A DNA stretch of 64,000 nucleotides from a candidate division TM6 bacterium GW2011_GWE2_36_25 (GTDB lineage Bacteria > Babelota > Babeliae > Babelales > UBA12409): positions 156,996 through 220,995 of the forward strand of contig LBRU01000001.1 in assembly GCA_000991575.1 (NCBI GenBank). Reading direction: 5' to 3'. The notes under the pieces are model-generated. The model made no database searches. It saw only the letters and a list, made by a program, of their open reading frames with translations, and was not told where the DNA came from. Positions within the stretch are counted from its first letter, which is position 1, and each line of letters starts with the position of its first letter. The translations under genes and the position numbers were made by a program. Of this stretch, positions 1 through 64,000 are shown one piece after another.

Positions 1-222
1 TTTGTCTTCATAAATTCGGGGAAGACATGTGTAAATTGAGCCATCATGTAAAAATGTCGAATAAACTCGCCAGGATTGTTCTCTGAAAAGACGGATTTTT
101 TCATCCGAGGACGTATTGTGAATTACTTTTGGTTTACGTTCCGATGCTTCGACTGATTGTTCAGTTTTTATTTGACAATGAAGCAACGTTAACAGGAGAA
201 CGCATAAGCGTTTGTTAATCAT
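1..222 (-). CDS. Partial CDS running off the window edge; predicted secreted hypothetical protein (MINKRLCVLLLTLLHCQIKTEQ...)
   Basis: Manual translation: ATG at 222, open frame to base 1, basic-then-hydrophobic N-terminus. Not in the ORF track because it is truncated. Confidence 0.7.
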   Translation of the reverse strand, partial: MINKRLCVLLLTLLHCQIKTEQSVEASERKPKVIHNTSSDEKIRLFREQSWRVYSTFLHDGSIYTCLPRIYEDK

Positions 223-309
223 AACAAGACCTTTTTTGTTTTAGGGGAGAATATACTAAAAAATATAGTAGTTTTTATAAAAAAGTAAATTGAATAAACG
301 TTAATAATC

Positions 310-528
310 TCATTTTTTATCAAACCTTTCTTCTCGTATGCGACAAAGAGCCAAGATGAAATCTGTCTGATGGGCTAAATTTCTCAATTCTCGAATTTGA
401 CGCATTTTCTCCAGTGAATAACGTCGTCGCTCTTTTGGTTTTGGCTTACTTTTAAGAGTAGAATAAACTGGTGTAAAAAATAAGACAAAAAGCAAGATTG
501 CTAATTTTTTAAAGTACATTTTCTTCAT
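310..528 (-). CDS. Small basic predicted secreted protein (72 aa)
   Basis: ATG overlaps the secA stop (TAATG); N-terminus [18 protein letters not shown] is signal-like. Confidence 0.65.
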   Translation of the reverse strand: MKKMYFKKLAILLFVLFFTPVYSTLKSKPKPKERRRYSLEKMRQIRELRNLAHQTDFILALCRIREERFDKK

Positions 529-2999
529 TAATGTTTTTTATTTTTCTTTTCTCTTCGTTCTGCGTTGTGAGCTTGTGGCCGTTGCTGATTTTTACCGACC
601 ATCATCTGCTCAAGCTCGCGCTTTCTTCTTTCAACGAGTTCATCTTGATTGAAATGCGCTGCATTCAGATGGAAGATGCGATAAACGATTTCCCATTTGA
701 TTTGCTGCATCATGTCTTTGAACATGAAAAAAGCTTCGCGTTTATATTCATAAAGAGGGTTTTTTTGAGCATAACCACGGTAGCCAATTCCTTCTTTTAA
801 ATGATCAATGTTAAGCATGTGTTGTTTCCATGCTTTATCCACTGTTTCAAGCGTGATCCATTTTTCGGCTGCACTGATTTGTCCTTGGTCAAATTTGGCG
901 CGGTAATACTCATAATTTTTTAAAAGAAAGTTAATGAGATCTTTTTTGAATGCATCACTATTTTCAGTGCTTAAGCCAGCGTCTTTAAAATCTTGCATGC
1001 GAATTGCGGTAATTTGGCTGACAAGGTGAAGCACTTTTTCTGATTGCTCATGAGTCAATTTTCTCGTCGGGCAATACTGGGCGATAGCATCTTGAATGAA
1101 GCCAATGATGAGATCAGTAATTAATCCGCGGGTATCATCGCTTTGTTCTAAAATTTGTCGACGGTAATCATAAATAACTTTACGATGCTGATTTATAACA
1201 TCGTCATACTCAAGAAGATGTTTGCGAATTTCAAAGTTGTGTTTTTCAACCTTTTCTTGTGCGCTTTCAATTTTTTTTGAAATAAATTTAGACTCAATCG
1301 TTTCATCTTCTTTCATGCCAAAGCGCTGCATTTTTTCCTTAATGCCGCCAAAAATTCTAATGAGATCATCATCAAGTGATAGATAAAAACGTGATTCTCC
1401 TGGATCCCCTTGGCGACCGGAGCGGCCACGCAATTGGTTGTCGATGCGTCGACTTTCGTGTCGTTCTGTTCCAAGAATGTACAAACCGCCCGCTTTTTTG
1501 GACTCAGGCGTTAACTTGATATCCGTGCCGCGTCCTGCCATATTTGTTGCAATTGTTACATGTCCCGGATGGCCTGCATATTTTATGATTTCAGCTTCTC
1601 GTTCATGATGTTTTGCATTTAACACCTCATGTGGAACACCATGCATTTTCAAAATTTTGCTTAAAAGCTCTGAAGTTTCAACGGCGATCGTGCCAATTAA
1701 AACTGGTTGTCCTTTTTTGTGTCGTTCTTGAATATCCTTAACGACTTCTTTGTATTTGCCTTCTTTGCCTAAGAAAATGAGGTCCGGTTTGTCATCGCGG
1801 ATCATAGCCATATTTGTTGGAATGGATACAACATCGAGTCCATAAATTTTATGAAATTCTTCGGCTTCGGTCATTGCTGTGCCGGTCATACCTGCAAGTT
1901 TTTTGTAAAGGCGGAAATAATTTTGCAAGGTAATTGAGGCAAGTGTTTGGCTTTCTTTTTCAACTTTTACACCTTCTTTTGCCTCTAATGCTTGATGTAA
2001 GCCATCACTATAGCGTCTTCCTGGGAGAACGCGTCCGGTGAATTCATCGACGATAAGAACCTGGCCGTCGCGAACCATATAATCAACATCGCGCTTGAAG
2101 AGTGCGTGCGCTTTCATTGCTTGTGTCACATGGTGCAAAATTTCTAAATTGGTTGGGTCGTAAAGATTTTTTATTTGGAAGAACGGTTCTATTTTATCGA
2201 CACCATTTTCAGTAAGCTGTACTGATCGTGCTTTTTCATCAACTTCAAAATCTTCGCCCTTTTTAAAATTTTTTACTGCTCGATCAGCTTTTTCGTAAAG
2301 TTCGCTTTCTTCGTCTGTTGGGCCTGAAATGATTAATGGTGTACGAGCTTCATCGATTAAGATCGAGTCAACCTCGTCAACGATTGCATAGTTTAAATCA
2401 CGTTGAACATAGTCTTCAAGTCTGAATTTCATGTTGTCGCGTAAATAATCGAAGCCGAACTCGTTATTAGTTCCATAAAGAATATCTGCAGCATAAACTT
2501 TTTTGCGCTCTTCATCTTCCATGTAATTTTGAAGGCATGCAACTTCGGTGCCAAGAAAATTATAGATAGGAGCATTCCATTCTGAGTCACGTTTTGCAAG
2601 GTAATCGTTAACCGTTACCAGGTGTGTACTTTTGCCTGTTAAGGAATTGAGATAGAGCGGCATTGTTGCGACAAGCGTTTTTCCTTCACCCGTTTTCATT
2701 TCAGCTATTTTTCCTTGGTGAAGGACAATTGCGCCCATTAATTGAACATCAAATGGACGCATGCCAAGTTTACGTTTTGAGGCTTCACGTACAACGGCAT
2801 ATGCTTCAGGCAAAAGATCATCTAAAGATTCGCCTTTTGCAAGACGTTCTTTGAATTCGAGTGTTTTTGCAGATAATTTTTCATCTGGTAAAGCTTGCAT
2901 TGAAGGTTCAAGTTCATTTATTTTTTTTACGATTGGCATCAAACGTTTGAGCTCACGTTCATTTGCGCTGCCGAATATTTTTCTTAAAAATGTAATCAT
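528..2999 (-). CDS. secA: Preprotein translocase ATPase SecA
   Basis: EMKTGEGKT Walker [50 protein letters not shown]. Confidence 0.99.
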
Positions 3000-3065
3000 A
3001 AATTTTCCTATAGCTCCCTTCTTGCCAGTTAATCAATATAACTAGGTCCCACACTACTACTCGCA

Positions 3066-3719
3066 TTAGTTTAACCAAATTATACTCATCTGGCGAGTAT
3101 AATCACCAGGCTTTTTTCTGTAAGAACAAAATCGATCATTACATATGGTGCATTCATTATATGATTTATCGATTTGTTTATGTGTTATTCCCAACTCTTT
3201 GAGAAGTAATTCGTTGCAAAGAGTGAGGTTAAAGCAATTATTTTTTAGAGCTGCCGTTGCCCATGCTGGCAGTTGATTTATAAAGGGCTCACTTATTTCA
3301 TAGCAGCACGATAAAGCACATGGACCAAAAAAGATGCGCAAATCTTGTGGTGTTGTTTTAAATATTTGGTTCATATGAGTGATTGTATTGAGAATAATTC
3401 TTTCAACGGTTCCACGCCATCCGGCATGAACAACACCGATAGAATCATTTTTTGTATCAACCAGAATGATTGGCAGGCAATCTGCGGTTAAAACACCAAT
3501 GCCAATTTGAGAAAGATTTGTAATTAGATAATCACTGTCATAAGTTAAACATGGTTGATATTGACCTAAGTTTTCCTTTGTTATCGCTAGTCCCATGTTT
3601 CCATGAACTTGATGTTGAAATATTACCGGAATATTGTCATGGCTAAAGAGTTTATTTTTTATATCAGTTGGATTTACGCAGTTTTTTTTATCATAAAATT
3701 TTATCGAAAATTTATTCAT
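3066..3719 (-). CDS. pgeF: Peptidoglycan editing factor PgeF / YfiH-like purine nucleoside phosphorylase (laccase domain)
   Basis: QHQVHG, DSDYLITN, VLTADCLPI, VVHAGWRG, GPCALSCCYE, CTIC, FCSYRK. Start placed at the MNKF ATG (3719); the ORF track extends to 3809. Confidence 0.9.
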   Translation of the reverse strand: MNKFSIKFYDKKNCVNPTDIKNKLFSHDNIPVIFQHQVHGNMGLAITKENLGQYQPCLTYDSDYLITNLSQIGIGVLTADCLPIILVDTKNDSIGVVHAGWRGTVERIILNTITHMNQIFKTTPQDLRIFFGPCALSCCYEISEPFINQLPAWATAALKNNCFNLTLCNELLLKELGITHKQIDKSYNECTICNDRFCSYRKKPGDYTRQMSIIWLN

Positions 3720-3840
3720 TAATCTTAACTTAATTAAGGTTATTATGCAGCCACCATGTCGCCTTAACATGGCGACCGTATTGAAATTTTTAACGTTATT
3801 ATAACGCACTTTTTAAAGAAATTAATTCTTTGATGATTTT

Positions 3841-5616
3841 TTAATCGATTATCGTAATTTCACCCTTAAGAAGTGCTTGATAATATTTTGATTTTTCTTT
3901 AAGAACGTCTGGGGGGTAAAATCTCATTTTTTTAGTTTCTTTGGTCAAAGAAATATCAAGAAGTCCTGATGCATCTTTGATAGTGTGTAATCGGTGTGCA
4001 ATAACAAATGTTGCAGCCTTGTTTGCAAGTTCACCAATCATATTGGTAATAGCTGTTTCGCTTACTTCATCAAGACTGCTTGTTGGTTCATCCATTAAAA
4101 TAAGAATTGACTCGTAATATTTGGCGCGCAGATAAACACTTGCGAAATTAAATCTTTGTCGTTGACCACCGGAAAGGGTAAAGCCTCCTTCGCCAATGAA
4201 TGTATCAAGACCTTCTTTATCGTTAAAAATTTTCCAAAGACCGACTTTTTTAAGAACTTCTTTCAATTCTTTGTCGGAATAAATTAACTTTTCGTGTGGC
4301 ATCCCGAATAAAAGGTTGTAGCGAACGCTTCCGCGCATGGTTGTAGCTGTTTGGTTTTGAATGGTAATCAGTGTTCGGCGGGCATAATCGTCAATTGCGT
4401 AGATATCAATGCCATTTAACATGACGGAGCCTTCTTGAGGTTTTAATTGACCACCCAGAATGGAGAGTAATGTTGTTTTTCCGACACCCGATGGGCCAAT
4501 GATGCCATAAAGTTTATTTTTTTGTGTGTAAGGGACAGTAAGAAGTAGTGAGTGGTCATTAAAAATTTGAGCATTAACATTGTATCTAAACTTGAGTTTT
4601 CGTGCTTCGATGGTGGTGCTGACTTTTTTATTGAGAGGCAATTCAAAGCGATGCTCACCAAGTACAGGAAAAGTCTGTTTGCCAAAGGATTGTAGAAAGG
4701 CAAATAGATCCTTAATGCGATCAATGTGGGTTACAAACCAATAGACGCGGCGCCCGACTTTGGTGATATCGTACGTGCCACGGAAGAATGTAATGATTAA
4801 ACCGATTGCACTGATAGTAGTTATTGATCCTTGCGTTGCATCTTTAAGCATGATAGCGCAGACGATGAAAAGGATAATGAGGTAAAGAATACGCATAATG
4901 GTGTTCATGAGGTAAAAAGAGCACCATGCCGCACGTTCAACAAAGATGCTTTTATTGGTAACTTGTCTCAGGCGTCGATTTGCTTCGTTGCCTGCAAAGG
5001 TTGAACGAATTAAGGTAATTTGTGCTAAATTTTCTATGCCGACATTTTTGACGCGGTCTTCTGCTTCTATTGTTTTTGCGATAAATGCTTGATTATTTAA
5101 AATATAGCTGTAAATACCAAAGGCGAGAAGAAGAATAACCAGACCAGTGGCGATTAAGCCTAAATTAATATTAGCTTGAATAACAGCAATCAAAGCCGTA
5201 ATGGTTCCGGCGAGCATAAACAAGAGATCGTGGATGCCGATTTCAATAATTTGCTGATACGAATCTTGTGCGCGGTCAATTTTTGCTATTATTTTGCCGG
5301 TTGCGCGCGTTGAGTGAAAAATTGGATCAATTTTAATAAGCAATTGGTTTGCATAGTATTGAATGCTTTGCATGCTTAAAAAAAGCTGAGCGAAGCTGAA
5401 GTCTGAAAAGTAATCAAAAATAAGTAAGACGCCCCATATTATTGTAAAATATAAAAGATAATCAAAGCGTAAGGTTTCGAAGATTTTACTCAAAAAAATA
5501 GGTGTTAGGGTGCCAAAAACGCGACGGATAAGTTGTGGAATAATAATTAAAAGAAGCCTTGTTTTTTGATTGGCGAGCAGTTTCCACCAGGGCTCATCAA
5601 AATTTATGGGGATCAA
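3841..5616 (-). CDS. ABC transporter, fused permease/ATP-binding (exporter type)
   Basis: N-terminal TM helices; GPSGVGKT, LSGGQRQR, ILMDEPTSSLD, IAHRL. The true start may be 28 codons upstream (see findings). Confidence 0.93.
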   Translation of the reverse strand: MIPINFDEPWWKLLANQKTRLLLIIIPQLIRRVFGTLTPIFLSKIFETLRFDYLLYFTIIWGVLLIFDYFSDFSFAQLFLSMQSIQYYANQLLIKIDPIFHSTRATGKIIAKIDRAQDSYQQIIEIGIHDLLFMLAGTITALIAVIQANINLGLIATGLVILLLAFGIYSYILNNQAFIAKTIEAEDRVKNVGIENLAQITLIRSTFAGNEANRRLRQVTNKSIFVERAAWCSFYLMNTIMRILYLIILFIVCAIMLKDATQGSITTISAIGLIITFFRGTYDITKVGRRVYWFVTHIDRIKDLFAFLQSFGKQTFPVLGEHRFELPLNKKVSTTIEARKLKFRYNVNAQIFNDHSLLLTVPYTQKNKLYGIIGPSGVGKTTLLSILGGQLKPQEGSVMLNGIDIYAIDDYARRTLITIQNQTATTMRGSVRYNLLFGMPHEKLIYSDKELKEVLKKVGLWKIFNDKEGLDTFIGEGGFTLSGGQRQRFNFASVYLRAKYYESILILMDEPTSSLDEVSETAITNMIGELANKAATFVIAHRLHTIKDASGLLDISLTKETKKMRFYPPDVLKEKSKYYQALLKGEITIID

Positions 5617-5778
5617 GCACTTAAATTTTTTAAAATTAAATAAATAGTAAAAAAAATGGTAGTAACGTTCTTTGAGTAAACCTGCTTTTTCTTGTGCGAT
5701 GGGAGCTCCTCTCTTTTTGCTAAAAATTTATAATCCTTTCAAATTTAAAACAGATTATGTGTGTATTCAATAGATTAT

Positions 5779-5803
5779 AAAAAAAATACAGCCAAAAGGC
5801 TGT
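5779..5803 (-). terminator. Intrinsic terminator after tRNA-fMet
   Basis: CAGCC-aaaa-GGCTG stem followed by a U-tract on the minus strand. Confidence 0.5.
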
Positions 5804-5823
5804 TATTCATAAAAAAGAGTTTT

Positions 5824-5900
5824 TGGTTGCGGGGGTTGGATTCGAACCAACGACCTCTGGGTTATGAGCCCAACGAGCTACCTGACTGCTCCACCCCGCG
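5824..5900 (-). tRNA. tRNA-fMet (CAT), initiator
   Basis: Reverse complement CGCGGGGTGGAGCAGTCAGGTAGCTCGTTGGGCTCATAACCCAGAGGTCGTTGGTTCGAATCCAACCCCCGCAACCA: C1:A72 mismatch, three G:C pairs in the anticodon stem, TTCGAAT T-loop, encoded CCA. Confidence 0.97.
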
Positions 5901-5999
5901 GCTTACATCATATATACTAAGGCTCTTTTGACAACTTGTCAACCGCAATTTGGAATTTTTTATTTTTAAAATAACTTTTTTTCGGCTTTTAAAAATAAA

Positions 6000-7694
6000 T
6001 TAAAATGAAGAGGGAGTTCTTCCTACGTGCAGTTCTTCTTCAATTTCTTGGTCGCGCAGGGAAATAGAATCAGAACTTTTAAGGAATGTGAGCTTGTTTT
6101 TGAACAGTGTTGAAAGTTTTGAAAGAATACCCTCTTTGTCGTCTTTGTGAACATAAAGATCTTCTATTGCGTCATTTGATTTGTGGCAAATTCCTGAAAT
6201 ATGGTAGTCGTGCTCTACGTTTGGCAATTTACTTCGTGCATGAAAAAGTTCTCCAACTCCTCCTGCGAGTTCTACAATTGTGTTATAAGGAGGAATAAAA
6301 ATGACATTGTCATCTTGTACAAAGTCTTTATGATAATCCCGCTTGGGGATTGCAAGTGTGATGCATATATTGCGATTTTTGCTTAAATAAAAAGTTGTAG
6401 CGCCACGGTCTCCGCCAAATCCTGCAAATAAGCTTACACCAAAAGAGAGGGAGTGTGGTCTTTTGTCTTTATAGGGCATGAGAATGTATTTTTTGTCGTC
6501 TAAAGTGAATATTTTTTCAGCGCGGTAAATATTGAAATCGTCATTTTTTTCAGAGGAATATTCTGATTCAAGTGTTGCATTCAGTAAAAGCTTCGCTTGC
6601 TTGGTATTTAAATCTTCAAGAATATGGTAGGGGGTGCGTACATGTATTGATTCGTACGGTTTGCGAACAAACCAGAAAGAACGTGGATCATGGCTTGTTG
6701 GTGTGTATTCAGCTTTTTCTTCAATTGAGTCGAGGCTGTGGCTACTAATGATAATATGGTGTTTTGGGTTTTTTAAATTGTTTGCTATTTTTTTTCTAAT
6801 TAATTTTAGAGTTTTTTTTGCGCCTAAAAAGGGCAGCTGAAGTTTATCCCCGCTCTTATCAAGATAGTTAACAATGAGAGCGCCTAATTCTTTGTTTATT
6901 GCATAATGGCCATCAGCTACATTTTTATGGCGGTTAAGTAATAATGCATCTTTATAAAGTTCTTGATCGTTATAGATTTGAGTTATCGTTTTGAGTGGTC
7001 GAGGAAGACTGGTGGTTAGAGGGCTTCTTCTGTGTGCAGAGCTTCTAAAATCTCCAAGTGCATTCATTCCTCCATGTAACGCTCCCATTTGGGATAAAAT
7101 ATGCAAATGCGGCAAGAGAATTTCGGTATAAATTTTATTAATAAGTTCATATTGTTCTTTTTTATCACCTTCATCGTTATAAAAATTAAAAACCACCGCC
7201 TTGTTAGCAAGTGCAACTTTTATATTTTTGAATTCTTCATCAGACAATATTGTTGTGAGTGGATGAAAGCTTTTTTTCATTTGATCATTAAAATCTTCAA
7301 CGGTGATATCGGTTTCTTCTTTGAGGTGTTTTAAAAAAAACTCAATGATTGATTCAGCCCATAAATCAAGTGTTCTATCGGTATATTTTTCGAGAATAAA
7401 TAGTTCATAAAGAACTGTAGGAACAAACGCAACGCAATATGAATGATTGAATATTTTTAGTTTATATTCTAGAAAGTCTCGTTCTGAGGCATCAATTTCT
7501 TCTGGGTGAACATTATTTAATGGATTTGTACACATTGGAAATTGGTATTTCATCAATGTGGGATAAATCTCTTTTTCATGTTCATCGTGTGTAGGTAATT
7601 TTATTGAATCGCCTACTTTCTTATAAACAAGATATTCAGACTTAATAGTAAAAATTGATAAGCATGCAAAAATAATTGCTAAAATTTTCTTCAT
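6000..7694 (-). CDS. Secreted hypothetical protein (564 aa); C-terminal region tentatively ADP-ribosyltransferase-like
   Basis: Long ORF with RBS and signal peptide MKKILAIIFACLSIFTIKS; IYR...SLSF...GELFH pattern near the C-terminus (tentative). Confidence 0.75.
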   Translation of the reverse strand: MKKILAIIFACLSIFTIKSEYLVYKKVGDSIKLPTHDEHEKEIYPTLMKYQFPMCTNPLNNVHPEEIDASERDFLEYKLKIFNHSYCVAFVPTVLYELFILEKYTDRTLDLWAESIIEFFLKHLKEETDITVEDFNDQMKKSFHPLTTILSDEEFKNIKVALANKAVVFNFYNDEGDKKEQYELINKIYTEILLPHLHILSQMGALHGGMNALGDFRSSAHRRSPLTTSLPRPLKTITQIYNDQELYKDALLLNRHKNVADGHYAINKELGALIVNYLDKSGDKLQLPFLGAKKTLKLIRKKIANNLKNPKHHIIISSHSLDSIEEKAEYTPTSHDPRSFWFVRKPYESIHVRTPYHILEDLNTKQAKLLLNATLESEYSSEKNDDFNIYRAEKIFTLDDKKYILMPYKDKRPHSLSFGVSLFAGFGGDRGATTFYLSKNRNICITLAIPKRDYHKDFVQDDNVIFIPPYNTIVELAGGVGELFHARSKLPNVEHDYHISGICHKSNDAIEDLYVHKDDKEGILSKLSTLFKNKLTFLKSSDSISLRDQEIEEELHVGRTPSSF

Positions 7695-7750
7695 TAAAGG
7701 ATAACCTCCGATGCTTTAATGATATCAGAAAATTTCAAACTGTCAAGTTT

Positions 7751-9298
7751 TTATTGGGTTTTAAGCTTATCAAGAGTGTTTTCAAGTGATCGATAGGTGA
7801 TCGCTTCCTGTATGTGGGACAATGAAATAGTCTCTTTTTGATCTAAATCAGCGATGGTGCGGCCTATTTTAAGTATTTTGTGGTATCCTCGCATGCTCAG
7901 ACTAAGTCGTTCAAATGCTTGTTTGAGGGCATTTTCGGCTGCATCTTCCAAAATACAATATTTTTCAACCTCATCGGTTGTCATGCTATTGTTAAAGCGA
8001 TGGGGGCCAAATCGTTTTTCTTGTTGTTCAAGAGCTATTTTTATCTGGTTATAGAGTTTTTCAGAAGAATTTTCAGATGGTTGCTTTTTGATATCATCGT
8101 AATCGATAGCTTGTACATGAATTTGTAGATCTATGCGATCAAGTAAGGGTCCGGAAAGTTTTTGTAAGTAGCGATAAATATCATTTTGTTTGCAAGTGCA
8201 AGGACGCTTCTTGTCTCCTAAAAAGCCGCAAGGGCATGGATTGAGGGCTGCAACTAATAATATTGATGCAGGAAAGGTGATTGTCTGATTTGCTCGGGCG
8301 ATTGAAACGTTTTTGTTTTCAAGGGGTTGGCGTAAAACTTCGAGAGTGTGTCGTTTAAATTCAGTTAATTCGTCCAGAAAAAGAATGCCATTATGGGCTA
8401 GGCTGATTTCACCAGGTTGCGGGTATGTTCCGCCGCCGACGAGTCCTGCCTCCGAGATCGTGTGATGGGGTGCTCGAAAAGGCCGTTGATAAATAAGAGC
8501 TTGTTGATTGCTTAATTTGCCCGTTATTGAATAAATTTTACTTGTTTCAAGGATTTCTTTGAATGTGAGTGGTGGCATAATAGTAGGCAGTCTTTGAGCG
8601 AGCATGGTTTTTCCCGCGCCGGGCGAGCCAATAAAGAGAATATTGTGCCTTCCTGCTGCAGCAATTTGTAATGCGCGTTTTGCTTGTTTTTGACCTTTGA
8701 CCTGAGAAAAATCAATGAGATATTGTTGTTTTTGCTGAACTAAATGATGCCATGTTGACGGCGTTGGTATAATGTTTCTTTCCTTGCGCGCATAAGCAAT
8801 AAATTCAGTTAAGGTCTTAATGCCGATGATTTCAATATCAGTAATTAAAGAGGCTTCTTGCGTGTTTTCTTTTGGGAGAACAATACGTTTTTTGTTGAGA
8901 TATTCTTTTGAATCAAAGGTGATTGCAAGGGCTCCCTTGATGGGGCGTACGGTGCCATCGAGAGATAATTCACCAAGAAATAGTGTATCTTCGATAAAAT
9001 TTTTTTCTAAATTAATAAGACCGGTTGCTTGTAAAATACCTACTGCAATAGGGAGATCGAACAGCGTTCCTTCTTTTTTTAAATCTGCAGGAGCAAGATT
9101 AACCGTAATTTTACGATCAGGTAATCGAATGCCGCTATTTTTGAGAGCTGTTGAAATTCGTTGTCGACTCTCTTTTATTGCCATATCAGGTAAGCCAACG
9201 ATGAAAAAATTAATGAGTCCAAGGGCGATATCGACTTCGACCTGCACTTCTTTGGCATCAACGCCAATGGTGGTTGCTGAAAATATTTTTGCATGCAT
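7751..9298 (-). CDS. comM: YifB/ComM family Mg-chelatase-like AAA+ ATPase
   Basis: VGLPD..IKESRQR, ITVNLAPADLKKEG, GSPGAGKT, FRAPHHT, PGEISLAHNGILFLDE, CPCG, LSGPLLDRID. Confidence 0.97.
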   Translation of the reverse strand: MHAKIFSATTIGVDAKEVQVEVDIALGLINFFIVGLPDMAIKESRQRISTALKNSGIRLPDRKITVNLAPADLKKEGTLFDLPIAVGILQATGLINLEKNFIEDTLFLGELSLDGTVRPIKGALAITFDSKEYLNKKRIVLPKENTQEASLITDIEIIGIKTLTEFIAYARKERNIIPTPSTWHHLVQQKQQYLIDFSQVKGQKQAKRALQIAAAGRHNILFIGSPGAGKTMLAQRLPTIMPPLTFKEILETSKIYSITGKLSNQQALIYQRPFRAPHHTISEAGLVGGGTYPQPGEISLAHNGILFLDELTEFKRHTLEVLRQPLENKNVSIARANQTITFPASILLVAALNPCPCGFLGDKKRPCTCKQNDIYRYLQKLSGPLLDRIDLQIHVQAIDYDDIKKQPSENSSEKLYNQIKIALEQQEKRFGPHRFNNSMTTDEVEKYCILEDAAENALKQAFERLSLSMRGYHKILKIGRTIADLDQKETISLSHIQEAITYRSLENTLDKLKTQ

Positions 9299-9464
9299 AA
9301 TTTTTATTTGATCAATTTAAATAAAAAATAAAACGTAATTTTTCTGACTGTGTTTTTATAAGCTTATTCATTTTGATTTATCTGTAAAGTGTTATACAAT
9401 TAATAACGTTTATTGATATCTTGATTTGGCGCTGTTTATATTCGAATTTCTCTGGGGATTTTTT

Positions 9465-12389
9465 ATGAATGCGAATCGTGTGTTTGCTCGATTAATTTGT
9501 TTTTTGTTTTTTTCAACAGCATCTCTTTTTGCTTCACGTGTGATACCGGGGAATGCTTCTTCTGCAACGACAACTTTTAATTTTTCGGTTGGGCCTGTCG
9601 TTTTTCCTACGGGGGCGAATCAAGTATTGGCCACTGTTGTGACCGGTGCTGGCGAGGAGCAAGTGGGAAATACTTTTTCAATTGCTGTCTATTCTGGTGC
9701 CGCTGCGCAATTTATTCCCGTGGGGGTAGCATCGGCAACCTTAAATAATCAAGAAAAACAGAGCAATCCATTAACGGGTCAAAAAATTAAATTTTTATCT
9801 TCGTGTCGTAATCAGAATGATAAACTTTTATATTTTACCGTGATTGATAAAGAAAATATTTCTGCTCCCGTTGCACAGCAAGAACGTTTTAATTATTTTT
9901 TGGTAGAGCTTCCTGATAGAACCAAGCCAACCGAGACAAACGTTGAAGTAGTTCAGAGTGATATTCCTCAAGACGCAGCTGGTGCTCCGGCTGATTATAT
10001 TGCGGGAATGACGTCTTTTCGTGTTCCGGGGGGACAAGATGTTGTTATTGGCGCCGTTACCCCAAATGGAAGTTCAGCCTTTGGTGCGGGGAATAGCGGT
10101 CTTATTGCTGCATATTTAACCAAATCTCAAGGTGGTTATAACTTAAAGATGCAAAATCTTTCTAGTGGCGAAGAGGGAAATCAGGCTATTTCGTTTAATG
10201 GTTCTTTATCAGCATTGAAAGTTGGCAGTGATGCAACAATTTTAAATACGGTCGCTCCTTACATCGATATGCATTGGGATAGTTATTTACAGAGACTGTA
10301 TCTTGCGGTATCCGTAACTGCGGCGGCAGGCGCGACTGATGGTGCTCGATCAATTGTTGTAGGACGATTTGAAAATGGAAAATTAAAATTTCAAAAGATA
10401 ATTCCTGATGCGGTGGTAACTGCGGGAAGCAATACGAATATTATTGCCACAAAAACAGGTGGAACTGCATTTGTCCATAAAGTTCGTACGATGCAAACAA
10501 CGACCCGTTTAAATTATTTAATTGTGAATGGAGGCAATGGTGCCATTGGTGAAACAGCAAATTTAGTTTATGCAATTCCATTGACAAATTTACGTGCGCC
10601 GGGTGATGAAACAAATGCGTGGCAGAAAGATGATAATCACGGCATTGCTGCAAATGTAACGAGTAATCCGGTTGATGATTATAATGAGAAAACAAGGCGG
10701 TTGCGTTTACGTGCATTTAGATCGCCGGCGGAATCAGTTTCTCAATTGTTTACTACAAGTGATCAGGCTGCGCAGGTTGGCGCTGGTCCTGTTCCGTTAA
10801 TTATGTCTGGTAATGCAACCATAAAAGATATGTTCGTTCGCGATGATTCAGTTTATGTATCCATTGCAGCTGATTATGATTATGATGCAGGATCATCGCA
10901 AGCACAGCAGCCTGGTATTTATCATTCGCAAGCAATTTTTGATCACCTGGGAAGAATTGCAGCGTGGACGCCCTGGCAGCGCGTTGGTGGATCAGATGAT
11001 CGGAGTTATGGTGCAATGTTAGATGCCTCAAATGGTGATTTTTGGTATGTAACTGGGGCTGATGATAGTAACGTTAATACGGTAAAAAAAACGCTCTGGG
11101 GTGCAGGGGCTGAGGATGGCCTTTTGGGAGGCACGACAAGCGATGCGCATGTTGGCTTAGTTAGTTTAATAACGCGTCAATTCCCAGAGGTTTGGGGTGG
11201 TGCAAGTGCGATGGCTGAATTTGATGCGAATGCGAATGCTGTAGGACTTCCAAATTCTGGCCTAACTGGCACAACAACAATACTTCTTTCCGGTTATGAA
11301 AAATGCATGTTTGTAGAAACTGGTGATAATAGTGAAGCAACTGGAACGATCAAGCCTTATACTGGTGATTTTTCCACCGACTTAGCATCAAGTACTGATG
11401 GATCATTTCCTTCTGGTTCTGGGCGCACATTTGTCATTTCGGGAGGTTCGTTGGTAGGATTGGGTCCCTTGGTAACTAATACTATTTTTTCCAATTCAAT
11501 CTATTCGTGGATTGCGGTTGGTGGCGCTGGTGGTGCTGCTGTATTGTCTAATGCAAGTGGTCAAGGGTTTTTGCCAAGTGCATTACCAGCCGGTTTTACT
11601 TTTAAGAAAATTGGTAGTTATAAATTTGTGCAAAAAATAGTTGGTGATGGTCAATTTTTGTATATTTTAACCAACAAAACGTTAGATCGCGTAATTATTA
11701 ACACCGCATCATTTGCTACGGGTAGTATTCAAAAAACAACCATTGCTACTGCATCAAGTTTGTGCGGAAATTCAAATGCAAGTTTTTCAGATTTAATTAT
11801 TAGTGACAAATTAGCCCTGTTAGCAACGAGTAAGGGTTTATATCGCATTGCTAATGGCTCGAGCGTGAAGGCTGAATCGCCATACTGGGAAAACGTTGCA
11901 CTTAATGAGAGTGCGGGCCCTCTTTACGCATTATCGTTTTCAGCCTCTTCCACCAATTTAAATAGTGGTCTTGCAAATGGTGGTCAAGTGTATGGTTTGT
12001 CATCATATTGGGGTTTTGATCAAGCACGTATTTATCGTTTTTACATTAATGAAGGTAGCTCAATATCAGATACGTCATTTAGAAATATTAGTGATTTATT
12101 TGTAGAAGGTACTGATACATATTTTGCGAGTTTTGGTCAGATGCGTACAAGTTATACTGATGATGGTTCAGTACGCTTTTCAACAAGGCCGGCAATCTGC
12201 GGAAGAGCGATGGGCCTTTTTGCGATGTCTCCTAATACCATTGTAGGCTCAACGATGTTTTCAAACACTCCTGATAAAAATATCGATGCATTGATGGGTA
12301 CGGTGGGATCATTAGGAAGAGTTGTTCGTTTGAGTTCTTCAGGGGCATGGCTATTGAATGGAAGTTTTGGATTACGAGTTAATGAATAA
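9465..12389 (+). CDS. Large secreted beta-rich hypothetical protein (possible beta-propeller/surface protein)
   Basis: ~975 aa ORF, signal peptide MNANRVFARLICFLFFSTASLFA, rich in Gly/Ser/Ala/Thr. Start moved to ATG 9465. Confidence 0.8.
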   Translation: MNANRVFARLICFLFFSTASLFASRVIPGNASSATTTFNFSVGPVVFPTGANQVLATVVTGAGEEQVGNTFSIAVYSGAAAQFIPVGVASATLNNQEKQSNPLTGQKIKFLSSCRNQNDKLLYFTVIDKENISAPVAQQERFNYFLVELPDRTKPTETNVEVVQSDIPQDAAGAPADYIAGMTSFRVPGGQDVVIGAVTPNGSSAFGAGNSGLIAAYLTKSQGGYNLKMQNLSSGEEGNQAISFNGSLSALKVGSDATILNTVAPYIDMHWDSYLQRLYLAVSVTAAAGATDGARSIVVGRFENGKLKFQKIIPDAVVTAGSNTNIIATKTGGTAFVHKVRTMQTTTRLNYLIVNGGNGAIGETANLVYAIPLTNLRAPGDETNAWQKDDNHGIAANVTSNPVDDYNEKTRRLRLRAFRSPAESVSQLFTTSDQAAQVGAGPVPLIMSGNATIKDMFVRDDSVYVSIAADYDYDAGSSQAQQPGIYHSQAIFDHLGRIAAWTPWQRVGGSDDRSYGAMLDASNGDFWYVTGADDSNVNTVKKTLWGAGAEDGLLGGTTSDAHVGLVSLITRQFPEVWGGASAMAEFDANANAVGLPNSGLTGTTTILLSGYEKCMFVETGDNSEATGTIKPYTGDFSTDLASSTDGSFPSGSGRTFVISGGSLVGLGPLVTNTIFSNSIYSWIAVGGAGGAAVLSNASGQGFLPSALPAGFTFKKIGSYKFVQKIVGDGQFLYILTNKTLDRVIINTASFATGSIQKTTIATASSLCGNSNASFSDLIISDKLALLATSKGLYRIANGSSVKAESPYWENVALNESAGPLYALSFSASSTNLNSGLANGGQVYGLSSYWGFDQARIYRFYINEGSSISDTSFRNISDLFVEGTDTYFASFGQMRTSYTDDGSVRFSTRPAICGRAMGLFAMSPNTIVGSTMFSNTPDKNIDALMGTVGSLGRVVRLSSSGAWLLNGSFGLRVNE

Positions 12390-12417
12390 AAAATTTTTTA
12401 AAAAAGGAACAACGCAT

Positions 12418-13680
12418 ATGTTCAGATATGCACGATTTTTTTTAGGAACATTGTTGTTGATAAGTGGCCAATCGTTATGTGCGACACTTGCTCTGGATTT
12501 TATTAAACCCTATGATCGTTATTTATGGACGAATGAGCCTAAGAGTAAAGGGACTTTTCAGATTGATGTTTACGGTGCAAGTTCTTTTCATGAACGTGGG
12601 GTGCGATGGGATCACACAAAAATTTGTAATGTTTTACAAATTTGGCAATGCGATCAAAATGCGTTGGCAATGGTTCAAGGATTTGATCCAAATTCGACGA
12701 TTGGTCAACTGGCAGCTGAATTGAATGGTATTTCGGATGATGGGGTGCGAGGCCATTTAATTCCATCGGCACATTTTCACATGGCTGAGTTTGGGATTTC
12801 GGGAAAGTATTGGTTGCCCCATGGTTTTTCCCTTGGCCTATTTTTTCCTTTTGTTCGTATGCAATTGAATAATGTAAAATGGTGTGATTGTACAAAAGAA
12901 CAGACTGAAGCAGATTTGCTAACAAAGGATCTGTTGACTGGTAATCTTGCACAAAATGTATGTAATTTAGGTGGTCCTGATATCTGTTCGGGCTGGAAGA
13001 GAACGGGCATTGGTGATGTTTCTGCTGTTTTGCGTTGGGAGCAGGATTTTCCGCAATCAAAACCAATTTTGACCAATGTTCTCCTTTCACTTTATTTGGG
13101 ACTTTCTTTGCCGACGGGAAAAACACAGGATGAAGATAGATTATTTGCATTACCCTTTGGTTATGATGGTTCACCGGGGATTTTGTTTGGTGGCAGTTTG
13201 AATCTTGTGTGGAAGCATCATTTTTGTGGTGGCGTTGATCTGAACTTTACGCAGTTAATGGGTGATACACGGTTAAGAAGGGTTAAGACTTCCTATGATC
13301 AAACAGAATTGCTTTTGCTTGCAAAGACATCTGCACATATTGACTGGGGTTTTTTGCAAAGATATCGTTTATATCTAGGCGCCAATAATATTATTCGTGG
13401 ATTTTCTTTTGATGTTAATTATCAATTTCAAAAACAGGGAAATAATATTTTAACGATCTGTACGAATGATTATATTAGTACGATTGCTAATTCTGCTGAG
13501 AGTTTAAAACAGTGGACAATTCATCAATTTGGCGTTGATTTGTCTTATGATTTTGGTTTTGATTTCGCAGAAGACGCACGACTTACGCCCTCAATTATTT
13601 TCTTCTATCGTAAAGCGTTTAAAGGATGTCGCGCAATTTTGGCTGATAAATGGGGCTTCTCATTTGTCTTTTCATTCTAA
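12418..13680 (+). CDS. Probable outer-membrane beta-barrel protein
   Basis: Signal peptide MFRYARFFLGTLLLISGQSLC; alternating hydrophobic strands; C-terminus GFSFVFSF ending in Phe (BAM-type signal). Confidence 0.7.
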   Translation: MFRYARFFLGTLLLISGQSLCATLALDFIKPYDRYLWTNEPKSKGTFQIDVYGASSFHERGVRWDHTKICNVLQIWQCDQNALAMVQGFDPNSTIGQLAAELNGISDDGVRGHLIPSAHFHMAEFGISGKYWLPHGFSLGLFFPFVRMQLNNVKWCDCTKEQTEADLLTKDLLTGNLAQNVCNLGGPDICSGWKRTGIGDVSAVLRWEQDFPQSKPILTNVLLSLYLGLSLPTGKTQDEDRLFALPFGYDGSPGILFGGSLNLVWKHHFCGGVDLNFTQLMGDTRLRRVKTSYDQTELLLLAKTSAHIDWGFLQRYRLYLGANNIIRGFSFDVNYQFQKQGNNILTICTNDYISTIANSAESLKQWTIHQFGVDLSYDFGFDFAEDARLTPSIIFFYRKAFKGCRAILADKWGFSFVFSF

Positions 13681-13774
13681 ATTTCCGTATAAATAAAAAT
13701 TACTTATGTATCATTGTTTTTGATCAAATGGAAAAAATAAATTGGTTAATTGGTTAGAGAAAGGCGCGGAGTTG

Positions 13775-14956
13775 TTACTCCTGCGCCTTATTGTCTTCTT
13801 CTAATTCATTACGTAAAAATGTTGGAACATCAAGGTTTGAAAGATCGATTGAGTCAAATGAGTTTTGTTTGCTTGCAATTTTTTGTACCGTTTCTTCTGG
13901 TTCGGTGTCTCGGACACTTGCTTTAATTGGTTCTTCTATTGGTTTAGCGATTTCTTTTATTTCTTCAATTGGCGCTTCTTTTCCGCAGCCATTATCACAT
14001 CCGGTAGCGATGACGGTAACAATTACTTCATCGTTCATATTCTGGTCAATAACGGAGCCTAAAATGATATTTGCATTCTCATCAGCTTGTTCGTAAATCA
14101 CTGAAGCAGCTTCATTGATTTCTTGCAGGCTGAGGCTTGGACCACCACTAATATTGATAAGAATTCCACGGGCACCTGTAATGCTCATATTTTCAAGAAG
14201 CGGTGATGAAATTGCTTCACGGGTAGCGTGAATTGCACGATTAGACCCAGCTGCGTGTCCAGTTCCCATGACAGCGCGGCCCATATCTTTCATAATGACT
14301 TTAAGATCTGCAAAATCAACATTAATATGCCCTGATTTGGTGATGATATATGAGATACCTTTGACTGACTGGTGAAGAATATCATTAACCATTTCAAATG
14401 CATCGACCATTGGAATATCTTCACCAACGAGGTCAAGTAATTTTTGATTGGGGATAACGATTAACGTATCAACATTTTTTTGTAATTCTTTAATTGCTTC
14501 AAGCGCAATTTTTTCGCGACGTTTTCCTTCAAATACAAATGGTTTGGTAACAACAGCGATAGTTAAAATATTATGTTCGCGCAATGTTTTTGCAATAACG
14601 GGCAAAGCTCCTGAACCGGTTCCACCTCCCATGCCGGCGGCAAGAAAAACTATTTCTGCTTCATCAACTGCTTCAAGTATTTTATCAAGATCTTCTTCTG
14701 CTGCTCTTCTGCCAATGTCTGGGTTGGCACCTGAGCCGAGTCCTTTGGTTAATTTGATACCTAATTGAATTTTTTTCTTGGCGGGAGAAGTGTTTAATGC
14801 TTGCGCATCAGTATTTGCGACAATAAATTCAATATTAGAATCATATTCTTTTTTTAACATACTGTTGACGGTATTATTTCCAGCGCCACCAACACCAAGA
14901 ACTTTAATTTTTGCCGTTATGTTTGCTGCCAAAATTGTTTCATCGAATGCGATCAT
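13775..14956 (-). CDS. ftsZ: Cell division protein FtsZ
   Basis: GVGGAGNN, GMGGGTGSG, INVDFAD, C-terminal LDVPTFLR peptide. Confidence 0.99.
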   Translation of the reverse strand: MIAFDETILAANITAKIKVLGVGGAGNNTVNSMLKKEYDSNIEFIVANTDAQALNTSPAKKKIQLGIKLTKGLGSGANPDIGRRAAEEDLDKILEAVDEAEIVFLAAGMGGGTGSGALPVIAKTLREHNILTIAVVTKPFVFEGKRREKIALEAIKELQKNVDTLIVIPNQKLLDLVGEDIPMVDAFEMVNDILHQSVKGISYIITKSGHINVDFADLKVIMKDMGRAVMGTGHAAGSNRAIHATREAISSPLLENMSITGARGILINISGGPSLSLQEINEAASVIYEQADENANIILGSVIDQNMNDEVIVTVIATGCDNGCGKEAPIEEIKEIAKPIEEPIKASVRDTEPEETVQKIASKQNSFDSIDLSNLDVPTFLRNELEEDNKAQE

Positions 14957-14974
14957 TTTTTCTCCTTTATTCAT

Positions 14975-16201
14975 TTAAAAGAAATCTGATATCCATGATT
15001 TCATGCGGAATAATAAGCGACTTACCGCATGATCTTTGCTGAAATCAAACGTACGATCTCGTTTGTTATTGAAGGCGTGTAAAATGAGACCATAACCGGT
15101 TGCATAAACAGGGTTATCTAGTGATTCTAGTAATGTTTGTCCTGTTTTTGGAACACCTAATCGTACCGGTATTTTGAGAATTTCTTCCGCAGTTTCAAGC
15201 ATGCCGGCTAAGAGTGCTCCGCCACCAGTGAGAACAATGCCGGTGGTCATTAATTTTTGTAAATGATAACGTTCAATTTCGCCTTTTATAAAGTACATAA
15301 GTTCTTTTGCACGCGGTTTAAGGATGTGCGCAAGTTGTGTTTGTTGTGTCATTTTTGTTTCTAAACCGTGAACTTTTTTTATGGCAATCAGTTCATCTTG
15401 CACATGAGTTATCATGCCATATGAACATTTAATGCGTTCGGCCTCAGTTAATGTTGTTTGTAATCCAATAGCAAGATCATTGGTGAAATGATTTCCGGCA
15501 ATTGGTAAGACCATTGCATGACGAATACTGCCATGTTGATAGATTGCAAAATCAGAGGTTCCTCCTCCAATATCTAAAACTCCCACACCAAGTTCTCGTT
15601 CATCAGTAGATAAAACTGATTGTGCTGAGGCAAGTTGTTCAAGTACGACATCAATTACTTTGATGCCTGCCATTTGACAGCACGTAATTAAATTTTGTAC
15701 CGAAGCTATTGAGCCAGTGATGATATGAACTTGAGCTTCAAGTCTAATGCCGGCCATGCCAAGTGGTTGCAGAATTTGTCCTTGTCCATCAATTGAAAAA
15801 TATTGAGGCAATACATGTAAAATTTGTTGTCCTTCTGGTATGGCGATTGCTTTAGCTGCTTCAAGTACGTGTGCAATGTCCTGGTCTCTGACATCCTTTT
15901 TTTTAATGGGAACGGCGCCGTGAGAATTAAATGCTTTGATGTGACTTCCCGATACACCGATAGTGGCGTTTTCAATAGATTGACCTGAAACAAGCTCTGC
16001 TTCTTGGATAGCTGCTTTGAGCGATTCTACCGTTTTATTAATATCAACAACGATTCCCTTTTTTAAACCATACGATGGTGTTCTTCCGATTCCTTTTATT
16101 TCTATTGTTCCATCTGTTTTTTTGTTGGCAACGATAACACAAATTTTGGTAGTTCCAATATCAATAGAGACCACCGTGTTATCTGAAAATACCTTTGCCA
16201 T
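14975..16201 (-). CDS. ftsA: Cell division protein FtsA
   Basis: SIDIGTTKI, LDIGGGTSD, LTGGGALL; directly upstream of ftsZ. Confidence 0.98.
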   Translation of the reverse strand: MAKVFSDNTVVSIDIGTTKICVIVANKKTDGTIEIKGIGRTPSYGLKKGIVVDINKTVESLKAAIQEAELVSGQSIENATIGVSGSHIKAFNSHGAVPIKKKDVRDQDIAHVLEAAKAIAIPEGQQILHVLPQYFSIDGQGQILQPLGMAGIRLEAQVHIITGSIASVQNLITCCQMAGIKVIDVVLEQLASAQSVLSTDERELGVGVLDIGGGTSDFAIYQHGSIRHAMVLPIAGNHFTNDLAIGLQTTLTEAERIKCSYGMITHVQDELIAIKKVHGLETKMTQQTQLAHILKPRAKELMYFIKGEIERYHLQKLMTTGIVLTGGGALLAGMLETAEEILKIPVRLGVPKTGQTLLESLDNPVYATGYGLILHAFNNKRDRTFDFSKDHAVSRLLFRMKSWISDFF

Positions 16202-16877
16202 CTTTTCCCCCCCTATTTATGAAAACTATTATTTGATTATTAAAACGAGTGTCTAAAATCATATTTTTTATTATGTGTTGTTGAGCAACATGTCGAATAA
16301 TTTTTAATAGTGCTCTATTGGGAATATGGTCAGATCGTATTAAGATAAAATATTTTTCATTTTTCGGTTTGAGATAAATTTTATATGGTGAATGCCAGCT
16401 TATCTCATGTTCTTCTAAAATATCTGAAGTGATTTCTGTGAGAAAATTTTTAAATTCTTGAGATGTTTCTAATTTTTCAGAGATGATATGTGGCGCGTTA
16501 ATAGAATTTTGATCAAATTGTTCTAATGGATATTGTGCACCACTTGGTGAAATGCAGATTTGGTTATTCAATAAAACTTTACATGTATGTGGTTCAATAA
16601 AAACAGTAAGTATATTTTTATTGTCTTTTTTTAATTGAATATTTTTTATGATAGGAAATTTTTCTTTTAATTCTTTATGCCAACTATTATTTTTTAGTGT
16701 TGCTTTCTGTTCACAAAGATACACAATTTTTTCCAAGGTTTGTTGATTAATAGATGAAGGGCAGTCGACGATGATATAGCTGTGCCATATTGCTTTTTTA
16801 TAAATAAGAATAAGGCCATAATATGTGCTTATGGCTATCAGTATAAAGGTAAGTAGTTGCAATCCTCGTTTGATCAT
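16179..16877 (-). CDS. ftsQ: Cell division protein FtsQ/DivIB-like (divergent)
   Basis: N-terminal TM helix, POTRA-like PIIKNIQLKK segment, terminal LDTRFNNQIIV; position upstream of ftsA-ftsZ. Confidence 0.7.
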   Translation of the reverse strand: MIKRGLQLLTFILIAISTYYGLILIYKKAIWHSYIIVDCPSSINQQTLEKIVYLCEQKATLKNNSWHKELKEKFPIIKNIQLKKDNKNILTVFIEPHTCKVLLNNQICISPSGAQYPLEQFDQNSINAPHIISEKLETSQEFKNFLTEITSDILEEHEISWHSPYKIYLKPKNEKYFILIRSDHIPNRALLKIIRHVAQQHIIKNMILDTRFNNQIIVFINRGGKDGKGIFR

Positions 16878-17027
16878 GTGCCCCCCTCAAAAAAGTATAT
16901 TGCGCCTCGTTTTATTACTACCTTTTTTTTCTTTGAGAAGTCAATAATTTAAAGCAACAGTTAAGAAATAAGAGAAATGTTGTGAATGTGAGGAGATAGG
17001 AAGGCTAAAAATAAAACCCATATTCTT

Positions 17028-17762
17028 TTAAGATAAAATTTTACATTGGTGTGCAACGAGGAACATTAATATTCCTGCGGCAACTGATGCATTATAAGAA
17101 ATATCACTCGTGCGTTGTGGCACGATAACCGTTTGCCCTTTATTTAAGATATCTTTTGAGACGCCGGTGCCTTCACTGCCAATAACTAAACAGAGTGGTT
17201 TTTCATATATTATTTTGGTTGCATCGTGTGCATTTTTTTCTAAAGCGGAAATATAGATATGATAACCATCTTGTTTGAGTTGTTGCAAAGCTGCCCCTGC
17301 TGACGGTGCAACAGCAATTTCTAGATGTTCTGCCAATCCGGCAGCGGCTTTCAAAACAACAGCGTTAAGAGGGGCCGTTCCCTTTTGTGTTAGGATGACT
17401 CCCTGAAAGCCAGTGCAATAGGTCGAACGTAAAATGGCGCCAAGATTTCGTGGATCTTGTATGCCATCGAGCAAAATAATAAACGGTTGCAATTTTGGAT
17501 CAAATGTTTTTTTTCTTGTTTGAAAGGGAGAGGCTAGTGCAACTATTCCTTGGTGATCCGGGGTTCCACTTAATTGTGTTAACTCTTGTCGAGACTTGTA
17601 ATTAATTTTTATGGGATAGACAGGAAGGCATGCCTTAATTTGCTTAAAAGTTTTTGGTTCCGGTTGAAGGACATAAAGAGTGGTAATTTTACGTTTTTTC
17701 GCTTTAAGGAGTTCGAGAATAGGATGAACACCATAAACGATTTCTACAGTTTTTTGTTTCAT
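17028..17762 (-). CDS. rlmB: 23S rRNA (Gm2251) 2'-O-methyltransferase RlmB (SpoU family)
   Basis: VYGVHPILE, HQGIVA, LDGIQDPRNLGAILRS, VIGSEGTG, SYNASVAAGI. Confidence 0.93.
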   Translation of the reverse strand: MKQKTVEIVYGVHPILELLKAKKRKITTLYVLQPEPKTFKQIKACLPVYPIKINYKSRQELTQLSGTPDHQGIVALASPFQTRKKTFDPKLQPFIILLDGIQDPRNLGAILRSTYCTGFQGVILTQKGTAPLNAVVLKAAAGLAEHLEIAVAPSAGAALQQLKQDGYHIYISALEKNAHDATKIIYEKPLCLVIGSEGTGVSKDILNKGQTVIVPQRTSDISYNASVAAGILMFLVAHQCKILS

Positions 17763-17924
17763 ATTTTTATTATAACTTTTTTTTACAAATAAAAAAGATT
17801 AAATCTTGCCGTGAAGAAATTTTTGTGATTTACAAGAAGGCAAATCAGGTAAATGTACTTTTCACGTTGCTTTTTTGTGGTATAGTTAAAGAGGTATTTA
17901 TAATAATAATATAAAGGGAATGCT

Positions 17925-18548
17925 ATGCGTAAACTTCTTTTGAGCGCCCTTTTAATACCGGGCGCACATCTTTCAGCAAAGGCTGATACTGTTTTTAAAG
18001 AGATAAAAGAATTAATGGACAGTTTTAATAAAAGGTTTGAAGTTGTTGAAAAATACATGAATAATTTTCCAGAGTATAAAAGTTTATCTAAAAAAGCTGT
18101 TGAAGAAAAAAAGTCTGACCATGGAAAGGCTGTTGTTAACAATAAAATAGAAATGACAGCGAATAATGAGTTTGTGATCATAAAATTGTATCTTGGTGAA
18201 TTAGATCCCGATAAAATAGTTATTGATGCATTTCCTAATTCCTTGAATGGTATCGTTCCTCTAAGAAATGGTGAAGCAAAGTTTTATGTAAAAGATCGTA
18301 TGTTTGGCGTATCTTTTGAACAGACAAGTAAGGATGAGCAGCAAGTAGAAAATAAGGGGAAGGATTCTTCGGTGCGGGCTACTCATTCATTTGCTTCTTC
18401 AATTGGTTCAAAAATACAATCACTTCCTGCTGAGGTTTGTGATTTGAAAAATATGGTTGCTAATTATGAAGATGGTGTTCTTGAATTAAAACTTCCTCGT
18501 GTTCCACAAAAGAAAGGAACTAAAATTAATGTTGCAAAAAGTGCATAA
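17925..18548 (+). CDS. Hsp20/alpha-crystallin family small heat-shock protein with N-terminal signal peptide
   Basis: C-terminal ANYEDGVLELKLPR and KINV (I-X-I/V) motif; hydrophobic N-terminus. Confidence 0.8.
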   Translation: MRKLLLSALLIPGAHLSAKADTVFKEIKELMDSFNKRFEVVEKYMNNFPEYKSLSKKAVEEKKSDHGKAVVNNKIEMTANNEFVIIKLYLGELDPDKIVIDAFPNSLNGIVPLRNGEAKFYVKDRMFGVSFEQTSKDEQQVENKGKDSSVRATHSFASSIGSKIQSLPAEVCDLKNMVANYEDGVLELKLPRVPQKKGTKINVAKSA

Positions 18549-18565
18549 CTTTTCACAAGAAATAG

Positions 18566-18596
18566 AAAATGGCCCGGTTAAAACTGGGCCATTTTT
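18566..18596 (+). terminator. Intrinsic terminator after the Hsp20 gene
   Basis: AAAATGGCCC...GGGCCATTTTT inverted repeat with T-tract. Confidence 0.75.
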
Positions 18597-18615
18597 GTAT
18601 CCTTCATTAACGAAG

Positions 18616-19746
18616 GTGCATAATCATACCTGTTGGTTAGAGATAGATAAATGTCGATTTTTTTCAAATGCATATTGGCTTAAAAAGCTTGTTGGATTAA
18701 ATCGTAATATTGCGGTTGTTTTAAAGTCAAATGCATATGGCCATGGATTACTTGAGGCTGGTTCATTGTGTGAGGCTTCTCCTTTTATTAATTACATGGC
18801 TGTTTTTTTGTTAAGTGATGCTATTCGTTTAAGAAATAAGGGAATAAGAAAGCCTATTGTTGTTTTGGGTGGATATGATCTTTCCCTTGTCGAGGGAATT
18901 AACCATAATATTGATTTAGTTGTATATGATTGGCACATCGCTGAAGATATTTCTACATTGGCACGATCGCTCAAAAAAAAGGTTAATGTTCAAATAAAGG
19001 TTGATACGGGATTGGTTCGTTTGGGATTTTTACCTGAAGAAACTATTGCTGTTATTGATTATCTTGTACAAAATCCTTTTATTTCTGTTACTGGTATGTA
19101 TACGCATTTTGCTGAGTCTGATGCGCAAGACACTTCTTTTACTTTTGAACAGATTAGTCGTATGCAATGGGTTTGCGAGAAAGTTAAAGAGCGAAAAATC
19201 ACAATTCCGTTTATTCATTTAGCTAATACAGCTGCAACGTTGCGTTTTCCTGAGGCGCGAGGAACGATGGTTCGTTGCGGTGGTGCGTTGTATGGATCAT
19301 ATAAAGATGAGCGTTTTTATGAGCATGCTAAAACTATTTTACCCGGGTTTTCTCTTAAAACATGTTTATCATTAAAATCGCGCATCATGATGATTCGTGA
19401 AGTTTCTGTTGGAATTCCGATTGGTTATGCGCGGACATTTAAGACAACCAAGCCGATGCGTTTAGCTATCGTTGGTGTTGGTTATTACGATGGGTATGAC
19501 CGTCGTTTATCAAATACCGGTAAGATGGTCATTCATAATCATGTTGTTCCCATTATAGGGCGCGTTGGGATGAATATGACAACGGTGGATATTACCGATA
19601 TTCCGCAGATTAAAAAAGGGGATGAGGTGTTAGTTATTGGGGATCACGATGGTATTCGTCTTAAGGACGTAGCCCGTCAGATGGGCGTCATTGAATATGA
19701 AGTAATGCCGCCATTAAATCCATCACTGCCGCGTATTATTATTTAA
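18616..19746 (+). CDS. alr: Alanine racemase (copy 1)
   Basis: WLEID, AVVLKSNAYGHG (PLP lysine), KVDTGLVRLG, THFA, IGY catalytic Tyr, GYYDGY, GRVGMN. GTG start at 18616 preferred because the track start (18499) lies upstream of a terminator. Confidence 0.95.
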   Translation: MHNHTCWLEIDKCRFFSNAYWLKKLVGLNRNIAVVLKSNAYGHGLLEAGSLCEASPFINYMAVFLLSDAIRLRNKGIRKPIVVLGGYDLSLVEGINHNIDLVVYDWHIAEDISTLARSLKKKVNVQIKVDTGLVRLGFLPEETIAVIDYLVQNPFISVTGMYTHFAESDAQDTSFTFEQISRMQWVCEKVKERKITIPFIHLANTAATLRFPEARGTMVRCGGALYGSYKDERFYEHAKTILPGFSLKTCLSLKSRIMMIREVSVGIPIGYARTFKTTKPMRLAIVGVGYYDGYDRRLSNTGKMVIHNHVVPIIGRVGMNMTTVDITDIPQIKKGDEVLVIGDHDGIRLKDVARQMGVIEYEVMPPLNPSLPRIII

Positions 19747-19747
19747 G

Positions 19748-20845
19748 ATGTCACAAGATTTTTATTCTTGGATTACGCTCAATAAAGCGCAATTCTTTTT
19801 TAATGCTGATTATATTAAAAAACAGATTGGTGTGCAGGTAAAGCTGGGTGCTGTTATTAAATCAAATGCTTATGGGCATGGATTATTGCATATTGCACAG
19901 TTGTGCCAAGAATCGCGTTCTATTGATGTGCTTATTGTATTCAGCTTACATGATGCACTTTTATTGCGCGAAAAAGGCATTTTGAAACCACTTATTTTAA
20001 TGGGTATTCTTGATGCGCCATTGCAAGAAGTTTCAGAGAAAAACATTGATCTTGTCGTGCATAATCGTTTTTTTGCAGAGCGTCTGATAATATATGCGCA
20101 GCAACACCAACAGAAATTTCGTGTTCATATTAAAGTTGATACTGGTATGAATCGTCTCGGTTTTTCTCCTGATGAATTGCCGAATATTATTTATTTATTA
20201 AAACAGAGTTTATATATCTCAATTGTTGGGGTGTGTTCGCATTTTGCTGAATCGGAGAATGTGGATACTGCTTTTACATTATTGCAATTACAACGTTTTG
20301 ATTGTTTGTTTTCTCAATTAAATGATCTTGAATATATTCATATTTCCAATACCGCTGGCACCCTAAATTTTTTGAATGCGCATCACTCGTTAGTTCGTTG
20401 TGGAGGAGGATTATATGGATTGGATGTGCCTGATAAAAAACTTTCGTTAAAACCCATTTTATCATTAAAAACAAAGATTATTGAAATACGGGAGGTGAGA
20501 CCCCAATGTTCAGTTGGTTATAATAGAACGTTTGTTGCGAATTCTATGCGTAAAATAGCAATTGTTCCCCTCGGTTATTATGATGGTCTTGATCGTAGAC
20601 TTTCTAATAGAGGTTTTATGAATATTAAAGGAAAAGTGGTGCCAATTATTGGGCGTGTGGCAATGAATTTAACAACGCTCGATGTAACTGATATTCCACA
20701 GGTGAATATACATGATGAGGTTCTTGTTTTGGGCGATGGTGATTTAGTTACTCCTGCTCAGTATGCTCATTTGTTGAATACTATTGAATACGAGATAACG
20801 GCCAGACTGAATCCTTTAATTAAGCGAATTTTAATTGAAAGATGA
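19748..20845 (+). CDS. alr: Alanine racemase (copy 2)
   Basis: GAVIKSNAYGHG, HIKVDTGMNRLG, SHFA, VGYNRTF, GYYDGL, GRVAMN. Confidence 0.95.
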   Translation: MSQDFYSWITLNKAQFFFNADYIKKQIGVQVKLGAVIKSNAYGHGLLHIAQLCQESRSIDVLIVFSLHDALLLREKGILKPLILMGILDAPLQEVSEKNIDLVVHNRFFAERLIIYAQQHQQKFRVHIKVDTGMNRLGFSPDELPNIIYLLKQSLYISIVGVCSHFAESENVDTAFTLLQLQRFDCLFSQLNDLEYIHISNTAGTLNFLNAHHSLVRCGGGLYGLDVPDKKLSLKPILSLKTKIIEIREVRPQCSVGYNRTFVANSMRKIAIVPLGYYDGLDRRLSNRGFMNIKGKVVPIIGRVAMNLTTLDVTDIPQVNIHDEVLVLGDGDLVTPAQYAHLLNTIEYEITARLNPLIKRILIER

Positions 20846-20895
20846 TCTTTGTTGATATTGCGTTTATACTTATAGCAAGTGTTTAAGTAAGGAGA

Positions 20896-21597
20896 ATGGC
20901 CGTGTATATTCTAGAAGGTAATATCGGAGCAGGAAAATCAACATTGCTCAGAAAAATCAAAAAAGCTGGGACCGATATAGATGTTGTATTTGAGCCCGTG
21001 AATACGTGGCATCAACAGCATACTGGCCAATCGTTGTTAGGTAATTTTTACAAAGACATTCCACGATGGGCTTTTTCGCTGGAAACTTATGCTATGGCAT
21101 GTCGCGTCAAAGAGCATTTAAAAGAGCAGCAAGCATTAAACCCTTATCGTCTACTCGAGCGTTCAATTTATTCCGGTCATTATTGTTTTGCGCACAACAG
21201 TTATCAGAGTGGGGGAATGTCTGCGATAGAATGGTCGATTTATAAACAATGGTTTAATTTTTTAATGCATGGACAATGTCGTTTACCTTTTGGCTTCATT
21301 TATTTAAAAACTGATCCTGAAACGTGCTTCGAGCGTGTAAAAAAACGTGCGCGTAGTGGAGAACAAAATATTACCTTGAAATATCTCAAGCAAATTGACA
21401 AAGTTCATGATGAATTTTTAATTCATAAGCATGAAGTGCTACCTGAGTTAGAAATGATTCCAGTTTTAGTTCTTGATGGTAATAAGCCTTTTGAAAAGTG
21501 CGATATTTTATTTAATGAATACTGTGATCAAATTGAAGATTTTATGCACAAAACTCATCTAAGAACTACATCAAAAGAGCGCCAAATTTCTCTTTAG
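20896..21597 (+). CDS. Deoxynucleoside kinase (dCK/dGK/dAK family)
   Basis: LEGNIGAGKST, EPV..W, ERSIYS, YLKTDPE, RARSGE. Confidence 0.95.
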   Translation: MAVYILEGNIGAGKSTLLRKIKKAGTDIDVVFEPVNTWHQQHTGQSLLGNFYKDIPRWAFSLETYAMACRVKEHLKEQQALNPYRLLERSIYSGHYCFAHNSYQSGGMSAIEWSIYKQWFNFLMHGQCRLPFGFIYLKTDPETCFERVKKRARSGEQNITLKYLKQIDKVHDEFLIHKHEVLPELEMIPVLVLDGNKPFEKCDILFNEYCDQIEDFMHKTHLRTTSKERQISL

Positions 21598-21612
21598 TCG
21601 TTATTAAAATAT

Positions 21613-21643
21613 AAAAAAGCGGTCAAAGAAACGGCCGCTTTTT
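21613..21643. terminator. Bidirectional intrinsic terminator
   Basis: AAAAAAGCGGTC...GGCCGCTTTTT between convergent genes. Confidence 0.75.
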
Positions 21644-21661
21644 CACTTGATTTCAATGAGA

Positions 21662-22213
21662 TTATTTTTTAATTGCAAAATTAACAAATTTTTTATCTCG
21701 CCCTGTTTCTATAAAACCGAGATCTTTATAAATTTTTTGAGCTGGAGTATTGTCAGTTCTCGTTGTTAAATAGACTTCAGTGCATCCTTGATTGAATAAA
21801 TCTTTGAGCGCATAACGAATTAATCTTTTTCCATATCCTTTACCACGGAAATTTTTACTGACCGATAAAAACTGAATGCGTCCACGATGGTAACCATCTT
21901 TATGATAGGTAATAAATCCTGCAAATTTTCCGTTTTCAAGAATAGTTTTAATAGTGAGCTTCCCCAAAAATTGTGGTCTTTTGTCAGGTGATTTGGTATT
22001 AAGCATGTGATCAATATCAAAATTCATTCCTTCCTCAAAAAGCCAATATTCATCAACTTTAAGGTTGTTTTTTATTCCGGCATAATCGCGGCTCGGATTA
22101 TAATTATCAACGGTTACGCGAGATGAGCATTTTGCAAGTGTAACCGTAATAAGAATAGTAATAGCTAATATTAATAATCCTGATAGAAGATACGTTCTTT
22201 TTTTGGGGGTCAT
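21662..22213 (-). CDS. GNAT acetyltransferase with N-terminal membrane anchor
   Basis: FLSVSKNFRGKGYG motif A, NTPAQKIYKDLGF motif B; hydrophobic N-terminal helix. Confidence 0.92.
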   Translation of the reverse strand: MTPKKRTYLLSGLLILAITILITVTLAKCSSRVTVDNYNPSRDYAGIKNNLKVDEYWLFEEGMNFDIDHMLNTKSPDKRPQFLGKLTIKTILENGKFAGFITYHKDGYHRGRIQFLSVSKNFRGKGYGKRLIRYALKDLFNQGCTEVYLTTRTDNTPAQKIYKDLGFIETGRDKKFVNFAIKK

Positions 22214-22358
22214 AAAAATATCCTTAAGCGAGTATTTTTAATTAATCATTTATCAGAATTTTAAGCGTAAGAACGTTTTTTTGCAACTTTAAAGATAAAT
22301 CCTTGCATTTATTTTTTTTATTTTTGTAAGGTCAAAGTGAATAGAGGGATAGGGGGAA

Positions 22359-23108
22359 ATGGACCGCAGCACGGTGTCGCTTGTGGTTTTTGGAGCGTTT
22401 TTTATGTCTGGACAAATGAGTAAAGATTTGATCATAATAGGGCATCGTGGTGCGCATGGGCTTGAAGTAGAAAATACGTTAAAGTCATTCGAAAAAGCTA
22501 TTAAGTTGGGCGTTGATATGATTGAGCTTGATGCTCGCCAATGTAAATCAGGCCATTTGGTGGTTTTTCATGATGAAACGGTCGATCGTTTAACTGACGG
22601 TTCGGGTCATATCGCTGACATGACGTTGGCGCAATTAAGAAAACTAAATGTTCAAAAAGACCATAAAATTTCTACATTGGATGAAGTTCTTCAATCAATT
22701 AATAAACGATGCAGAGTTGACATTGAGCTTAAGGGTGTGGGGACGGGAAAGTTGGTGGCGTTATTATTACGTCGTTATTTAAAACAAGGGTGGTTGCCGG
22801 AGACTTTTTTGGTAACATCCTTTAATTTTTATGAATTGAATGATTTTCATGAAGCGGTGCCACAGATCCCCATTGGTATAATTTTTGATCGTTTACCCGT
22901 TGATTATACTTTATTAGCTCAAGAACTTGGCGCACAAGCAATCATCATGCAGCATGCACTTATCGCACCGTCATTAATGGAACGGGCAGCCGCTCGTAAT
23001 TTACGCGTGTATGCGTGGACTGTTAATAAGGTTATGTCTGTAAAGAATTTAAGGAAGCTTGGCGTTCAGGGCATTGTAACTGATTATCCAAATAAAATGA
23101 TAAAATGA
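22359..23108 (+). CDS. Glycerophosphodiester phosphodiesterase (GDPD)
   Basis: IIGHRGA, ENT, IELD, VVFHD, IELK, YAWTVN, GIVTDYP. The true start may be a downstream ATG. Confidence 0.95.
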   Translation: MDRSTVSLVVFGAFFMSGQMSKDLIIIGHRGAHGLEVENTLKSFEKAIKLGVDMIELDARQCKSGHLVVFHDETVDRLTDGSGHIADMTLAQLRKLNVQKDHKISTLDEVLQSINKRCRVDIELKGVGTGKLVALLLRRYLKQGWLPETFLVTSFNFYELNDFHEAVPQIPIGIIFDRLPVDYTLLAQELGAQAIIMQHALIAPSLMERAAARNLRVYAWTVNKVMSVKNLRKLGVQGIVTDYPNKMIK

Positions 23109-23196
23109 TATTTAAAATCTAATTTTTTTGTAGCTTTTTATTTTATTCTGTATTTACATAAATTGAATACGTTTCTAAAAAATAAAATGAGGAAGG

Positions 23197-24261
23197 GTGT
23201 TGAAGATGCGTATTAGTTTATTTAAGAAAAATTTTTATTTTGATGATGTTGTTGTATTAATAGCAATGTTTTTTGTTGGGATTTTAATTTTCTTTTATAG
23301 TAATAGATTAATTACGACTGATCCCATGCCTGAAAATGTTTTTATCGTTCCTCAAGAATTTTCAAAAGTATCACGGACATTTTCTACCATTAATACCGGA
23401 TTTATTCTTACAGGAATTCCCCTTGTTAATCCGAATGAGAATGAGTTTGTTGTAGAAGGTCTTTTGTGGTTTGAGTATGACCCGTCGCGTATTTCAAGTG
23501 AAAGTATTAATAAATTTTCTTTTGTAAATGGAACGATAGAAGCAAAATCAGAACCGAAAGTTGAGGCGCGAGGAAATTTGCTTTTGGTTAAGTATCTCAT
23601 AAAATTACGTTTTAGTAGCAGGCTTGATTACGAGATGTTCCCATTTGATGATCATCGGATCTATTTTATTTTGACAAATCTTTTTTTAAATTCAGGTGAA
23701 TCGGTCTATACTATTGCTTCAACTGACTTTATTGTTCCTAAAAATCTTTTGATTCCAGGATGGAGTTGCAAAGAATATAATGCGATGTTTGGAAAGACGC
23801 CAATTGTTGAAAAATTGAGTGGTCTTGAAGAAAGTTACCCACAGGTGATTTTTATTTTGAAGTTACAAAAAAATAGTTTGGGAATTATCTTTACGATTAT
23901 TATTCCTTTGTTGATTATGTTTTATATTTCCTTAATTTCGATCATGCCAATTTATGAAGTAAGTGGCGTGAAGCAAAAAAGATTTAATTGGGAGTATTAC
24001 AGTATCGCCATAGGTAATTTTGCTGCGGTTTTAGCATATCGCTATGTTATTCAAACGGTATCGCCGCAGGTTTCCTATCTTACAGTGGCTGATTTTTTAT
24101 ATATATATATTCTTTCTACTTCGGTCATTGCTCTTGTTGTTCCTTTTATTACCATGCAAATTCCAGTTAAAATTGCACGTTTTTTATCTTTTTTTCTGAT
24201 CATTTTTTTAAGCGTAGTATTGATCGCATTAATTTATATTTTACTTTTCGTGAGGGTCTAA
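23197..24261 (+). CDS. Prokaryotic pentameric ligand-gated ion channel (GLIC/ELIC-like)
   Basis: beta-sandwich ECD with F.V.G.LWF.Y, LDYEMFPFDDH (Pro-loop), PGW, then four TM helices with IIPLL in M1 and VSYLTVAD at the start of M3. Confidence 0.85.
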   Translation: MLKMRISLFKKNFYFDDVVVLIAMFFVGILIFFYSNRLITTDPMPENVFIVPQEFSKVSRTFSTINTGFILTGIPLVNPNENEFVVEGLLWFEYDPSRISSESINKFSFVNGTIEAKSEPKVEARGNLLLVKYLIKLRFSSRLDYEMFPFDDHRIYFILTNLFLNSGESVYTIASTDFIVPKNLLIPGWSCKEYNAMFGKTPIVEKLSGLEESYPQVIFILKLQKNSLGIIFTIIIPLLIMFYISLISIMPIYEVSGVKQKRFNWEYYSIAIGNFAAVLAYRYVIQTVSPQVSYLTVADFLYIYILSTSVIALVVPFITMQIPVKIARFLSFFLIIFLSVVLIALIYILLFVRV

Positions 24262-24274
24262 AAGGGAGTTGCAC

Positions 24275-26521
24275 ATGAATAGAAAAAATTTATATTATCT
24301 CATTGGTTTTATTTTGGGCTCCTTTGTTGAAAGTCGATCGACTTTTTCAACCGTAGATGACTTATTGTTATTCACGCGAACTCATCAGGAAGAATTGAAA
24401 CCAGACAGTTTGGCTTATTCAGATCCGTTGAGCCCTACCTTTTATTCTTCTTATGCACGTTCGTTAAAATTAAAAAATAGATTTTTTAATTTTATGCGTA
24501 GTTTGATTGGCATCGGCATTCGAGTTGATTGGTCTGATCAATATTTTGAAGCGATCATGAAAAAAGCATGTAAAGAGCAGGCTGAATTTAAAAATATGAA
24601 CGGAGAGATAGTTGGTCGTCCTGAACATAGATATGTAATTTGGGGTGATTTGTGTGGTTCCGTGCATTCATTTGTGAGATGTTTAGATGAATTAAAGAGA
24701 AAAAATTTTATTGATCAAAATTTACGTCTTATGCCAGATTATTATATGATTTTTACCGGTGATGTTATTGGTTCTGCTGCGTATAATTTAGAGATACTTT
24801 CAATAATTTTTCAATTAATTGTTCTTAATCCAGGAAGAATTATTTACTTGAAGGGGCGTCAAGAGAGACAGTTTAATTGGCATAATTTTAATACCTATCG
24901 TGAACTTGAAATAAAGGTGCCGAAACATCGAATTTCTTCATTTGTTTCAAATTTAGATCTGTTTTTTGAAAATCTTTTGGGGACGCTTAAGATTTCTTAC
25001 ATTGACCAACATCAGCAGAAGCGAGATGTTTTATTTTCTTATGAAGGATTTGAAAAGTTGAAGAGTGCGCCTACTAATGAAATTTTAATTCAAGTAAAAT
25101 CTAACAAAGGAATTTTTGCTTACACTTTAACGAATGGGCTTTCACTCCGTTGCCCAGAATGTGGCATTACAACGTGGACCATTTTTTCTGCTCCCACGTA
25201 TGTCTCCCAAGAATTTTATAAATTTTATAACGATTCATTTTGTATTTTGGAAATGGCTTCTAATGGTTATGATTGGCTTATAAGTCACTTTTATCGTCGA
25301 TTTGATGGTAAAGGTGAATTTGATGCGGAATTTTTTAATTTTTTAACAGGTCAAAAATTTGAATCAGAAAAAGTTGCAAAGGAATTTCTTAAAGAGCAGA
25401 AAAAATATCTTCCTGTGGTACGAACAGCTTCCTTGGATCATGGCAATCAATTTATTTTCGGATCTTATTTGGATTTAAGTGGCTCTATTAAAAATATTGG
25501 AGAAGATTTAAAGCGTGGCTTGTCGTTAAGATTTAATAAGGAAAACATTGAATATGGTGGTATTAATGGGAGATTTTTAAGATTAGTTGCGCTTGATGAT
25601 CGCTATAATCAAACTCTTACCTTAGATGCGCTTATAAAATTAAAGAATGACTTTAAAACTAATTTATTGGTAAATGGATTAGGAACGCGGCCATTACAAA
25701 CAGCGATGGATTTTGCCAGTAAAGAAAACATGAAAATATTATTTCCTTATACGGGTGCTTCAATTGGGCGCCAGGAGAACTTGAAAAATATTGTTAATCT
25801 GCGTGCTTCTTATGCTGATGAAGCAGAAGCATTAGTTGACTATGGTGTTAATACGTTAAGAAAAAATCGTTTTGTTATCTTTTATCAAGATGATGCATAT
25901 GGACGTGCGGGGCGAGATCCTGCTAAAAAGTTGCTCGTTGAAAAATATAAGATAACCGATATTTTAGAAGTTTCGCATTCCGTTGGTTCATTGCAGCTTG
26001 ATAAAGCAGCTGAAGAAATTATTAAATTTGGTCCATCTGCTATTTTGTTCTTTTCAATTGAAGTAGTGTCAGCCGAACTGATTGAAAAGATTGGAATAAA
26101 ATCATTAATGAATGTTGCTCTTTTGGCGGTTAGTTTTATGTCTCATAGTTTTACAGAGTTCTTAAAAACAAGGGGATTGTCATCTGTTCTTTCGCAAGTC
26201 TTACCAAATTCCCATGGTGATACTCCTATTGCCCAAGAATGTCGTGATACATTAAAAATGTACATGCCGAGCGTGGATATTAATGCGGATCTTTTTGAAG
26301 GGTATGTTTCTGCAAGTTTGCTTGTTGAAGCTATTAAAATTATAGGTTCTGACGTTACGAGCGAAAAACTTCTTCGTTATTTTGAATCACTTAAAAATGT
26401 AAACTTTAAGGGGTTGAAACTCAATTTTAATTCAGAAACGCGTCAGTTAATGCATAATGTTTGGCTTGATGTAGGAAAGAAAGATTGGATTATTTTTGAT
26501 ATGAGCAAAAATAATCAATAA
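24275..26521 (+). CDS. Exported fusion: degenerate PPP/calcineurin-like phosphoesterase domain plus C-terminal type-1 (LivJ-like) periplasmic binding domain
   Basis: WGDLCGS, FTGDVIG, YLKGRQE; then GINGRFLRLVALDDRYN, NLRASYADEA, IFYQDDAYG, FEGYVSA. AGGGAG RBS precedes ATG 24275. Confidence 0.8.
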   Translation: MNRKNLYYLIGFILGSFVESRSTFSTVDDLLLFTRTHQEELKPDSLAYSDPLSPTFYSSYARSLKLKNRFFNFMRSLIGIGIRVDWSDQYFEAIMKKACKEQAEFKNMNGEIVGRPEHRYVIWGDLCGSVHSFVRCLDELKRKNFIDQNLRLMPDYYMIFTGDVIGSAAYNLEILSIIFQLIVLNPGRIIYLKGRQERQFNWHNFNTYRELEIKVPKHRISSFVSNLDLFFENLLGTLKISYIDQHQQKRDVLFSYEGFEKLKSAPTNEILIQVKSNKGIFAYTLTNGLSLRCPECGITTWTIFSAPTYVSQEFYKFYNDSFCILEMASNGYDWLISHFYRRFDGKGEFDAEFFNFLTGQKFESEKVAKEFLKEQKKYLPVVRTASLDHGNQFIFGSYLDLSGSIKNIGEDLKRGLSLRFNKENIEYGGINGRFLRLVALDDRYNQTLTLDALIKLKNDFKTNLLVNGLGTRPLQTAMDFASKENMKILFPYTGASIGRQENLKNIVNLRASYADEAEALVDYGVNTLRKNRFVIFYQDDAYGRAGRDPAKKLLVEKYKITDILEVSHSVGSLQLDKAAEEIIKFGPSAILFFSIEVVSAELIEKIGIKSLMNVALLAVSFMSHSFTEFLKTRGLSSVLSQVLPNSHGDTPIAQECRDTLKMYMPSVDINADLFEGYVSASLLVEAIKIIGSDVTSEKLLRYFESLKNVNFKGLKLNFNSETRQLMHNVWLDVGKKDWIIFDMSKNNQ

Positions 26522-26633
26522 ATTGCTCATTAAGTTTTTAATAACAAACGTACTTAATGCGATGGTTATTATTTTTAACTCTTTATTTTAATTTTAAAAT
26601 TTTTATATCGTGAGAAAAAAGGGGAGGGGTGTG

Positions 26634-27236
26634 ATGAAGTTTTTGTATAGTTTTCTTTTTGTTTTTTATTTTCTTTATTCAATGGACAACTCTCCAGCAA
26701 GTGCTCTTTTTGATTTTATTGAGTTACGGGATGAATTACAGAAAATTTTTGGATCGGCTTGGGAAAGTTTATTTTTAAAGCATTGTGCTGAGGGTAAGAC
26801 AATATGTGACTTATTGGGAATTTATGATAAAGAAGGCCGATTGGGTGATAAATTAGATCTCCCTGATGATGCTTTGCTTTCTTATGATGCAGCTTTTTAT
26901 CAGTTTGTTTTTACGATGAATGAATTAATATTATGTAAGTTGCCTTATGGGAATATTTATGTTTTTTTAAATTGCTTGCCACGCATTAAGCGTTGTGGGG
27001 AGGTTCTTTTCTTAAATTATAATAAATTGAGGGGCTTAAAATCTTTAGATTTAAAAAGTTTACATGCGGGACACAGACTTTTATCGTGTTATATAAAGTT
27101 CTTTTTGCAAAGTGTTCGAGATTATGCTTTGGATTTATCGCAGGAATCATTTGCGCGTGCACAGTTAGCGCGTGATGGTACAAAATGGCAAGATCCATTT
27201 GAAAAGTTGTTACAATTAATAGATGAAGAAGATTGA
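26634..27236 (+). CDS. Secreted hypothetical protein
   Basis: GGGAGG RBS; signal peptide MKFLYSFLFVFYFLYS-MD. Confidence 0.7.
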   Translation: MKFLYSFLFVFYFLYSMDNSPASALFDFIELRDELQKIFGSAWESLFLKHCAEGKTICDLLGIYDKEGRLGDKLDLPDDALLSYDAAFYQFVFTMNELILCKLPYGNIYVFLNCLPRIKRCGEVLFLNYNKLRGLKSLDLKSLHAGHRLLSCYIKFFLQSVRDYALDLSQESFARAQLARDGTKWQDPFEKLLQLIDEED

Positions 27237-27245
27237 GGTTACTGT

Positions 27246-27983
27246 TTAGTTTTTATAGGTTATTGACTTGAGGAGCAGCCCTCTTGCTGGTGCACAAGGG
27301 AGTGTGTGTTCAGGATTACATGTGTCCTTTATTTTTTTTAAATAATCGATGGTTAATTTTGGGCGTGAAGCAATTTCAAGAGATGCGCCGACAATGCGTC
27401 TAATCATATAACGAAGAAAACCTGGCCCTTTAAATATTATTTTATAAGTTACTGCATCAATTTTTTGTAGGGTAATGCTATTAATTGTTCGTATTGTATC
27501 TTTCATGTCGTCGCCGGTACAGAAACTGCGGAAATCATGGGTTCCGATAAAGATAGCCAAGACTTCTTCTAATTTTTTTATGTTAAGCGGCCAACGATAG
27601 AACCATTGATGACGAGCTACAAACGGGGAGGGCCGTTGAAGAGCGATTGTGTATTCGTAAGTTTTTTCAAGGATATGATGATGGGGATTATAGTTATCTG
27701 GGGCTGACGCGAGTTCTTTGATCAAGATTGACTCAGGCAGCCTATTATTCCATGCATTTTTGAGAGTTTCTGTTGTAATGGAAAGATCAGTAGAAAAGGT
27801 AGCGACTTGTCCTTCTGCGTGAACTCCTGCATCTGTTCGAGATGCTGCGAATAACGAAATTTTTTTATGGAAAACTTTGAAAAAAACTTTTTCTAAGGTT
27901 TCTGCTACGGTAGGACCGTTAGTCTGCTTTTGCCAGCCCTGATAATTGGTACCATCGTATGCGACGATAATTTTATATTGCAT
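27246..27983 (-). CDS. truA: tRNA pseudouridine(38-40) synthase TruA
   Basis: AYDGTNYQGWQ, SRTDAGVHAEGQ, GTHDFRSF, GFLRYMIRRIVG, APARGL. Confidence 0.98.
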   Translation of the reverse strand: MQYKIIVAYDGTNYQGWQKQTNGPTVAETLEKVFFKVFHKKISLFAASRTDAGVHAEGQVATFSTDLSITTETLKNAWNNRLPESILIKELASAPDNYNPHHHILEKTYEYTIALQRPSPFVARHQWFYRWPLNIKKLEEVLAIFIGTHDFRSFCTGDDMKDTIRTINSITLQKIDAVTYKIIFKGPGFLRYMIRRIVGASLEIASRPKLTIDYLKKIKDTCNPEHTLPCAPARGLLLKSITYKN

Positions 27984-27997
27984 TTTTAATTTCCTTT

Positions 27998-28036
27998 AAA
28001 AAAATAAGCCACCTTTGTAAAAGTGGCTTATTTTTT
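27998..28036 (-). terminator. Intrinsic terminator after rpsR
   Basis: AAAAAATAAGCCAC...GTGGCTTATTTTTT long inverted repeat. Confidence 0.75.
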
Positions 28037-28051
28037 AGTAGTTCTAAAAAT

Positions 28052-28336
28052 TTAATCAACGCGACTATAAGGTAATAACGCCATACTACGGGCTTTCTTA
28101 ATTTCTCTTGCAATAAGTCGCTGGTAAAGAGAGCTTGTCCCAGATATTCGTGCTGGTAAAATTTTGCCACGTTCAGTTAAAAACTGTCTCAAAAAATCAG
28201 CATTTTTGTAATCGATTTCTATAACGAGTTCTGGCTTTTCTTTGAAACGACATTGTTTTTGCGATGAAAATGATGCGCGGCGAGCTTTCTTTTTAAGTAA
28301 ATTTGAACTCATGCGGAGTTTAATTTTTTTTACCAT
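28052..28336 (-). CDS. rpsR: 30S ribosomal protein S18
   Basis: [37 protein letters not shown]. Confidence 0.98.
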
Positions 28337-28340
28337 GCGT

Positions 28341-28838
28341 TTACTCTTCTATGTTTTCTTCTGTTTCTTTGAGAACTTTACCTCTTCTTGCCGGTTCCTC
28401 AGGTTTTGATTCTGGCAATGAGCTTTTTCTTGGTGCAATGCCCGTCATCTTATTGTCTTTAAGGAACTGATCGACATCTTTTGGTGTTTCGTCAAGAGAT
28501 TGAGGTCGCTTGTATTCTAATGATGTATTGCTACCAAGGTGCGATAAGAGATAGCGCATGACAACTTCATTAAATTTAAGGTCAAAAAGATTTTTGATTT
28601 CTTTGATAGCATCATCTTTTTTTGCTTCAGGGAAATCAAATCGAGCAAGGTAATAGACCCCGTATGAATTTTTTTTGATTGGATAAGCTAATTGATATTT
28701 ACCCCAGCGATCATATGAAAGTAGTTTGCCTTTAAGACTTTGTACTTTCTTGTCAAGAAGTTTTTCAATTTCACCTGCTTCGTCATTAGTGACTTCTGGG
28801 ATAGTTAAAATGAGCGCTTCATAGCGTTCGTTTGGCAT
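28341..28838 (-). CDS. rpsF: 30S ribosomal protein S6 with C-terminal extension
   Basis: [35 protein letters not shown]; upstream of rpsR. Confidence 0.95.
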
Positions 28839-28937
28839 AAAATACTCCTAATTGGAAACGTTAAAGTTTAACGTTATAATACAGACCATCTGTATTATTT
28901 AGTACATTTCTACTATAACAAAAGTACAAAAATTTGT

Positions 28938-28964
28938 AAAAAAAACCCCGAAAAATAATCGGGG
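28938..28964 (-). terminator. Intrinsic terminator after the XRE regulator gene
   Basis: CCCCG-N9-CGGGG stem; the A8 run gives a U-tract on the minus strand. Confidence 0.6.
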
Positions 28965-28994
28965 CTCATATTTTGTGCTATAAAAACAACGTTT

Positions 28995-29669
28995 TTATAG
29001 CAGATTTTGGATACGTTGAACAACGCGTCCAATAATACGGAAATGATCTTTGCCGCGAACCAAGGCAATCGGAGTACTTTTCTGATTGATTGATTCTAAT
29101 ACAACAAAGTCATCCGTGTACGCTACACGAGTAATGATACGCGTTGGTGTTTCGTTGCCGTATTCCACTGCTGCAATATCACCAGAGCGTGCCCATGTTT
29201 CAGGTGAAATGAGTAACAAGTCACCTTTAACAAAAGTAGGCGCCATTAAATTGTTGTCAATATAGTAAGCAAACATGTTGTTGTCGGTATTATTAAAGAC
29301 GGGAACAAACTCGTCTTTATGGCCTGTTGTTGTTTGTGCTAATTGGTTATTATATGGAGATGGATTTGCGGGAATATCACCAACAACGGGAATTGCCTTA
29401 ACATTGAGCTCCACACCTGATTTTTCAGGCATTTTGATATTTTTGTCAATATCATCAGTGCGTTTGCGCTGCGAGGTAAAAAGGTCGATTGGGCTGATTT
29501 CAAATGCAGCTGCTAATTTGCGCAGCGAATCTTCGTTCCAACGTCTGGTGCCATTTTTAATGTGCGTCAGATAACTTTCTGACATACCTGTTTTTTCCGC
29601 TAGAACTTTTGTTGTCCAGCCTTTTTCTCTTAATAATTCTTTGACGCGAAGCGCAGTTAAATTTCTCAT
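28995..29669 (-). CDS. XRE-family HTH regulator with LexA/CI-like S24 domain (catalytic residues apparently absent)
   Basis: N-terminal LAEKTGMSESYLTHIKNGTR HTH; C-terminal IPVVG, P.F..GD, GD...V, IIGRV. Confidence 0.88.
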   Translation of the reverse strand: MRNLTALRVKELLREKGWTTKVLAEKTGMSESYLTHIKNGTRRWNEDSLRKLAAAFEISPIDLFTSQRKRTDDIDKNIKMPEKSGVELNVKAIPVVGDIPANPSPYNNQLAQTTTGHKDEFVPVFNNTDNNMFAYYIDNNLMAPTFVKGDLLLISPETWARSGDIAAVEYGNETPTRIITRVAYTDDFVVLESINQKSTPIALVRGKDHFRIIGRVVQRIQNLL

Positions 29670-29689
29670 TCTTGCGTCTCCTGTACTTT

Positions 29690-29705
29690 TTGATAATTAT
29701 ATCAA
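29690..29705. promoter_or_regulatory. Palindromic candidate operator TTGATA-N4-TATCAA upstream of the XRE regulator
   Basis: Perfect 6-bp inverted repeat 21-36 bp upstream of the start codon; second copy at 47956-47971. Confidence 0.5.
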
Positions 29706-29766
29706 TATAGTTTAAACTTCTGCCTAGCTACTATTTTAATATACACTTTACTTATAAATTTGTCAA

Positions 29767-30477
29767 ATGGAAAAAAACGATCGCATAAATAAGCGCAAAA
29801 GAATTCCAAGAGCAAAGGTGAAGCTCGAGTTGGAAGTCTGGAAAATGGGCCAATTGGTATGTGGTGTTGACGAGGTTGGACGTGGTTGTTTGGCCGGTCC
29901 AGTCGTCACATCGGCGGTAGTGCTTCATGCGGGAAAACGGTTTGAATTACTTAAAGATTCCAAGTTGTTGAGCAAAGAACAGCGTGTGAGGGCGGCAAAG
30001 TGGATTAAGCAGCATAGTTGGTATGCATATGGCATCGTGAGTCACTCCGAAATTGATCGTTATAATATTTATCAGGCAACTATGAGGGCAATGAAAAGAG
30101 CCGTTATGCATGTGATTTCACAAATGACCTGTTTGCCTGCACGTATCATTGTTGATGCGATGCCATTGAAGCTTGATGGATGGCTTAACGATATTGAGAT
30201 AATGTATTTTCCGGAAGCAGAACAAGCCTCAGTTTCGGTGGCTGCGGCATCTATTCTTGCCAAAGAAAAACGCGATGAATTGATGAATGTTTATGGAAGA
30301 ATTTTTCCTGGTTATGCGCTAGCTCAACATAAAGGATATGCAACTTCTACTCATCGAAAACTGGTGCAGCAGGAAGGGCGAAGTATTATTCATCGTGTTA
30401 CATTTTTGAAGAATTTTAATGAGATATTGGAAGAACACTATGAGCAACAGATTGAGCTTTTTAGCGGAAGTGATTGA
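29767..30477 (+). CDS. rnhB: Ribonuclease HII
   Basis: GVDEVGRGCLAGPV, DSKLLS, VDA, SVAAASILAK, HKGYAT, IHR.TF. Confidence 0.97.
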   Translation: MEKNDRINKRKRIPRAKVKLELEVWKMGQLVCGVDEVGRGCLAGPVVTSAVVLHAGKRFELLKDSKLLSKEQRVRAAKWIKQHSWYAYGIVSHSEIDRYNIYQATMRAMKRAVMHVISQMTCLPARIIVDAMPLKLDGWLNDIEIMYFPEAEQASVSVAAASILAKEKRDELMNVYGRIFPGYALAQHKGYATSTHRKLVQQEGRSIIHRVTFLKNFNEILEEHYEQQIELFSGSD

Positions 30478-31033
30478 ATGTTCACTTTCGCGTTTTAAAG
30501 GGCAGTGTTGGCAAAAAGATGGCGTTCCGCCATTTGGTTCATTGATGGTAGTTGATGATGGAAATCGACTAGTTTTTGGGCTTGTACAGCAGATTTATAC
30601 AATATCAGATGATGCGGTTCGACACATTAATGCTTATCAAAAAACAGAAGAAGAGTTGTTGCGAGATCAGCCTCAAATTTTTACCTTTATAAAAACTTTT
30701 TTTCATGTATTGGTGCTTGGATATCAACAAGACGGTCAAATTTTCCAAAAGCTTTCTCCATTGCCCGTGAGATTACATAGTTTTATTCGTCCAGCTTGTA
30801 TTGAAGAATATAAAAGTTTTTTTAAAGAACATTATTATGTGAATCTTTTATTTAACCAAGCTAATCAGATTGATAATATTGATGAATTACTCTTAACTTT
30901 AGTGAATAATTTTAAAGAAAAAGGTCTTTCAGAAGAGTTTGTTGAGGCACTTATAGAACAATATGCACTTTTAAATAGTGCAGATTATCGAAGATTGAAG
31001 TTTTTTATTGAAAGAATTGAGAATTCATTATAA
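30440..31033 (+). CDS. HAS-barrel domain-containing protein
   Basis: AEVIE.S...F..QC, PPFGS, EEL...QPQIF, P.P...H pattern as in cyanobacterial/Chloroflexi HAS-barrel proteins. ATG 30440 lies inside the rnhB 3' end. Confidence 0.7.
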   Translation: MSNRLSFLAEVIECSLSRFKGQCWQKDGVPPFGSLMVVDDGNRLVFGLVQQIYTISDDAVRHINAYQKTEEELLRDQPQIFTFIKTFFHVLVLGYQQDGQIFQKLSPLPVRLHSFIRPACIEEYKSFFKEHYYVNLLFNQANQIDNIDELLLTLVNNFKEKGLSEEFVEALIEQYALLNSADYRRLKFFIERIENSL

Positions 31034-31060
31034 AAAAGGGGGAAAGCGATCCCCCTTTTT
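31032..31060. terminator. Bidirectional intrinsic terminator
   Basis: AAAAAAGGGGGA-aagcga-TCCCCCTTTTT between convergent genes. Confidence 0.8.
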
Positions 31061-31062
31061 AC

Positions 31063-31776
31063 TTATTGCTGCCATGCGAGGTGTGGCATTGCTGTTTCCG
31101 AATGATGACGTGCTAAATCTTCACGTCTCGTTGGTGCGCTGAGATTTGTTGCCGAAACGGTTGTTCTGCGCATGCGATCAGCTCTTCGTTCTGAAGTAAC
31201 TTTTTGAGCTGCAGACGGATTTTTTTCAGCCAATAGGAAGAGAGCTTGATACTGAAATATATTTCTCTCGAGTGGGTTGCCGTCTATTTGTCGATATAAA
31301 TATCTGATAAATTGTTCATATTTTTCTTGGCTGTCAACAGGTGATGATATTGATGTTGTGAGTAGTTCTAAATTTTGCATATCAATAATATCATAAAGTG
31401 CGGCTCTTTTTGTTCCATGTTTTATGAGAGGGTTAAAGCCTTTTGCAATCAGTATTGCATAAATAGTCGAATATCTTTCAGTTTCAGGGCAATCCATCAG
31501 GTAATCAAAGGCAGTTTTGCCTTCATCGCTGATGCTGTTTGCATGTGTAAGATGTGCTTTTACTAAAACGCTGTTACCTGTTTGTAGTCCTTCAAGAGCC
31601 TTTGAGCACAATCTTACGCCGCAAGGGCAGCAGGTTGAATGCTTGAATTTTTGCCAGACGCGATGATAATGTTTTTCGGATCCTTCTGCATAAACCGTGC
31701 TTCTGCTGCAATGCATGCCATACATAGAAGATATGCACGCAAATAGTGATAATAATACAACTAACTGTTTTTTCAT
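31063..31776 (-). CDS. Secreted hypothetical protein with degenerate ankyrin-like segment
   Basis: Signal peptide ending YG-MH; EGKTAFDY and ILIAKGFNP ankyrin-like motifs. Confidence 0.7.
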   Translation of the reverse strand: MKKQLVVLLSLFACISSMYGMHCSRSTVYAEGSEKHYHRVWQKFKHSTCCPCGVRLCSKALEGLQTGNSVLVKAHLTHANSISDEGKTAFDYLMDCPETERYSTIYAILIAKGFNPLIKHGTKRAALYDIIDMQNLELLTTSISSPVDSQEKYEQFIRYLYRQIDGNPLERNIFQYQALFLLAEKNPSAAQKVTSERRADRMRRTTVSATNLSAPTRREDLARHHSETAMPHLAWQQ

Positions 31777-31873
31777 GTTTTTTCCTTTTTAAATATTTAA
31801 ATACAGATAACGCAAAGAGATAGGTAAAAAATTGAATTATCTACTTGTATTATTATGCAAATAGAAATTTTTG

Positions 31874-32317
31874 TCAAGTTATATTGCAACATTTTTTACT
31901 ACAACTTAAACCATGATCATAACAGCAGTTGAGGCATGGAAAACGTTCATCGGATGTAGTTGATGGACATGATTTTGTACAGTTTTTAGTGGCATCTCGA
32001 CATTGTTCTCGACAAATACCTTCGGGAGTCTTTTTGAAGCAGTTTGTTGTGCAATCAGCAAGGGAGTGACATGGTATTTTGTCACATTCTGCATAACATT
32101 TTTCAGGTCGCATTGATTTAATAAGTTTGAAGTTGCATCGGTCTAAGCAGGGTTTTTTTCCTGGACACAAAGATAGATTTAAGGAATTTTTAAAACATGT
32201 ATTGAAGCATTTATTGAGCGATTGAGCGCAGGCGCCATGAAATGGGCGGAAAATTATGGGATCACCAAACGCATTCATAAATGAAACTACTGTGAATAAT
32301 ATCCAATATATTTTCAT
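31874..32317 (-). CDS. Secreted cysteine-rich protein with repeated CX3C motifs
   Basis: Signal peptide; 21 Cys in 147 aa by my count; eight CX3C units. Confidence 0.75.
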   Translation of the reverse strand: MKIYWILFTVVSFMNAFGDPIIFRPFHGACAQSLNKCFNTCFKNSLNLSLCPGKKPCLDRCNFKLIKSMRPEKCYAECDKIPCHSLADCTTNCFKKTPEGICREQCRDATKNCTKSCPSTTSDERFPCLNCCYDHGLSCSKKCCNIT

Positions 32318-32403
32318 CTTCCCTCCCTTTTTCCATCATTTTAATATTAACACTACTTATTTTCTATTTGCAACAAAAACATTGTCTTGTCTTTGTTTGA
32401 ATG

Positions 32404-34347
32404 CTAAAAGGAGGCTGGGGTGAAATAGTGTTTGCTTGCAAATTTTTTTGATTTGATTGATTGGTAAGCTTCACTAATTGGAATAAATGATGCTGCTTTT
32501 AAATAAATTTTGCGTCGGTGTAAATTTTTTATTTTTGAAACTGGGGGAATTGCTGGGCCGAGGATAGTAATATTTTTATTTTTTGCGAGAAGATTAATAA
32601 TTTTTTGTGCATCTTTTTCAACAGTTGATTCGTTTTTATGAATAAGTTCGATTTCAGAAAATCTTCCGCAAGGAGGGTAAGAAAGTAACATGCGCTTGCT
32701 GATTTCGGATGCATAAAAACCAATATAATTAATTTCATTAATAAACTTGAAAATAGGATGATCAATCATTGTTTGTACCAGAACGAGACTTTCAGCGCTT
32801 TCACGGCCAGCTCGACCGGCGACTTGAATAAGCTGTTGTAAGGTGGTTTCCGCGGCATGGTAAGCGGGAAAATTGAGGTTTAAGTCTGCCCACAAAATGC
32901 CCACGAGGGTTACTTTAGGAAAATGGTAACCTTTGGTGATAGTTTGTGTGCCGACCATGATATCGATTGTACCTTTGTTAAACTGTTCAATGGTTTTGTG
33001 CCATTCTTTTTTTTTGCTTGAAGTATCAAGATCCGCGCGTGCAATATGTGCCATTGGAAAGAGTTTTTCTAAAATCGAGACCACTTGTTGAGTGCCAATT
33101 CCCTTTTTTAAGAAATTGTCTTTTTTGCATGAAGGACATTGTGTCGGGTATGGTTCTTTTTTTCCGCAATAATGGCAGTGAAGTTCATTATCATTATGCA
33201 ATGTTAAACTCACTGAGCAATGATGACAGATGGGGGTGTAAGAGCAGTTTTTGCATTGAATAAAAAAACAGACGCCGCGTCTATTGAGAAAGATAATCGT
33301 TTGCTCTTTTTTTTCTAAGCGTTGTCTGATGGCTTGTTCGAGTTCTTTGCTAATCCAAAAATTTTTTCTTTGATGTTTTTTTTCAGTGAGATTGATAATT
33401 TTGATTATGGGAAAATTGCCCGCATAACGTTTGGTAAGTTGAAAGAATTTCCACCCTTTTTTTTGGCTATTATAAAGGGATGTAGTTGATGGTGTTGCGG
33501 AGCCGAGTAAAATTGGAATTTGGTAGTGCTGTGCGCGCAAAAGAGCAGCTTCTTTCGTGTTGATTTTTGGGTGTTTCTTTTCTTGGTAACCGACTTCGTG
33601 CTCTTCATCGACAATAATGAGTCCGAGATTTCCGATAGGGAGCATGATTGGCAAATGAACGCCTATGATAACGATCGGTTTGTGTGCAAGTAATGTTTGC
33701 CATAAAAGTTCTTTTTCTTTTTTTGTATTATGTGAGTGAAAACTTAATACGGGAACCGCCAATGTGTGTTTGAAGAGATGTGCAAATTGAAGCGCTAGCG
33801 TTACTTCAGGTAATAAAACGATGCTTGTTTTATTCTTTTGATATGCTTTCAGTATTAGTTTTTTGTAAATTTCTGTTTTGCCCGATCCAGTGACGCCATG
33901 CACGAGAGTTGGCTGAAATAGTGGTTTTTCAATGTATGGGGCAAGAAATGAATAAACCTTTTCTTGTTCTTCTGTTAATACTACTTGCTGAGTTTGATTG
34001 ATTTGCTCATAGATGATTGCTTCATCTTCTTTTTCTGACGTGAGGAATTGTTGAATGCGTTGAATTAAAATATAAGACTCAATTTGTTGGTATTCTGCGA
34101 GTTTGTTAATAAATGATACATAATGTGGATCTTGGGGAAATGCATTGAGCGAATTGAGTTCTCTTATGGTGAAGGATGGTGTTTCTTGTAAGCTTTCAAA
34201 TTGATGTTCTACCAGGGCATGAACCAATTGATTACGTAATGGCACTTGGACGACTCTCCCAATCAGTTGCTCATGTTGATAGATTGATGGAACTTGATAG
34301 GTAAGTAGCTTGTTAAAGCCATTTAATAAACGAACATGTATATACAT
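32404..34347 (-). CDS. priA: Primosomal protein N' (PriA)
   Basis: HGVTGSGKTE, VLLPEV, IVDEEHE..YQE, LGSATPS, FLNRRG, four CxxC, QVAGRAGR. Start uncertain (34347/34365/34407). Confidence 0.97.
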   Translation of the reverse strand: MYIHVRLLNGFNKLLTYQVPSIYQHEQLIGRVVQVPLRNQLVHALVEHQFESLQETPSFTIRELNSLNAFPQDPHYVSFINKLAEYQQIESYILIQRIQQFLTSEKEDEAIIYEQINQTQQVVLTEEQEKVYSFLAPYIEKPLFQPTLVHGVTGSGKTEIYKKLILKAYQKNKTSIVLLPEVTLALQFAHLFKHTLAVPVLSFHSHNTKKEKELLWQTLLAHKPIVIIGVHLPIMLPIGNLGLIIVDEEHEVGYQEKKHPKINTKEAALLRAQHYQIPILLGSATPSTTSLYNSQKKGWKFFQLTKRYAGNFPIIKIINLTEKKHQRKNFWISKELEQAIRQRLEKKEQTIIFLNRRGVCFFIQCKNCSYTPICHHCSVSLTLHNDNELHCHYCGKKEPYPTQCPSCKKDNFLKKGIGTQQVVSILEKLFPMAHIARADLDTSSKKKEWHKTIEQFNKGTIDIMVGTQTITKGYHFPKVTLVGILWADLNLNFPAYHAAETTLQQLIQVAGRAGRESAESLVLVQTMIDHPIFKFINEINYIGFYASEISKRMLLSYPPCGRFSEIELIHKNESTVEKDAQKIINLLAKNKNITILGPAIPPVSKIKNLHRRKIYLKAASFIPISEAYQSIKSKKFASKHYFTPASF

Positions 34348-34400
34348 GAGGATCAGTGTACGCATTTGGTTGAAAAAATCAAAATAGGCGCCTCGGAAAA

Positions 34401-34429
34401 TTGACAACTTGAAAAATATTTATTACAGT
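34401..34429 (+). promoter_or_regulatory. sigma70-like promoter of the 34458 gene
   Basis: TTGACA-N17-TACAGT. Confidence 0.5.
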
Positions 34430-34457
34430 TAGATTGACGAAAATTTGGGGGTTTTTT

Positions 34458-35426
34458 ATGAATAAAATATCAAAAATATTGTTTTTCATTAATTTGGTTT
34501 ATTGTTTTGGTCTTTTTGCGATTCCTGAAAAGATAATTAATTGTGATATTGGACAAAAAGAAGCGGTTCCTGAGCGATGGCAGTTGGCTTGTACTGCAAT
34601 GTCTGTTGCTGCGGCTGCATATTTATTTCACGAACCATTAGGCCAGATAGAGTCTCAAGATCTTTTTTCAATTATTTGGTTAGGGGGAAATTTTTATGAT
34701 GCATTTAATTCACCTGAAAAGGAATTGGCTGCAGATCCACACTTATTTGAATCGTTTAATCGTTATTTAAATGTTATTGAACAATCTGATTATCAAATAA
34801 TCGGCGAGGAATTGGGTGTTGGTGACTCGATATCTTTTTTTGGTGTTAATGCACAAGATAAAGATGAGTTAGATCGGATATGTTGTCGCTTGATTCAAGA
34901 TGGTAAGCCTACTCATAAAATGGGTGGATTATTGACCGGGCAGCTTATTGAGCATTTATTTAATAGCCACCGCGAGTTAAAATGTCCTATTGCTGTTGTT
35001 TTTACGCTCGATACTGCTTATTCATATGCAATTATAGTTCAAAACGACCACTTTTTGTTTTTTGATTCACATCATAAAACCGGAGACCATACTGGTTCTA
35101 GACTTCTTATTTTTAATACGGTAGAAGAGATGAATGACTTTCTTCTTGTGGAGTTACCGCACGTTCCTTTTAGCGGTTCTTTTATTATTCCGCGAAGTTC
35201 ATTTATAAAAAGATCGGTTATTTCTACGGAAGTGGAAAAAGCTTACGAGGATGCTTTGATGCGACTTGGTGATGATGGTTTTTCGTTTATTTCTGAAGAG
35301 GAGAAAAAAGAACAAATAAAAGCATTGCAGAAGCTTGCTGAAGAAGAAGCGTGTAAAAAGAGAAAAGAGCAGGAGGAGCTCGACGCAGAGACGGCTTGTT
35401 TAGTGCAGGAGACTGAAGATAGGTAA
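34458..35426 (+). CDS. Secreted herpes-tegument-like (VTD/C76-type) cysteine protease, putative deubiquitinase, with C-terminal MIU-like motif
   Basis: Signal peptide; GQ-x11-C (QLACTAMSVA), L..I...G..Y helix, VVFT..AYSYAII....FLFFDSH; acidic tail with ELDAETACLVQETE. Confidence 0.7.
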   Translation: MNKISKILFFINLVYCFGLFAIPEKIINCDIGQKEAVPERWQLACTAMSVAAAAYLFHEPLGQIESQDLFSIIWLGGNFYDAFNSPEKELAADPHLFESFNRYLNVIEQSDYQIIGEELGVGDSISFFGVNAQDKDELDRICCRLIQDGKPTHKMGGLLTGQLIEHLFNSHRELKCPIAVVFTLDTAYSYAIIVQNDHFLFFDSHHKTGDHTGSRLLIFNTVEEMNDFLLVELPHVPFSGSFIIPRSSFIKRSVISTEVEKAYEDALMRLGDDGFSFISEEEKKEQIKALQKLAEEEACKKRKEQEELDAETACLVQETEDR

Positions 35427-35671
35427 GGGGCGATCTGTCTTTTACTTCTTGATCATGAGAAAGAAGCGCGAGACCAATATTTTGCTGATCAAATTATGGA
35501 GTTTTTAAACGATCTTATTAATTGTGCTCAAAAAAGAAGTATTTAAGCTGAGTGGTGTGTAAATTGCTCTCTTAAGCTTCAATTTCAAAATTTCTCTGTA
35601 ATTAATATAAATAATTTATTGTAATTTCAGATAGAAATGTTTTATAATTAAATAAATATGGAGGATTTAAG

Positions 35672-36640
35672 ATGAAGAAATATTTTTTAAGTTTAATATT
35701 TTTGTCGAGTGTTGGTAGTTTATGTGCTATGGGGCGAGATGTTCGTTTAACGCCTGCGGGTCAGTATGAATATTTTCGAGTAATTCCATCATTAATTGAA
35801 GGTCAAAACTTTGACGAGGCGCGTGAACGCATTAATTTTCTCAGAACAGCGTCAAGAAGTTTTGTTTCAACTGATCAGCTTGATTTGATTGAGGCACAAT
35901 TAGAGACGGCTATTCGTGACAAAGAAGATATGCGAGCATATGAACGTGAGCAGGCGCGGTTATTGCAAGACTATAATACAGTAGAGCAGGATATGTATCA
36001 CTATCGTGATCGTCATGATATTGATTCTGAGCGCAGTTCTTTAATGGGTTTATGGGAAATTGCTCAGAATATTGATAGAGAACCCTTGTCATTGCCAGCG
36101 CACATGGTACGACTTTTCCAGATTGAAAGCTGTTCATTAGCATCATCTAAAAAAGATGATCGTTTAATGATTGATTTGATTACTTATTTTGAACGAACTC
36201 ACGATAAAGTTGCACATGATGCATTTGAATTAATGTATTATGGGGACGCATCCGGTCGTTGTGTATCTCCTTTTCAACGATTGCATGGTGAGGCAAAGCG
36301 TCTTTATGATAGTGATTTAGTGCGCGCAACACAATTGCTTGAATTTCTCATGTTAGTGGGCGATGAATCGTTACGTAATCGCGCAACTATCTTTCTTGCA
36401 ACGGGGGAAGATCCAGAAGGGGTGGCTGAAGAAGAACATATTGTTGATTTGCCAATGCGGCATGTTTTAGATTGGCCTGTTGCTGAACGTGTGGCTGAGT
36501 ACTTAAGTCAGGCCGGGGAGACTATTGATGAAGCATTTCAATTGGCTGAACTTAATCAGGACAGAGAAGCTGTTGCTCAACTAGCGCAGATAGTTACTGA
36601 TGAAGCATTAGCCAGATCACTTGCAAGAGACTTTAACTAA
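35672..36640 (+). CDS. Secreted helical hypothetical protein with C-terminal MIU/UIM-like motif
   Basis: GGAGG RBS; signal MKKYFLSLIFLSSVGSLCA-MG; ends TDEALARSLARDFN. Confidence 0.75.
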   Translation: MKKYFLSLIFLSSVGSLCAMGRDVRLTPAGQYEYFRVIPSLIEGQNFDEARERINFLRTASRSFVSTDQLDLIEAQLETAIRDKEDMRAYEREQARLLQDYNTVEQDMYHYRDRHDIDSERSSLMGLWEIAQNIDREPLSLPAHMVRLFQIESCSLASSKKDDRLMIDLITYFERTHDKVAHDAFELMYYGDASGRCVSPFQRLHGEAKRLYDSDLVRATQLLEFLMLVGDESLRNRATIFLATGEDPEGVAEEEHIVDLPMRHVLDWPVAERVAEYLSQAGETIDEAFQLAELNQDREAVAQLAQIVTDEALARSLARDFN

Positions 36641-36664
36641 TAAAAAATATTGAAAATTAGAGAG

Positions 36665-36694
36665 AGGGGCAGAAATTAACTTGCCCCTTTTTTT
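36665..36694 (+). terminator. Intrinsic terminator
   Basis: GGGGCA-N10-TGCCCC followed by a T-tract. Confidence 0.75.
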
Positions 36695-36724
36695 ATTTTA
36701 TATAATTCACAATTGAGCAAAAAG

Positions 36725-36754
36725 TTGACACGGTAATCTGGATTATTTTATAAT
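36725..36754 (+). promoter_or_regulatory. sigma70-like promoter of the 36793 gene
   Basis: TTGACA-N18-TATAAT. Confidence 0.6.
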
Positions 36755-36792
36755 TGAAATTGATAGCTAGGGTTTTAAAAAATGGAGATATA

Positions 36793-38763
36793 ATGAAAAA
36801 GAATCTTTTAATAATAACGCTATTGTTTTTTGCACAAATATTTGCACAAGAAGCTAATTGGAAGCGCATTCCCGGAAGTCCAGAAAAATTGTGGAATGAG
36901 CGTGGTAGGTCCGCGGAAGCTTCATTGGCTGCAGTTAATTTAGATGAGGATGACATTTTCTCCGCCGATTCTTTTATGAATTTGATTGAAGAGGATCGTC
37001 AAGAAGGGCGGCTTTTCGGAATTATGCAAGTTGTTTATATTTTGCCTTCCGGTGAGGCTGCATCGTATTATGCTGCAGTTAGATGGCAAGATTTTGTTAA
37101 ATCTCTTGAGGCACCGATGGTACGTGGTTATGGGTTAGCTGCTAATCCTGATCTGCTTGAGGAATTGGGTAGACAGCATCATTGGAGTCCTGAATTTATT
37201 GAAGAATTATCACAAGCAGATCCTGAGGAACAAATTGATATGTTAGTTGAAAAAAGAGTTCCTGCTGCAACGGTTGATATTTTACGTAATGCATTTTTAA
37301 AAGAGTACAAACTTCCTTTAGTAGATGCAGCAACTAAGCAGAATATCATTGCTCAACATGAATTTTTTATCTCTAGGCCTGACGGTCACTTATGGCCGAC
37401 ACAAGAACTTGCCCGGTTAGAAAATATTTTTTTAACACATGTGGATACAAGGAATTTTGTAGGTGCGCGTCTCATATTAGACCAAATGGCTGGATTGGGA
37501 GAGCAACGCATAATTGGTGATTTTATTGAAGATTTATGGATGACGCTTCCTGATGCGGTTCGTCAGCGTCATGAAAAAGAAGAAGTGAAAACGGAAGAAA
37601 TTTCATCTTTGAAGCGCATTCCTGGCTCTTCTGATGAAGACTGGAAAAGAGGTGCTCGAATAGCGCTCTTTGATTTGCGTGATAATGATGGAGTAGCGAA
37701 TGCCCCTTTCTTGGAGTTGATGGATGATTATAATCGAAGAAAAAGTGTTTCTCAGTTAAAAAAAGGTGAAGAGCTCGTTAATGGTCCATTTTGTATTGTT
37801 CAAGTTCGACCTGAAGGAGCGGGGGCTCAATATTATAGTTGTGAGTCATGGGATGGATTTGTGGCGCATGCGTCAGGAAGAGGTCTACTGTATGATCCGA
37901 CAACGAGGGGTTATGTTTCTCCGTGGAGAGATGTGAGTAAATTTTATATTGGTGATCCAAGAGGACATTTATGGGATTCGCCAGTATCGGCTGATCAGGA
38001 AGAATCAATCTTAAAATTATTAGATCAAAGTAATAATGCAGCTGCTCAAAAAATGTTAGCTGGCTTTGATAGTATTGTTGAACATCCACGTTATGATGCA
38101 CACATGAGAGAATTAAGCGAGATGGTACGGCGAAAATTTGAAGCTGTCCCTAAAAAACGAGAAGTCGTTCTGTCGCCTGAAGTTGGCCCTGAAGAGCCCC
38201 TCGAAGAAATTGGCCCTGAAGATCGGATTATGAATTTAATAACAGAGGGTAATTTGGATGTTGCAAAAGAAATGATTGCTCGTTTGCCTGATGAGGAAAA
38301 ACAATTTGAATTAATGTTAGAACTGAGCGCTCAGGAAGAACGTTTTCGACATCAAGGAGAAGAAGTCTTAAGGATTCAACGAGAAGGAGAGATGCCTGAA
38401 GGAGAAGAAGCTCGTCGTAGAGAGGAAGCTGTGCTTTTGGAAAGAGAAAGTCAAGCAAGGGCGGCCGCGGAAGTACGAGCGAGAGAAGAAGCGTTGAGGA
38501 TTCAGCGCGAAAGAGAGATGCGTGAAGCAGAGGAAGCTCGACATAGAGAGCAGATTGTTCGCCTTGAAAATGAGATTAGGGTGCTTGAAAATCAAGTAGC
38601 ACCTTACCTGCGTGTTATAAAAGAACATGAAGGTAGATATTCTCAAGGTGCTCTTGCCAGATACTCTGCAACAACGCCGTATAAGAGGGCAAAGGCGTCC
38701 TATGCACCAATTGAAGGAAAAATAGCAGCCTTGAGAAGGGAGCTAGAGGTTTTGCGACGATAA
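36793..38763 (+). CDS. Secreted hypothetical protein with duplicated N-terminal domain and C-terminal coiled coil
   Basis: Signal peptide MKKNLLIITLLFFAQIFA; two KRIPGS...W...F.I.QV...YY...W..FV...GHLW blocks; Glu/Arg-rich tail. Confidence 0.8.
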   Translation: MKKNLLIITLLFFAQIFAQEANWKRIPGSPEKLWNERGRSAEASLAAVNLDEDDIFSADSFMNLIEEDRQEGRLFGIMQVVYILPSGEAASYYAAVRWQDFVKSLEAPMVRGYGLAANPDLLEELGRQHHWSPEFIEELSQADPEEQIDMLVEKRVPAATVDILRNAFLKEYKLPLVDAATKQNIIAQHEFFISRPDGHLWPTQELARLENIFLTHVDTRNFVGARLILDQMAGLGEQRIIGDFIEDLWMTLPDAVRQRHEKEEVKTEEISSLKRIPGSSDEDWKRGARIALFDLRDNDGVANAPFLELMDDYNRRKSVSQLKKGEELVNGPFCIVQVRPEGAGAQYYSCESWDGFVAHASGRGLLYDPTTRGYVSPWRDVSKFYIGDPRGHLWDSPVSADQEESILKLLDQSNNAAAQKMLAGFDSIVEHPRYDAHMRELSEMVRRKFEAVPKKREVVLSPEVGPEEPLEEIGPEDRIMNLITEGNLDVAKEMIARLPDEEKQFELMLELSAQEERFRHQGEEVLRIQREGEMPEGEEARRREEAVLLERESQARAAAEVRAREEALRIQREREMREAEEARHREQIVRLENEIRVLENQVAPYLRVIKEHEGRYSQGALARYSATTPYKRAKASYAPIEGKIAALRRELEVLRR

Positions 38764-38785
38764 ATTTTTGCGATTTTAACAGTGT

Positions 38786-38818
38786 AAAAAAGGGCATTTA
38801 ATGAGTGTCCTTTTTTTT
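38786..38818 (+). terminator. Intrinsic terminator
   Basis: AAAAAAGGGCAT...GTGTCCTTTTTTTT. Confidence 0.65.
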
Positions 38819-38875
38819 ACTTTTTTTATTCACGATAGCCTTTTGAGAATTAGTTTTTTATAGTAAAATAATAAT

Positions 38876-41590
38876 ATGAAAAAGAAATTGTTTCTGATTG
38901 ATGGATCATCATTTTTATATCGAGCTTATTACAGTATGAAGCCGCTTCATGCGCCTAATGGACAGCCTGTACAGGCTGTTTATGGTTTTTGTCGTATGAT
39001 TAAGAAGTTGGTGAACACTTTTAAGCCTGAACATATGGTTTTAGTATGGGATAGTAAGGGAAAGACTTTGCGGCATGAGCTTTATCAAGATTATAAAGCG
39101 ACCCGACAAGCGCCACCAAGTGATCTATTTGAACAAAAAAAACATATAACAAAATTTGCTGATTTAATCGATTTGGTGCAGCTGGAGCAACCTGGTGTTG
39201 AGGCCGATGATTCTATTTACTCACTGGCAAAAGATTTTTCAAAAAAAGATTATGATATTGTTATTGTTACCTCTGATAAGGATTTATCTCAATTATTAGA
39301 TGAGTCAATTGCGATTTATGATTCTTTTAAAGATGAGATGATAACGGCAAAATCATTTGAAGAAAAACGTGGTTTTTCAGTTTCTCAAGTGCCGTTTTAT
39401 CATGCCTTACTTGGTGATTCTTCGGATAATATTCCCGGCGTGCGTGGAATTGGAAAAAAAGGTGCTGAAGAACTTGTTAATCAATTTGAATCACTTGATG
39501 ATTTGTATGCGAATTTAGATAAGGTGTCTAAAGAGCGCACGAGAATAGCATTGGAAGCGGGCAGGGAAAAGGCTTTTTTGAGTTTAAAGCTTTTTCAGTT
39601 GCGTTATACATCACCGCAACTCTCAATTAATGACATTCAATTTGATGAAAAAAATTGGTGGAAAGCCCGTCCCTTATTTGAAGAACTGAATTTTAAGACG
39701 TTATTGAAGGAGATTGACGGAGAGTTTGGGACTGGTAATACATCTTCAGGTTCTTCAAATGAATCATTGTCGCAAACAAAAAAATATAAATTTGTAGCGG
39801 TTCAAGATGTTGATGAATTAAAGAGAATGGTCTCTTTTGTTCGTGAAAAAGGCTTTTGTGCGCTTGATACCGAAACTGATTGCTTAGATCCATTGCAAAG
39901 TACATTAGTAGGGCTTTCGTTCTGTTGTGAAGAAGGCATTGCCTGGTACATTCCTGTTGCCCACCAAACTTCTGAAGCCCAATTATCACATGATGATATT
40001 TATGCGGTTATTAAGCCATTACTCGAAGATGACACGATTAAGAAAGTTTTACATAATGCTAAATTCGATCAACTTGTGTTGTTGCACGCTGGAATTAAGG
40101 TTTGCGGAGTGATTTTTGATACGATGGTGGCAGCAAGTTTGGTTGTAAAAGAGGGGCAACGCATTGGATTAAAGGCCTTATCTGAAGGTTATTTTAATGA
40201 ACATATGTTAACGTTTGATGAAATGGTGAAGAGCAAGAAATTAGAAAATTTTGCGCACGTTTCAATTGTTGATGCGGTTGAATATGCAGCTGCTGATGCT
40301 CATCAAACATTTAAATTATGGCATGTTTTATCGCAAGAACTCAAAGAAAAAAATCTTGAAAAATTATATGACCAGATTGAACATCCACTAATTGATGTTC
40401 TTTTTGCGATGGAGTGTGAGGGAATCTATTGTGATATAGATTTGTTGCGTAATTTAGATCAGCAGGTCTCAAAAGTATTGGGCATGCTTGAGCAAGAAAT
40501 TTATGCATTAACTGGGACGATGCCAGGAACGTTGAATTTGAATTCTCCAAAACAGTTAGAGCAATTACTTTTCTATCAGCTGAATTTGCCGCCACAGAAA
40601 AAAAGTGCCAAAAGAACGGGATATTCGACTGATCATGAAGTGCTGGAGGCCCTTGCAGAATTGCACATTGTTCCTCAGTTAATTTTGAAACACCGTGAGC
40701 TTTATAAATTAAAGAGTACGTATATTGTTGCGCTTCCTGAAGCAATTAATCCATTTACAAAAAAAATTCATACTTCATTCAGTCAAACAAATGTCGCAAC
40801 AGGCCGCTTGGCAAGTTCCGAACCAAATTTGCAGAATATTCCCGTTCAGGTTGGTGATGTTACCGTTCGTGCGGCTTTTTACGCGCCAGAAGGGCACACT
40901 TTTATTTCTGCTGATTATTCTCAGATTGAGTTACGTGTGTTGGCACAGTTATCTCAAGATGAGGCGCTCAAAGATGCGTTTTTAACTAACGGTGACATTC
41001 ACACACAAACAGCAGCAAAAATTTTTGAAGTGGCTCCAGAAAATGTGACAACACAACAGCGTCAGATTGGTAAGCGTATTAATTTTAGCATTATGTATGG
41101 CAAGACTCCTTACGGATTGTCAAAGGAATTGAAAATCTCTCAGGCTGATGCAAAAAAATATATAGAGAAATATTTTGAGCAATATCCTGGTGTGAAAAAC
41201 TGGATGGATACGGTGATTGAACAAACCGTAAAAACCGGCTATACCCAAACTTTGTATGGTCGTCGACGTCATGTTCCTGGTATTTATGAAAAAAATAAAA
41301 ACCTTTTTGATGCGGCGCGTAGAATTGCAATTAACACCCCTGCCCAGGGAACAGCTGCAGAAATTATGAAACTTGGCATGATTAATCTTAAAAATGCATT
41401 TGCACATTTAGATACTGAGGCAAAAATAATTTTGCAAATTCACGATGAGCTTTTAGTGCAAGTTCCAGAAAAAGATAGTGCTTTAGTATCAGAAATTATT
41501 AAATCAACACTTGAACATGTCGTTGATTGGGATATTCCTCTCGCGGTAACGATTCGAGAAGGTAAAAACTGGCAAGAAGTAACGAAGTAA
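38876..41590 (+). CDS. polA: DNA polymerase I
   Basis: LIDGSSFLYRAYY 5'-3' exonuclease; DTETD/HNAKFD/YAAADA 3'-5' exonuclease; ADYSQIELR, DIHTQTA, INFSIMYG, LQIHDEL. Confidence 0.99.
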   Translation: MKKKLFLIDGSSFLYRAYYSMKPLHAPNGQPVQAVYGFCRMIKKLVNTFKPEHMVLVWDSKGKTLRHELYQDYKATRQAPPSDLFEQKKHITKFADLIDLVQLEQPGVEADDSIYSLAKDFSKKDYDIVIVTSDKDLSQLLDESIAIYDSFKDEMITAKSFEEKRGFSVSQVPFYHALLGDSSDNIPGVRGIGKKGAEELVNQFESLDDLYANLDKVSKERTRIALEAGREKAFLSLKLFQLRYTSPQLSINDIQFDEKNWWKARPLFEELNFKTLLKEIDGEFGTGNTSSGSSNESLSQTKKYKFVAVQDVDELKRMVSFVREKGFCALDTETDCLDPLQSTLVGLSFCCEEGIAWYIPVAHQTSEAQLSHDDIYAVIKPLLEDDTIKKVLHNAKFDQLVLLHAGIKVCGVIFDTMVAASLVVKEGQRIGLKALSEGYFNEHMLTFDEMVKSKKLENFAHVSIVDAVEYAAADAHQTFKLWHVLSQELKEKNLEKLYDQIEHPLIDVLFAMECEGIYCDIDLLRNLDQQVSKVLGMLEQEIYALTGTMPGTLNLNSPKQLEQLLFYQLNLPPQKKSAKRTGYSTDHEVLEALAELHIVPQLILKHRELYKLKSTYIVALPEAINPFTKKIHTSFSQTNVATGRLASSEPNLQNIPVQVGDVTVRAAFYAPEGHTFISADYSQIELRVLAQLSQDEALKDAFLTNGDIHTQTAAKIFEVAPENVTTQQRQIGKRINFSIMYGKTPYGLSKELKISQADAKKYIEKYFEQYPGVKNWMDTVIEQTVKTGYTQTLYGRRRHVPGIYEKNKNLFDAARRIAINTPAQGTAAEIMKLGMINLKNAFAHLDTEAKIILQIHDELLVQVPEKDSALVSEIIKSTLEHVVDWDIPLAVTIREGKNWQEVTK

Positions 41591-41601
41591 AGAGGTCATT
41601 C

Positions 41602-42309
41602 ATGCAAATAGTTCATTGTTCCGGACCAAGCGGTGAAATAAAAAAAACAGTATTAGATCCACTTTCTGATGGAATAAGTTCGGTTGAATTAATGCGAGTT
41701 TCTGGTTCTGATTTAGATGTTGTTAATGCTGCACGAGTCTCTTTTGGTAAATGGTCAGATCGTTTTGATGAGCGTGATCAAAAGTTGATAAATTTTTTGA
41801 TGTTACATGATCACACCTCTCCATTTGAGCATAATCAACTTTCTTTCAGAATTAAGGCGCCAATTTTTGTTGCACGTCAATGGATGCGTCATCGCATGAA
41901 TTCATATAATGAAATAAGTTACCGTTATGCAAAGGCTCCCCTTGAATTTTACGTTCCTGCATGTTGGCGTGGACAGGATGCAGAAAACAAACAGGCATCA
42001 GCAGCTTCTTTTGAAGATGAATCGCTTAAGAAAAAGTATCAAGATCTCATTGATCATTCGGTAAAGGCTTACAATGAACTTTTGGATGCTGGTGTTGTGC
42101 GCGAATTGGCACGAGGCGTTTTGCCGGTGACAATTTATACGCAATTTATGTTTACCTGTAACCTCCATTCATTGTTTCATTTTTTGAAATTGCGCAGTCA
42201 TGAGGGAGCTCAATGGGAAATTCGCCAATATGCGCAGGCATTAAAAGAATTGGCAGAGGAGTATTTCCCTGCATCTTTTCGGGCATGGCATCTAAAGTTG
42301 AAAGGGTAA
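41602..42309 (+). CDS. thyX: FAD-dependent thymidylate synthase
   Basis: AARVS, HTSPFEH, RQWMRHRMNSYNEISYRY, AQWEIR. Confidence 0.98.
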   Translation: MQIVHCSGPSGEIKKTVLDPLSDGISSVELMRVSGSDLDVVNAARVSFGKWSDRFDERDQKLINFLMLHDHTSPFEHNQLSFRIKAPIFVARQWMRHRMNSYNEISYRYAKAPLEFYVPACWRGQDAENKQASAASFEDESLKKKYQDLIDHSVKAYNELLDAGVVRELARGVLPVTIYTQFMFTCNLHSLFHFLKLRSHEGAQWEIRQYAQALKELAEEYFPASFRAWHLKLKG

Positions 42310-42419
42310 AGGGATTCGTTGACTTTTGTCGCTTTTTTAGTCATACTGAAAAGTGAAATCAGGTAGTGATGATTATCAGTTTTCTACTTTTTCAAAGTAA
42401 ATATTAAAAGGATTCAACG

Positions 42420-42686
42420 ATGGCAACCCATAAGGCCGGCGGTTCTACACAGAATGGCCGGGAGAGTCAAAGTAAACGACTTGGTGTAAAACTTTTTGAT
42501 GGTCAGGCGGTAATTGGGGGCGAAATTATAGTTCGTCAGCGCGGTACGCGTGTTCATCCAGGAAATGGGGTGAAGCGTGGGGGCGATGACACCCTGTTTG
42601 CAATTTCTCGTGGATATATTAAATTTCATTATGGCCCAAAAGGTCGTAAATACGTTTCAGTAGTTGAAAAAATGTCCAATGCTTAA
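42420..42686 (+). CDS. rpmA: 50S ribosomal protein L27
   Basis: [38 protein letters not shown]. Confidence 0.98.
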
Positions 42687-42718
42687 GGGCACACAATCTA
42701 TCAAATTTTAGGAGAGGC

Positions 42719-43621
42719 ATGATTAATTTCTTGCGCTACCGTACTGTTAGCTATTCGGTTTTAGCATTTATTATCTTATCGTTCACTGGTTTATATATTT
42801 ACCGTGGTTTTAATTACAGCGTTGATTTTACTGGCGGCACACAGGTTGTTGTGCGATTTAGTAAGCCGGTTAGTCTGGGGCAGGTCCGAGATCTTTTAAG
42901 GCAAGAAGATTGGAAAGGTGTTGTCGTTTCCGATTTTGATAAAAATGAAGCAAGGATTCGTATTCAAGATGTTTCAGTTGAGTCAATTGGTCTTGGCGAA
43001 AAAATCAAGAACATTCTTCAAAAGGGTTTGCCTGATACCGGTGTTGAGCTTATGCAAAGCGAGCAAGTAAGTTCAAGTATTGGCAAGACGCTTGTTTGGA
43101 ATGCGTTGAAAGCTGTTTTTTTCGCGCTTATCGCGATGCTTATTTATATTTTCATTCGCTTTAGGTTTTCATTTGCTGTTGGGGCTATAGTTGCTTTAAT
43201 GCATGACGTTTTAGCTGTTCTTATGGTATTTTTGTTATTGAATTGGGAGATTTCGCTTGATGCGATTGCGGCATTGTTAATTATAGTAGGTTATTCTGTT
43301 AACGATACTATTGTAATTTTTGCGCGCATTCGTGAGCATTTACAGGAGGCTGGAAAATATGAGTCTCTTGAACATATTGTTAATCAGGCTATTAATTCGA
43401 CTTTGCGTCGAACGTTATTGACGAGTTTTTCAACGTTATTAGCGGTTGCATCGCTATTGATTATTGGTGGAGAAACATTGCGAAGTTTATCGTTTGCACT
43501 TTTATTAGGCATTATATTTGGGACATATTCTTCCATTTTCATTGCCAGTCCTATTATGCTTATGCTTTATAAAGGCAAGAAGCATGGCGAAAAGGGAGAG
43601 CCTGTAGTGGTTTCTCAATAA
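42719..43621 (+). CDS. secF: Protein translocase subunit SecF
   Basis: SVDFTGGT, ALMHDV, GYSVNDTIVIFARIRE, RTLLTS, GTYSSIFIA. Confidence 0.97.
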   Translation: MINFLRYRTVSYSVLAFIILSFTGLYIYRGFNYSVDFTGGTQVVVRFSKPVSLGQVRDLLRQEDWKGVVVSDFDKNEARIRIQDVSVESIGLGEKIKNILQKGLPDTGVELMQSEQVSSSIGKTLVWNALKAVFFALIAMLIYIFIRFRFSFAVGAIVALMHDVLAVLMVFLLLNWEISLDAIAALLIIVGYSVNDTIVIFARIREHLQEAGKYESLEHIVNQAINSTLRRTLLTSFSTLLAVASLLIIGGETLRSLSFALLLGIIFGTYSSIFIASPIMLMLYKGKKHGEKGEPVVVSQ

Positions 43622-43692
43622 TTTTTATGAATTTAATAATCTGCAAAAATCTAATCTATTATTTTATTATTTAGTATGGGGGAGCAAATTGC

Positions 43693-45009
43693 ATGAAATC
43701 TACGGAAATGCAAGCTTTGAAAAAAGAGCTTAAAAGTTTACCTTTGAGTGAGCTTGCGCAGCAAGCGCGTCGGCACGGGGTCGTAGGGGCAGCCCTGATG
43801 TCTCGAGATGATTTGATTAAGAAGATTGAAGAATCTCTTAAAGACCCAGAACGTGAAGTTGAAGTTGAGGGTGTTTTAGAAAGACTTCCAGATGGCTTTG
43901 GTTTTTTACGTTCTCAAAAGTATGATTATGTTTCTGGGCCAGATGATATCTATGTTTCTCCTTCGCAAATTAGAAGATTTAGTTTGCGAACGGGCGATGT
44001 AGTAGCTGGCGTTATTCGTCAACCAAAGGACAATGAAAAGTATTTTGCGTTACTCAAAGTAACCAAGGTTAATGGCGAAGACCCTTTAAAGGCAAAAGAT
44101 CGTTCATATTTTGATAGTTTATCTCCTACGCATCCGGATGTTAAATTTAACCTTGAATATGATCCATCAAAGATTGCAACGCGTATTATGGATCTTTTTA
44201 CGCCAATTGGCAAGGGACAGCGCGGTTTAATTGTTTCTCCTCCAAAGGCTGGGAAAACAGTTCTTTTAAAGGAGATTGCGCATAGCATAAAAACAAACAA
44301 TCCAGATGTTTATCTTATTATATTGTTGATTGATGAACGTCCAGAGGAAGTGGCTGATTTCAAACGGTCCATCAAGGAAGGTATTCATGTTGAAGTTATC
44401 AGCTCTACTTTTGATGAGTCAGCAAACCGTCACGTTCAAGTTGCCGAAATGGTGCTTGAAAAAGCTAAAAGATTGGTTGAGTCTGGTAAAGATGTTGTGA
44501 TCTTGCTCGATTCTATTACGAGATTGGCACGTGCGTACAATACCGTTGCGCCAGCTTCAGGAAAAGTATTAACTGGTGGTATTGATGCGAATGCATTACA
44601 GCGACCAAAAAGATTCTTTGGGGCTGCGCGAAAAACTGAGGAGGGTGGTTCATTAACTATTATTGCTACCGCATTGATTGAGACTGGTTCGCGCATGGAT
44701 GAGGTTATTTTCGAAGAATTTAAAGGAACTGGTAATATGGAAATAAATATGACGCGCAAATTATCAAATCGTCGTATTTATCCCGCATTTGATCTTTTAG
44801 TTTCTGGTACACGTCGCGATGATTTGTTGCAACCTGAAGATTTGCTCAATAAAGTTTGGGTTCTTCAAAAGTTTCTCAGTAATATGAATCTTATTGAGGG
44901 GGTGGAGTTCTTGATTGATAAAATGCGACGCTATAAGACTAATGAAGAATTTCTTGAAGCCTTAGCAAATAAAAAGAATGGCAGCGGTACGACGGCGAGC
45001 GAAAGCTAA
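43693..45009 (+). CDS. rho: Transcription termination factor Rho
   Basis: [52 protein letters not shown]. Confidence 0.99.
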
Positions 45010-45149
45010 TTCTGCAGTAAAAATTCGATTTTATTGAGTCTTCAGAATATTTTGAGTGAATTTAATTCTGAAGGTAAATCTGCTAAATTGTTAACTTTAA
45101 AGCTACGGTATGAAAGTGGGCATTTAAGTGGTCTATGAAGTAGGGCTAT

Positions 45150-46166
45150 TTAGAGAATATCAAGGGTGAGATCATCAAATTTGTTTTGTTGTGCTTTGTA
45201 ATTGGCAACAAAGGCAGCCATCGCAGCATTATCAGTACAGTACTGCGGTGATGGAAAAAAGAAATTTAAATTTATCTTTTTGCAGAATGTTTCAATTTTA
45301 TTTCGAATAAATTTATTACAGGCAACGCCACCAACAAAAGTAATTGCTTTGACTTCGGGGTATTTTTTATATGTCTGTTCGAGTTTGTTCACAAAAATAT
45401 CAGCAATTGCGTTAAGTAGTGAGCTTGCTACCTGTGCCTTAAATAATTGATCATCTTTCTTTAAAAAATTTTTATTTTTCAGATCGTAAGCGCCTCTTTT
45501 TGCAAGATCGTATAAAACTGCTGTTTTGAGCCCTGAAAAGCTAAAGTTCAATGCTTTTGATTTGCTGCGTGGATACTTAAAAAAATCTTCGTAATTGACT
45601 GATGTCGATAATTTTTCAATTTCAGGGCCCCCCGGATAAGGTAGATCAATTAATTTTGCTACTTTATCAAAAGCTTCGCCTGCTGCGTCATCTATGGCGG
45701 GAACAACACAGGTATAAATGCCCCAATCTTTGACAAGATAAATAGCGGTATGACCACCTGATGCAGTTAAACAAAGGAATGGAAAAGGAATAGAATTTTC
45801 TAAGCATGCTGAAAAAATGTGTGCTTCGAGGTGGTTGATCCCAATAATTTTTTTATTTTTGCATGCCGCAAGCGCTTTTGCAAAGCAGACGCCAACAAGT
45901 AATGATCCAGGAAGGCCGGGGTTATTAACAACCGCTATTGTCTCAATATCATCAAGTTTAAGTTTCGCATGATCAAGAGCCTTTTGGATAATAAGATTTA
46001 TTTTTTCTAAGTGGCTTCGTGAAGCGATTTCCGGGACGACCCCCCCATATTTTTTGTGAAGGTCAATTTGTGAAAAAAGAGCATTGGAAATAATCCCTTT
46101 GTCTGTATCATAGACAGCTGCACCAGTTTCATCGCATGAGGTTTCAATGGCGAGAATTTTGCTCAT
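45150..46166 (-). CDS. tsaD: tRNA N6-threonylcarbamoyltransferase TsaD
   Basis: IETSCDET, GGVVPEIASRSH, HLEAH, ASGGHT, DDAAGEAFDK, FSFSGLKT, GGVACN, CTDNAAM. Confidence 0.98.
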   Translation of the reverse strand: MSKILAIETSCDETGAAVYDTDKGIISNALFSQIDLHKKYGGVVPEIASRSHLEKINLIIQKALDHAKLKLDDIETIAVVNNPGLPGSLLVGVCFAKALAACKNKKIIGINHLEAHIFSACLENSIPFPFLCLTASGGHTAIYLVKDWGIYTCVVPAIDDAAGEAFDKVAKLIDLPYPGGPEIEKLSTSVNYEDFFKYPRSKSKALNFSFSGLKTAVLYDLAKRGAYDLKNKNFLKKDDQLFKAQVASSLLNAIADIFVNKLEQTYKKYPEVKAITFVGGVACNKFIRNKIETFCKKINLNFFFPSPQYCTDNAAMAAFVANYKAQQNKFDDLTLDIL

Positions 46167-46885
46167 GATGCTTCTTGCATTAATGTATGATTATCCAATC
46201 TAATTTTTTTAATATCTTGGGGCGAATGAATATTTTTGAGATTCATAATACATAAATTAGCTTGCAAAAGACTTTCAATAAGCTTGTTTTGATTAATTGT
46301 TTTTGCATACTGCGGTGAAGGAAGGCTTACTACTGCATGTTTGTCTTTGAGGGGTTGATAATTAAAAATGATATTCTCGTTTTTGTGATCAAAATATTCG
46401 GCGCTTAAAGGAATAATTATTGTATGTTCGGGTATCACAACCCTTAAGGAATTATTTTTTTGTTCTTTCGGCATTGGTTTTTGTTTTGTGTTCCAGTCGA
46501 TAAATGATTGATCATCGAGATTTACTGATTTTGTTGGTTTGATGCGATAAAATTCATAAGGCGTATTATTATTAAATGTTAAATAACTATTTATACCATT
46601 ATGATCGGTTCTAAAACAGATTGCTTCTGGATTAATGAATAGAAAGTAGAATTTTTTAATATCTTTATGTTCCTTGAAACAATAAATACCATTATTTACT
46701 TTGATGATATTGCCGTCGTAATAGAGGCTGAGAGGCTCATCTTGTTTGAGGTTTAAGTCGAGATTGCCGACATAGCACATGTGATCAATACTTTTATTTA
46801 AAAGGCACGTGCAAGAAGCGGGAGTTAGTTGTGCTTGTAAATAGGTACTTGTACATAGAAACGTGAGAAAAAATATTTTTAACAC
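46163..46885 (-). CDS. Secreted hypothetical protein, translationally coupled to tsaD
   Basis: ATGA overlap with the tsaD start; signal-like MLKIFFLTFLCTSTYLQA. Confidence 0.7.
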   Translation of the reverse strand: MLKIFFLTFLCTSTYLQAQLTPASCTCLLNKSIDHMCYVGNLDLNLKQDEPLSLYYDGNIIKVNNGIYCFKEHKDIKKFYFLFINPEAICFRTDHNGINSYLTFNNNTPYEFYRIKPTKSVNLDDQSFIDWNTKQKPMPKEQKNNSLRVVIPEHTIIIPLSAEYFDHKNENIIFNYQPLKDKHAVVSLPSPQYAKTINQNKLIESLLQANLCIMNLKNIHSPQDIKKIRLDNHTLMQEAS

Positions 46886-46966
46886 GACAAATCCTTTAAG
46901 TACTGGTTATCATTTGCAAAAAAGTATAGCATACTTATATATGCTTGTATCAGAAAAATAAAAATT

Positions 46967-47419
46967 ATGAAGATTGTTGCAGAAAATAAAAAAGCTCTTT
47001 TTGATTATGAGATTTTAGATCGCATTGAGGCTGGTATTGTTCTTACCGGTGATGAAGTTAAGTCTTTGCGTGGAAAGCAGGGATCCCTTAAGGGTTCGTT
47101 TGCTCAATTCCATCAAGGAGAACTGATGCTGCTTAATGCAAATATTCCCGTTTATAGATTTGCTTATTCCAAAAAAGAAGACGAAACAACGCGAAGTCGC
47201 AAGTTATTGCTTCATAAAAAAGAATTAATGCGTCTACTGGGTGAAGTTTCTCAACGGGGAATTACACTCGTTCCTCTTAAGATTTATTTTAATAATAAAG
47301 GTCTTGCAAAAGTTGATATTGGTATTGCGCGACATAAGAAAAAAGCTGATAAGAAGCAAAAGCTTAAAGAGCGCGATCTTGATCGTGAAACAATGCGCGA
47401 ACTAAAAAATTTTAAGTAA
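46967..47419 (+). CDS. smpB: SsrA-binding protein SmpB
   Basis: ENKKA.FDY, EAGIVLTGDEVKSLR, RKLLLHKKE, VPLKIYF. Confidence 0.98.
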   Translation: MKIVAENKKALFDYEILDRIEAGIVLTGDEVKSLRGKQGSLKGSFAQFHQGELMLLNANIPVYRFAYSKKEDETTRSRKLLLHKKELMRLLGEVSQRGITLVPLKIYFNNKGLAKVDIGIARHKKKADKKQKLKERDLDRETMRELKNFK

Positions 47420-47912
47420 GATTTTTTTCGAGAAATACGGAATTAAATGGTGCTTCGTGGAATCCGAATTTTTCAAAAAATTTTACTTCTCTGAAAAAAC
47501 TCTCGCGCTGTGTTTTTGTTAAAGGTTGAGCGGAAATTTTTCTAAATGATTCTGCCGGAATGTGTGCTAAAGTTACTAATTTCGCGAAGTTTAATTCTCT
47601 TGCTTTTTCTATGGCGCATTTTAAAGTAATTTTTTTATCTGCCGCCGTTTGAGGTGCAAATTCTCTTAATGTTATCCATTGAGAATTTAATGTTGAAGGG
47701 GCCAAGGAAAATCTTCCTAAAAGAGTTTTTTCCCGTGTTGTGCGTCTACATCGATCCATTTGAATGCGCAATACTTCATAATATTTTTCATCATTTTTTG
47801 TGTGGGTGTAGGTTTTTTTACGTTTGACATGAATTGCCCATTCTGAATCCATGCCGAAGAGTGGCGCGATGAGCATAGAGAGAGACATAAGCCTAAAAAG
47901 CATGTTAAGCAA
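47412..47912 (-). CDS. Secreted protein with degenerate GNAT-like fold
   Basis: Signal ending LFG-MD; AIEKARELNF.KL and FFEKFGF resemble GNAT motif B. Confidence 0.6.
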   Translation of the reverse strand: MLNMLFRLMSLSMLIAPLFGMDSEWAIHVKRKKTYTHTKNDEKYYEVLRIQMDRCRRTTREKTLLGRFSLAPSTLNSQWITLREFAPQTAADKKITLKCAIEKARELNFAKLVTLAHIPAESFRKISAQPLTKTQRESFFREVKFFEKFGFHEAPFNSVFLEKNLT

Positions 47913-47955
47913 CTTTCTTGTTTTTTATGATGAGTTCATTAAACTATAATTTAAA

Positions 47956-47971
47956 TTGATAAACCTATCAA
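47956..47971. promoter_or_regulatory. Second copy of the TTGATA-N4-TATCAA palindrome
   Basis: TTGATA-AACC-TATCAA in the divergent region between the 47912 gene and ssrA. Confidence 0.45.
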
Positions 47972-47991
47972 CCATTGCAGTGCAAATAAAC

Positions 47992-48020
47992 TTGACATGA
48001 TTGTTTCTATTTGTAATAAT
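47992..48020 (+). promoter_or_regulatory. sigma70-like promoter of ssrA
   Basis: TTGACA followed 16-17 nt later by TAATAAT, about 22 nt before the mature 5' end. Confidence 0.55.
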
Positions 48021-48042
48021 TGAGGTTGTAATTGAAATTTTT

Positions 48043-48414
48043 GGGGGCGTACTGGCTTCGACGTGGTATGTCGATGTTAGAGAGCATGTCGAGCGTTGTC
48101 TGTGTGCTCGTTAACTAAACGGTCAAACAATAAGTGCAAACACTAATATGGATGCACAACGTCTCGTTGCAGTTGCATAAACTGATCTGAGATGTTCTTG
48201 TTGATTGATGTGTCTATCTATTAGTCAACTCGAATTATATTGATAGAACTGTTCTGTTAGGTTTTTTCGTTTCGTATCAGGGCAGTATACCTAAACGGAC
48301 CTCTATTTTTTCCGTGTCTTTGCGGTGGAATAGAGGTATAAGCAAAGACTAAACATGTAGCGCTTTAATGTTGTTGTATTGCGGACATGGGTTCGATTCC
48401 CATCGCCTCCACCA
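48043..48414 (+). ncRNA. ssrA: tmRNA (one-piece); tag peptide ANTNMDAQRLVAVA* at 48136-48180
   Basis: 5' GGGGGCG pairs with 3' CGCCTCC-ACCA; GGTTCGATTCC T-arm; resume context ATAAGT-GCA; next to smpB. Confidence 0.96.
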
Positions 48415-48582
48415 GCTTTCGCCAAGGCTTCAGCTGGCAGGCCAGTTTTTTAATGGTTTTTAATAAATTTATAGATAGAAGAGTTGACGAAAGCTGTCCC
48501 CCGAAGCTTTATGCGTAGGCTGGACTTTACTTCGCTCCTGCAGAGCCGAGTATGTCCTGAGCGTGCTAAGCATGTCGAAGGG
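48412..48582. repeat. Cluster of REP-like palindromes at the ssrA 3' end
   Basis: CCAGCTTTCGCCAAGGCTTCAGCTGG, an inverted degenerate copy CCGAAGCTTTATGCGTAGGCTGG, and GTCCTGAGC...GTCGAAGGG. Confidence 0.6.
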
Positions 48583-48652
48583 CATGGCATAGCCATTAAG
48601 GAATGTTTTTAAAACATTATTCTTTTGCTTGTCCTGGGAAATATATTAAATA

Positions 48653-49282
48653 ATGTCTATTAAGCTAAAATCAGATAAATCTCGTATTTTATTTGTAGAT
48701 TTTGATGGAACTATTTGCCACGATAGATTTTGGCGAAGTTTAGATACGAGTACTTTTGAAAAGATCCAGAAAATTTTGTTTGGCAAAAATAAATCAATGA
48801 TCAATGAGTGGATGCGTGGCATTCATTCATCTGAAGATATAAATCATTTTATATCAAAAGAGTTAAATCTCTCCTTTGAATATCTGTGGGGCCATTTTGT
48901 TAATGATTGTGAAAATATGACTGTTGCGCAGGAGGTTCTTTATGGAATTGAAAAACTTAAAAATGATTTTCACACAGTATTGATTACGGACAATATGGAT
49001 TGTTTTACGAGATTTACAGTTCCTGCTCTTAAGTTGAACCTTTACTTTGATTTGATCGTTAATTCTTGTGAGAGCAAGAAATTCAAGTGTGATAATAATG
49101 GCGAGATATTTGTACATTTACTGAATGAGTATAATTCAAAAATTGATAGGAGTATCTTGATTGATAATTCCCAAGTTGTCTGCGATATAATTTCGCAACG
49201 TGGCGGGAATGTCTGTCTTGTCACGATAGAAAAACCTGCACTATTTTGGCTTAAAAAATTGGTGGAAGACGCTCATTGGTGA
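48653..49282 (+). CDS. HAD-superfamily hydrolase
   Basis: ILFVDFDGTI motif I, LITDN motif II, ILIDNS motif IV. Confidence 0.85.
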   Translation: MSIKLKSDKSRILFVDFDGTICHDRFWRSLDTSTFEKIQKILFGKNKSMINEWMRGIHSSEDINHFISKELNLSFEYLWGHFVNDCENMTVAQEVLYGIEKLKNDFHTVLITDNMDCFTRFTVPALKLNLYFDLIVNSCESKKFKCDNNGEIFVHLLNEYNSKIDRSILIDNSQVVCDIISQRGGNVCLVTIEKPALFWLKKLVEDAHW

Positions 49283-49316
49283 TAGGAGCTTGTGATTTTA
49301 TTCTATAATTAAAAAA

Positions 49317-49345
49317 TTGACAAAGAAGAAATATTTTGCTATATT
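49317..49345 (+). promoter_or_regulatory. sigma70-like promoter of the 49408 gene
   Basis: TTGACA-N17-TATATT. Confidence 0.55.
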
Positions 49346-49407
49346 AAAAAGGGTCTTTTGTTTTAGTGACTACCGGTGGGAAATAGGATTTAAAGAGGAT
49401 ATTTTTT

Positions 49408-50457
49408 ATGAAAAATGTAGGTAAATTTATTGCGCTTTTTGCTTTCTTGATGTCAGTTTTTTTTCAGGCGATGTGGGCAATGGATAGAGAGGATGGTCGT
49501 CTTTCTTTTTTGTACTCAAGTGACCCGTTATATAACGAATTAATTAAAAAAATTAATGCTGATAATGTTCTCGGTGTTGAGGATGTGTTAACTACTAAAG
49601 TAAAACAATTAAAGGCTGAAGCGAAATGTTTTGGATTCAAGGATGTTGCATCTTATGTTTCTAAAGAATTAGCCCGGTTTGTTTGCCAACCAATTACTGG
49701 CCATGTTCATTATTTTGGTCACTTCCCTTTATCGCTTGCTGATAGTCAGGAAGTTGTTGAGTTGCTGTTAATAGCGGGGGCAGATATAAATCAACAACAC
49801 GTAAGAGATGGGGAAGTTGAAAATTCTTTATTGGATAGGGTTTGTGAATATTCTTATTTACAGAAAAAATTTAGAGATTATTTACCTTTTCTTCTTTCCC
49901 ATGGAGCAAGATTAGAGGAAAAAAATTATAGAGAGATAGTTTGTGCTGGAAGGTTCAAAGATATTTTCTTGCTTATACAAGAAGGGGTAGATTTAAGTGT
50001 CCGCATAGACGATCTGGGAAGGGATGTGAGTATGCTTGAGTATTCTAATTGCCTGTTACAAAATCCTTCTCGGCGTTGGACGCAAGATGAGCAATCATAT
50101 TACGCTCATAATTCTATACAATGGTGTGGCCGCATGTCTTTCAGGTCTGTTTTTCGCAACAAAGAGATTTTTGAAGAATTGAATCAAAGAGCATTTTTGC
50201 GGTCGCCAAAATTAGATGATCGTTTAGTTAATATTATGCTGCGTTATTCTGAATTAGCATTAAAGAACCCTGAAGGTTTAAGAGATTTGCGCTATGGTCC
50301 CGATGATGAATATGTGGTTGTCGAAGAAGAGATCGGCGCAATTAAAAAAGCGCATGAAGAAAATCATCAACGGTGGCTCGCTTTAGCAAAAAAAGAGTTA
50401 GGTATGCATGAATCTTTGATAACATCTCTGAGGGAGCGGGAATTAGGCAGTAGATAA
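49408..50457 (+). CDS. Secreted ankyrin-repeat-like protein
   Basis: Signal ending WA-MD; FPLSLA..QEVVELLLIAGADIN, FLLSHGA, LLIQEGVD. Confidence 0.8.
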   Translation: MKNVGKFIALFAFLMSVFFQAMWAMDREDGRLSFLYSSDPLYNELIKKINADNVLGVEDVLTTKVKQLKAEAKCFGFKDVASYVSKELARFVCQPITGHVHYFGHFPLSLADSQEVVELLLIAGADINQQHVRDGEVENSLLDRVCEYSYLQKKFRDYLPFLLSHGARLEEKNYREIVCAGRFKDIFLLIQEGVDLSVRIDDLGRDVSMLEYSNCLLQNPSRRWTQDEQSYYAHNSIQWCGRMSFRSVFRNKEIFEELNQRAFLRSPKLDDRLVNIMLRYSELALKNPEGLRDLRYGPDDEYVVVEEEIGAIKKAHEENHQRWLALAKKELGMHESLITSLRERELGSR

Positions 50458-50665
50458 TTTTACATTCTCTTTAATCTGCGGAAAATACAACTCTTGGCTT
50501 TTTATCATCTTGTAATTGTATTATATTTCGTAGTTAGTTTGTTTATTAAAGTATTGATGCTCTAACTTCACAATATTCATTTGAGTTGTGAAATGTTACT
50601 TCGTGCTACACTGGTTAAGCATGGGGCATAAATTTTCATCTTTTAGCTCGCGTGCGTGCAATAGG

Positions 50666-51445
50666 TTATGTTTTGGTTGGTGCGATAAGACTCGCTTTAA
50701 GGGCATCTAAGAGCGGTTCATTTTTTTTGCGTTTCGGTTTAGTAGCTTCAATTTCTTTAACTTTTTTGCCTTTTTTACTCTGTTCAATTTTTTTCTTTAA
50801 TTGCTCAACAAAAGTGTCTTTGAATGTTCCCATATCAAATGCTTTTTTCGTTAATTTATTGATCAGCATGCGTGCTAATTTTAATTCGGCTGGGTGAATT
50901 TTAGGGATTTTTTTTAATCCAAGTTTTTCAATCGGTCTAATTTCATATGCATAGTTTAATGTTGTTAAAAGCAGTGCATTTTCATATGGTTCAATGAGAC
51001 AAGTATATTCTTTGTCGCGCATAACAAAACGTCCAATTGCAGCTTTAGCTTCTTTTTTGAGTGCTTCTAGAAAAAGAAAAAAAGATTTTTCATCTTTTTT
51101 TGCTGGTGCCATATAATAATGGTTATTGAGGTAGATTGGATTCACCTGTTGCATTGGAACGAATTCAACAATATCAATAGCGTCAGTTTTTTCAGGTTTT
51201 AATTTTTGCAGTTCTTCTTGATCAATAATAAAAGTTTTACCATTAGGCAGCTTGAGTCCCTTGACCGTTTCATTCCAAGGGATTTCCTTTTTACATTGAG
51301 GGCACCAACGTTCATAGTGAAGTTGGCTGTGACATTTTTTGCACAGAATATTAAAACCGAGTGTATGTTCCTTAATTGCAGCGTATAATTTAACGGGAAT
51401 GTTAACGAGTCCAAACGAGATGTCTCCTTGCCATATGGCTTGCAT
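50666..51445 (-). CDS. ku: Non-homologous end joining protein Ku
   Basis: WQGDISFGLVNIPVKLY, YLNNHYY, IGRFVMRDKEY, ELKLARMLI, LLDALKAS. Confidence 0.97.
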   Translation of the reverse strand: MQAIWQGDISFGLVNIPVKLYAAIKEHTLGFNILCKKCHSQLHYERWCPQCKKEIPWNETVKGLKLPNGKTFIIDQEELQKLKPEKTDAIDIVEFVPMQQVNPIYLNNHYYMAPAKKDEKSFFLFLEALKKEAKAAIGRFVMRDKEYTCLIEPYENALLLTTLNYAYEIRPIEKLGLKKIPKIHPAELKLARMLINKLTKKAFDMGTFKDTFVEQLKKKIEQSKKGKKVKEIEATKPKRKKNEPLLDALKASLIAPTKT

Positions 51446-51513
51446 AGAATCTCCTGTTTTTGGTTAGCGTATAAAAAAATAGGCAGAAGATAAAATTTAA
51501 AGAGGAAAATTCA

Positions 51514-51819
51514 ATGAAATATCCTAAATTGGTGCGTGATCGTGTGCCTGAAGTTATTGCGCAAAGTGGTAAAAAGGCGCAGGTTCGATTTGTTAAAGGT
51601 CAAGAGTTGCTTGATCAGTTGAAAGATAAATTAAAGGAAGAGGTTGATGAATTTTTGAGTGATGAAGCTATTGAAGAATTAGCTGATATTTTGGAAGTTG
51701 TGTATGCGCTGAGTCATTATCTCGGCGTTGACCAACGGCAATTGGATGAGTTTCGTAAATTGAAAGCTCAAGAGCGTGGGACATTTAAAGATGGCGTTAT
51801 TCTTGAGAAAGTTTTGTGA
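51514..51819 (+). CDS. Nucleoside triphosphate pyrophosphohydrolase (MazG/PRA-PH-like)
   Basis: KLVRDRVPE, KLKEEVDEF, EELADILEV, KAQERGTF. Confidence 0.9.
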   Translation: MKYPKLVRDRVPEVIAQSGKKAQVRFVKGQELLDQLKDKLKEEVDEFLSDEAIEELADILEVVYALSHYLGVDQRQLDEFRKLKAQERGTFKDGVILEKVL

Positions 51820-51864
51820 TTTACAGGAAGGCTTTTTTTATTCTTTTACGTATACTTATAATGT

Positions 51865-52500
51865 TTGTCGATAATGAGAAAGTTTATGAAGTTAATTGAT
51901 TTAAGTCATACGTTTGGCTTGGGAATGCCTGTTTTTCCGGGGGATGAAAAAGCCTCTTTAGTTGAAGTTGCAACGGTAAAAAAAGATGGATATACGAATT
52001 ATCAGCTTAAAGCCGGTATGCATGTTGGTACCCATATCGATGCGCCGCTTCACTTTATTTCTGAAGGCAAAAAAATTAGTGATTTTTCTTTAGAGCATTT
52101 TTATGGGTCAGCAAAAGTTATTGATGTTCGCGGAAAATACGACATTGATGTTGATAGCTTAAAGAATATAGAAATTACACGGGGGGATATCGTTTTATTT
52201 TTTACTGGACATGATCAGTTTTATGGGAAGCATGAGTACTTTATAGATCATCCCATTTTAACTGAAACGCTTGCATGTGCTTTGATTGAGCGTGGAATTA
52301 AAATGGTTGGTATTGATGCGCCAAGCCCTGATAAGTATCCTTTTCCTTTGCATAAATTGTTTTTGAAGCATGATATTTTAATTCTTGAAAATCTAACCAA
52401 TCTTGAATCATTGAGTAATAAAAATTTTGAACTCTTTGCTTTTCCTATAAAATTTGAAACTGATGCTGCTTTTGTACGAACTATTGCAAAATTAGAATAA
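51865..52500 (+). CDS. Cyclase family metal hydrolase (KynB-like)
   Basis: IDLSH, HVGTHIDAPLHF, VGIDAPSPD, ILENL. Confidence 0.93.
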   Translation: MSIMRKFMKLIDLSHTFGLGMPVFPGDEKASLVEVATVKKDGYTNYQLKAGMHVGTHIDAPLHFISEGKKISDFSLEHFYGSAKVIDVRGKYDIDVDSLKNIEITRGDIVLFFTGHDQFYGKHEYFIDHPILTETLACALIERGIKMVGIDAPSPDKYPFPLHKLFLKHDILILENLTNLESLSNKNFELFAFPIKFETDAAFVRTIAKLE

Positions 52501-52520
52501 TAATTGCTTTTATCGTTTAA

Positions 52521-53291
52521 ATGGTGAAAAAGGAGCAGGGATTGGTTGGGCGATGGCAAATAATTATCTTATTGGGGCTCTTCAATTTACTTGCCATGGA
52601 TAAATTTACAAAGCATGGTCATTCAAAGAGTGAGCCTGCAGGGGAATATGGTGCGCTTATTGAAATGGAGCCAATCTTGTCTGCCAAAAAACATGAACCA
52701 TTTATGCCTGTTGTCCCAGAAATTGATTTAGAGAAAGGGGAATCTAGTAACTCGTCTGAAGTGGTTCCATTAAATGAAAATAAAGAGCTTGCGCAAAAAG
52801 TTGAACAAATAATAGGGGATTTACATACTTTAAAGGATCAGTTAGAGCCGGAACCTATTTTTGTTCCGGTGACATTAAAAGAAAAGATTAAATATTATTG
52901 TTATCGAACTAAACAATGGGTTTGTGAACATAAAGGGAGAGTAACGTTAGTTATTGTTGGTGGCGTCTTATGTGTCTATTTTGGTTATTACATTGGCGTT
53001 AGAGGAATTCAAAAGATGACCGACACTTGTGATAGAGCACGAGACAAGGCCGAAGATGTTATTGATTTAGTTGATCAAGCACTTCCGTTTTGTAAGCACA
53101 CTTTGGCACAATGTAAAGAGAGCGGTGCACAGTGTGATCGCGCGAATGTAATGTTTGCAACACTTTTGACGATGCTTAAAAATGGAACATGTGAATTAGC
53201 TAGAGGATTTACGCAAGAAGCAATAGTCGCCTTTGGCGAAATGTTAGATGTTTGTCGTCGAGCTACTGATTTTGGTTACCATCCCCAATAA
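52521..53291 (+). CDS. Hypothetical membrane protein (signal, acidic linker, coiled coil, TM helix, Cys-containing coiled coil)
   Basis: IIILLGLFNLLA-MD N-terminus; VTLVIVGGVLCVYFGYYIGV TM segment. Confidence 0.7.
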   Translation: MVKKEQGLVGRWQIIILLGLFNLLAMDKFTKHGHSKSEPAGEYGALIEMEPILSAKKHEPFMPVVPEIDLEKGESSNSSEVVPLNENKELAQKVEQIIGDLHTLKDQLEPEPIFVPVTLKEKIKYYCYRTKQWVCEHKGRVTLVIVGGVLCVYFGYYIGVRGIQKMTDTCDRARDKAEDVIDLVDQALPFCKHTLAQCKESGAQCDRANVMFATLLTMLKNGTCELARGFTQEAIVAFGEMLDVCRRATDFGYHPQ

Positions 53292-53294
53292 AAA

Positions 53295-53951
53295 TTATTT
53301 TTCTGGATTGACGAGCTCATAAAAATAAACAGGACAGTTCGTGCTCCATGTCATTGGTAGATGAGCGGTCTCTTTTAATTCAAAACAATTTTTTGCATTG
53401 GGCAAATTGCGCAGTGATGCAATTTTAAGTCCTTTTTGAAGCTTGGAAAATTTGTCTGACAGTTTTTGCATGAGGTCATCAGAAAAACATAATGAGGCAA
53501 TATAAACCGCAGTGGCATCATCGATATTTGTTTTGAGAAGGTCGTTTTCTTCAAAGATAAGTTCTCGATTTTTTTTAATTTTCTTTTTTTCTTTTAATTG
53601 TTTTTTTGCTTTATGTGCTGTTTCGAGACGAGATTTTGACAATTCGATGCCCACGCTTTTTTTGACTGGTGTTGTTAAATATACTTGTACAACCATTTTT
53701 CCGATGCCGCATCCTAAATCATAAAAACAATCTTTTTTATTTAACTTGAAGCGTTTTAAAATTTCATGTACACCATCATAGGTTATTTCACCATAGGTCG
53801 GCTCTCCACCAGCATTACGAATAAGCTGATCTTCTTCGAGTGGAATGATAAAACCTGAATTTTCTTTATAAAGATTTTCGATAAGAGCCTCATTGCTGAT
53901 GGCCTGTAGAGAGAATAATAAAAAAAATGGTAAAAATAATTTGCAAATCAT
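53295..53951 (-). CDS. DOT1-like class I SAM-dependent methyltransferase with signal peptide
   Basis: TYGEI, FYDLGCGIGK, VGIELS, F.E.DL, VYIASLCF, GLKIAS. Confidence 0.8.
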   Translation of the reverse strand: MICKLFLPFFLLFSLQAISNEALIENLYKENSGFIIPLEEDQLIRNAGGEPTYGEITYDGVHEILKRFKLNKKDCFYDLGCGIGKMVVQVYLTTPVKKSVGIELSKSRLETAHKAKKQLKEKKKIKKNRELIFEENDLLKTNIDDATAVYIASLCFSDDLMQKLSDKFSKLQKGLKIASLRNLPNAKNCFELKETAHLPMTWSTNCPVYFYELVNPEK

Positions 53952-54055
53952 TTTAATCCTTTTTTGTGTACGCTGCTATTGACGCAGTCTTTGAGCATGT
54001 TAAACTGACTCATAAGCAAATTTAAGTTTTTTTGATAAAAAAATAAAGGATTAGA

Positions 54056-54748
54056 ATGTTATCAATAAAACAACAGTTATTTCTTTGTCTCGTATTTGTT
54101 TCAGCAACACGTGCGGCGCAATCAAATATAAGTTCGGTTGCCGATAAAGGGCAAAATATTTCTGCTTCAGCAGAAAAAACGGTAAAAGCACCTGAGGTTA
54201 AAGCTCCAAATATTTTAATTATTCTGGTTGATATTCAAGATATTATCAATAAAACGCAAGTTGATAAAGAATTTGTCGAGGATTTAATCAACAAACAACA
54301 AGAATTCCAAAAAGAATTGAAAGCCAAGGGCGAAGAGATTCAAAAGAAAGAGCAAAACCTCAAAGCAAAAGCTTCTGCACTTTCAGCAGATGCGCTCAAA
54401 AAATTATATGAGGAGCTTGATGATATTCGTGTACAAGCAAATCGCCTTGCTGAACGTCGCCAAAAAGAGTTGCAACAAGAAGAGATGAATACTCGTTTCA
54501 AAGTCTTTAAAACAATTCAAGATTATGCCCAAGAGTTGTTAAAAAACAAACCTGGTGTCAAAGTTATTCTTGAAAAAAATAGTGTTCTCGCGTTTGATCA
54601 TTCCATTGATATGACAGATGAATTAACAAAAGTTATTAAAGATGATCTTGCCAAAAAAGAAGCAGCAAAGAAAAAGGTGGCTGCTGCAAAAAAAGAGACA
54701 GAGTCAGCCCCTAAAACATCCAAATTAGCCGCTTCCGCAGCTGCTTAA
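54056..54748 (+). CDS. skp: OmpH/Skp periplasmic chaperone
   Basis: Signal peptide; ILVDIQDII, long coiled coil, VILEKNSVL.F....DMTDEL. Confidence 0.85.
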   Translation: MLSIKQQLFLCLVFVSATRAAQSNISSVADKGQNISASAEKTVKAPEVKAPNILIILVDIQDIINKTQVDKEFVEDLINKQQEFQKELKAKGEEIQKKEQNLKAKASALSADALKKLYEELDDIRVQANRLAERRQKELQQEEMNTRFKVFKTIQDYAQELLKNKPGVKVILEKNSVLAFDHSIDMTDELTKVIKDDLAKKEAAKKKVAAAKKETESAPKTSKLAASAAA

Positions 54749-54767
54749 TTTAAGCTTTATAAACTTT

Positions 54768-54800
54768 AAAAAAGACCCATTTTCAAAATGGGTCTTTTTT
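54768..54800 (+). terminator. Intrinsic terminator
   Basis: AAAAAAGACCCATTTT-c-AAAATGGGTCTTTTTT. Confidence 0.8.
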
Positions 54801-54893
54801 AAACATTGTTACTTTCATAATTTTCAGGTGGTATAAAAAGAGAAAGGGTGCTAGCGTAAGCTAATTGATGCATAATCTGAAGGAGGCTGTTGA

Positions 54894-55610
54894 ATGATTG
54901 CGTTAGTAACATTTCTTATTTTTATTACGAGTTTGATTGGATTTATCATTGGTTTTGGTACATCAACCCTATTAATACCAATCTTGTTGTTTTGGTATTC
55001 TGTTTCTACCGTTTTAATTTTGGTTGGCTTGTTACATTTGTTGAATGATTTAACTAAGATATTTTTTTTATTTAAGGAAGTTCCCTGGCGATTAGCAATT
55101 TTTTTTGGTTTTCCTGCTGTTGTAATGAGTTTTTTTGGTGCTCAATTAACGTTTTTAATTGACCGTGCGCTTTTTTTACGTGTGCTCGGTATAATTTTGC
55201 TCATATATGTTTTGGTGGAGTGGTTTCATGAGACAATTGTATTACCGCGTAATAGAGTTGTGACTCTTTTGGGTGGTGGCCTTTATGGGTTTATTCAGGG
55301 ATTAACCGGAATTGGTGGCGCTTTGCGTGCAGCAATTCTTACATCATATCATATGACGCCAGCTGAATTTGTTGCAGCAAACGGCTTTGTAACATTGCTC
55401 GTCGATCTTGTGCGTGTAGGGACTTATATTTCACACGGATTTCCCCTTGAATTCGCCTGGTGGCATTATTTATTATTTATAATAGCTGTTCTTTTGAGTG
55501 CTGTTGTGGGAAAATATTTGATATATCGATTACCGGTAAAACTTATACAACAACTGGTCTTAATTGCTATTTTTATGGTGAGCCTTAAATTTATTTTTTT
55601 GCCACATTGA
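54894..55610 (+). CDS. Sulfite exporter TauE/SafE family permease
   Basis: GFIIGFGTSTLLIP, GFIQGLTGIGG; highly hydrophobic duplicated halves. Confidence 0.88.
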   Translation: MIALVTFLIFITSLIGFIIGFGTSTLLIPILLFWYSVSTVLILVGLLHLLNDLTKIFFLFKEVPWRLAIFFGFPAVVMSFFGAQLTFLIDRALFLRVLGIILLIYVLVEWFHETIVLPRNRVVTLLGGGLYGFIQGLTGIGGALRAAILTSYHMTPAEFVAANGFVTLLVDLVRVGTYISHGFPLEFAWWHYLLFIIAVLLSAVVGKYLIYRLPVKLIQQLVLIAIFMVSLKFIFLPH

Positions 55611-55753
55611 TGGATGTTTTGTATTGGTTTCAAGGGAAAAAGGCTAAAAAAGTATAAGTTTCGCTTTTACTATCGTTTTATACGTTTATACTAAATACAT
55701 AAATATTTTTCATATTTTTTAATTTTTGCCGATAAACATGAAATGAGCAGTTT

Positions 55754-63704: not shown

Positions 63705-64000
63705 GTGAAAAAATATTTTTTATCGCTATTTTTTTTAGATATTTTCTGTTTATCTGCAATGGAAAAAAGTCCTTCTGATGAGCAGGAAATATTAAAGACT
63801 TCTTCTCATGAGTTAAGCAAAGATGAACCAGAGTTAATTGCGATTGAAGAAACGCATTCGAAGTCCGAAGAATTATTAAGGAAAAAAGTACGTCAACTGA
63901 AATTAGAATTAAAAAAAACCCGCGAAGAATGTGATACTTGTAAAGAATGCGCAGAAGAAATTGAAAAAAAATATTGTATGCTGTTAGAGTTTGTTTATGG
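63705..64000 (+). CDS. Partial secreted hypothetical protein running off the window edge
   Basis: AGGGG RBS, GTG start, (M)KKYFLSLFFLDIFCLSA-MEKSPSDEQ..., open to the end of the window. Confidence 0.7.
   Translation, partial: MKKYFLSLFFLDIFCLSAMEKSPSDEQEILKTSSHELSKDEPELIAIEETHSKSEELLRKKVRQLKLELKKTREECDTCKECAEEIEKKYCMLLEFVY

Follow-up and report, generated by a model that had tools for sequence, protein, structure and literature searches.

A very divergent pentameric ligand-gated channel subunit from a Dependentiae genome and its probable coupling to a periplasmic binding-protein partner

Introduction

[quoted passage not shown] The window analyzed here, a stretch of 64,000 nucleotides from a candidate division TM6 bacterium, contains an open reading frame (ORF) that a preliminary description, made from the letters alone, assigned to this superfamily. 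The locus raises the question of what a bacterial Cys-loop channel senses, and how, and in this channel family the question is directly testable. The family also offers natural experiments on pLGIC design, namely a fifth transmembrane helix, a pore without a 9′ Leu gate, and a putative pseudo-enzyme that would serve as an adaptor. Little is known of Dependentiae biology, and the channel family suggests that these genomes, of about 1 Mb, keep a conserved means of sensing. The combination of Dependentiae and a ligand-gated ion channel was not found in the literature searched, and the channel family was likewise absent from it.

Results

The channel gene and its operon junction

The channel ORF carries every feature that the preliminary description had listed: FPFD at residues 148-151, PGW at residues 187-189, IIPLL at residues 235-239, VSYLTVADF, which covers the M2-M3 loop and the start of M3, the M4 helix, and the N-terminal helix at residues 13-35. 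The M2 segment reads WEYYSIAIGNFAAVLAYRY.... The features of the locus are collected in Table 1. Judged by the Shine-Dalgarno sequence, whose spacing fits ATG 23206 and which abuts GTG 23197, the ATG is probably the true start of the channel. The genome also proved to be of the reduced, parasite type that had been proposed, with an assembly of 1.07 Mb at 94.6% completeness and relatives titled Candidatus Dependentiae or Babeliales.

Table 1. Coordinates of the channel gene, its partner gene, and their features within the window
Feature	Residues	Position	Strand	Basis and remarks
Channel-gene Shine-Dalgarno, AGGAAGG		23190..23196	+	Read directly from the sequence; abuts GTG 23197, 9 nt before ATG 23206
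Channel gene (divergent pLGIC/Pro-loop receptor subunit)		23197..24261	+	Start probably ATG 23206 (351 aa); 354 aa if read from GTG 23197
TM0, extra N-terminal membrane anchor	13-35	23233..23301	+	AF2 helix; 4 basic residues before it (charge count)
Periplasmic beta-sandwich domain	63-225	23383..23871	+	AF2 strands; in Foldseek, pLGIC chains align over about 310-365 columns
Pro-loop signature F148-P149-F150-D151	148-151	23638..23649	+	Aligned to GLIC Y119-P120-F121-D122; family motif FPxDDHR
M1	229-257	23881..23967	+	AF2 helix; invariant kink Pro237; pre-M1 Lys225 just upstream
Insertion SGVKQKRFNW, cytoplasmic M1-M2 loop	256-265	23962..23991	+	10 residues; clade-specific
M2, predicted pore helix	265-288	23989..24060	+	AF2 helix; register from the alignment to GLIC
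M3	297-319	24085..24153	+	AF2 helix; preceded by the M2-M3 loop P290-x-V-x-Y294-x4-D299
M4	324-352	24166..24252	+	AF2 helix; M3-M4 loop of about 4 residues
Partner Shine-Dalgarno, AAGGGAG		24262..24268	+	Read directly; right after the channel stop codon 24259-24261
Partner gene		24275..26521	+	748 aa from ATG 24275 (ORF open from TTG 24269); signal peptide, linker of about 100 aa, PPP-like domain, binding domain
Putative pseudo-phosphatase (PPP/Metallophos-like) domain		24629..25438	+	Motif reading; Metallophos Pfam matches in fused homologues P0027 and P0031
Type-1 periplasmic binding protein domain (Peripla_BP_6, LivJ-like)		25460..26467	+	Pfam and PDB matches

The Shine-Dalgarno sequence and ATG of the partner follow immediately 3′ of the channel stop codon, a tight operon junction. 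As read from the sequence, the two genes are predicted to be co-transcribed and are probably also translationally coupled. The outer boundaries of the transcription unit cannot be claimed from promoter and terminator scans, because the counts were at the level of chance (23 promoter-like sites, compared to 20.6 expected). A downstream ORF of 208 aa at 26610-27236 was considered as a third component and rejected, since Pfam gives no match for it and none of the fetched loci, the same-genus locus L022 among them, holds a homologue.

Membership in the pLGIC superfamily

The homology of the channel is visible only with family profiles and fold comparison. A profile of eight family sequences matched GLIC at E~1e-6; that of 119 sequences did so at E=1.2e-18, spanning the Pro-loop to M4, and reached 208 PDB sequences at E≤0.01. 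An AF2 monomer calculated from the 119-sequence alignment (pLDDT 93.1, pTM 0.88) replaced an earlier model from 8 sequences (pLDDT 72.8). The best 50 listed Foldseek matches of this model in the PDB are all pLGICs, at E~1e-15, and the comparison with GLIC gave a TM-score of up to 0.71, with an rmsd of 4.8 Å over 316 columns. The identification as a Cys-loop receptor homologue is borne out by this profile match and fold comparison, by which the channel ORF encodes a true but very divergent pLGIC subunit.

The preliminary description had named an absence of similarity to the Neur_chan families as counting against its proposal, and on a formal reading that absence is what we found. No Pfam or NCBIfam model, including PF02931 (Neur_chan_LBD) and PF02932 (Neur_chan_memb), matched the channel protein at E≤1, and a single-sequence phmmer search with it against the PDB gave no match. 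PF02931 was touched by 7 of the 119 relatives, all below threshold with a best E=0.0014, and PF02932 by none. The Pfam miss is a limit of the sensitivity of these models and not a structural criterion.

[quoted passage not shown] All seven published positions have an aligned counterpart in the channel, with Lys standing in for the pre-M1 Arg: F148, P149, D151, W189, K225, P237, and P290 align to GLIC Y119, P120, D122, W160, R192, P204, and P247. Within the family the Pro-loop has P and F/Y in all 119 members and D/E/N in 108; P237 and P290, like P149, are invariant (119/119), H153 is kept in 117, and the core beta-sandwich aromatic W189 is Trp in 115. Lys225 lies 12 residues before the M1 Pro, at the pre-M1 Arg position, where the family has R in 46/119 and K in 44/119, so that the position is basic and not strictly Arg. 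As read from the alignment, the channel motifs are not due to chance, because the three prolines are invariant, W189 and H153 nearly so, and the family profile matches GLIC at the E value given above. The channel is a member of a large and very divergent pLGIC branch that has gone unannotated.

Membrane architecture

The model has five membrane helices per subunit, a TM0 helix and the M1-M4 bundle, and almost no cytoplasmic loop is predicted. With just some 4 residues between M3 and M4, the channel has no intracellular domain. Residues 63-225 form a beta-sandwich that is, in the model, the equivalent of the pLGIC extracellular, ligand-binding domain.

TM0 is a family trait, with an N-terminal hydrophobic 19-mer in 117/119 members, and its equivalent is an internal transmembrane segment in relatives with polytopic N-terminal extensions. 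That it is an uncleaved anchor, as had been suggested, agrees with the predicted helix, with this conservation, and with the internal position in the N-terminally extended relatives. The SGVKQKRFNW insertion is common to the close orthologues (P0002-P0006), and its columns are gaps in about 98-114 of the 119 members.

The pore helix

The register of M2 that we infer places P290 at 23′, with S269 at 2′, G273 at 6′, A276 at 9′, A280 at 13′, R282 at 15′, Y283 at 16′, and T287 at 20′. The usual pore features of pLGICs, which are common and not defining, include a basic 0′ residue, found in 79%, and a 9′ residue that is Leu or Phe in 88% (PMC4795631). In the channel, 0′ is Tyr267, which is not basic, and the family has I/R/S/A there, with R in 16/119 (about 13% basic). 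The 9′ residue is Ala276; this column is occupied in the family by T (56), S (26), A (19), and G (10), and no Leu is found among its six commonest residues, which account for 117/119 members. With neither a basic 0′ nor a Leu 9′, conduction and gating may therefore differ from those of other pLGICs or be lost.

A register shifted by one residue, which would give I/V/L at 9′, was rejected because the near-invariant Arg282 would then enter the pore at 16′, and because the P290-x3-Y-x4-D spacing anchors P290 at 23′ and a stripe of small and polar residues on M2 follows the canonical pore-lining periodicity in the register adopted. The likeliest hydrophobic constriction, judging by conservation, is the aromatic residue at 16′ (Tyr283 here and Phe in most members). 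Cation selectivity, which had been suggested from the Glu just before M2, is a weak reading and was set aside because Glu266 is not conserved: the closest orthologues have E/N/D/N/-/D and the family column has T/S/gap/L/N.

The partner protein

The binding domain of the partner is a clear match to PF13458 (E=5.3e-26, 92.5 bits against a cut-off of 31.7) and to the PDB entries 4kv7 (E=5.6e-25) and 3lop (E=2.5e-14). The solved relatives closest to it by sequence are structural-genomics entries annotated as Leu/Ile/Val-binding proteins. In the preceding domain the catalytic motifs GDxHG, GDxxDRG, and GNHE of the PPP phosphatases are replaced by GDLCG, GDVIGS, and GRQE, and the three PPP motifs are kept together in none of 34 partner homologues. 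A Metallophos match in fused homologues (Pfam, E=1.9e-9) links the domain to that fold. Since the catalytic motifs are degenerate while this relation to the fold holds, the domain reads as a pseudo-enzyme of the PPP fold and not an active member.

Pairing of channel and partner across the family

The channel family comprises 495 clusters at 50% identity and is common in Dependentiae/Babeliales. Public sources name its members "hypothetical protein."

A phosphatase-like/PBP gene comes next on the same strand after the channel gene in 29 of the 37 relatives that could be assessed, and a PBP-type gene is near the channel gene in 33 of them; relatives with this arrangement are found in different parts of the channel tree. 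Natural single-chain proteins also occur, both channel+Metallophos+PBP (about 1000-1100 aa) and channel+PBP (about 750 aa), and the partner in the window aligns to the C-terminal 635 residues (467-1101) of the fused P0031 at E=5e-95 and 30% identity. One fused homologue is named [quoted passage not shown] in a public source. Among the fetched loci, only L041 holds a true channel fusion; L026 and L034 have long ORFs (1127-1175 aa) that were rejected as such and are phosphatase-PBP-PBP proteins.

The link to the protein encoded from 24275, raised in the preliminary description, thus has strong backing from conserved synteny and natural fusions. Given this coupling, the channel and the secreted protein probably work as a single sensor-channel, as far as gene organization can tell.

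Discussion

The reading that we favor, with a probability of roughly 0.7, is that of a sensor channel coupled to a binding protein: a divergent pLGIC gated via a partner in which a dead phosphatase is joined to a LivJ-like domain. The binding domain would capture a small periplasmic solute, e.g., an amino acid or similar host-derived metabolite, and the dead-phosphatase domain would serve as an adaptor that holds it on the periplasmic domain of the channel. Ligand-induced closure of the binding domain would then gate the flow of ions through M2, with a hydrophobic constriction at the aromatic 16′ position and the usual Leu 9′ gate absent. Assembly as a pentamer, ion conduction, contact with the partner, the question of which protein binds the ligand, and ion selectivity are all matters that we infer. 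A dedicated binding-protein partner, repeatedly fused to the channel by evolution, is in any case a built-in clue to the input of the channel. The proposal in the preliminary description that the channel reports on host entry or on conditions in the vacuole is speculative.

A bolder form of the proposal, which we put forward tentatively, is that the agonist is itself a protein: the ligand-loaded Venus-flytrap domain, held by the dead-phosphatase adaptor, might open a pore that has no 9′ hydrophobic gate, otherwise universal, and closes at the ring of 16′ aromatics. If true, the channel would be the first of the Cys-loop type whose gating falls to a binding protein, separate or tethered C-terminally, instead of a small molecule at the channel's own orthosteric site, and the energy-parasitic Dependentiae would gain a direct electrical read-out of host metabolites.

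The alternative that survives best, possible although on the doubtful side, is a true pLGIC whose own periplasmic domain responds to a small ligand, to pH, or to a divalent cation and thereby gates the pore, in the manner of GLIC, ELIC, sTeLIC, and DeCLIC; the partner would do no more than concentrate or present the ligand or modulate the channel allosterically. Such a role has been proposed for PBP and Cache partners by Tasneem et al. (PMC549065), and the accessory domain of DeCLIC modulates rather than causes gating. Some family members are solitary, including a paralogue in the same genome (contig 10), so that a partner next door is evidently dispensable, and the beta-sandwich domain is well conserved, with near-invariant aromatics W91, F92, F107, F109, and W189. 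However, orthosteric pocket residues were not identified in the channel, and a pairing so strongly conserved, and repeatedly made covalent by fusion, suggests that the partner is integral.

We think it improbable that the protein has kept the pLGIC fold without ion conduction, as a membrane scaffold or receptor that anchors a periplasmic binding-protein complex. The atypical M2 would suit such a role, both in its 0′ and 9′ columns and in a pore-facing stripe of small residues (G6′, A9′, and A13′ in the channel). Nonetheless, the stripe keeps its canonical periodicity, and the residues that couple the extracellular and transmembrane domains (the Pro-loop Asp, the pre-M1 basic residue, and the M2-M3 Pro) are conserved, which is expected only if gating is preserved. 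Furthermore, there is no cytoplasmic output domain, and so a receptor that did not conduct would have nothing to signal to.

Very little weight can be given to an incidental adjacency, in which the binding protein would work for an ABC importer and have nothing to do with the channel. The annotations of the closest solved relatives of the binding domain and the public name of the fused homologue would fit an importer, but the ORFs of at least 150 aa within about 10 kb of the pair include no ABC permease or ATPase, the binding domain always comes after the pseudo-phosphatase domain, an element that binding proteins of transport systems do not have, and both the synteny and the natural fusions tie it to the channel. 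That the protein is no pLGIC at all, and merely a hydrophobic protein with a chance resemblance of motifs, would accord with the blank Pfam, NCBIfam, and single-sequence PDB searches but is next to impossible given the profile match to GLIC, the pLGICs that make up the best 50 listed fold matches, and the seven signature positions kept (Lys for the pre-M1 Arg).

Among known systems, GLIC, the proton-gated pLGIC of Gloeobacter violaceus (PDB 3eam, 4hfb, 6hyr, and others), is the best match to the channel by sequence profile and by structure. The two share a Cys-less Pro-loop (F/YPFD), the core beta-sandwich Trp, the M1 Pro, the M2-M3 Pro, and a very short M3-M4 loop, and homomeric assembly is probable for the channel, as in GLIC. 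Identity between them is only about 15-17%, and the channel differs in having His after the Pro-loop Asp (Gln in GLIC), Lys where GLIC has the pre-M1 Arg, a 9′ residue that is not hydrophobic (Ile in GLIC), an Arg conserved at 15′, and a periplasmic protein as its dedicated partner. GLIC carries an N-terminal signal peptide, in place of which the channel has the uncleaved TM0 anchor.

Bacterial pLGICs have been described generally with a signal peptide, and both N-terminal PBP-I fusions, in which PBP-I follows the signal peptide and precedes the ligand-binding domain, and operons that pair the channel with PBP-II or Cache proteins are known (Tasneem, Iyer, Jakobsson, and Aravind 2005, PMC549065). 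The channel resembles these in combining a pLGIC core with a PBP-type sensor, fused or in the same operon, and cooperative sensing of small molecules is the proposed function of both. It differs in that its PBP domain is encoded downstream or fused C-terminally after M4, in that a degenerate PPP-phosphatase domain always precedes the PBP domain, and in that its branch goes undetected by Pfam.

DeCLIC of Desulfofustis (PDB 7q3g and 9eva), one of the top Foldseek matches of the channel, likewise has a periplasmic accessory module, which accounts for roughly half of the mass of the receptor or more. The accessory domain of DeCLIC is N-terminal and in cis, with calcium-binding beta lobes that modulate gating, whereas the module of the channel is separate or C-terminally fused and consists of a probable pseudo-enzyme and a Venus-flytrap domain. 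The ionotropic glutamate receptors, with their tetrameric P-loop pore and no homology in the channel part, are an analogy in function only, in that closure of a Venus-flytrap domain gates the pore, as is proposed here for the channel too.

A divergent pLGIC with a fifth membrane helix

The channel gene is an uninterrupted open frame (Table), and all the sequence features originally claimed for it are present in its translation, the window protein. With residues numbered from the GTG codon, FPFD occupies residues 148-151 and PGW residues 187-189. There is an additional hydrophobic helix close to the N-terminus, and the channel helices follow in the order of one containing IIPLL, one starting WEYYSIAIGNFAAVLAYRY, VSYLTVADF, and a final hydrophobic helix. 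Because of the Shine-Dalgarno spacing, the true start is probably the ATG at 23206 (351 aa, MRISLFKK...), which also agrees with the N-termini of orthologues.

The preliminary description held that its pLGIC assignment would fall if no HMM similarity to the Neur_chan families were found. Taken literally, none was: Pfam and NCBIfam gave no match to the window protein at E<=1, and phmmer of the protein against all PDB chains also gave no match. That outcome was overturned by family profiles and a fold search, and the assignment is now backed by profile matches to GLIC, an AlphaFold2 fold, and signature residues. A word-indexed search for relatives returned only 8 clusters; exhaustive phmmer against 1.84 billion representatives returned 495 at E<=1e-3, of which 368 passed E<=1e-10. 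The profile built on the 8 closest sequences matched GLIC at E~1e-6, with the alignment spanning the Pro-loop to M4, and a profile of 119 family members matched it at E=1.2e-18 (70 bits), with 208 distinct PDB sequences scoring <=0.01. The AlphaFold2 model from the 119-sequence alignment (pLDDT 93.1, pTM 0.88) has an N-terminal helix, a beta-sandwich, and four further helices. The best 50 Foldseek PDB matches listed are pLGICs only (GABA-A, GlyR, GluCl, and GLIC; E~1e-15, probability 1.00), with the best structural agreement for GLIC (TM 0.71, rmsd 4.8 A over 316 columns). The same list, with DeCLIC, ELIC, and sTeLIC on it, had come from an earlier model of lower quality.

Table. Features of the channel locus, predicted elements of the window protein, and the paralogue
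Feature	Position	Strand	Remarks
Alanine racemase paralogue	window 18499-19746	+	full length; Ala_racemase_N + Ala_racemase_C, E about 1e-50
Alanine racemase paralogue, in tandem	window 19748-20845	+	full length; Ala_racemase_N + Ala_racemase_C, E about 1e-50
GDPD gene	window 22359-23108	+	E=2e-44; directly upstream of channel gene
Channel Shine-Dalgarno, AGGAAGG	window 23190-23196	+	read from DNA; abuts GTG; 9 nt 5' of ATG 23206
Channel ORF	window 23197..24261	+	354 aa from GTG
Channel stop codon	window 24259-24261	+	directly 5' of partner Shine-Dalgarno
AAGGGAG	window 24262-24268	+	between channel stop and partner ATG 24275
Partner gene	window 24275..26521	+	directly downstream of channel gene
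208-aa ORF	window 26610-27236	+	88 bp 3' of partner gene; signal-peptide-like N-terminus
Predicted helix	residues 13-35		AlphaFold2
Predicted beta-sandwich	residues 63-225		AlphaFold2
Predicted helices	residues 229-257, 265-288, 297-319, 324-352		AlphaFold2
Solitary channel paralogue	contig 10, 19174-20145 (L002 1498-2535)	-	345 aa, 28% identical

The extra N-terminal helix (TM0) is a fifth transmembrane helix across the family. A strongly hydrophobic 19-residue segment begins at about residue 16 in 117 of the 119 members; the residues before it in the window protein include four basic ones and no acidic ones. In four homologous proteins, P0049, P0080, and P0083 (541-577 aa) and P0017 (446 aa), TM0 follows a polytopic membrane module of 100-240 residues that repeats internally (...GISHL...R(I/L)SAY...) and matches nothing in Pfam. 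Three related genomes (G012, G032, and G048) contain open frames of 563-570 aa, which suggests that this extension is real. The polytopic sequence in front of TM0 excludes the role of a cleavable signal peptide in these four proteins, and the proposal of an uncleaved anchor is thereby borne out. By implication, the N-terminus lies on the cytoplasmic side of the membrane, and the beta-sandwich and C-terminus on the periplasmic side.

Signature residues and pore

Seven positions are conserved superfamily-wide, in GLIC numbering Y119, P120, D122, W160, R192, P204, and P247 (Jaiteh et al. 2016, PMC4795631, Table 1). Through HMM alignments these map to F148, P149, D151, W189, K225, P237, and P290. 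P149, P237, and P290 are invariant among the 119 members, position 148 is F or Y in all of them, Trp occurs at 189 in 115, and 46 members have Arg and 44 Lys at the pre-M1 position. From these aligned residues and their conservation, the window protein appears to retain all seven positions, with the pre-M1 Arg replaced by Lys.

With the M2 register set by P290 as 23', two pore features are missing. Tyr267 stands at the usually basic 0' position, where only 16/119 members have Arg, and Ala276 stands at 9', a column of T/S/A/G in which Leu is absent from the six commonest residues; the superfamily has Leu (75%) or Phe (13%) at 9' (PMC4795631). Both features are common in the superfamily but do not define it. 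Small and polar residues (S2', G6', A9', and A13') make up the pore-facing stripe, and a conserved aromatic follows at 16' (Phe in 104/119 members, Tyr283 in the window protein), where we tentatively infer a hydrophobic constriction. Glu266 (-1'), once read as a hint of cation selectivity, does not carry that weight, being E/N/D/N/-/D in the closest orthologues and unconserved family-wide. Family hallmarks include His153 after the Pro-loop (117/119) and an LAYR motif with Arg282 at 15' (102/119). In the genus-level clade of the window protein, the cytoplasmic M1-M2 loop is lengthened by a basic insertion of 10 residues (residues 256-265), which is absent from most of the family.

A predicted periplasmic partner

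The spacing at the junction with the downstream gene predicts translational coupling. The partner has a signal-peptide-like N-terminus, a linker of ~100 residues, a PPP-type metallophosphatase-like domain, and a type-1 periplasmic binding domain (Peripla_BP_6, E=5.3e-26; PDB 4kv7, E=5.6e-25). In the phosphatase-like domain GDLCG, GDVIGS, and GRQE replace GDxHG, GDxxDRG, and GNHE; since none of 34 homologues retains all three catalytic motifs, the domain is a putative pseudo-enzyme throughout.

Natural fusions and synteny tie this partner to the channel. The top 150 representative clusters include 12, of about 970-1112 aa, with an N-terminal channel; in the three of these scanned (P0027, P0031, and P0056) Peripla_BP_6 lies behind it, accompanied by Metallophos in two. 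Three more clusters are of 743-796 aa, and the two scanned (P0021 and P0093) are channel plus Peripla_BP_6. The window partner aligns to residues 467-1101 of the fused P0031 with 30% identity (E=5e-95). The fused domains would be periplasmic, because the pLGIC C-terminus is extracytoplasmic, in agreement with the signal peptide on the separate partner.

We counted 37 distinct channel genes other than the window's own, each followed by 1 kb or more of sequence. A phosphatase-like and/or periplasmic binding protein (PBP) coding region lies downstream on the same strand in 29, a PBP-type gene is nearby in another arrangement in 4, and 4 are solitary. On a maximum-likelihood tree of the channels the downstream arrangement is scattered throughout and is therefore old; a second PBP gene directly upstream, in addition to the downstream partner, is essentially confined to one clade. 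Loci L023-L025 have two or three partner genes in tandem, and there are also partners with two PBP domains (ORFs of 1127-1175 aa); only one channel gene precedes such sets (tandem copies or two-PBP partners make up the group L023, L024, L025, L026, and L034). Such multiplicity suggests interchangeable sensors serving one channel.

Within ~10 kb of the window channel gene, no ORF of >=150 aa is an ABC-transporter component; the neighbors include FtsZ, FtsA, a SpoU methylase, two alanine racemases, a deoxynucleoside kinase, GNAT, GDPD, TruA, S6, and a LexA-like repressor. The racemase duplication is unusual for such a reduced organism (1.07-Mb genome). The GDPD gene has the same place in a same-genus relative (62% identity), and promoter scans were uninformative on a GDPD-channel transcription unit. 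No Pfam model matches the 208-aa ORF behind the partner gene, and none of the fetched loci, the same-genus L022 among them, contains a homologue; as an orphan, this ORF was not counted in the channel-partner unit.

Distribution

The source assembly (1.07 Mb, 17 contigs, 94.6% complete) contains a second, solitary channel gene, which is flanked by an EF-G-like gene and an Asp/Asn-tRNA-synthetase-like gene and has no binding-protein gene beside it. Its long separate branch in the tree indicates that the duplication is old. Members are present in 34 of 61 related genomes, at 1-3 copies each, and in 25 of 44 genera within the same order. Relatives are found in records with Candidatus Dependentiae or Babeliales titles, and public sources name the proteins "hypothetical protein," except one fusion named solely after its binding domain. 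Other members (L029, L030, L033, L037, L039, L041, and others) are on MAGs labelled Myxococcota/Myxococcales, Pseudomonadota, or Parachlamydiales, which could be mislabelled Dependentiae bins or could mean that the family has truly spread to other host-associated lineages. The sole channel fusion among the fetched loci is at L041 (labelled Parachlamydiales).

Proposed mechanism and comparison with known systems

Against the background of observed homology and fold, coupling residues, synteny, fusions, and catalytic-motif loss, the gene most likely encodes a homopentameric inner-membrane channel that would be gated by its partner from the periplasm. The Venus-flytrap domain of the partner would bind a host-derived solute, the pseudo-phosphatase domain would serve as a docking adaptor in direct contact with the channel, and the assembled pentamer would conduct, presumably with some ion selectivity. 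The main rival is a channel with its own orthosteric ligand, or one gated by pH or Ca2+, which the partner only modulates; the solitary paralogues keep it alive.

No paper combining Dependentiae with "ligand-gated ion channel" came up in a full-text literature search. Fusions of bacterial pLGICs to N-terminal PBP-I, Cache, or MCP-N domains, and operons that pair such channels with PBP-II or Cache proteins, have been described, and the accessory sensors were proposed to cooperate with the channel (Tasneem et al. 2005, PMC549065); DeCLIC is the only partly characterized pLGIC with an accessory (N-terminal) domain (PMC12664993). Like these, the present system pairs a pLGIC with a putative binding-protein sensor. 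It differs in that the sensor gene lies downstream, or the sensor is fused after M4, with a dead PPP-phosphatase domain always in front of it, and in that the channel has a fifth helix, a pore without Leu 9', and a place on a branch beyond the reach of Pfam.

Follow-up and report, generated by a model that had tools for sequence, protein, structure and literature searches.

What does an exported protein that joins a phosphatase-like head to a solute-binding domain do when its gene lies directly behind that of an ion channel? The question arises in the window analysed here, a 64,000-nucleotide stretch of contig LBRU01000001.1 from the candidate division TM6 bacterium GW2011_GWE2_36_25, where a gene of this kind (24275..26521) follows a channel gene at close quarters. 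The first-pass annotation had read the two as a two-part system of soluble sensor and channel, in which a dead phosphoesterase acts as a second ligand or phospho-peptide sensor, and had not recognised the arrangement as a described system. [quoted passage not shown]

The channel gene and its downstream neighbour

The upstream gene (23206..24261, plus strand) encodes a pLGIC homologue with four transmembrane (TM) helices; its frame is also open from a GTG at 23197, and the ATG at 23206, preceded by the ribosome-binding site AGGAAGG, appears the likelier start. The channel has no Pfam match at E <= 0.1 (including Neur_chan_LBD and Neur_chan_memb), no NCBIfam match and no single-sequence PDB match; its clade has diverged too far for the curated models of Pfam and NCBIfam to recognise it. 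A profile of the family (A1) matched GLIC, the proton-gated channel of Gloeobacter, at E 3.3e-11, with query positions 140-321 aligned to chain positions 101-269 from the Pro-loop through M3, which bears out the earlier reading of the gene as a channel. Judged by its sequence, it is a genuine, very divergent homologue of the pentameric ligand-gated channels. The Pro-loop reads FPFDDHR (23638-23658), M1 contains IIPLL and the M2-M3 segment is LAYRYVIQTVSPQVSY; the pattern FP[FLV]D[DN]H[RK] and the M1 proline are shared by nearly all of the 34 aligned family members, and the family has four TM helices and a short M3-M4 loop.

GLIC is the closest solved relative of this channel and shares with it the Pro-loop FP-x-D, the M1 proline, the M2-M3 proline, the four TM helices and the lack of a large intracellular domain. 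Unlike GLIC, the window channel carries a long hydrophobic N-terminal segment and has a dedicated partner gene, and its family has Ala/Thr at 9' and Gly at 6' instead of Ile and Ser, together with a conserved Arg at 15' and an aromatic residue at 16'. In a register that comes from the GLIC alignment only, the pore-lining positions of M2 are small or polar (S2', G6', A/T9', A13'). The window channel has Ala at 9', a position filled by either Thr or Ala across the family, and in this register the hydrophobic Leu/Ile gate at 9' is absent. The channel evolves at a dN/dS of 0.051. With its full-length extracellular domain the channel may bind a ligand on its own, and the partner could therefore be a mere modulator.

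Downstream lies a complete coding sequence of 748 aa and a TAA stop (24275..26521, plus strand). The open reading frame (ORF) scan gave a frame open over 24269..26521 from a TTG, and the ATG at 24275 stands 6 nt past a Shine-Dalgarno sequence, AAGGGAG, read from the sequence at 24262..24268 (plus strand). This element lies in the gap between the channel's TAA stop (24259-24261) and the next start, which is exactly 13 nt, as the first-pass annotation had it; because of this spacing, we suggest that the channel and the pseudo-phosphatase gene form an operon. Channel-partner junctions in relatives are comparable, from a 34-nt overlap to a gap of 39 nt. A promoter and terminator scan did no better than on shuffled sequence, and an Rfam search at E <= 1 over 22000-27500 returned no riboswitch or other RNA hinting at a ligand. 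Two further neighbours, the upstream GDPD gene and a downstream 208-aa ORF (26610-27236), were rejected as parts of the system, their synteny being confined to the closest relatives.

The N-terminus of the protein (MNRKNLYYLIGFILGSFVESRST; 24275..24343, plus strand) is signal-peptide-like, as had been claimed: judged by eye, MNRKN-LYYLIGFILGSFV-ESRS has an n-h-c layout with an uncharged run of 13 residues. Among 149 relatives with complete N-termini, the run measures 8-15 residues in 104 and at least 16 in 32, and the longer runs look like membrane anchors. The following segment (24344..24442, plus strand) is conserved in alignment A2 as F-x-T-[LV]...Y-x(4)-P/E-E...D-P-x(4)-F, with E39 invariant, and the same motif recurs past M4, with a linker of 20-40 aa, in four of the channel-fused proteins described below (P0038, P0164, P0147 and P0170). 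In the AlphaFold monomer model of the whole 748-aa protein (mean pLDDT 80, pTM 0.73) this membrane-proximal segment has low pLDDT, and we regard it as a candidate element of contact with the channel.

The phosphatase-like head and the binding-protein domain

The head (aa ~88-375; 24536..25399, plus strand) has the fold of the PPP-family (calcineurin-like) phosphatases and is catalytically degenerate. On the window protein itself, hmmscan at E <= 0.1 gave Peripla_BP_6 only and not PF00149, a match that is precomputed on the paralogues P0007-P0009; NCBIfam had no match for any of the three proteins tried. Against the PDB, the family profile A2 matched PP2A first (E 4.7e-7), then BSU1, PP5, rdgC, PP1 and calcineurin. 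The N-domain was also modelled separately, the full-length model having matched only periplasmic binding proteins (PBPs) in Foldseek, and it retrieved PP5 (E 2.7e-7), rdgC, PPZ1 and PP2A (E ~3e-7) with an rmsd of ~3 A over ~185 columns, and with the homologous metallophosphoesterase core (beta-alpha-beta-alpha-beta) in place.

With PP2A, PP5, rdgC, PP1 and calcineurin the head shares not only the fold but also the order of motifs, including a SAPNY-like S-[SAC]-P-[TI] element retained in the window as SAPTY (25187-25201). The PPP motifs are degraded at the positions where the first-pass annotation placed them (all on the plus strand). Motif I reads GDLCG for GDxHG (24644-24658, aa 124-128), with the metal-ligand His replaced by Cys; motif II reads GDVIGSA for GDxVDRG (24758-24778, aa 162-168), the first Asp being kept and D95 and R96 lost; and motif III reads GRQE for GNHE (24854-24865, aa 194-197), with loss of the metal-ligand Asn and the general-acid His. 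These columns align with intact motifs in paralogues (GDLHG, GDxIDRS, GNHE) and in PP2A (GDYV[D/N]RG, GNHE). By pattern alignment within the family only, the positions of the HGG-type and RxH-type His read FSYEG (25034-25048) and VKSNKG (25094-25111); the corresponding stretches of less degraded members read ISH[SFY]G and IKTE[ED]W. In PP1 terms, the window domain has lost the counterparts of H66 (now C), D95 (G), R96 (S), N124 (R) and H125 (Q), and apparently those of H173 and H248 (apparently Y and N/S); the segment that bears R221, between the HGG and RxH positions, is ~50 residues shorter, and the only catalytic residues left are two Asp, in the GD of motif I and the GD of motif II.

Across 189 family members, D64 is kept in 66%, H66 in 39%, D92 in 49% and N124 in 34%, and just 14 heads keep all five of D64, H66, D92, N124 and H125; several of these 14 also retain the HGG-type His, the last His having become Glu. 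The protein at 5788-7977 in L006 is one member in which GDxHG, GDxxxR and GNHE are intact. Because the residues vary freely across the 189 members, the old active site offers no conserved pocket, and the earlier idea that the dead phosphoesterase senses a second ligand or a phospho-peptide is unsupported. The domain is under purifying selection as strong as that on the PBP domain (dN/dS 0.091 and 0.094, respectively, against an 88% orthologue). An adaptor fits better than a phospho-ligand sensor, since there is one head per chain whatever the number of PBP domains and since in fusions it stands directly after M4. Retention of the domain after loss of catalytic residues recalls Vps29, which likewise keeps its domain without them; unlike eukaryote-type PPPs, domains of the window type are exported and fused to a PBP, have lost the metal ligands in most members and have a shortened HGG-RxH segment.

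The C-terminal half had been taken for a type-1 PBP, and so it proved: residues 396-731 (25460..26467, plus strand) form a LivJ/LIVBP-like Venus flytrap that matches Peripla_BP_6 at E 5.3e-26 (92.5 bits, gathering threshold 31.7; positions 5-335 of the 343-position profile). Sequence matches in the PDB were 4kv7 (E 5.6e-25) and 3lop (E 2.5e-14). Foldseek on the model recovered the two-lobe fold, with 4kv7 at E 7e-24 and a target-normalised TM of 0.85, followed by 3lop, 4m88, LivK, LivJ and AmiC (TM 0.80), and several family members also match PF01094 (ANF_receptor). No ABC permease or ATPase was seen among the ORFs neighbouring the window gene, in agreement with the first reading, or in the 11 loci of relatives with precomputed Pfam annotation.

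Pairing, duplication and fusion with the channel

A channel homologue adjoins one to four pseudo-phosphatase-PBP genes in at least 17 loci, mostly from Dependentiae/Babeliales metagenome-assembled genomes (MAGs), and the flanking genes are unrelated and differ between these loci. Conservation of the gene neighbourhood had been named as the check on the proposed system, and the outcome is the opposite of orthologues unlinked from the channel and linked to ABC permeases: they are channel-linked, and none was seen with an ABC permease. Searches from the pseudo-phosphatase-PBP protein found a channel homologue of ~345-357 aa directly upstream in L001, L003, L004 and L005 (27% identity to the window channel, E 8e-34), an upstream fragment at the cut edge of L002 that reads as M3-M4, and a putative 342-aa gene in the channel's upstream place on one JGI contig. 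Searches from the channel found the partner gene adjacent in L006, L007, L008 and another JGI contig. A single-protein scan of genome contigs gave no match; with the channel alignment A1, loci were found in species-representative genomes, and here a pseudo-phosphatase-PBP gene adjoins the channel in 12 of 17 loci and 10 of 13 genomes. Four of 19 channel copies stand without such a neighbour (L016, L021, L024 and L025).

In L006, L011 and L017 the channel-partner cassette has been duplicated as a whole. In the trees, channel B and its downstream partners form matching clades, and the same four major clades appear for both proteins, a correspondence that is also expected from vertical descent of two neighbouring genes. 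The pseudo-phosphatase-PBP family comprises 571 clusters; in the best 150 of these, each protein has a single head with 1-7 PBP domains behind it. Between paralogues within a locus, mean identity is 46% for the N-domain and 47% for the PBP, which singles out neither domain as the constant one, and the N-domain is the better conserved only in the recent duplicates of L018.

In at least six cases, channel, pseudo-phosphatase and PBP are fused in a single ORF (P0038, P0164, P0147, P0169, P0170 and a second copy in L027); P0170 comes from an Alphaproteobacteria MAG. The fusions are joined after M4, whose helix takes the place of the signal peptide, and the C-terminus of a pLGIC beyond M4 is periplasmic by established topology. 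An origin through read-through or misassembly was rejected, as the six sequences are diverged, two of them come from the same NCBI MAG, all are uninterrupted single ORFs and in no case does a signal peptide remain where the head follows M4. Across the genomes compared, the pseudo-phosphatase-PBP protein is co-inherited and co-duplicated with the channel and, in some lineages, covalently fused to its predicted periplasmic C-terminus.

Sensing, uptake or scaffolding

We propose that the Venus-flytrap domain would capture a small solute in the periplasm, probably an organic acid or an amino-acid-like metabolite that these symbiont-type bacteria receive from their eukaryotic host. Present once per chain at the membrane-proximal end, the dead phosphatase would be the fixed adaptor through which the sensor docks on the extracellular domain of the channel; closure of the clamshell would then gate or modulate the channel, and the resulting ion flux would inform the cell about its chemical surroundings. 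The one to four paralogous genes per channel and the arrays of 2-7 PBP domains may widen or tune the range of ligands. Such a use of a PBP as a detachable signalling sensor through protein-protein contact resembles AmiC-AmiR, MBP-Tar, LuxP-LuxQ and ChvE-VirA, although there the PBP acts on a transcription anti-terminator, a chemoreceptor or a kinase and not on an ion channel. The PBP-I fold is likewise a ligand-sensing or allosteric module on channels and receptors in the iGluR/NMDA amino-terminal domain, mGluR, GABA-B and the ANF receptor, but these animal Venus-flytrap modules sit on tetrameric glutamate-receptor channels or GPCRs rather than on a pentameric Cys/Pro-loop channel, and they come without a pseudo-phosphatase adaptor.

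The same parts could also be read as a transporter, in which the PBP hands its solute to the pLGIC-like pore for facilitated, energy-independent import. PBPs normally work for transporters, of which the annotated loci of the pair show none, the residues S2', G6', A/T9' and A13' are small or polar where a hydrophobic 9' Leu/Ile is near-universal, the PBP arrays and multiple paralogues resemble multi-substrate transporters, one unpaired channel adjoins an OPT peptide transporter, and uptake of this kind would suit energy-poor intracellular symbionts. We still find binding-protein-dependent import unlikely: the aromatic 16' could form a narrow gate in a pore whose register comes from the GLIC alignment alone, the pseudo-phosphatase head is left with no specific role, and we know of no pLGIC that conducts amino-acid-sized nutrients as its physiological role. 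The version in which the pseudo-phosphatase-PBP proteins are obligatory gating subunits and the small, polar pore passes the captured solute, as an energy-independent, channel-type uptake, strikes us as quite unlikely. If true, it would be a new class of binding-protein-dependent uptake alongside ABC, TRAP and TTT, by which host-dependent bacteria would take up host metabolites.

Linkage and fusion show association, not sensing, and the protein might instead be a structural or assembly partner, a periplasmic scaffold that stabilises, localises or tethers the pentamer and uses its PBP as a protein-interaction module only. Inactive scaffolds of calcineurin-like fold are familiar from Vps29 and the B-subunits of DNA polymerases. 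The PBP domain, however, lies far above the Pfam cut-off and keeps its two-lobe fold, and up to seven PBPs and up to four paralogues are hard to explain by scaffolding, whereas they are expected if ligand specificities diversify; a pure scaffold is thus distinctly improbable. It is very improbable that the gene merely adjoins the channel and serves an unlinked Liv-type ABC importer as an ordinary substrate-binding protein, the function under which a source database lists one relative ('branched-chain amino acid transport system substrate-binding protein'): the gene keeps its place beside the channel in unrelated genomic surroundings, the two are duplicated together, the annotated loci show neither permease nor ATPase genes, and the six covalent channel fusions largely refute it. 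Scarcely credible, lastly, is a head that is still an active periplasmic phosphatase by way of substitute residues. The 14 of 189 members with all five motif residues, some with the HGG-type His as well, might still bind metal, but the window protein has its two Asp only and an R221 segment ~50 residues short. Of the system first proposed, the pairing of soluble sensor and channel is strongly supported by adjacency, pair duplication and fusions, which set the protein apart from ABC binding proteins; the role of the dead domain as a second ligand or phospho-peptide sensor is not supported.

The theme itself has precedents. PBP-I domains fused N-terminally to pLGICs, and stand-alone PBP-II proteins in an operon with them, were described in 2004 by Tasneem, Iyer, Jakobsson and Aravind, who proposed that channel and PBP cooperate in small-solute sensing (PMC549065); these fusions and operons agree with the first-pass remark that PBPs occur near some prokaryotic pLGICs. 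In our loci, too, a PBP-fold protein is adjacent to the channel (at least 17 loci) or fused to it (six proteins). Unlike in the 2004 examples, the PBP-I is either encoded downstream of the channel or placed on the C-terminal side of M4 in the same chain, and it is always preceded by a PPP pseudo-phosphatase, the PBPs are often multiplied (1-7 domains per protein, 1-4 genes per channel), and the channel clade escapes Pfam detection. The pseudo-phosphatase-PBP pairing is a variation on the known pLGIC-plus-PBP theme, and the claim that it is not a described system therefore needs dividing: pLGIC with PBP has been known since 2004 (PMC549065), whereas the pseudo-phosphatase head, the downstream or C-terminal arrangement and the PBP arrays with a pLGIC were not found in the literature searched. 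An extra periplasmic module also regulates a bacterial pLGIC in DeCLIC (PMC12664993). That module is a pair of N-terminal calcium-binding lobes in the same chain and has neither the PBP nor the phosphatase fold.

The pseudo-phosphatase-PBP protein and its channel probably make up a natural "detachable sensor plus channel" system, in which nature offers both forms, with channel and Venus-flytrap sensor either separate or in a single chain (P0038, P0170). For the question of how pentameric ligand-gated channels are controlled by accessory domains, DeCLIC is, to our knowledge, the only bacterial example studied structurally, and the fused proteins lend themselves directly to cryo-EM and electrophysiology. 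The system also reveals a large pLGIC clade, mostly from Dependentiae-type symbionts, that domain-architecture surveys would have missed because the Pfam and NCBIfam models do not detect it. In this clade the sensing fold of glutamate receptors, mGluR and GABA-B is combined with a pentameric channel, and its partner proteins provide a clear case of a PPP-family phosphatase fold maintained as a non-catalytic module under purifying selection.

The fusion protein and its pseudo-phosphatase head

The gene directly behind the channel was listed as an ORF at 24269..26521 on the forward strand and encodes a fusion protein of 748 amino acids. The junction reads GTC TAA AAGGGAG TTGCAC ATG, which places the channel stop codon TAA at 24259-24261 and the fusion-protein start at ATG 24275, with the ribosome-binding site AAGGGAG between them; the 13-nt gap reported by the first-pass annotation is thus borne out. 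The putative signal peptide was assigned by eye. NCBIfam gave no match to the fusion protein and Pfam no domain in its N-terminal half. The C-terminal half forms an intact Venus flytrap of the LivJ type: Pfam placed Peripla_BP_6 at residues 396-731 (E 5.3e-26; score 92.5 bits, cut-off 31.7), single-sequence PDB searching found LivJ-like 4kv7 (E 5.6e-25) and 3lop, and the full-length AlphaFold model (pLDDT 80, pTM 0.73, PBP part mostly >90) matched 4kv7 in Foldseek (E 7e-24, TM 0.85 normalised to target), with further matches to 3lop, LivK, LivJ, urea- and aromatic-acid-binding proteins and the cytoplasmic amide sensor AmiC. The matches agree with its earlier assignment as a type-1 periplasmic binding protein (PBP).

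The N-terminal half, or head, has a PPP-phosphatase fold whose chemistry appears to have been lost. The degraded motifs GDLCG (24644-24658), GDVIGSA (24758-24778) and GRQE (24854-24865) translate on the forward strand exactly where they had first been read, and SAPTY lies at 25187-25201 (+). A single-sequence PDB search gave only marginal rdgC and PP2A matches (E ~0.08) at residues 90-226, and a protein search found relatives of 25-88% identity, several with PF00149 (Metallophos) ahead of the PBP domain. A profile of 15 N-terminal halves matched eukaryote-type PPP enzymes in the PDB, PP2A at the top (E 4.7e-7) and then BSU1, PP5, rdgC, PP1 and calcineurin, in an alignment spanning motif II, motif III and the FDxLPL helix. 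An AlphaFold model of residues 1-400 (pLDDT 69, pTM 0.74; confident core at residues 88-260 and 320-375) matched PP5, rdgC, PPZ1, PP2A, calcineurin and PP1 in Foldseek, with E ~3e-7 and rmsd ~3 Å over ~185 columns.

When 189 non-identical heads were aligned to the family HMM, the catalytic positions (PP1 numbering) were kept in 66% (D64), 39% (H66), 49% (D92), 34% (N124) and 68% (H125), all five together in only 14 of the 189, and the structural Glu of GNHE in 100%. The window clade (GDLCG / GDVIGSA / GRQE) keeps the two Asp residues alone. Its FSYEG and VKSNKG stand in place of the ISH[SFY]G and IKTE[ED]W of better-preserved members, a pattern alignment by which it appears to lack the two later His ligands. 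Heads keeping GDxHG, GDxxxR and GNHE are a minority (L006 5788-7977, L017 3458-5683 and 12 others); several of these 14 also carry an HGG-type His, the last His being replaced by Glu, and metal binding or activity may still be possible in them. Comparison with the L001 orthologue, which is 88% identical, gave dN/dS values of 0.091 (PPP core), 0.094 (PBP domain), 0.051 (channel) and 0.099 (neighbouring GDPD gene). The head shows no decay: selection preserves it as a predicted pseudo-enzyme domain.

The upstream channel and its pairing with the fusion gene

The upstream gene (23206-24261, +) is, as judged from profile comparison, a real, very divergent pLGIC. The channel had no Pfam, NCBIfam or single-sequence PDB match, and a profile of five family members reached GLIC (E 3.3e-11; Pro-loop through M3). 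Conserved across the family are FP[FLV]D[DN]H[RK] in the Pro-loop, the M1 proline and, spanning M2-M3, LAYRFVIExxSPxVGY. In GLIC register the predicted pore lining is S2', G6', A/T9', A13' and F/Y16', so that the usual hydrophobic 9' gate would be absent; a conserved Arg is predicted at 15' in the window channel and its relatives (L001-L025). An AGGAAGG preceding ATG 23206 suggests that this ATG, 9 nt downstream of the GTG in the ORF listing, is the true start.

Channel and fusion gene form a conserved unit. Searches from fusion homologues found a channel homologue of ~345-357 aa directly upstream of one fusion gene in L001, two in L003, four in L004 and two in L005; the L003 channel is 27% identical to that of the window (E 8e-34), L002 starts within M3-M4 of the channel, and a JGI contig has a putative 342-aa channel gene at the equivalent place. 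Searches from channel homologues added L006 (two cassettes), L007, L008 and a second JGI contig, in all of which the fusion gene adjoins the channel. A channel-profile scan of one genome per species yielded 17 loci in 13 genomes, labelled mostly as Dependentiae, TM6 or Babeliales and some as Pseudomonadota, Myxococcota or Opitutaceae. By our own HMMs, a fusion gene adjoins the channel in 12 of these loci (10 of the 13 genomes); one locus reaches a contig edge, and four channels are unpaired (L016, L021, L024, L025), two of them the most divergent. Spacing ranges from a 34-nt overlap to a 39-nt gap, and the flanks carry different genes at different loci. The channel and fusion trees have four major clades in common, and for L006 and L017 the clades of the second channel match those of the fusions downstream of it; the cassette therefore duplicated as one unit ahead of the split between those species.

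Several neighbours are recorded here as separate observations. Thiol-redox genes adjoin the cassette or channel in three loci: two thioredoxins after the fusions (L003 12550-13454), an AhpC/TSA gene ahead of the fusion (L007 4169-4720) and an AhpC gene on either side of an unpaired channel (L025 77-688 and 1781-2317), a recurrence that may be coincidence. In L016 (9894-11531), an OPT-family oligopeptide transporter gene directly follows the unpaired channel homologue. In the window, the fusion gene is directly followed by an ORF of 208 aa (26610-27236), which has a signal-like N-terminus and matches no family; it is present in L001 and absent from the syntenic JGI contig, which places it outside the cassette. 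Two tandem alanine racemase paralogues 1 nt apart (18499-19746 and 19748-20845) also occur in L001, and a closely related JGI contig has one copy only. A GNAT acetyltransferase (21662-22213, reverse strand), syntenic in close relatives, may be exported or membrane-anchored, given its hydrophobic N-terminal segment.

Domain architectures and single-chain fusions

The head profile, searched against 1.84 billion cluster representatives, retrieved 571 clusters at E<=1e-30. Among the best 150 of these, the family architecture is one head followed by one to seven PBP domains: one PBP in 84, two in 23, three in 7, four in 4, and five, six and seven in one each; 33 were head only, probably fragments. 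Giant members include P0025 (3020 aa, head plus seven tandem PBPs) and P0040 (2821 aa, head plus six). In three of the best 150 (P0038, P0164, P0147), channel, head and PBP form one chain, a single uninterrupted ORF on its contig in P0038, and further searching added P0169 and P0170, the latter from an NCBI MAG that carries the label Alphaproteobacteria bacterium 41-28. In this MAG (L027), two single-chain channel-pseudophosphatase-PBP genes (3935-7270 and 8001-11336) lie ~700 bp apart with a small opposite-strand gene between them; their presence outside Dependentiae suggests spread between symbiont lineages.

The head signal peptide is missing in all single-chain proteins, which share a conserved F-x-T-L...P-E...D-P segment 20-40 residues after M4. 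By established topology, the M4 C-terminus is periplasmic in every known pLGIC, and the fused head and PBP therefore sit exactly where the exported stand-alone protein would. Fused channels have a common FPxN[AD]H Pro-loop variant, which suggests one old fusion event, maintained since.

Known systems and a proposed mechanism

PBP-I domains fused N-terminally to bacterial pLGICs, or PBP-II genes in operons with them, were described by Tasneem et al. 2004, who proposed that pLGIC and PBP cooperate (PMC549065). Accessory domains were set aside in later pLGIC surveys (PMC4795631), and DeCLIC is so far the only characterised accessory-domain pLGIC (PMC12664993). Our full-text literature searches returned nothing on pLGICs with Dependentiae, metallophosphoesterases or solute-binding proteins, on pseudophosphatases with PBPs, or on Dependentiae with branched-chain amino-acid binding proteins. 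The first-pass view that this is not recognisable as a described system therefore appears to hold for the arrangement, but not for the pLGIC-PBP principle, which is shared with Tasneem et al. 2004 (PMC549065). What differs, and appears undescribed, is the probable adaptor made of a pseudo-phosphatase, its position downstream of the channel or C-terminal to it, and the PBP arrays, along with a channel clade missed by Pfam and NCBIfam.

Operon, co-duplication and fusion show the association of channel and fusion protein; its function admits several readings. One of them, channel-type uptake that depends on a binding protein, we regard as unlikely, and a pure scaffold as a shade less likely again. 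No ABC permease or ATPase was found in any locus with precomputed Pfam annotation; that the protein instead serves an unlinked ABC transporter is very improbable, and largely refuted by the channel-head-PBP fusions. Residual phosphatase activity of the window head, in which two Asp residues persist, is scarcely to be expected. The earlier suggestion of phospho-ligand sensing by the dead active site is also unlikely, because paralogues differ freely in their active-site residues and the arginine that binds phosphate has been lost. We favor instead a system in which the PBP would be the ligand sensor and the head, because each chain has just one, in every case at the membrane-proximal end, would probably be an adaptor docking on the channel extracellular domain and coupling clamshell closure to gating.

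Follow-up and report, generated by a model that had tools for sequence, protein, structure and literature searches.

VTDs were recognised in 2022 as the eighth class of deubiquitinases, and the bacterial members known then came only from two Chlamydiales and one myxobacterium (PMC9741609). A 2026 review names only those of Simkania and Waddlia as bacterial VTDs, and no paper linking Dependentiae with tegument-like enzymes was present in the literature searched. The main reference for the present comparison is Wc-VTD1 of Waddlia chondrophila (8ADB/8ADC). Its C313A variant is inactive, mutations of Cys313, Asp440 and His442 each abolish activity, Glu363 is important for activity, and a loop with Pro383 and Phe384 touches the Ile44 patch of ubiquitin. 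All VTDs assayed, from Waddlia, fungi and Naegleria, reacted with Ub-PA (PMC9741609). The herpesvirus tegument USP (peptidase C76; MCMV M48, 2J7Q; PF04843) has a ubiquitin-binding beta-hairpin, instead of which Wc-VTD1-type enzymes have a loop.

The gene described here lies at positions 34458..35426 (+ strand) of the window, i.e. the whole stretch of 64,000 nucleotides that was analyzed, and encodes a predicted exported VTD-family cysteine protease and candidate deubiquitinase of 322 amino acids plus stop codon. It belongs to a groundwater genome of ~1.07 Mb assigned to the Dependentiae (Babeliales). A tree of Rho proteins pairs the copy of this genome with that of a Candidatus Babeliales MAG as its sister (SH-like support 99%), which places the lineage in the Dependentiae and not among Chlamydia-like bacteria. 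Therefore, the "vacuole" and the "deneddylase" activity named in a preliminary description of this DNA are guesses. The reading frame itself is real, since translation yields no internal stop and contains every string quoted in that description, including LFSIIWLGGNFY and a tail ending in ELDAETACLVQETEDR. Judged from upstream signals, translation probably begins at the ATG at 34458. A Shine-Dalgarno-like GGGGG (34447..34451, +) can be read directly 6 nt upstream of it, and a putative sigma-70-like promoter, TTGACA-17-TACAGT (34401..34429, +), matches the consensus at 10 of 12 positions, in a region where promoter-like sites were not more common than in shuffled sequence. A longer version starting from TTG at 34434 was rejected, as this codon coincides with the predicted transcript start.

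Searches with the single protein returned little. NCBIfam gave no match, the phmmer hits in the PDB were noise from the charged tail (La protein, uL10), a word-index search for homologues retrieved only the protein itself, and a search of genome contigs gave 152 pattern matches with 0 confirmed. Adding the family alignment (A1; 10 sequences, 26% mean identity) to the word-index search contributed just two fragments. The preliminary description had proposed a VTD or peptidase C76-like protease, and three independent lines agree on this assignment. The first is the Pfam family PF04843 (Herpes_teg_N), which picks up the C-terminal third and matches the region of the D-x-H motif in seven of the ten family members. 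With a gathering score of 25 bits, only one member exceeds the cut-off (P0005, 26.2 bits); the protease itself stays below it with 16.9 bits and an E-value of 0.005. Erven et al. described bacterial VTDs as far more divergent and reported that Wc-VTD2 was likewise missed by a first search (PMC9741609). The second line is an HMM built from alignment A1, which reached Wc-VTD1 (8adb/8adc) with an E-value of 2.1e-6 over 180 residues and no other protease in the PDB with significance.

The third line is the predicted fold. An AlphaFold model from the single sequence was unusable (pLDDT 49), and a model built on the alignment was used instead (pLDDT 84.2, pTM 0.74). The catalytic domain, residues ~25-245 (34530..35192, +), has pLDDT values of mostly 75-97. 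The top six Foldseek matches in the PDB are all VTDs (8ADD, 8ADC, 8ADB, 2J7Q), with E-values of 1e-6 to 2e-5, a probability of 1.00 and target-normalised TM scores of 0.50-0.69; the next match has an E-value of 2e-2. The comparison with M48 and Wc-VTD1 suggested in the preliminary description was thus carried out on the model, and both were matched with a probability of 1.00. The model also matched 26 large tegument proteins of herpesviruses in BFVD, again with a probability of 1.00, and giant viruses of protists occur among the fold matches as well. An NlpC/P60-type or other papain-like envelope hydrolase was considered and rejected, as the Foldseek search gave no structural match of this kind.

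The putative active site is in register with that of Wc-VTD1, in agreement with the earlier reading of a Gln-x11-Cys element combined with D-x-H. The segment WQLACTAMSVAAAAYL contains DIGQ, ending at residue 33, followed after 11 residues by Cys45. Gln33 (34554..34556, +), the candidate oxyanion-hole residue, is nearly invariant and aligns with Gln300 of Wc-VTD1 (chain residue 22 in "ITQY", where chain residue 1 equals residue 279). Cys45 (34590..34592, +), the candidate nucleophile, aligns with Cys313 (chain residue 35). The spacing is 12 residues here and 13 in Wc-VTD1. An oxyanion role of this glutamine is established for M48. The second element, AVVFT..AYSYAII..DHFLFFDSH, includes Asp203-Ser204-His205 (35064..35072, +), the VTD-defining D-x-H, which falls in the region matched by PF04843 and aligns with Asp440/His442. 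In the model Cys45 begins helix 45-56 and the D-x-H lies on beta-strand 198-208. Cys45 would act as the nucleophile, His205 as the general base together with Asp203, and Gln33 would form the oxyanion hole; the aspartate two residues ahead of the histidine would represent the "flipped" arrangement typical of VTDs. In crystals of M48 and Wc-VTD1 the histidine is far from the cysteine, in a non-productive pose (PMC9741609). Gly32, Gln33, Thr46, Ser204 and His205 are nearly invariant in the 10-sequence alignment. Cys45 is conserved in eight of the nine rows that cover it, with a glycine in P0007, and Asp203 in seven of nine, with asparagine in the remaining two. Judged from the alignment, these predicted protease motifs exceed chance, because near-invariant positions persist at a mean identity of 26%. 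A further conserved element is the loop G-x-x-x-S-x-x-x-x-G-x-N (G120...N131; 34821..34850, +), which aligns with the Pro383/Phe384 loop of Wc-VTD1. It reads DDSPYHEGIN and DGSPFYHGEN in homologues and DNPFSAEGN in Wc-VTD1, and its conservation extends across the family. In contrast, Glu363 of Wc-VTD1 pairs with a non-conserved column.

Among the described enzymes Wc-VTD1 gives the best superposition (TM 0.69, rmsd 3.9 Å) and is the only PDB protein reached by the family profile. The two share the Gln, Cys and Asp-x-His positions and a Pro/Phe-type loop ahead of G-x-N, and both Wc-VTD1 and SnVTD of Simkania negevensis come, like the present protein, from a bacterium living inside protists. Wc-VTD1 differs in that it is only ~14-15% identical, in its Glu363, in belonging to the Chlamydiota instead of the Dependentiae, and in the position of its domain, which is one part (residues 279-494) of a larger protein; the domain described here follows directly behind a Sec-type leader. 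The K6 specificity of Wc-VTD1 is not transferable to the Dependentiae protease. The herpesvirus tegument USP shares the predicted fold (Foldseek probability 1.00), the D-x-H order of the triad and a glutamine ~12-13 residues ahead of the cysteine, but identity is 11-12% and the viral domain forms the N-terminus of a capsid-bound protein of >2000 aa, without a leader. DrT1-VTD2 from a helitron (8ADD) ranks first by Foldseek E-value (1e-6) and shares the triad architecture; it is, however, a K48-selective protein of a eukaryotic transposon without HMM-detectable sequence similarity to the family. ChlaDub1/SseL, LotA and the Josephin "clippases" are comparable in the presumed removal of host ubiquitin by an intracellular bacterium, but their folds are unrelated or distant (CE-clan in ChlaDub1/SseL, OTU-type in LotA) with a conventional triad order. 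The Foldseek match to PaJOS was not significant (E-value 2e-2). These types are secreted by type III or IV systems, of which the present genome shows no marker. Placement as a bacterial VTD deubiquitinase, i.e. as a known kind of enzyme in a new phylum, is well supported, with catalysis and ubiquitin specificity standing as predictions.

The protein was also analyzed for its route out of the cell. The signal peptide noted earlier can be read as a predicted Sec-type leader in residues 1-21 (34458..34520, +), MNKISKILFFINLVYCFGLFA, with a basic n-region (K3/K6), a 15-residue hydrophobic core and a putative cleavage site after LFA21 (LFA being residues 19-21). Residues 2-18 are modelled as a helix, and an equivalent leader is found in all eight homologues that possess an N-terminus; it may act as a cleaved signal or as a signal anchor. 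A lipoprotein leader was rejected, since a lipobox would not have the tyrosine that L-V-Y-C places at -1. The genome encodes three secretins and, of the markers for type III and type IV secretion, neither FHIPEP nor VirB4. A Sec leader alone leads to the periplasm, and transfer into the host is an assumption. In the cultured Dependentiae member C. destructans, which resides in the host cytoplasm, signal peptides are found on 44% of the CDS (PMC6561590). The protein might instead be a housekeeping protease of the periplasm or envelope whose targets are the cell wall or proteins of the bacterium itself, rather than the host. This would agree with the Sec-type leader as the sole targeting signal, with the lack of a dedicated effector injection system and with a C-terminal hydrophobic segment in two homologues, possibly an anchor in the bacterial membrane. 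It is nevertheless improbable, as the fold matches ubiquitin-directed enzymes only, and to our knowledge bacteria lack ubiquitin. The gene is moreover located amid leader-bearing orphan proteins in a genome that encodes leader-bearing RING proteins. Its family is patchy, occurring in seven of 261 Dependentiae genomes, and its sequence divergence outpaces that of the neighbouring genes (55-61% identity, compared to 85% for PriA in the same species pair), both of which are unexpected for housekeeping genes.

The C-terminal part is the variable part of the family and probably serves in targeting. It is predicted to form a long charged helix (residues 280-321; 35295..35420, +; pLDDT ~71-88) that is not alignable between homologues. 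The ubiquitin-binding MIU motif that the preliminary description had placed in this tail was not borne out. The MIU-like segment DAETACLVQETE (residues 309-320; 35382..35417, +) is only a partial match. Like the MIU/UIM motifs of Rabex-5, RNF168 and ZUFSP it would lie on a single long helix in acidic surroundings, with D309, A313, Q317 and E320 in register. Unlike these, it reads T-A-C-L-V-Q against the core L-A-x-x-L-Q, so that the key alanine and the glutamine are in register, a threonine precedes the alanine and Val-Gln replaces Leu-Gln. The alanine is essential in MIUs (RNF168 A179G/A450G) and the Leu-Gln pair is highly conserved (ZUFSP L240/Q241). The patterns LA..LQ and D..LA..LQ.EE are absent from the whole protein, and a relaxed pattern that is unique within the genome was set post hoc. 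The segment ends two residues from the C-terminus and is missing from all homologues: none aligns there, and the closest orthologue (P0002) stops before it, at ...EKACLEKEQE. A homologue from a sister species (P0004) harbors a consensus UIM core and a second UIM-like motif. A Pfam search, in which short models such as UIM were filtered out, found no family on the tails of the protease and of P0004.

The protease gene, the adjacent gene N1 and a third gene form a block between priA and polA. N1 (35672..36640, +) encodes a leader-bearing protein of 322 aa, and its adjacency to the protease gene is kept in G002 (L002) and in L092. The third gene (36793..38763, +) encodes a further leader-bearing protein, 656 aa as called, without a Pfam family. 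Paralogues of the protease or of N1 were not found in the genome. Residues 17-95 of N1 share 41% identity (E-value 3e-18) with a module that is fused with the VTD domain in P0004, and N1 is probably functionally linked to the protease. A more specific and tentative idea, which we regard as rather doubtful, is a two-gene "eraser plus reader" unit delivered by Sec and secretin instead of injection. The VTD would cut ubiquitin chains, and UIM/MIU-like helices on the tail of the protease or on N1 would recognise the chain or the target. The idea derives from the conserved D-x-A-L-A-x-S-L motif at the C-terminal end of N1, from the sister-species polypeptide that joins a VTD, the N1 module and tandem UIM-like motifs in the manner of a Rosetta-stone fusion, and from other members that replace the tail by a tail-anchor-like segment. 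Such swapping of tails suggests modular C-terminal addressing of a shared deubiquitinase core to different host sites.

Taken with a probability of roughly 0.7, the protein is a Sec-exported papain-like protease of the VTD class that cleaves host ubiquitin conjugates, most likely stripping ubiquitin from targets in a protist host. Relatives of the bacterium live within protist cells. The N-terminal leader would carry the protease through the inner membrane, and release may follow by a secretin-dependent, type II-like route or by outer-membrane vesicles. It would then cut ubiquitin in host conjugates or chains at the isopeptide bond that follows its C-terminal Gly-Gly. In this way it could weaken defences that depend on ubiquitin, for instance xenophagy, or modulate the action of the RING ligases of the parasite itself. 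We infer catalysis, the ubiquitin substrate, any linkage preference, delivery to the host cytosol and the biological role.

The same fold could also serve a substrate other than ubiquitin, either a ubiquitin-like protein (NEDD8, Atg8/LC3, UFM1 or one specific to protists) or a host protein clipped in the manner of YopT/AvrPphB. The protein shares only 11-15% identity with any of the VTDs that have been assayed. In addition, VTDs and YopT/HopN proteases have related structures, the D-x-H triad also occurs in UFSP2 and ATG4, and the herpesviral BPLF1 is also a deneddylase (PMC9741609). Against this, neither YopT/AvrPphB nor ATG4 nor UFSP is among the best 50 Foldseek matches in the PDB, and the tested bacterial VTDs reacted with Ub-PA only and not with SUMO1, SUMO3, NEDD8 or ISG15 probes (PMC9741609). 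The Pro-Phe-type loop and the UIM-like motifs in the family favour ubiquitin as well, and a substrate other than ubiquitin is considered unlikely.

Several relatives show signs of decay. The closest orthologue appears frameshifted: in L092 the gene breaks into two open reading frames at a tract that is a T7 homopolymer within the present gene (34835..34841, +). A second copy in G002 is a pseudogene with four stops, and G006 contains fragments of the family. Because of the homologue with the Cys-to-Gly exchange, the frameshifted orthologue and the G002 pseudogene, the family seems dispensable or decaying in some lineages. By extension, the present protein could be a decaying or catalytically dead remnant, at most a binding protein. 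We consider this the least probable reading, as the frame is intact here, all four catalytic positions are present and the model is confident over the catalytic core. In addition, the identical protein is found on 17 public contigs and the gene is unchanged in several independent groundwater and soil runs, all of them DNA metagenomes, with no variants, indels or joints seen in their reads.

As an active VTD, the protein would extend these enzymes, as a distinct leader-bearing subfamily in the Dependentiae, to a second phylum of protist parasites, and it supports the idea that VTD enzymes circulate through a protist-associated gene pool. With a catalytic domain of only ~220 aa it is also a candidate for linkage-specific ubiquitin tools. 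For the bacterium itself, an "eraser" would join the RING ligases in the candidate ubiquitin toolkit of an uncultured lineage without injection systems.

The protease gene lies in a single long open frame at 34434-35426 (+) in the ORF listing of the window. Translation from the ATG at 34458, which has GGGGG 6 nt on its 5' side, yields a 322-aa protein, and a promoter-like TTGACA-17-TACAGT is positioned ahead of the gene at 34401-34429. An alternative TTG start at 34434 would coincide with the start of the predicted transcript; thus the start at 34458 named in the preliminary description is retained as correct. The gene is flanked on one side by priA (32404-34407, minus strand) and on the other by two leader-bearing orphan genes on the plus strand (35672-36640, here termed N1, and 36793-38763), followed by polA, thyX, secF and rho. 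In the 656-aa product of the second orphan gene, a '...P.GHLW...' segment occurs twice and a long coiled coil rich in Glu and Arg lies at the C-terminus; its paralogue within the genome corresponds to the coiled coil only (contig C2, 42% identity, 165 aa). The base composition of the protease gene shows nothing unusual. An identical protease is carried by 17 public contigs, including those of NCBI GCA_000991385.1, GCA_003511635.1 and one JGI metagenome, and the gene occurs with zero differences in several groundwater and soil metagenome runs; there were no RNA runs among the public runs containing it. The genome itself comprises 1.07 Mb in 17 contigs with a completeness of 94.6%, and the phylum is represented in the collection by 261 species genomes, those listed being small (0.5-1.9 Mb). 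The closest match of the window Rho is a 'Candidatus Babeliales bacterium' MAG, and a tree comprising 81 Rho proteins of diverse phyla places both as sisters with 99% SH-like support. Based on this similarity and placement, the source organism is assigned to Dependentiae (TM6) and is not Chlamydia-like, despite the comparison with Waddlia made below.

The only Pfam family matched by the window protease is PF04843 (Herpes_teg_N), with an E value of 0.005 and 16.9 bits, below the cut-off of 25 bits. The same region is matched in seven of the ten family members at profile positions of about 110-183, including the D-x-H, and the homologue P0005 exceeds the cut-off with 26.2 bits. An HMM built from the family alignment and searched against all PDB sequences retrieved 8adb/8adc over about 180 residues (E 2.1e-6) and nothing else significant. 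These entries are Wc-VTD1 of Waddlia chondrophila, crystallized as a construct of residues 279-494 and inactivated by C313A, D440A or H442A (Erven et al., PMC9741609). In that paper, the body text ('Structures of Wc-VTD1') names Cys319 as the catalytic residue, which does not fit the chain, whereas the legend (C313A) and the PDB numbering give Cys313. With 279 assigned to the first residue of the chain, counting through the printed alignment placed Cys45 of the window protease on Cys313, Asp203 and His205 on Asp440 and His442, and Gln33 on Gln300. A conserved loop of the family (GDSISFFGVN in the window protease, DDSPYHEGIN and DGSPFYHGEN in homologues) aligns with DNPFSAEGN of Wc-VTD1, whose Pro383-Phe384 loop touches the Ile44 patch of ubiquitin (PMC9741609). 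A single-sequence AlphaFold model was uninformative (pLDDT 49), whereas the alignment-based model reached a pLDDT of 84.2 and a pTM of 0.74, with Cys45 at the start of helix 45-56 and the D-x-H on strand 198-208. The best six Foldseek matches of this model in the PDB were all VTDs, namely 8ADD (helitron VTD), 8ADC and 8ADB (Wc-VTD1) and 2J7Q (MCMV M48), with E values of 1e-6 to 2e-5, probability 1.00 and target-normalised TM scores of 0.50-0.69; the seventh match had an E value of 2e-2. The BFVD search returned 26 large tegument proteins of herpesviruses with probability 1.00, followed by a few giant-virus proteins. The latter are uncharacterised proteins of Indivirus, Catovirus and Tupanvirus (target-normalised TM 0.44-0.50, probability 0.99-1.00), a hint that giant viruses may also encode enzymes of the VTD type. 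Since Pfam, the profile search against the PDB and the predicted structure agree, the protease is identified as a VTD whose closest known protein is Wc-VTD1; next come the C76 domain of herpesviruses and the VTD of the helitron. Of the defining features checked, only a Pfam score above the gathering threshold is lacking for this particular sequence. The C76/VTD fold proposed earlier is thereby recovered, and the strings on which that proposal was based are all present, with Gln33-x11-Cys45 and Asp203-Ser204-His205 closing FFDSH.

The family is small and divergent. A phmmer search of 1.8 billion representative proteins returned eight matches, all with E < 1e-10, namely the protease itself and seven relatives, two of them fragmentary. 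Six-frame searches located homologues with 31-33% identity in the remaining two species of this genus, and three further genera of the GTDB family yielded weaker ones. Profile searches of the 261 phylum genomes detected the family in only seven, of which six share this GTDB family and one carries a fragment in another. Despite a mean identity of 26% in the 10-row alignment, G32, Q33, T46, S204 and H205 are near-invariant. Cys45 is kept in eight of nine covering rows (Gly in P0007), and Asp203 is replaced by Asn in two (N-x-H). This conservation is the pattern predicted for a catalytic Gln/Cys/Asp-x-His set. By homology to the mutated and crystallised relatives, the Cys45 thiolate, His205, Asp203 and Gln33 would form this set. 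Between the window and the related metagenomic contig L092 (Logan, SRR22388267), PriA shares 85% and N1 74% identity, but the protease just 55-61%. On L092 the orthologue (3582-4495), the closest one known here, is split into ORFs of 129 and 164 aa by a one-base frame change at a poly-T tract, which may reflect true pseudogenisation, slippage or misassembly, and the Dependentiae genome G002 harbors a second copy with four stops. The divergence, the split orthologue and the stop-bearing copy mark the family as fast-evolving and sometimes lost, as is usual for host-interaction genes. That the window protease is itself an inactive remnant is the least probable of the readings considered; its own T7 tract at 34835-34841 is in frame. 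A gene with weak IBR-domain matches is located downstream of the protease block on L092.

The protease is most probably (roughly 0.72) an exported VTD cysteine protease that would act as a deubiquitinase on host conjugates. In the assays of PMC9741609, all VTDs examined, from Waddlia, fungi and Naegleria, were reactive towards Ub-PA, those of bacterial origin towards ubiquitin alone. Because of this reactivity and the conserved ubiquitin-contact loop, we infer that ubiquitin is the substrate; action of the VTD fold on another modifier or on host proteins is improbable. The bacterial VTDs known so far show specificity for K6 or K63, a preference that cannot be carried over to the window protease.

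The N-terminus comprises two lysines, a 15-residue hydrophobic core and LFA ahead of the first strand of the domain, and a leader of like design occurs in every homologue with an N-terminus. The leader noted previously as a signal peptide may be either a cleaved signal or a signal anchor. Three secretin genes (PF00263) are present in the 1.07-Mb genome, all outside the window on contig C1 (86088-86603, 117987-118439 and 122510-122989, two of them 4 kb apart), and neither FHIPEP, the type III marker, nor VirB4, the type IV marker, is present in the genome. A leader of this kind might also belong to a periplasmic housekeeping protease, a role considered very unlikely here. In Chromulinavorax destructans, a cultured member of Dependentiae that sits in the host cytoplasm and secretes vesicles, 44% of genes encode signal peptides, and secreted proteases and ankyrin proteins are considered effectors (PMC6561590). 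Judged by this share and these effectors, host-directed enzymes carrying a Sec leader are the rule in the phylum and not an oddity. The protease is presumed to pass into the host.

A built-in MIU had also been proposed. The central Ala of this motif is essential, as A179G and A450G in RNF168 abolish binding, and its Leu-Gln is highly conserved (L240/Q241 of ZUFSP). The protease tail reads D309-A-E-T-A313-C-L-V-Q317-E-T-E320, with Asp, Ala, Gln and Glu in register, but with Thr for the Leu before Ala and Val-Gln for Leu-Gln. Neither the MIU consensus quoted for it nor the L-A-x-x-L-Q core matches anywhere in the protease. A relaxed tail pattern is unique among about 1,000 genome ORFs and rare in tail shuffles, but was fitted post hoc and is no test. 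The closest orthologue lacks the segment, its tail stopping at ...KEQE, and no tail could be aligned for any of the other homologues. An MIU at this position is therefore possible but unsupported, and rather unlikely. Ubiquitin-binding helices in the family retain some basis, because P0004, the homologue of the sister species G002 (L002 1366-2703), carries UIM-like motifs at residues 356-388. A consensus UIM core, L-D-Q-A-I-A-L-S-F-Q-V-D (LDQAIALSFQVD), of a pattern with two occurrences among the 319,000 residues encoded by the genome of the window, is followed 22 residues later by D-E-L-L-A-L-S-L-D-I-D. The short Pfam UIM model reported neither, which is uninformative. The two resemble a tandem pair of ubiquitin-interacting motifs on a putative DUB of bacterial origin.

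Between the VTD domain and these motifs, P0004 harbors a module of about 80 residues with 41% identity to residues 17-95 of N1 (E 3e-18), a Rosetta-stone fusion. The module is thus N-terminal in N1, which has its own leader, and part of the C-terminal extension in P0004. N1 adjoins the protease in the window, in G002 (order reversed) and on L092. This fusion and the kept adjacency suggest that both proteins may work together. The C-terminus of N1 contains D-E-A-L-A-R-S-L-A-R-D-F (DEALARSLARDF) and that of its L092 orthologue D-K-A-L-A-V-S-L-D-E-N-F (DKALAVSLDENF); the pattern D..LA..L..[DE] is found in two genome ORFs only. The protease tails vary around a constant catalytic core. The window protease ends in a charged helix, the homologues of G001 and G007 in a hydrophobic segment that resembles a tail anchor and is followed by basic residues, and P0005 and P0007 have no tail, whereas in G005 the VTD domain is N-terminal in a frame of 1552 aa that includes a linker rich in Pro and Ala. 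The loci of these G001, G007 and G005 members are L003 1489-2394, L008 823-1713 (minus strand) and L004 1-2283 (minus strand). Such swappable tails would fit a targeting role, and a pairing of DUB and reader with modular tails is only suggested.

Bacterial VTDs had been reported as confined to two Chlamydiales and one myxobacterium (PMC9741609), SnVTD, WcVTD1 and WcVTD2 are the only ones named in a 2026 review, and our literature search retrieved no paper connecting Dependentiae to tegument-like enzymes. The finding should be of value to ubiquitin and effector specialists, with limited surprise, as VTDs are already known from other amoeba-associated bacteria. The mechanism is not new, and the window protease represents a divergent, leader-bearing VTD subfamily in a new phylum.

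Follow-up and report, generated by a model that had tools for sequence, protein, structure and literature searches.

A catalytic-domain-only DOT1-family methyltransferase with a Sec-type signal in a Dependentiae genome: a candidate host-directed enzyme

The analysed window (64,000 nucleotides; contig LBRU01000001.1 of assembly GCA_000991575.1, positions 156,996 to 220,995) belongs to a Dependentiae genome of 1.07 Mb (17 contigs, 94.6% complete, GC about 0.36). All coordinates are given as window positions. Positions 53295..53951 of the minus strand encode a 218-aa, catalytic-domain-only SAM-dependent methyltransferase of the DOT1 family, as recognised from the open reading frame (ORF), the Pfam profile PF08123, an AlphaFold2 model and Foldseek comparisons. 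The preliminary description had quoted motif strings without giving a strand; all of them were found in the translation of this minus-strand ORF. The start codon is well supported, because a Shine-Dalgarno-like AAGGA (53957..53961, minus strand, from reading of the sequence) lies 5 nt 5' of the ATG. Within the first 90 codons, in-frame ATG, GTG or TTG triplets occur at codon 1 and codon 86 only. A signal-free cytoplasmic form made from an alternative start was ruled out, since the next in-frame start is codon 86, and any product with the essential YGE loop (see below) thus carries the hydrophobic N-terminus.

An OmpH/Skp gene (54056-54748, plus strand, OmpH Pfam match) and the DOT1 gene are oriented divergently, with an intergenic region of 104 bp between them (53952..54055, delimited by the two ORFs). 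On its other side the DOT1 gene is convergent with the gene at 52521-53291, whose stop codon is 3 nt away. Two exported RING-type proteins are encoded 2 kb downstream of the DOT1 gene. Promoter and terminator scans at the DOT1 gene gave consensus-level matches only, near the shuffled expectation. The gene is single-copy: a PF08123 profile search (84.4 bits) found no paralogs in its own genome. The divergent OmpH/Skp arrangement is kept in the three nearest relatives. The Ku, MazG-like, cyclase, 52521-53291 and OmpH genes are common only to the 1-3 closest relatives, and the TauE and RING genes near the DOT1 gene are common to no relative. A conserved operon partner that could name the substrate was sought among these neighbours and none was found, as they are not kept beyond the nearest relatives.

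The preliminary description had proposed a DOT1-like methyltransferase, and sequence and structure matches agree on this assignment. PF08123 matches the 218-aa protein with E=7e-24 (85 bits, cutoff 23) over profile positions 17-165 of 205; the second-best Pfam family reaches 23.5 bits, under its own cutoff, and the other methyltransferase families likewise stay below theirs. The best 20 matches of a PDB sequence search are DOT1 enzymes, entry 9ne1 being the first. The AlphaFold2 model was built on 65 relatives (mean pLDDT 93.7, pTM 0.89), and its best ~46 Foldseek matches in the PDB are DOT1 only (yeast, human, trypanosome and one bacterium). No clustering with non-DOT1 methyltransferases was seen by sequence, by profile or by Foldseek. 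The archaeal aKMT/aKMT4 enzymes (Sulfolobus; 5fa8, 5fad, 5jwj) have the same DOT1-like minimal lysine methyltransferase core as the 218-aa protein, and the match to them (Foldseek E=7.7e-11, TMt 0.79; profile E=2.9e-15) is much weaker than that to DOT1 proper. They are cytoplasmic, have no signal and lack the N-terminal LY..GF and YGE segments (the alignment begins at profile position 67). Identity as an archaeal aKMT equivalog was ruled out, the NCBIfam archaeal lysine-methyltransferase model scoring 39 bits against a cutoff of 200.

The motifs of the catalytic domain were located on the minus strand as follows: TYGE (residues 52-55, 53787..53798), aligned to DOT1L Y136-G137-E138, is the DOT1 'D1' loop over the SAM pocket; FYDLGCGIG (residues 76-84, 53700..53726), aligned to DOT1L DLGSGVG, is the SAM-binding motif I (DxGxGxG); and GIE (residues 101-103, 53643..53651), aligned to DOT1L G-V-E186, provides the post-I acidic residue for SAM ribose binding. 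Y53/G54/E55, D78/G80/G82/G84 and G101/E103 are invariant among the 65 aligned family members, and this invariance of the SAM-binding residues argues for an enzyme under selection that is probably active. By alignment, VYIASLCF (residues 149-156, 53484..53507) is the counterpart of DOT1L VFVNNFAF: the VNNFAF of DOT1L is replaced by the consensus (C/A)S(T/L)CF in the short family, where S153 (in 59/65 members) stands in the place of N241 and C155 is found in 63/65. The conserved C-terminal hairpin LPMTWSTNCPVYFY (residues 198-211, 53319..53360) holds the invariant columns W202 and Y211, which we take, from the motif and not from a tool alignment, to correspond to DOT1L W305 and Y312.

The best sequence match of the 218-aa protein (E=1.9e-12) and its best mutual Foldseek match (TMq 0.76 / TMt 0.81, ~24% identity) are one and the same protein, LpDot1 of Legionella pneumophila (lpp3025; PDB 9ne1); the family profile gives it 126 bits and human DOT1L 83. 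The PDB entry is titled 'a bacterial DOT1L methyl-transferase', and its chain was equated with LpDot1 because it contains RDAIEYVYGE and INSSTL, the gate loops named in a 2026 preprint (bioRxiv 10.64898/2026.01.11.698932). LpDot1 thereby confirms the earlier remark that DOT1-like domains occur among Legionella effectors (bioRxiv 10.64898/2026.01.11.698932). According to the same preprint, activity of LpDot1 on histones could not be detected, and the enzyme methylates nuclear proteins other than histones, with SFPQ K518 as the substrate site. It also lacks three nucleosome elements of DOT1L, namely F131 (Ala instead), the 273-286 loop and the helix 319-331, and F131A abolishes H3 methylation by DOT1L (bioRxiv 10.64898/2026.01.11.698932).

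LpDot1 and the 218-aa protein share much: both consist of the catalytic domain only (about 200 aa), and both have an N-terminal 'LYxxxxGFxI', a Lys after motif I (GxGxGK), a Ser at the DOT1L N241 position (INSSTL in LpDot1) and a small residue at the F131 position. Both are without the 273-286 loop and the C-terminal helix, and LpDot1 aligns to the C-terminal hairpin of the 218-aa protein through its '...qMsWg'. The Ser at the N241 position does not imply inactivity, since the active LpDot1 has it too. The two proteins differ in their address and in their surface. LpDot1 has no Sec signal and is described as an effector, its bacterium having a Dot/Icm type IV secretion system (T4SS), whereas the 218-aa protein carries such a signal and its genome lacks VirB4. 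The surface of LpDot1 is described as near neutral (bioRxiv 10.64898/2026.01.11.698932); the 218-aa protein, with a pI of 8.7 and its +9 loop, is basic.

The eukaryotic DOT1L/Dot1p enzymes (PDB 1nw3, 1u2z, 6nj9) share with the 218-aa protein the Pfam family, the Rossmann-type DOT1 fold, the YGE D1 loop, motif I and the post-I acidic residue, at ~18-21% identity. Their N-terminal domain is missing from it, and the target-normalised TM-scores are 0.39-0.50 (TMt ~0.49 to DOT1L) against 0.81 to 9ne1. In the profile alignment, DOT1L F131 aligns to G48 (53808..53810, minus strand), a position that is Gly in 62/65 family members, and the alignment to DOT1L stops at residue 274, at the start of the loop 273-286 that contacts the nucleosome (H2A/H2B, acidic patch). 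The model has no counterpart of this loop: ~10 residues (180-189) join strands 176-179 and 190-198. The chain ends at residue 218, 7 residues past Y211 of the last strand, and the model is without a C-terminal helix. Neither the DOT1L helix 319-331 (ubiquitin and nucleosome binding) nor the later basic DNA-binding region has a counterpart. An enzyme of this size may still act on histones: the small trypanosome DOT1A/B are histone H3 methyltransferases (H3K76, from PDB entry descriptions among the Foldseek matches). As judged from alignment and model, the 218-aa enzyme appears to be without a recognisable H3K79 or nucleosome apparatus, and histones are disfavoured as its target. The 'H3K79-type' label of the preliminary description was not upheld, given that the nearest characterised relative is inactive on histones and that the 218-aa protein shares its losses.

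The strongly basic patch KAKKQLKEKKKIKKNR (residues 114-129, 53565..53612, minus strand), which aligns with a basic stretch of DOT1L itself (residues ~196-212), had been described as NLS-like. Its basic character is real; the NLS reading is weak, with the patch in an ordered core and its charge varying across the family. The AlphaFold2 model places it at the end of helix 106-121 and in the loop that leads to beta3, a strand of the Rossmann core, with pLDDT 97-98, and therefore not in a flexible tail. The net charge of +9 is the highest of the 65 aligned proteins (median +4, minimum -1), and close relatives are generally basic at this place. Across the genome, 17-residue windows with a net charge of at least +9 were found in 10/946 ORFs, and the bare K[KR]x[KR] pattern was found in 357/946 ORFs (38%). 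In the longer relatives, the extra length consists of Lys-rich inserts at the basic loop, often together with acidic C-terminal tails, or of a second DOT1 domain (L056/L057); no extra targeting domains were found in them with Pfam. On the model and the alignment, the patch would be a variable, usually basic surface loop, for which the name of classical NLS is hardly fitting, and which may help to bind an acidic or nucleic-acid-associated partner. A mature protein of 23 kDa is small enough to enter the nucleus without an NLS.

A cleavable-looking signal had also been proposed, and a Sec-type N-terminal signal, conserved in relatives, is indeed present; the cleavage itself is predicted. The signal MICKLFLPFFLLFSLQA (residues 1-17, 53901..53951, minus strand) is composed of an n-region MICK, an h-region of 11-13 residues, which is too short for a membrane span, and a c-region LQA followed by acidic residues, and it would be cut after A17. 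With a crude hydropathy test, an equivalent N-terminal hydrophobic segment was found in about 105/120 relatives. In a minority, the N-terminus has a lipobox-like Cys (such as ...LPQC) or is a long, anchor-like stretch, which would suit a protein kept in the envelope more than one that is freely secreted. Of 80 loci from named genomes, those of Dependentiae, Finniella and other Alphaproteobacteria, reduced Bacteroidota and Oligoflexia have the segment, and those of Legionellaceae/Francisellaceae, the main Myxococcota clade and Patescibacteria lack it. On the DOT1 tree, 9 changes of the signal label suffice where shuffled labels take 24.5, so that the signal tracks lineage, on a topology with 31/71 inner branches open. 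In this tree the Legionella lineage is represented by Legionellaceae MAG loci, with the LpDot1 sequence left out, and human DOT1L by a sole fragment on a very long branch; with the backbone open, the tree permits no conclusion on the direction of transfer or on the point where eukaryotic DOT1 joins.

The signal is no special mark of the DOT1 gene. The same crude test detected a hydrophobic N-terminus in 52% of the 946 ORFs, and 42% have one and no later membrane segment, so that signal-like N-termini (~42-52% of ORFs) are a habit of the lineage with little discriminating power. In the cultured Dependentiae species C. destructans, signal peptides are found on 44% of CDS, eukaryote-like effectors with signals are described as typical of Dependentiae, and Sec together with vesicles was proposed as the route of effector delivery (PMC6561590). 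The genome analysed here encodes 3 secretins, 2 GspE/PilB-family ATPases, 3 signal peptidases I and MetK. A family profile search of the ~95%-complete genome returned no match for a VirB4-type T4SS ATPase. The DOT1 module is thus found without a Sec signal in Legionellales and with one in lineages such as this VirB4-less Dependentiae genome. A Sec signal guarantees the periplasm only, and we infer the crossing of the outer membrane and of any vacuole membrane.

The named close relatives of the 218-aa protein belong to Candidatus Babeliales/Dependentiae, a phylum of obligate intracellular parasites of protists (PMC6561590). The DOT1 gene is present in 34/151 sampled genomes of the phylum (23%) and in 25/96 sampled genera, mostly as a single copy and occasionally as tandem pairs. 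Its relatives at large are found above all in bacteria associated with protists and in giant viruses, as a 2022 review reports too; the review places 'Candidatus Dependentiae' sequences in a DOT1 clade with Legionella, protists and giant viruses, and argues for repeated horizontal transfer (PMC10117894). The best viral structural match is the short DOT1 of Hyperionvirus (A0A3G5AC17, 218 aa; TM 0.74/0.74, 24% identity), which has the same size and fold as the bacterial protein and comes from one protist-associated gene pool with it (PMC10117894). The viral DOT1 is synthesised within the host and can do without a bacterial export signal. Signal-free relatives occur in Myxococcota and Patescibacteria, which are not known protist endosymbionts, so that use against eukaryotes is not the sole role of the family.

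The reading that we consider more probable than the others, with odds somewhat better than even, is that the protein is a Sec-exported, host-directed protein-lysine methyltransferase, probably with a non-histone target, that is released by a secretin pathway or in vesicles. The proposal of the preliminary description that an exported enzyme acts on a host protein is retained, with similar leaning, as the best available reading. In this scheme, the precursor would cross the inner membrane by Sec and would be cut after A17 to give a basic enzyme of 23 kDa; the mature enzyme would leave the cell via a secretin-type pathway or outer-membrane vesicles and would use host SAM to methylate lysines on proteins of the protist host. 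Nucleosomal H3K79 is a less likely target than a non-histone protein, because of the LpDot1 analogy and the missing nucleosome-binding elements of DOT1L, and the Lys-rich loop suggests that the target may be nuclear or nucleic-acid-associated. The patchy occurrence, the unconserved neighbours, the nearby exported RING-type proteins and the protist-linked relatives were counted toward an accessory, host-facing character.

Three other explanations were weighed against this one. A secreted nucleomodulin that enters the nucleus via its basic patch and methylates H3K79, or the protist equivalent, on nucleosomes would suit a true DOT1-family member that is basic (mature pI 8.7) and whose +9 patch is rare in the proteome (10/946 ORFs), and the Lys-rich inserts of longer relatives at the same loop suggest a functional basic surface. 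Histone activity is also on record for small or bacterial enzymes: trypanosome DOT1A/B are histone H3K76 methyltransferases, and M. tuberculosis Rv2067c is reported to methylate H3K79. This explanation is nevertheless doubtful, and we give it a low probability: Gly stands in the place of F131, a residue that DOT1L cannot exchange for Ala without losing H3 methylation; the elements that contact H2A/H2B and ubiquitin (loop 273-286 and helix 319-331) are missing, as is the DOT1L/Dot1p N-terminal domain (TM-scores to these targets of 0.39-0.50); LpDot1, the nearest characterised relative, is inactive on histones; and the patch lies within the ordered core, with a charge that varies across the family.

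The two remaining explanations keep the enzyme in or on the bacterium. It could reside in the periplasm or on the surface and methylate the exported or outer-membrane proteins of the bacterium itself, with SAM diffusing in from the host cytoplasm; this might protect its surface lysines against ubiquitylation by the host, an effect that PKMT1/2 have on OmpB in Rickettsia. The Sec signal, which by itself leads to the periplasm only, agrees with such an enzyme, as do the lipobox-like or long anchor N-termini of several relatives and the divergent gene for the periplasmic chaperone OmpH/Skp, kept in the three nearest relatives. There is also a functional analogy in PKMT1/PKMT2, seven-beta-strand lysine methyltransferases of an obligate intracellular bacterium, where lysine methylation of outer-membrane proteins protects Rickettsia from ubiquitin (PMC8232902). 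PKMT2 gives a weak, marginal sequence match (5doo, E=0.013), but PKMT1/PKMT2 are not of the DOT1 family, measure 535 aa and have no reported signal peptide, and the study gives no evidence of periplasmic PKMTs, the word 'periplasm' occurring 0 times in its text (PMC8232902). Moreover, only the closest relatives keep the OmpH linkage, a distribution over 23% of genomes is odd for envelope maintenance, and the signal-free Legionella orthologs are injected effectors that act in the host nucleus. An envelope enzyme is therefore unlikely in our estimation, and a strict version, in which the enzyme never reaches the host and, at the surface or in the periplasm, methylates proteins that the bacterium itself exports, for instance to hide them from host ubiquitin ligases, is a little more unlikely still. 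We know of no periplasmic SAM-dependent methyltransferase. If true, the periplasmic reading would, to our knowledge, describe the first periplasmic SAM-dependent protein methyltransferase, and it would make sense of the lipobox relatives and of the nearby OmpH/Skp gene. Alternatively, the N-terminus could be an uncleaved membrane tether that holds the catalytic domain in the bacterial cytoplasm, where it would methylate bacterial proteins in the manner of archaeal aKMT4, an enzyme that methylates chromatin and other proteins. Cytoplasmic SAM would be to hand, as MetK is present; archaeal aKMT (5fa8/5fad) is a structural and sequence relative, some distant relatives have anchor-like segments of 19-25 residues, and the signal-free Myxococcota and Patescibacteria copies are presumably cytoplasmic. 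Yet the h-region of 11-13 residues is too short to span the membrane, the small-residue site LQA with acidic residues behind it has the geometry of a signal peptide (N-in/C-out), and the archaeal lysine-methyltransferase model stays far below its cutoff (39 bits against 200), so that a tether is the least probable of these explanations and very unlikely.

A tree that includes DOT1 homologs from Dependentiae has already been published (PMC10117894), and eukaryote-like effectors with signals are a typical feature of this phylum (PMC6561590). The form with a Sec signal, paired by lineage with the export machinery at hand, is of use for comparison and makes no new category. For a long time DOT1 was regarded as a chromatin writer of eukaryotes that has one substrate only, and the LpDot1 preprint describes a short DOT1 turned on non-histone nuclear proteins; a minimal DOT1 is widespread in Dependentiae, a phylum without T4SS, and there it bears a Sec signal. 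The catalytic part has the look of a module that can pass from one protist parasite to another, with the export address supplied by each lineage. It offers a comparative system for two questions: which substrates short DOT1 enzymes have in protists, and how Dependentiae deliver Sec-exported proteins to their hosts.

Around the gene for the short DOT1-family methyltransferase (window 53295-53951, minus strand; 218 aa), a neighbouring gene encodes a 256-aa protein without a Pfam match (52521-53291, plus strand). The two genes are convergent, with 3 nt between their stop codons, and when the fetched loci around DOT1 genes of relatives were compared, conservation of the 256-aa protein was limited to the nearest relative locus (L018). 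Relatives of a 349-aa protein (49408-50457, plus strand), which carries a signal-like N-terminus and lacks a Pfam match, were found in none of the fetched DOT1 loci. Between these genes lies a Ku protein gene (50666-51445, minus strand; PF02735, 148 bits), encoded in a reduced genome of 1.07 Mb; the Ku protein contains an insert of the pattern CxxC...CxxC, which matches zinc ribbons weakly.

The same genome bears three signal peptidase I paralogs (L099-L101; C5:34191-35964 and C3:50925-51650), two of them arranged in tandem, and signal-like N-termini were present on approximately half of its ORFs. Three secretins and two GspE/PilB ATPases were also found; a search of this genome for VirB4 returned none.

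Among the relatives, the 454-aa proteins of two Myxococcota MAG loci (L056 and L057; matches near 2919-3512 and 3764-4288) carry an N-terminal hydrophobic anchor and a tandem repeat of the DOT1 domain, both copies being complete. Some Dependentiae genomes have DOT1 genes arranged as tandem pairs (G002:C13:258789-259922; the Babeliales MAG proteins P0020/P0025). A 375-aa relative without a signal, from the uncultured bacterium MFD02138.bin.3.60 (L060, match 4001-4615), has long, Lys-rich and probably disordered tails at both termini.

In five longer relatives (P0114, P0106, P0083, P0096 and P0060), which also have acidic C-terminal tails, Lys-rich inserts are located exactly at the helix-to-beta3 loop. 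At this site, part of the basic patch (residues 114-129), the window protein has KEKKKIKKNR. Judged from these sequences, the helix-to-beta3 loop appears to be a hot spot of evolution.
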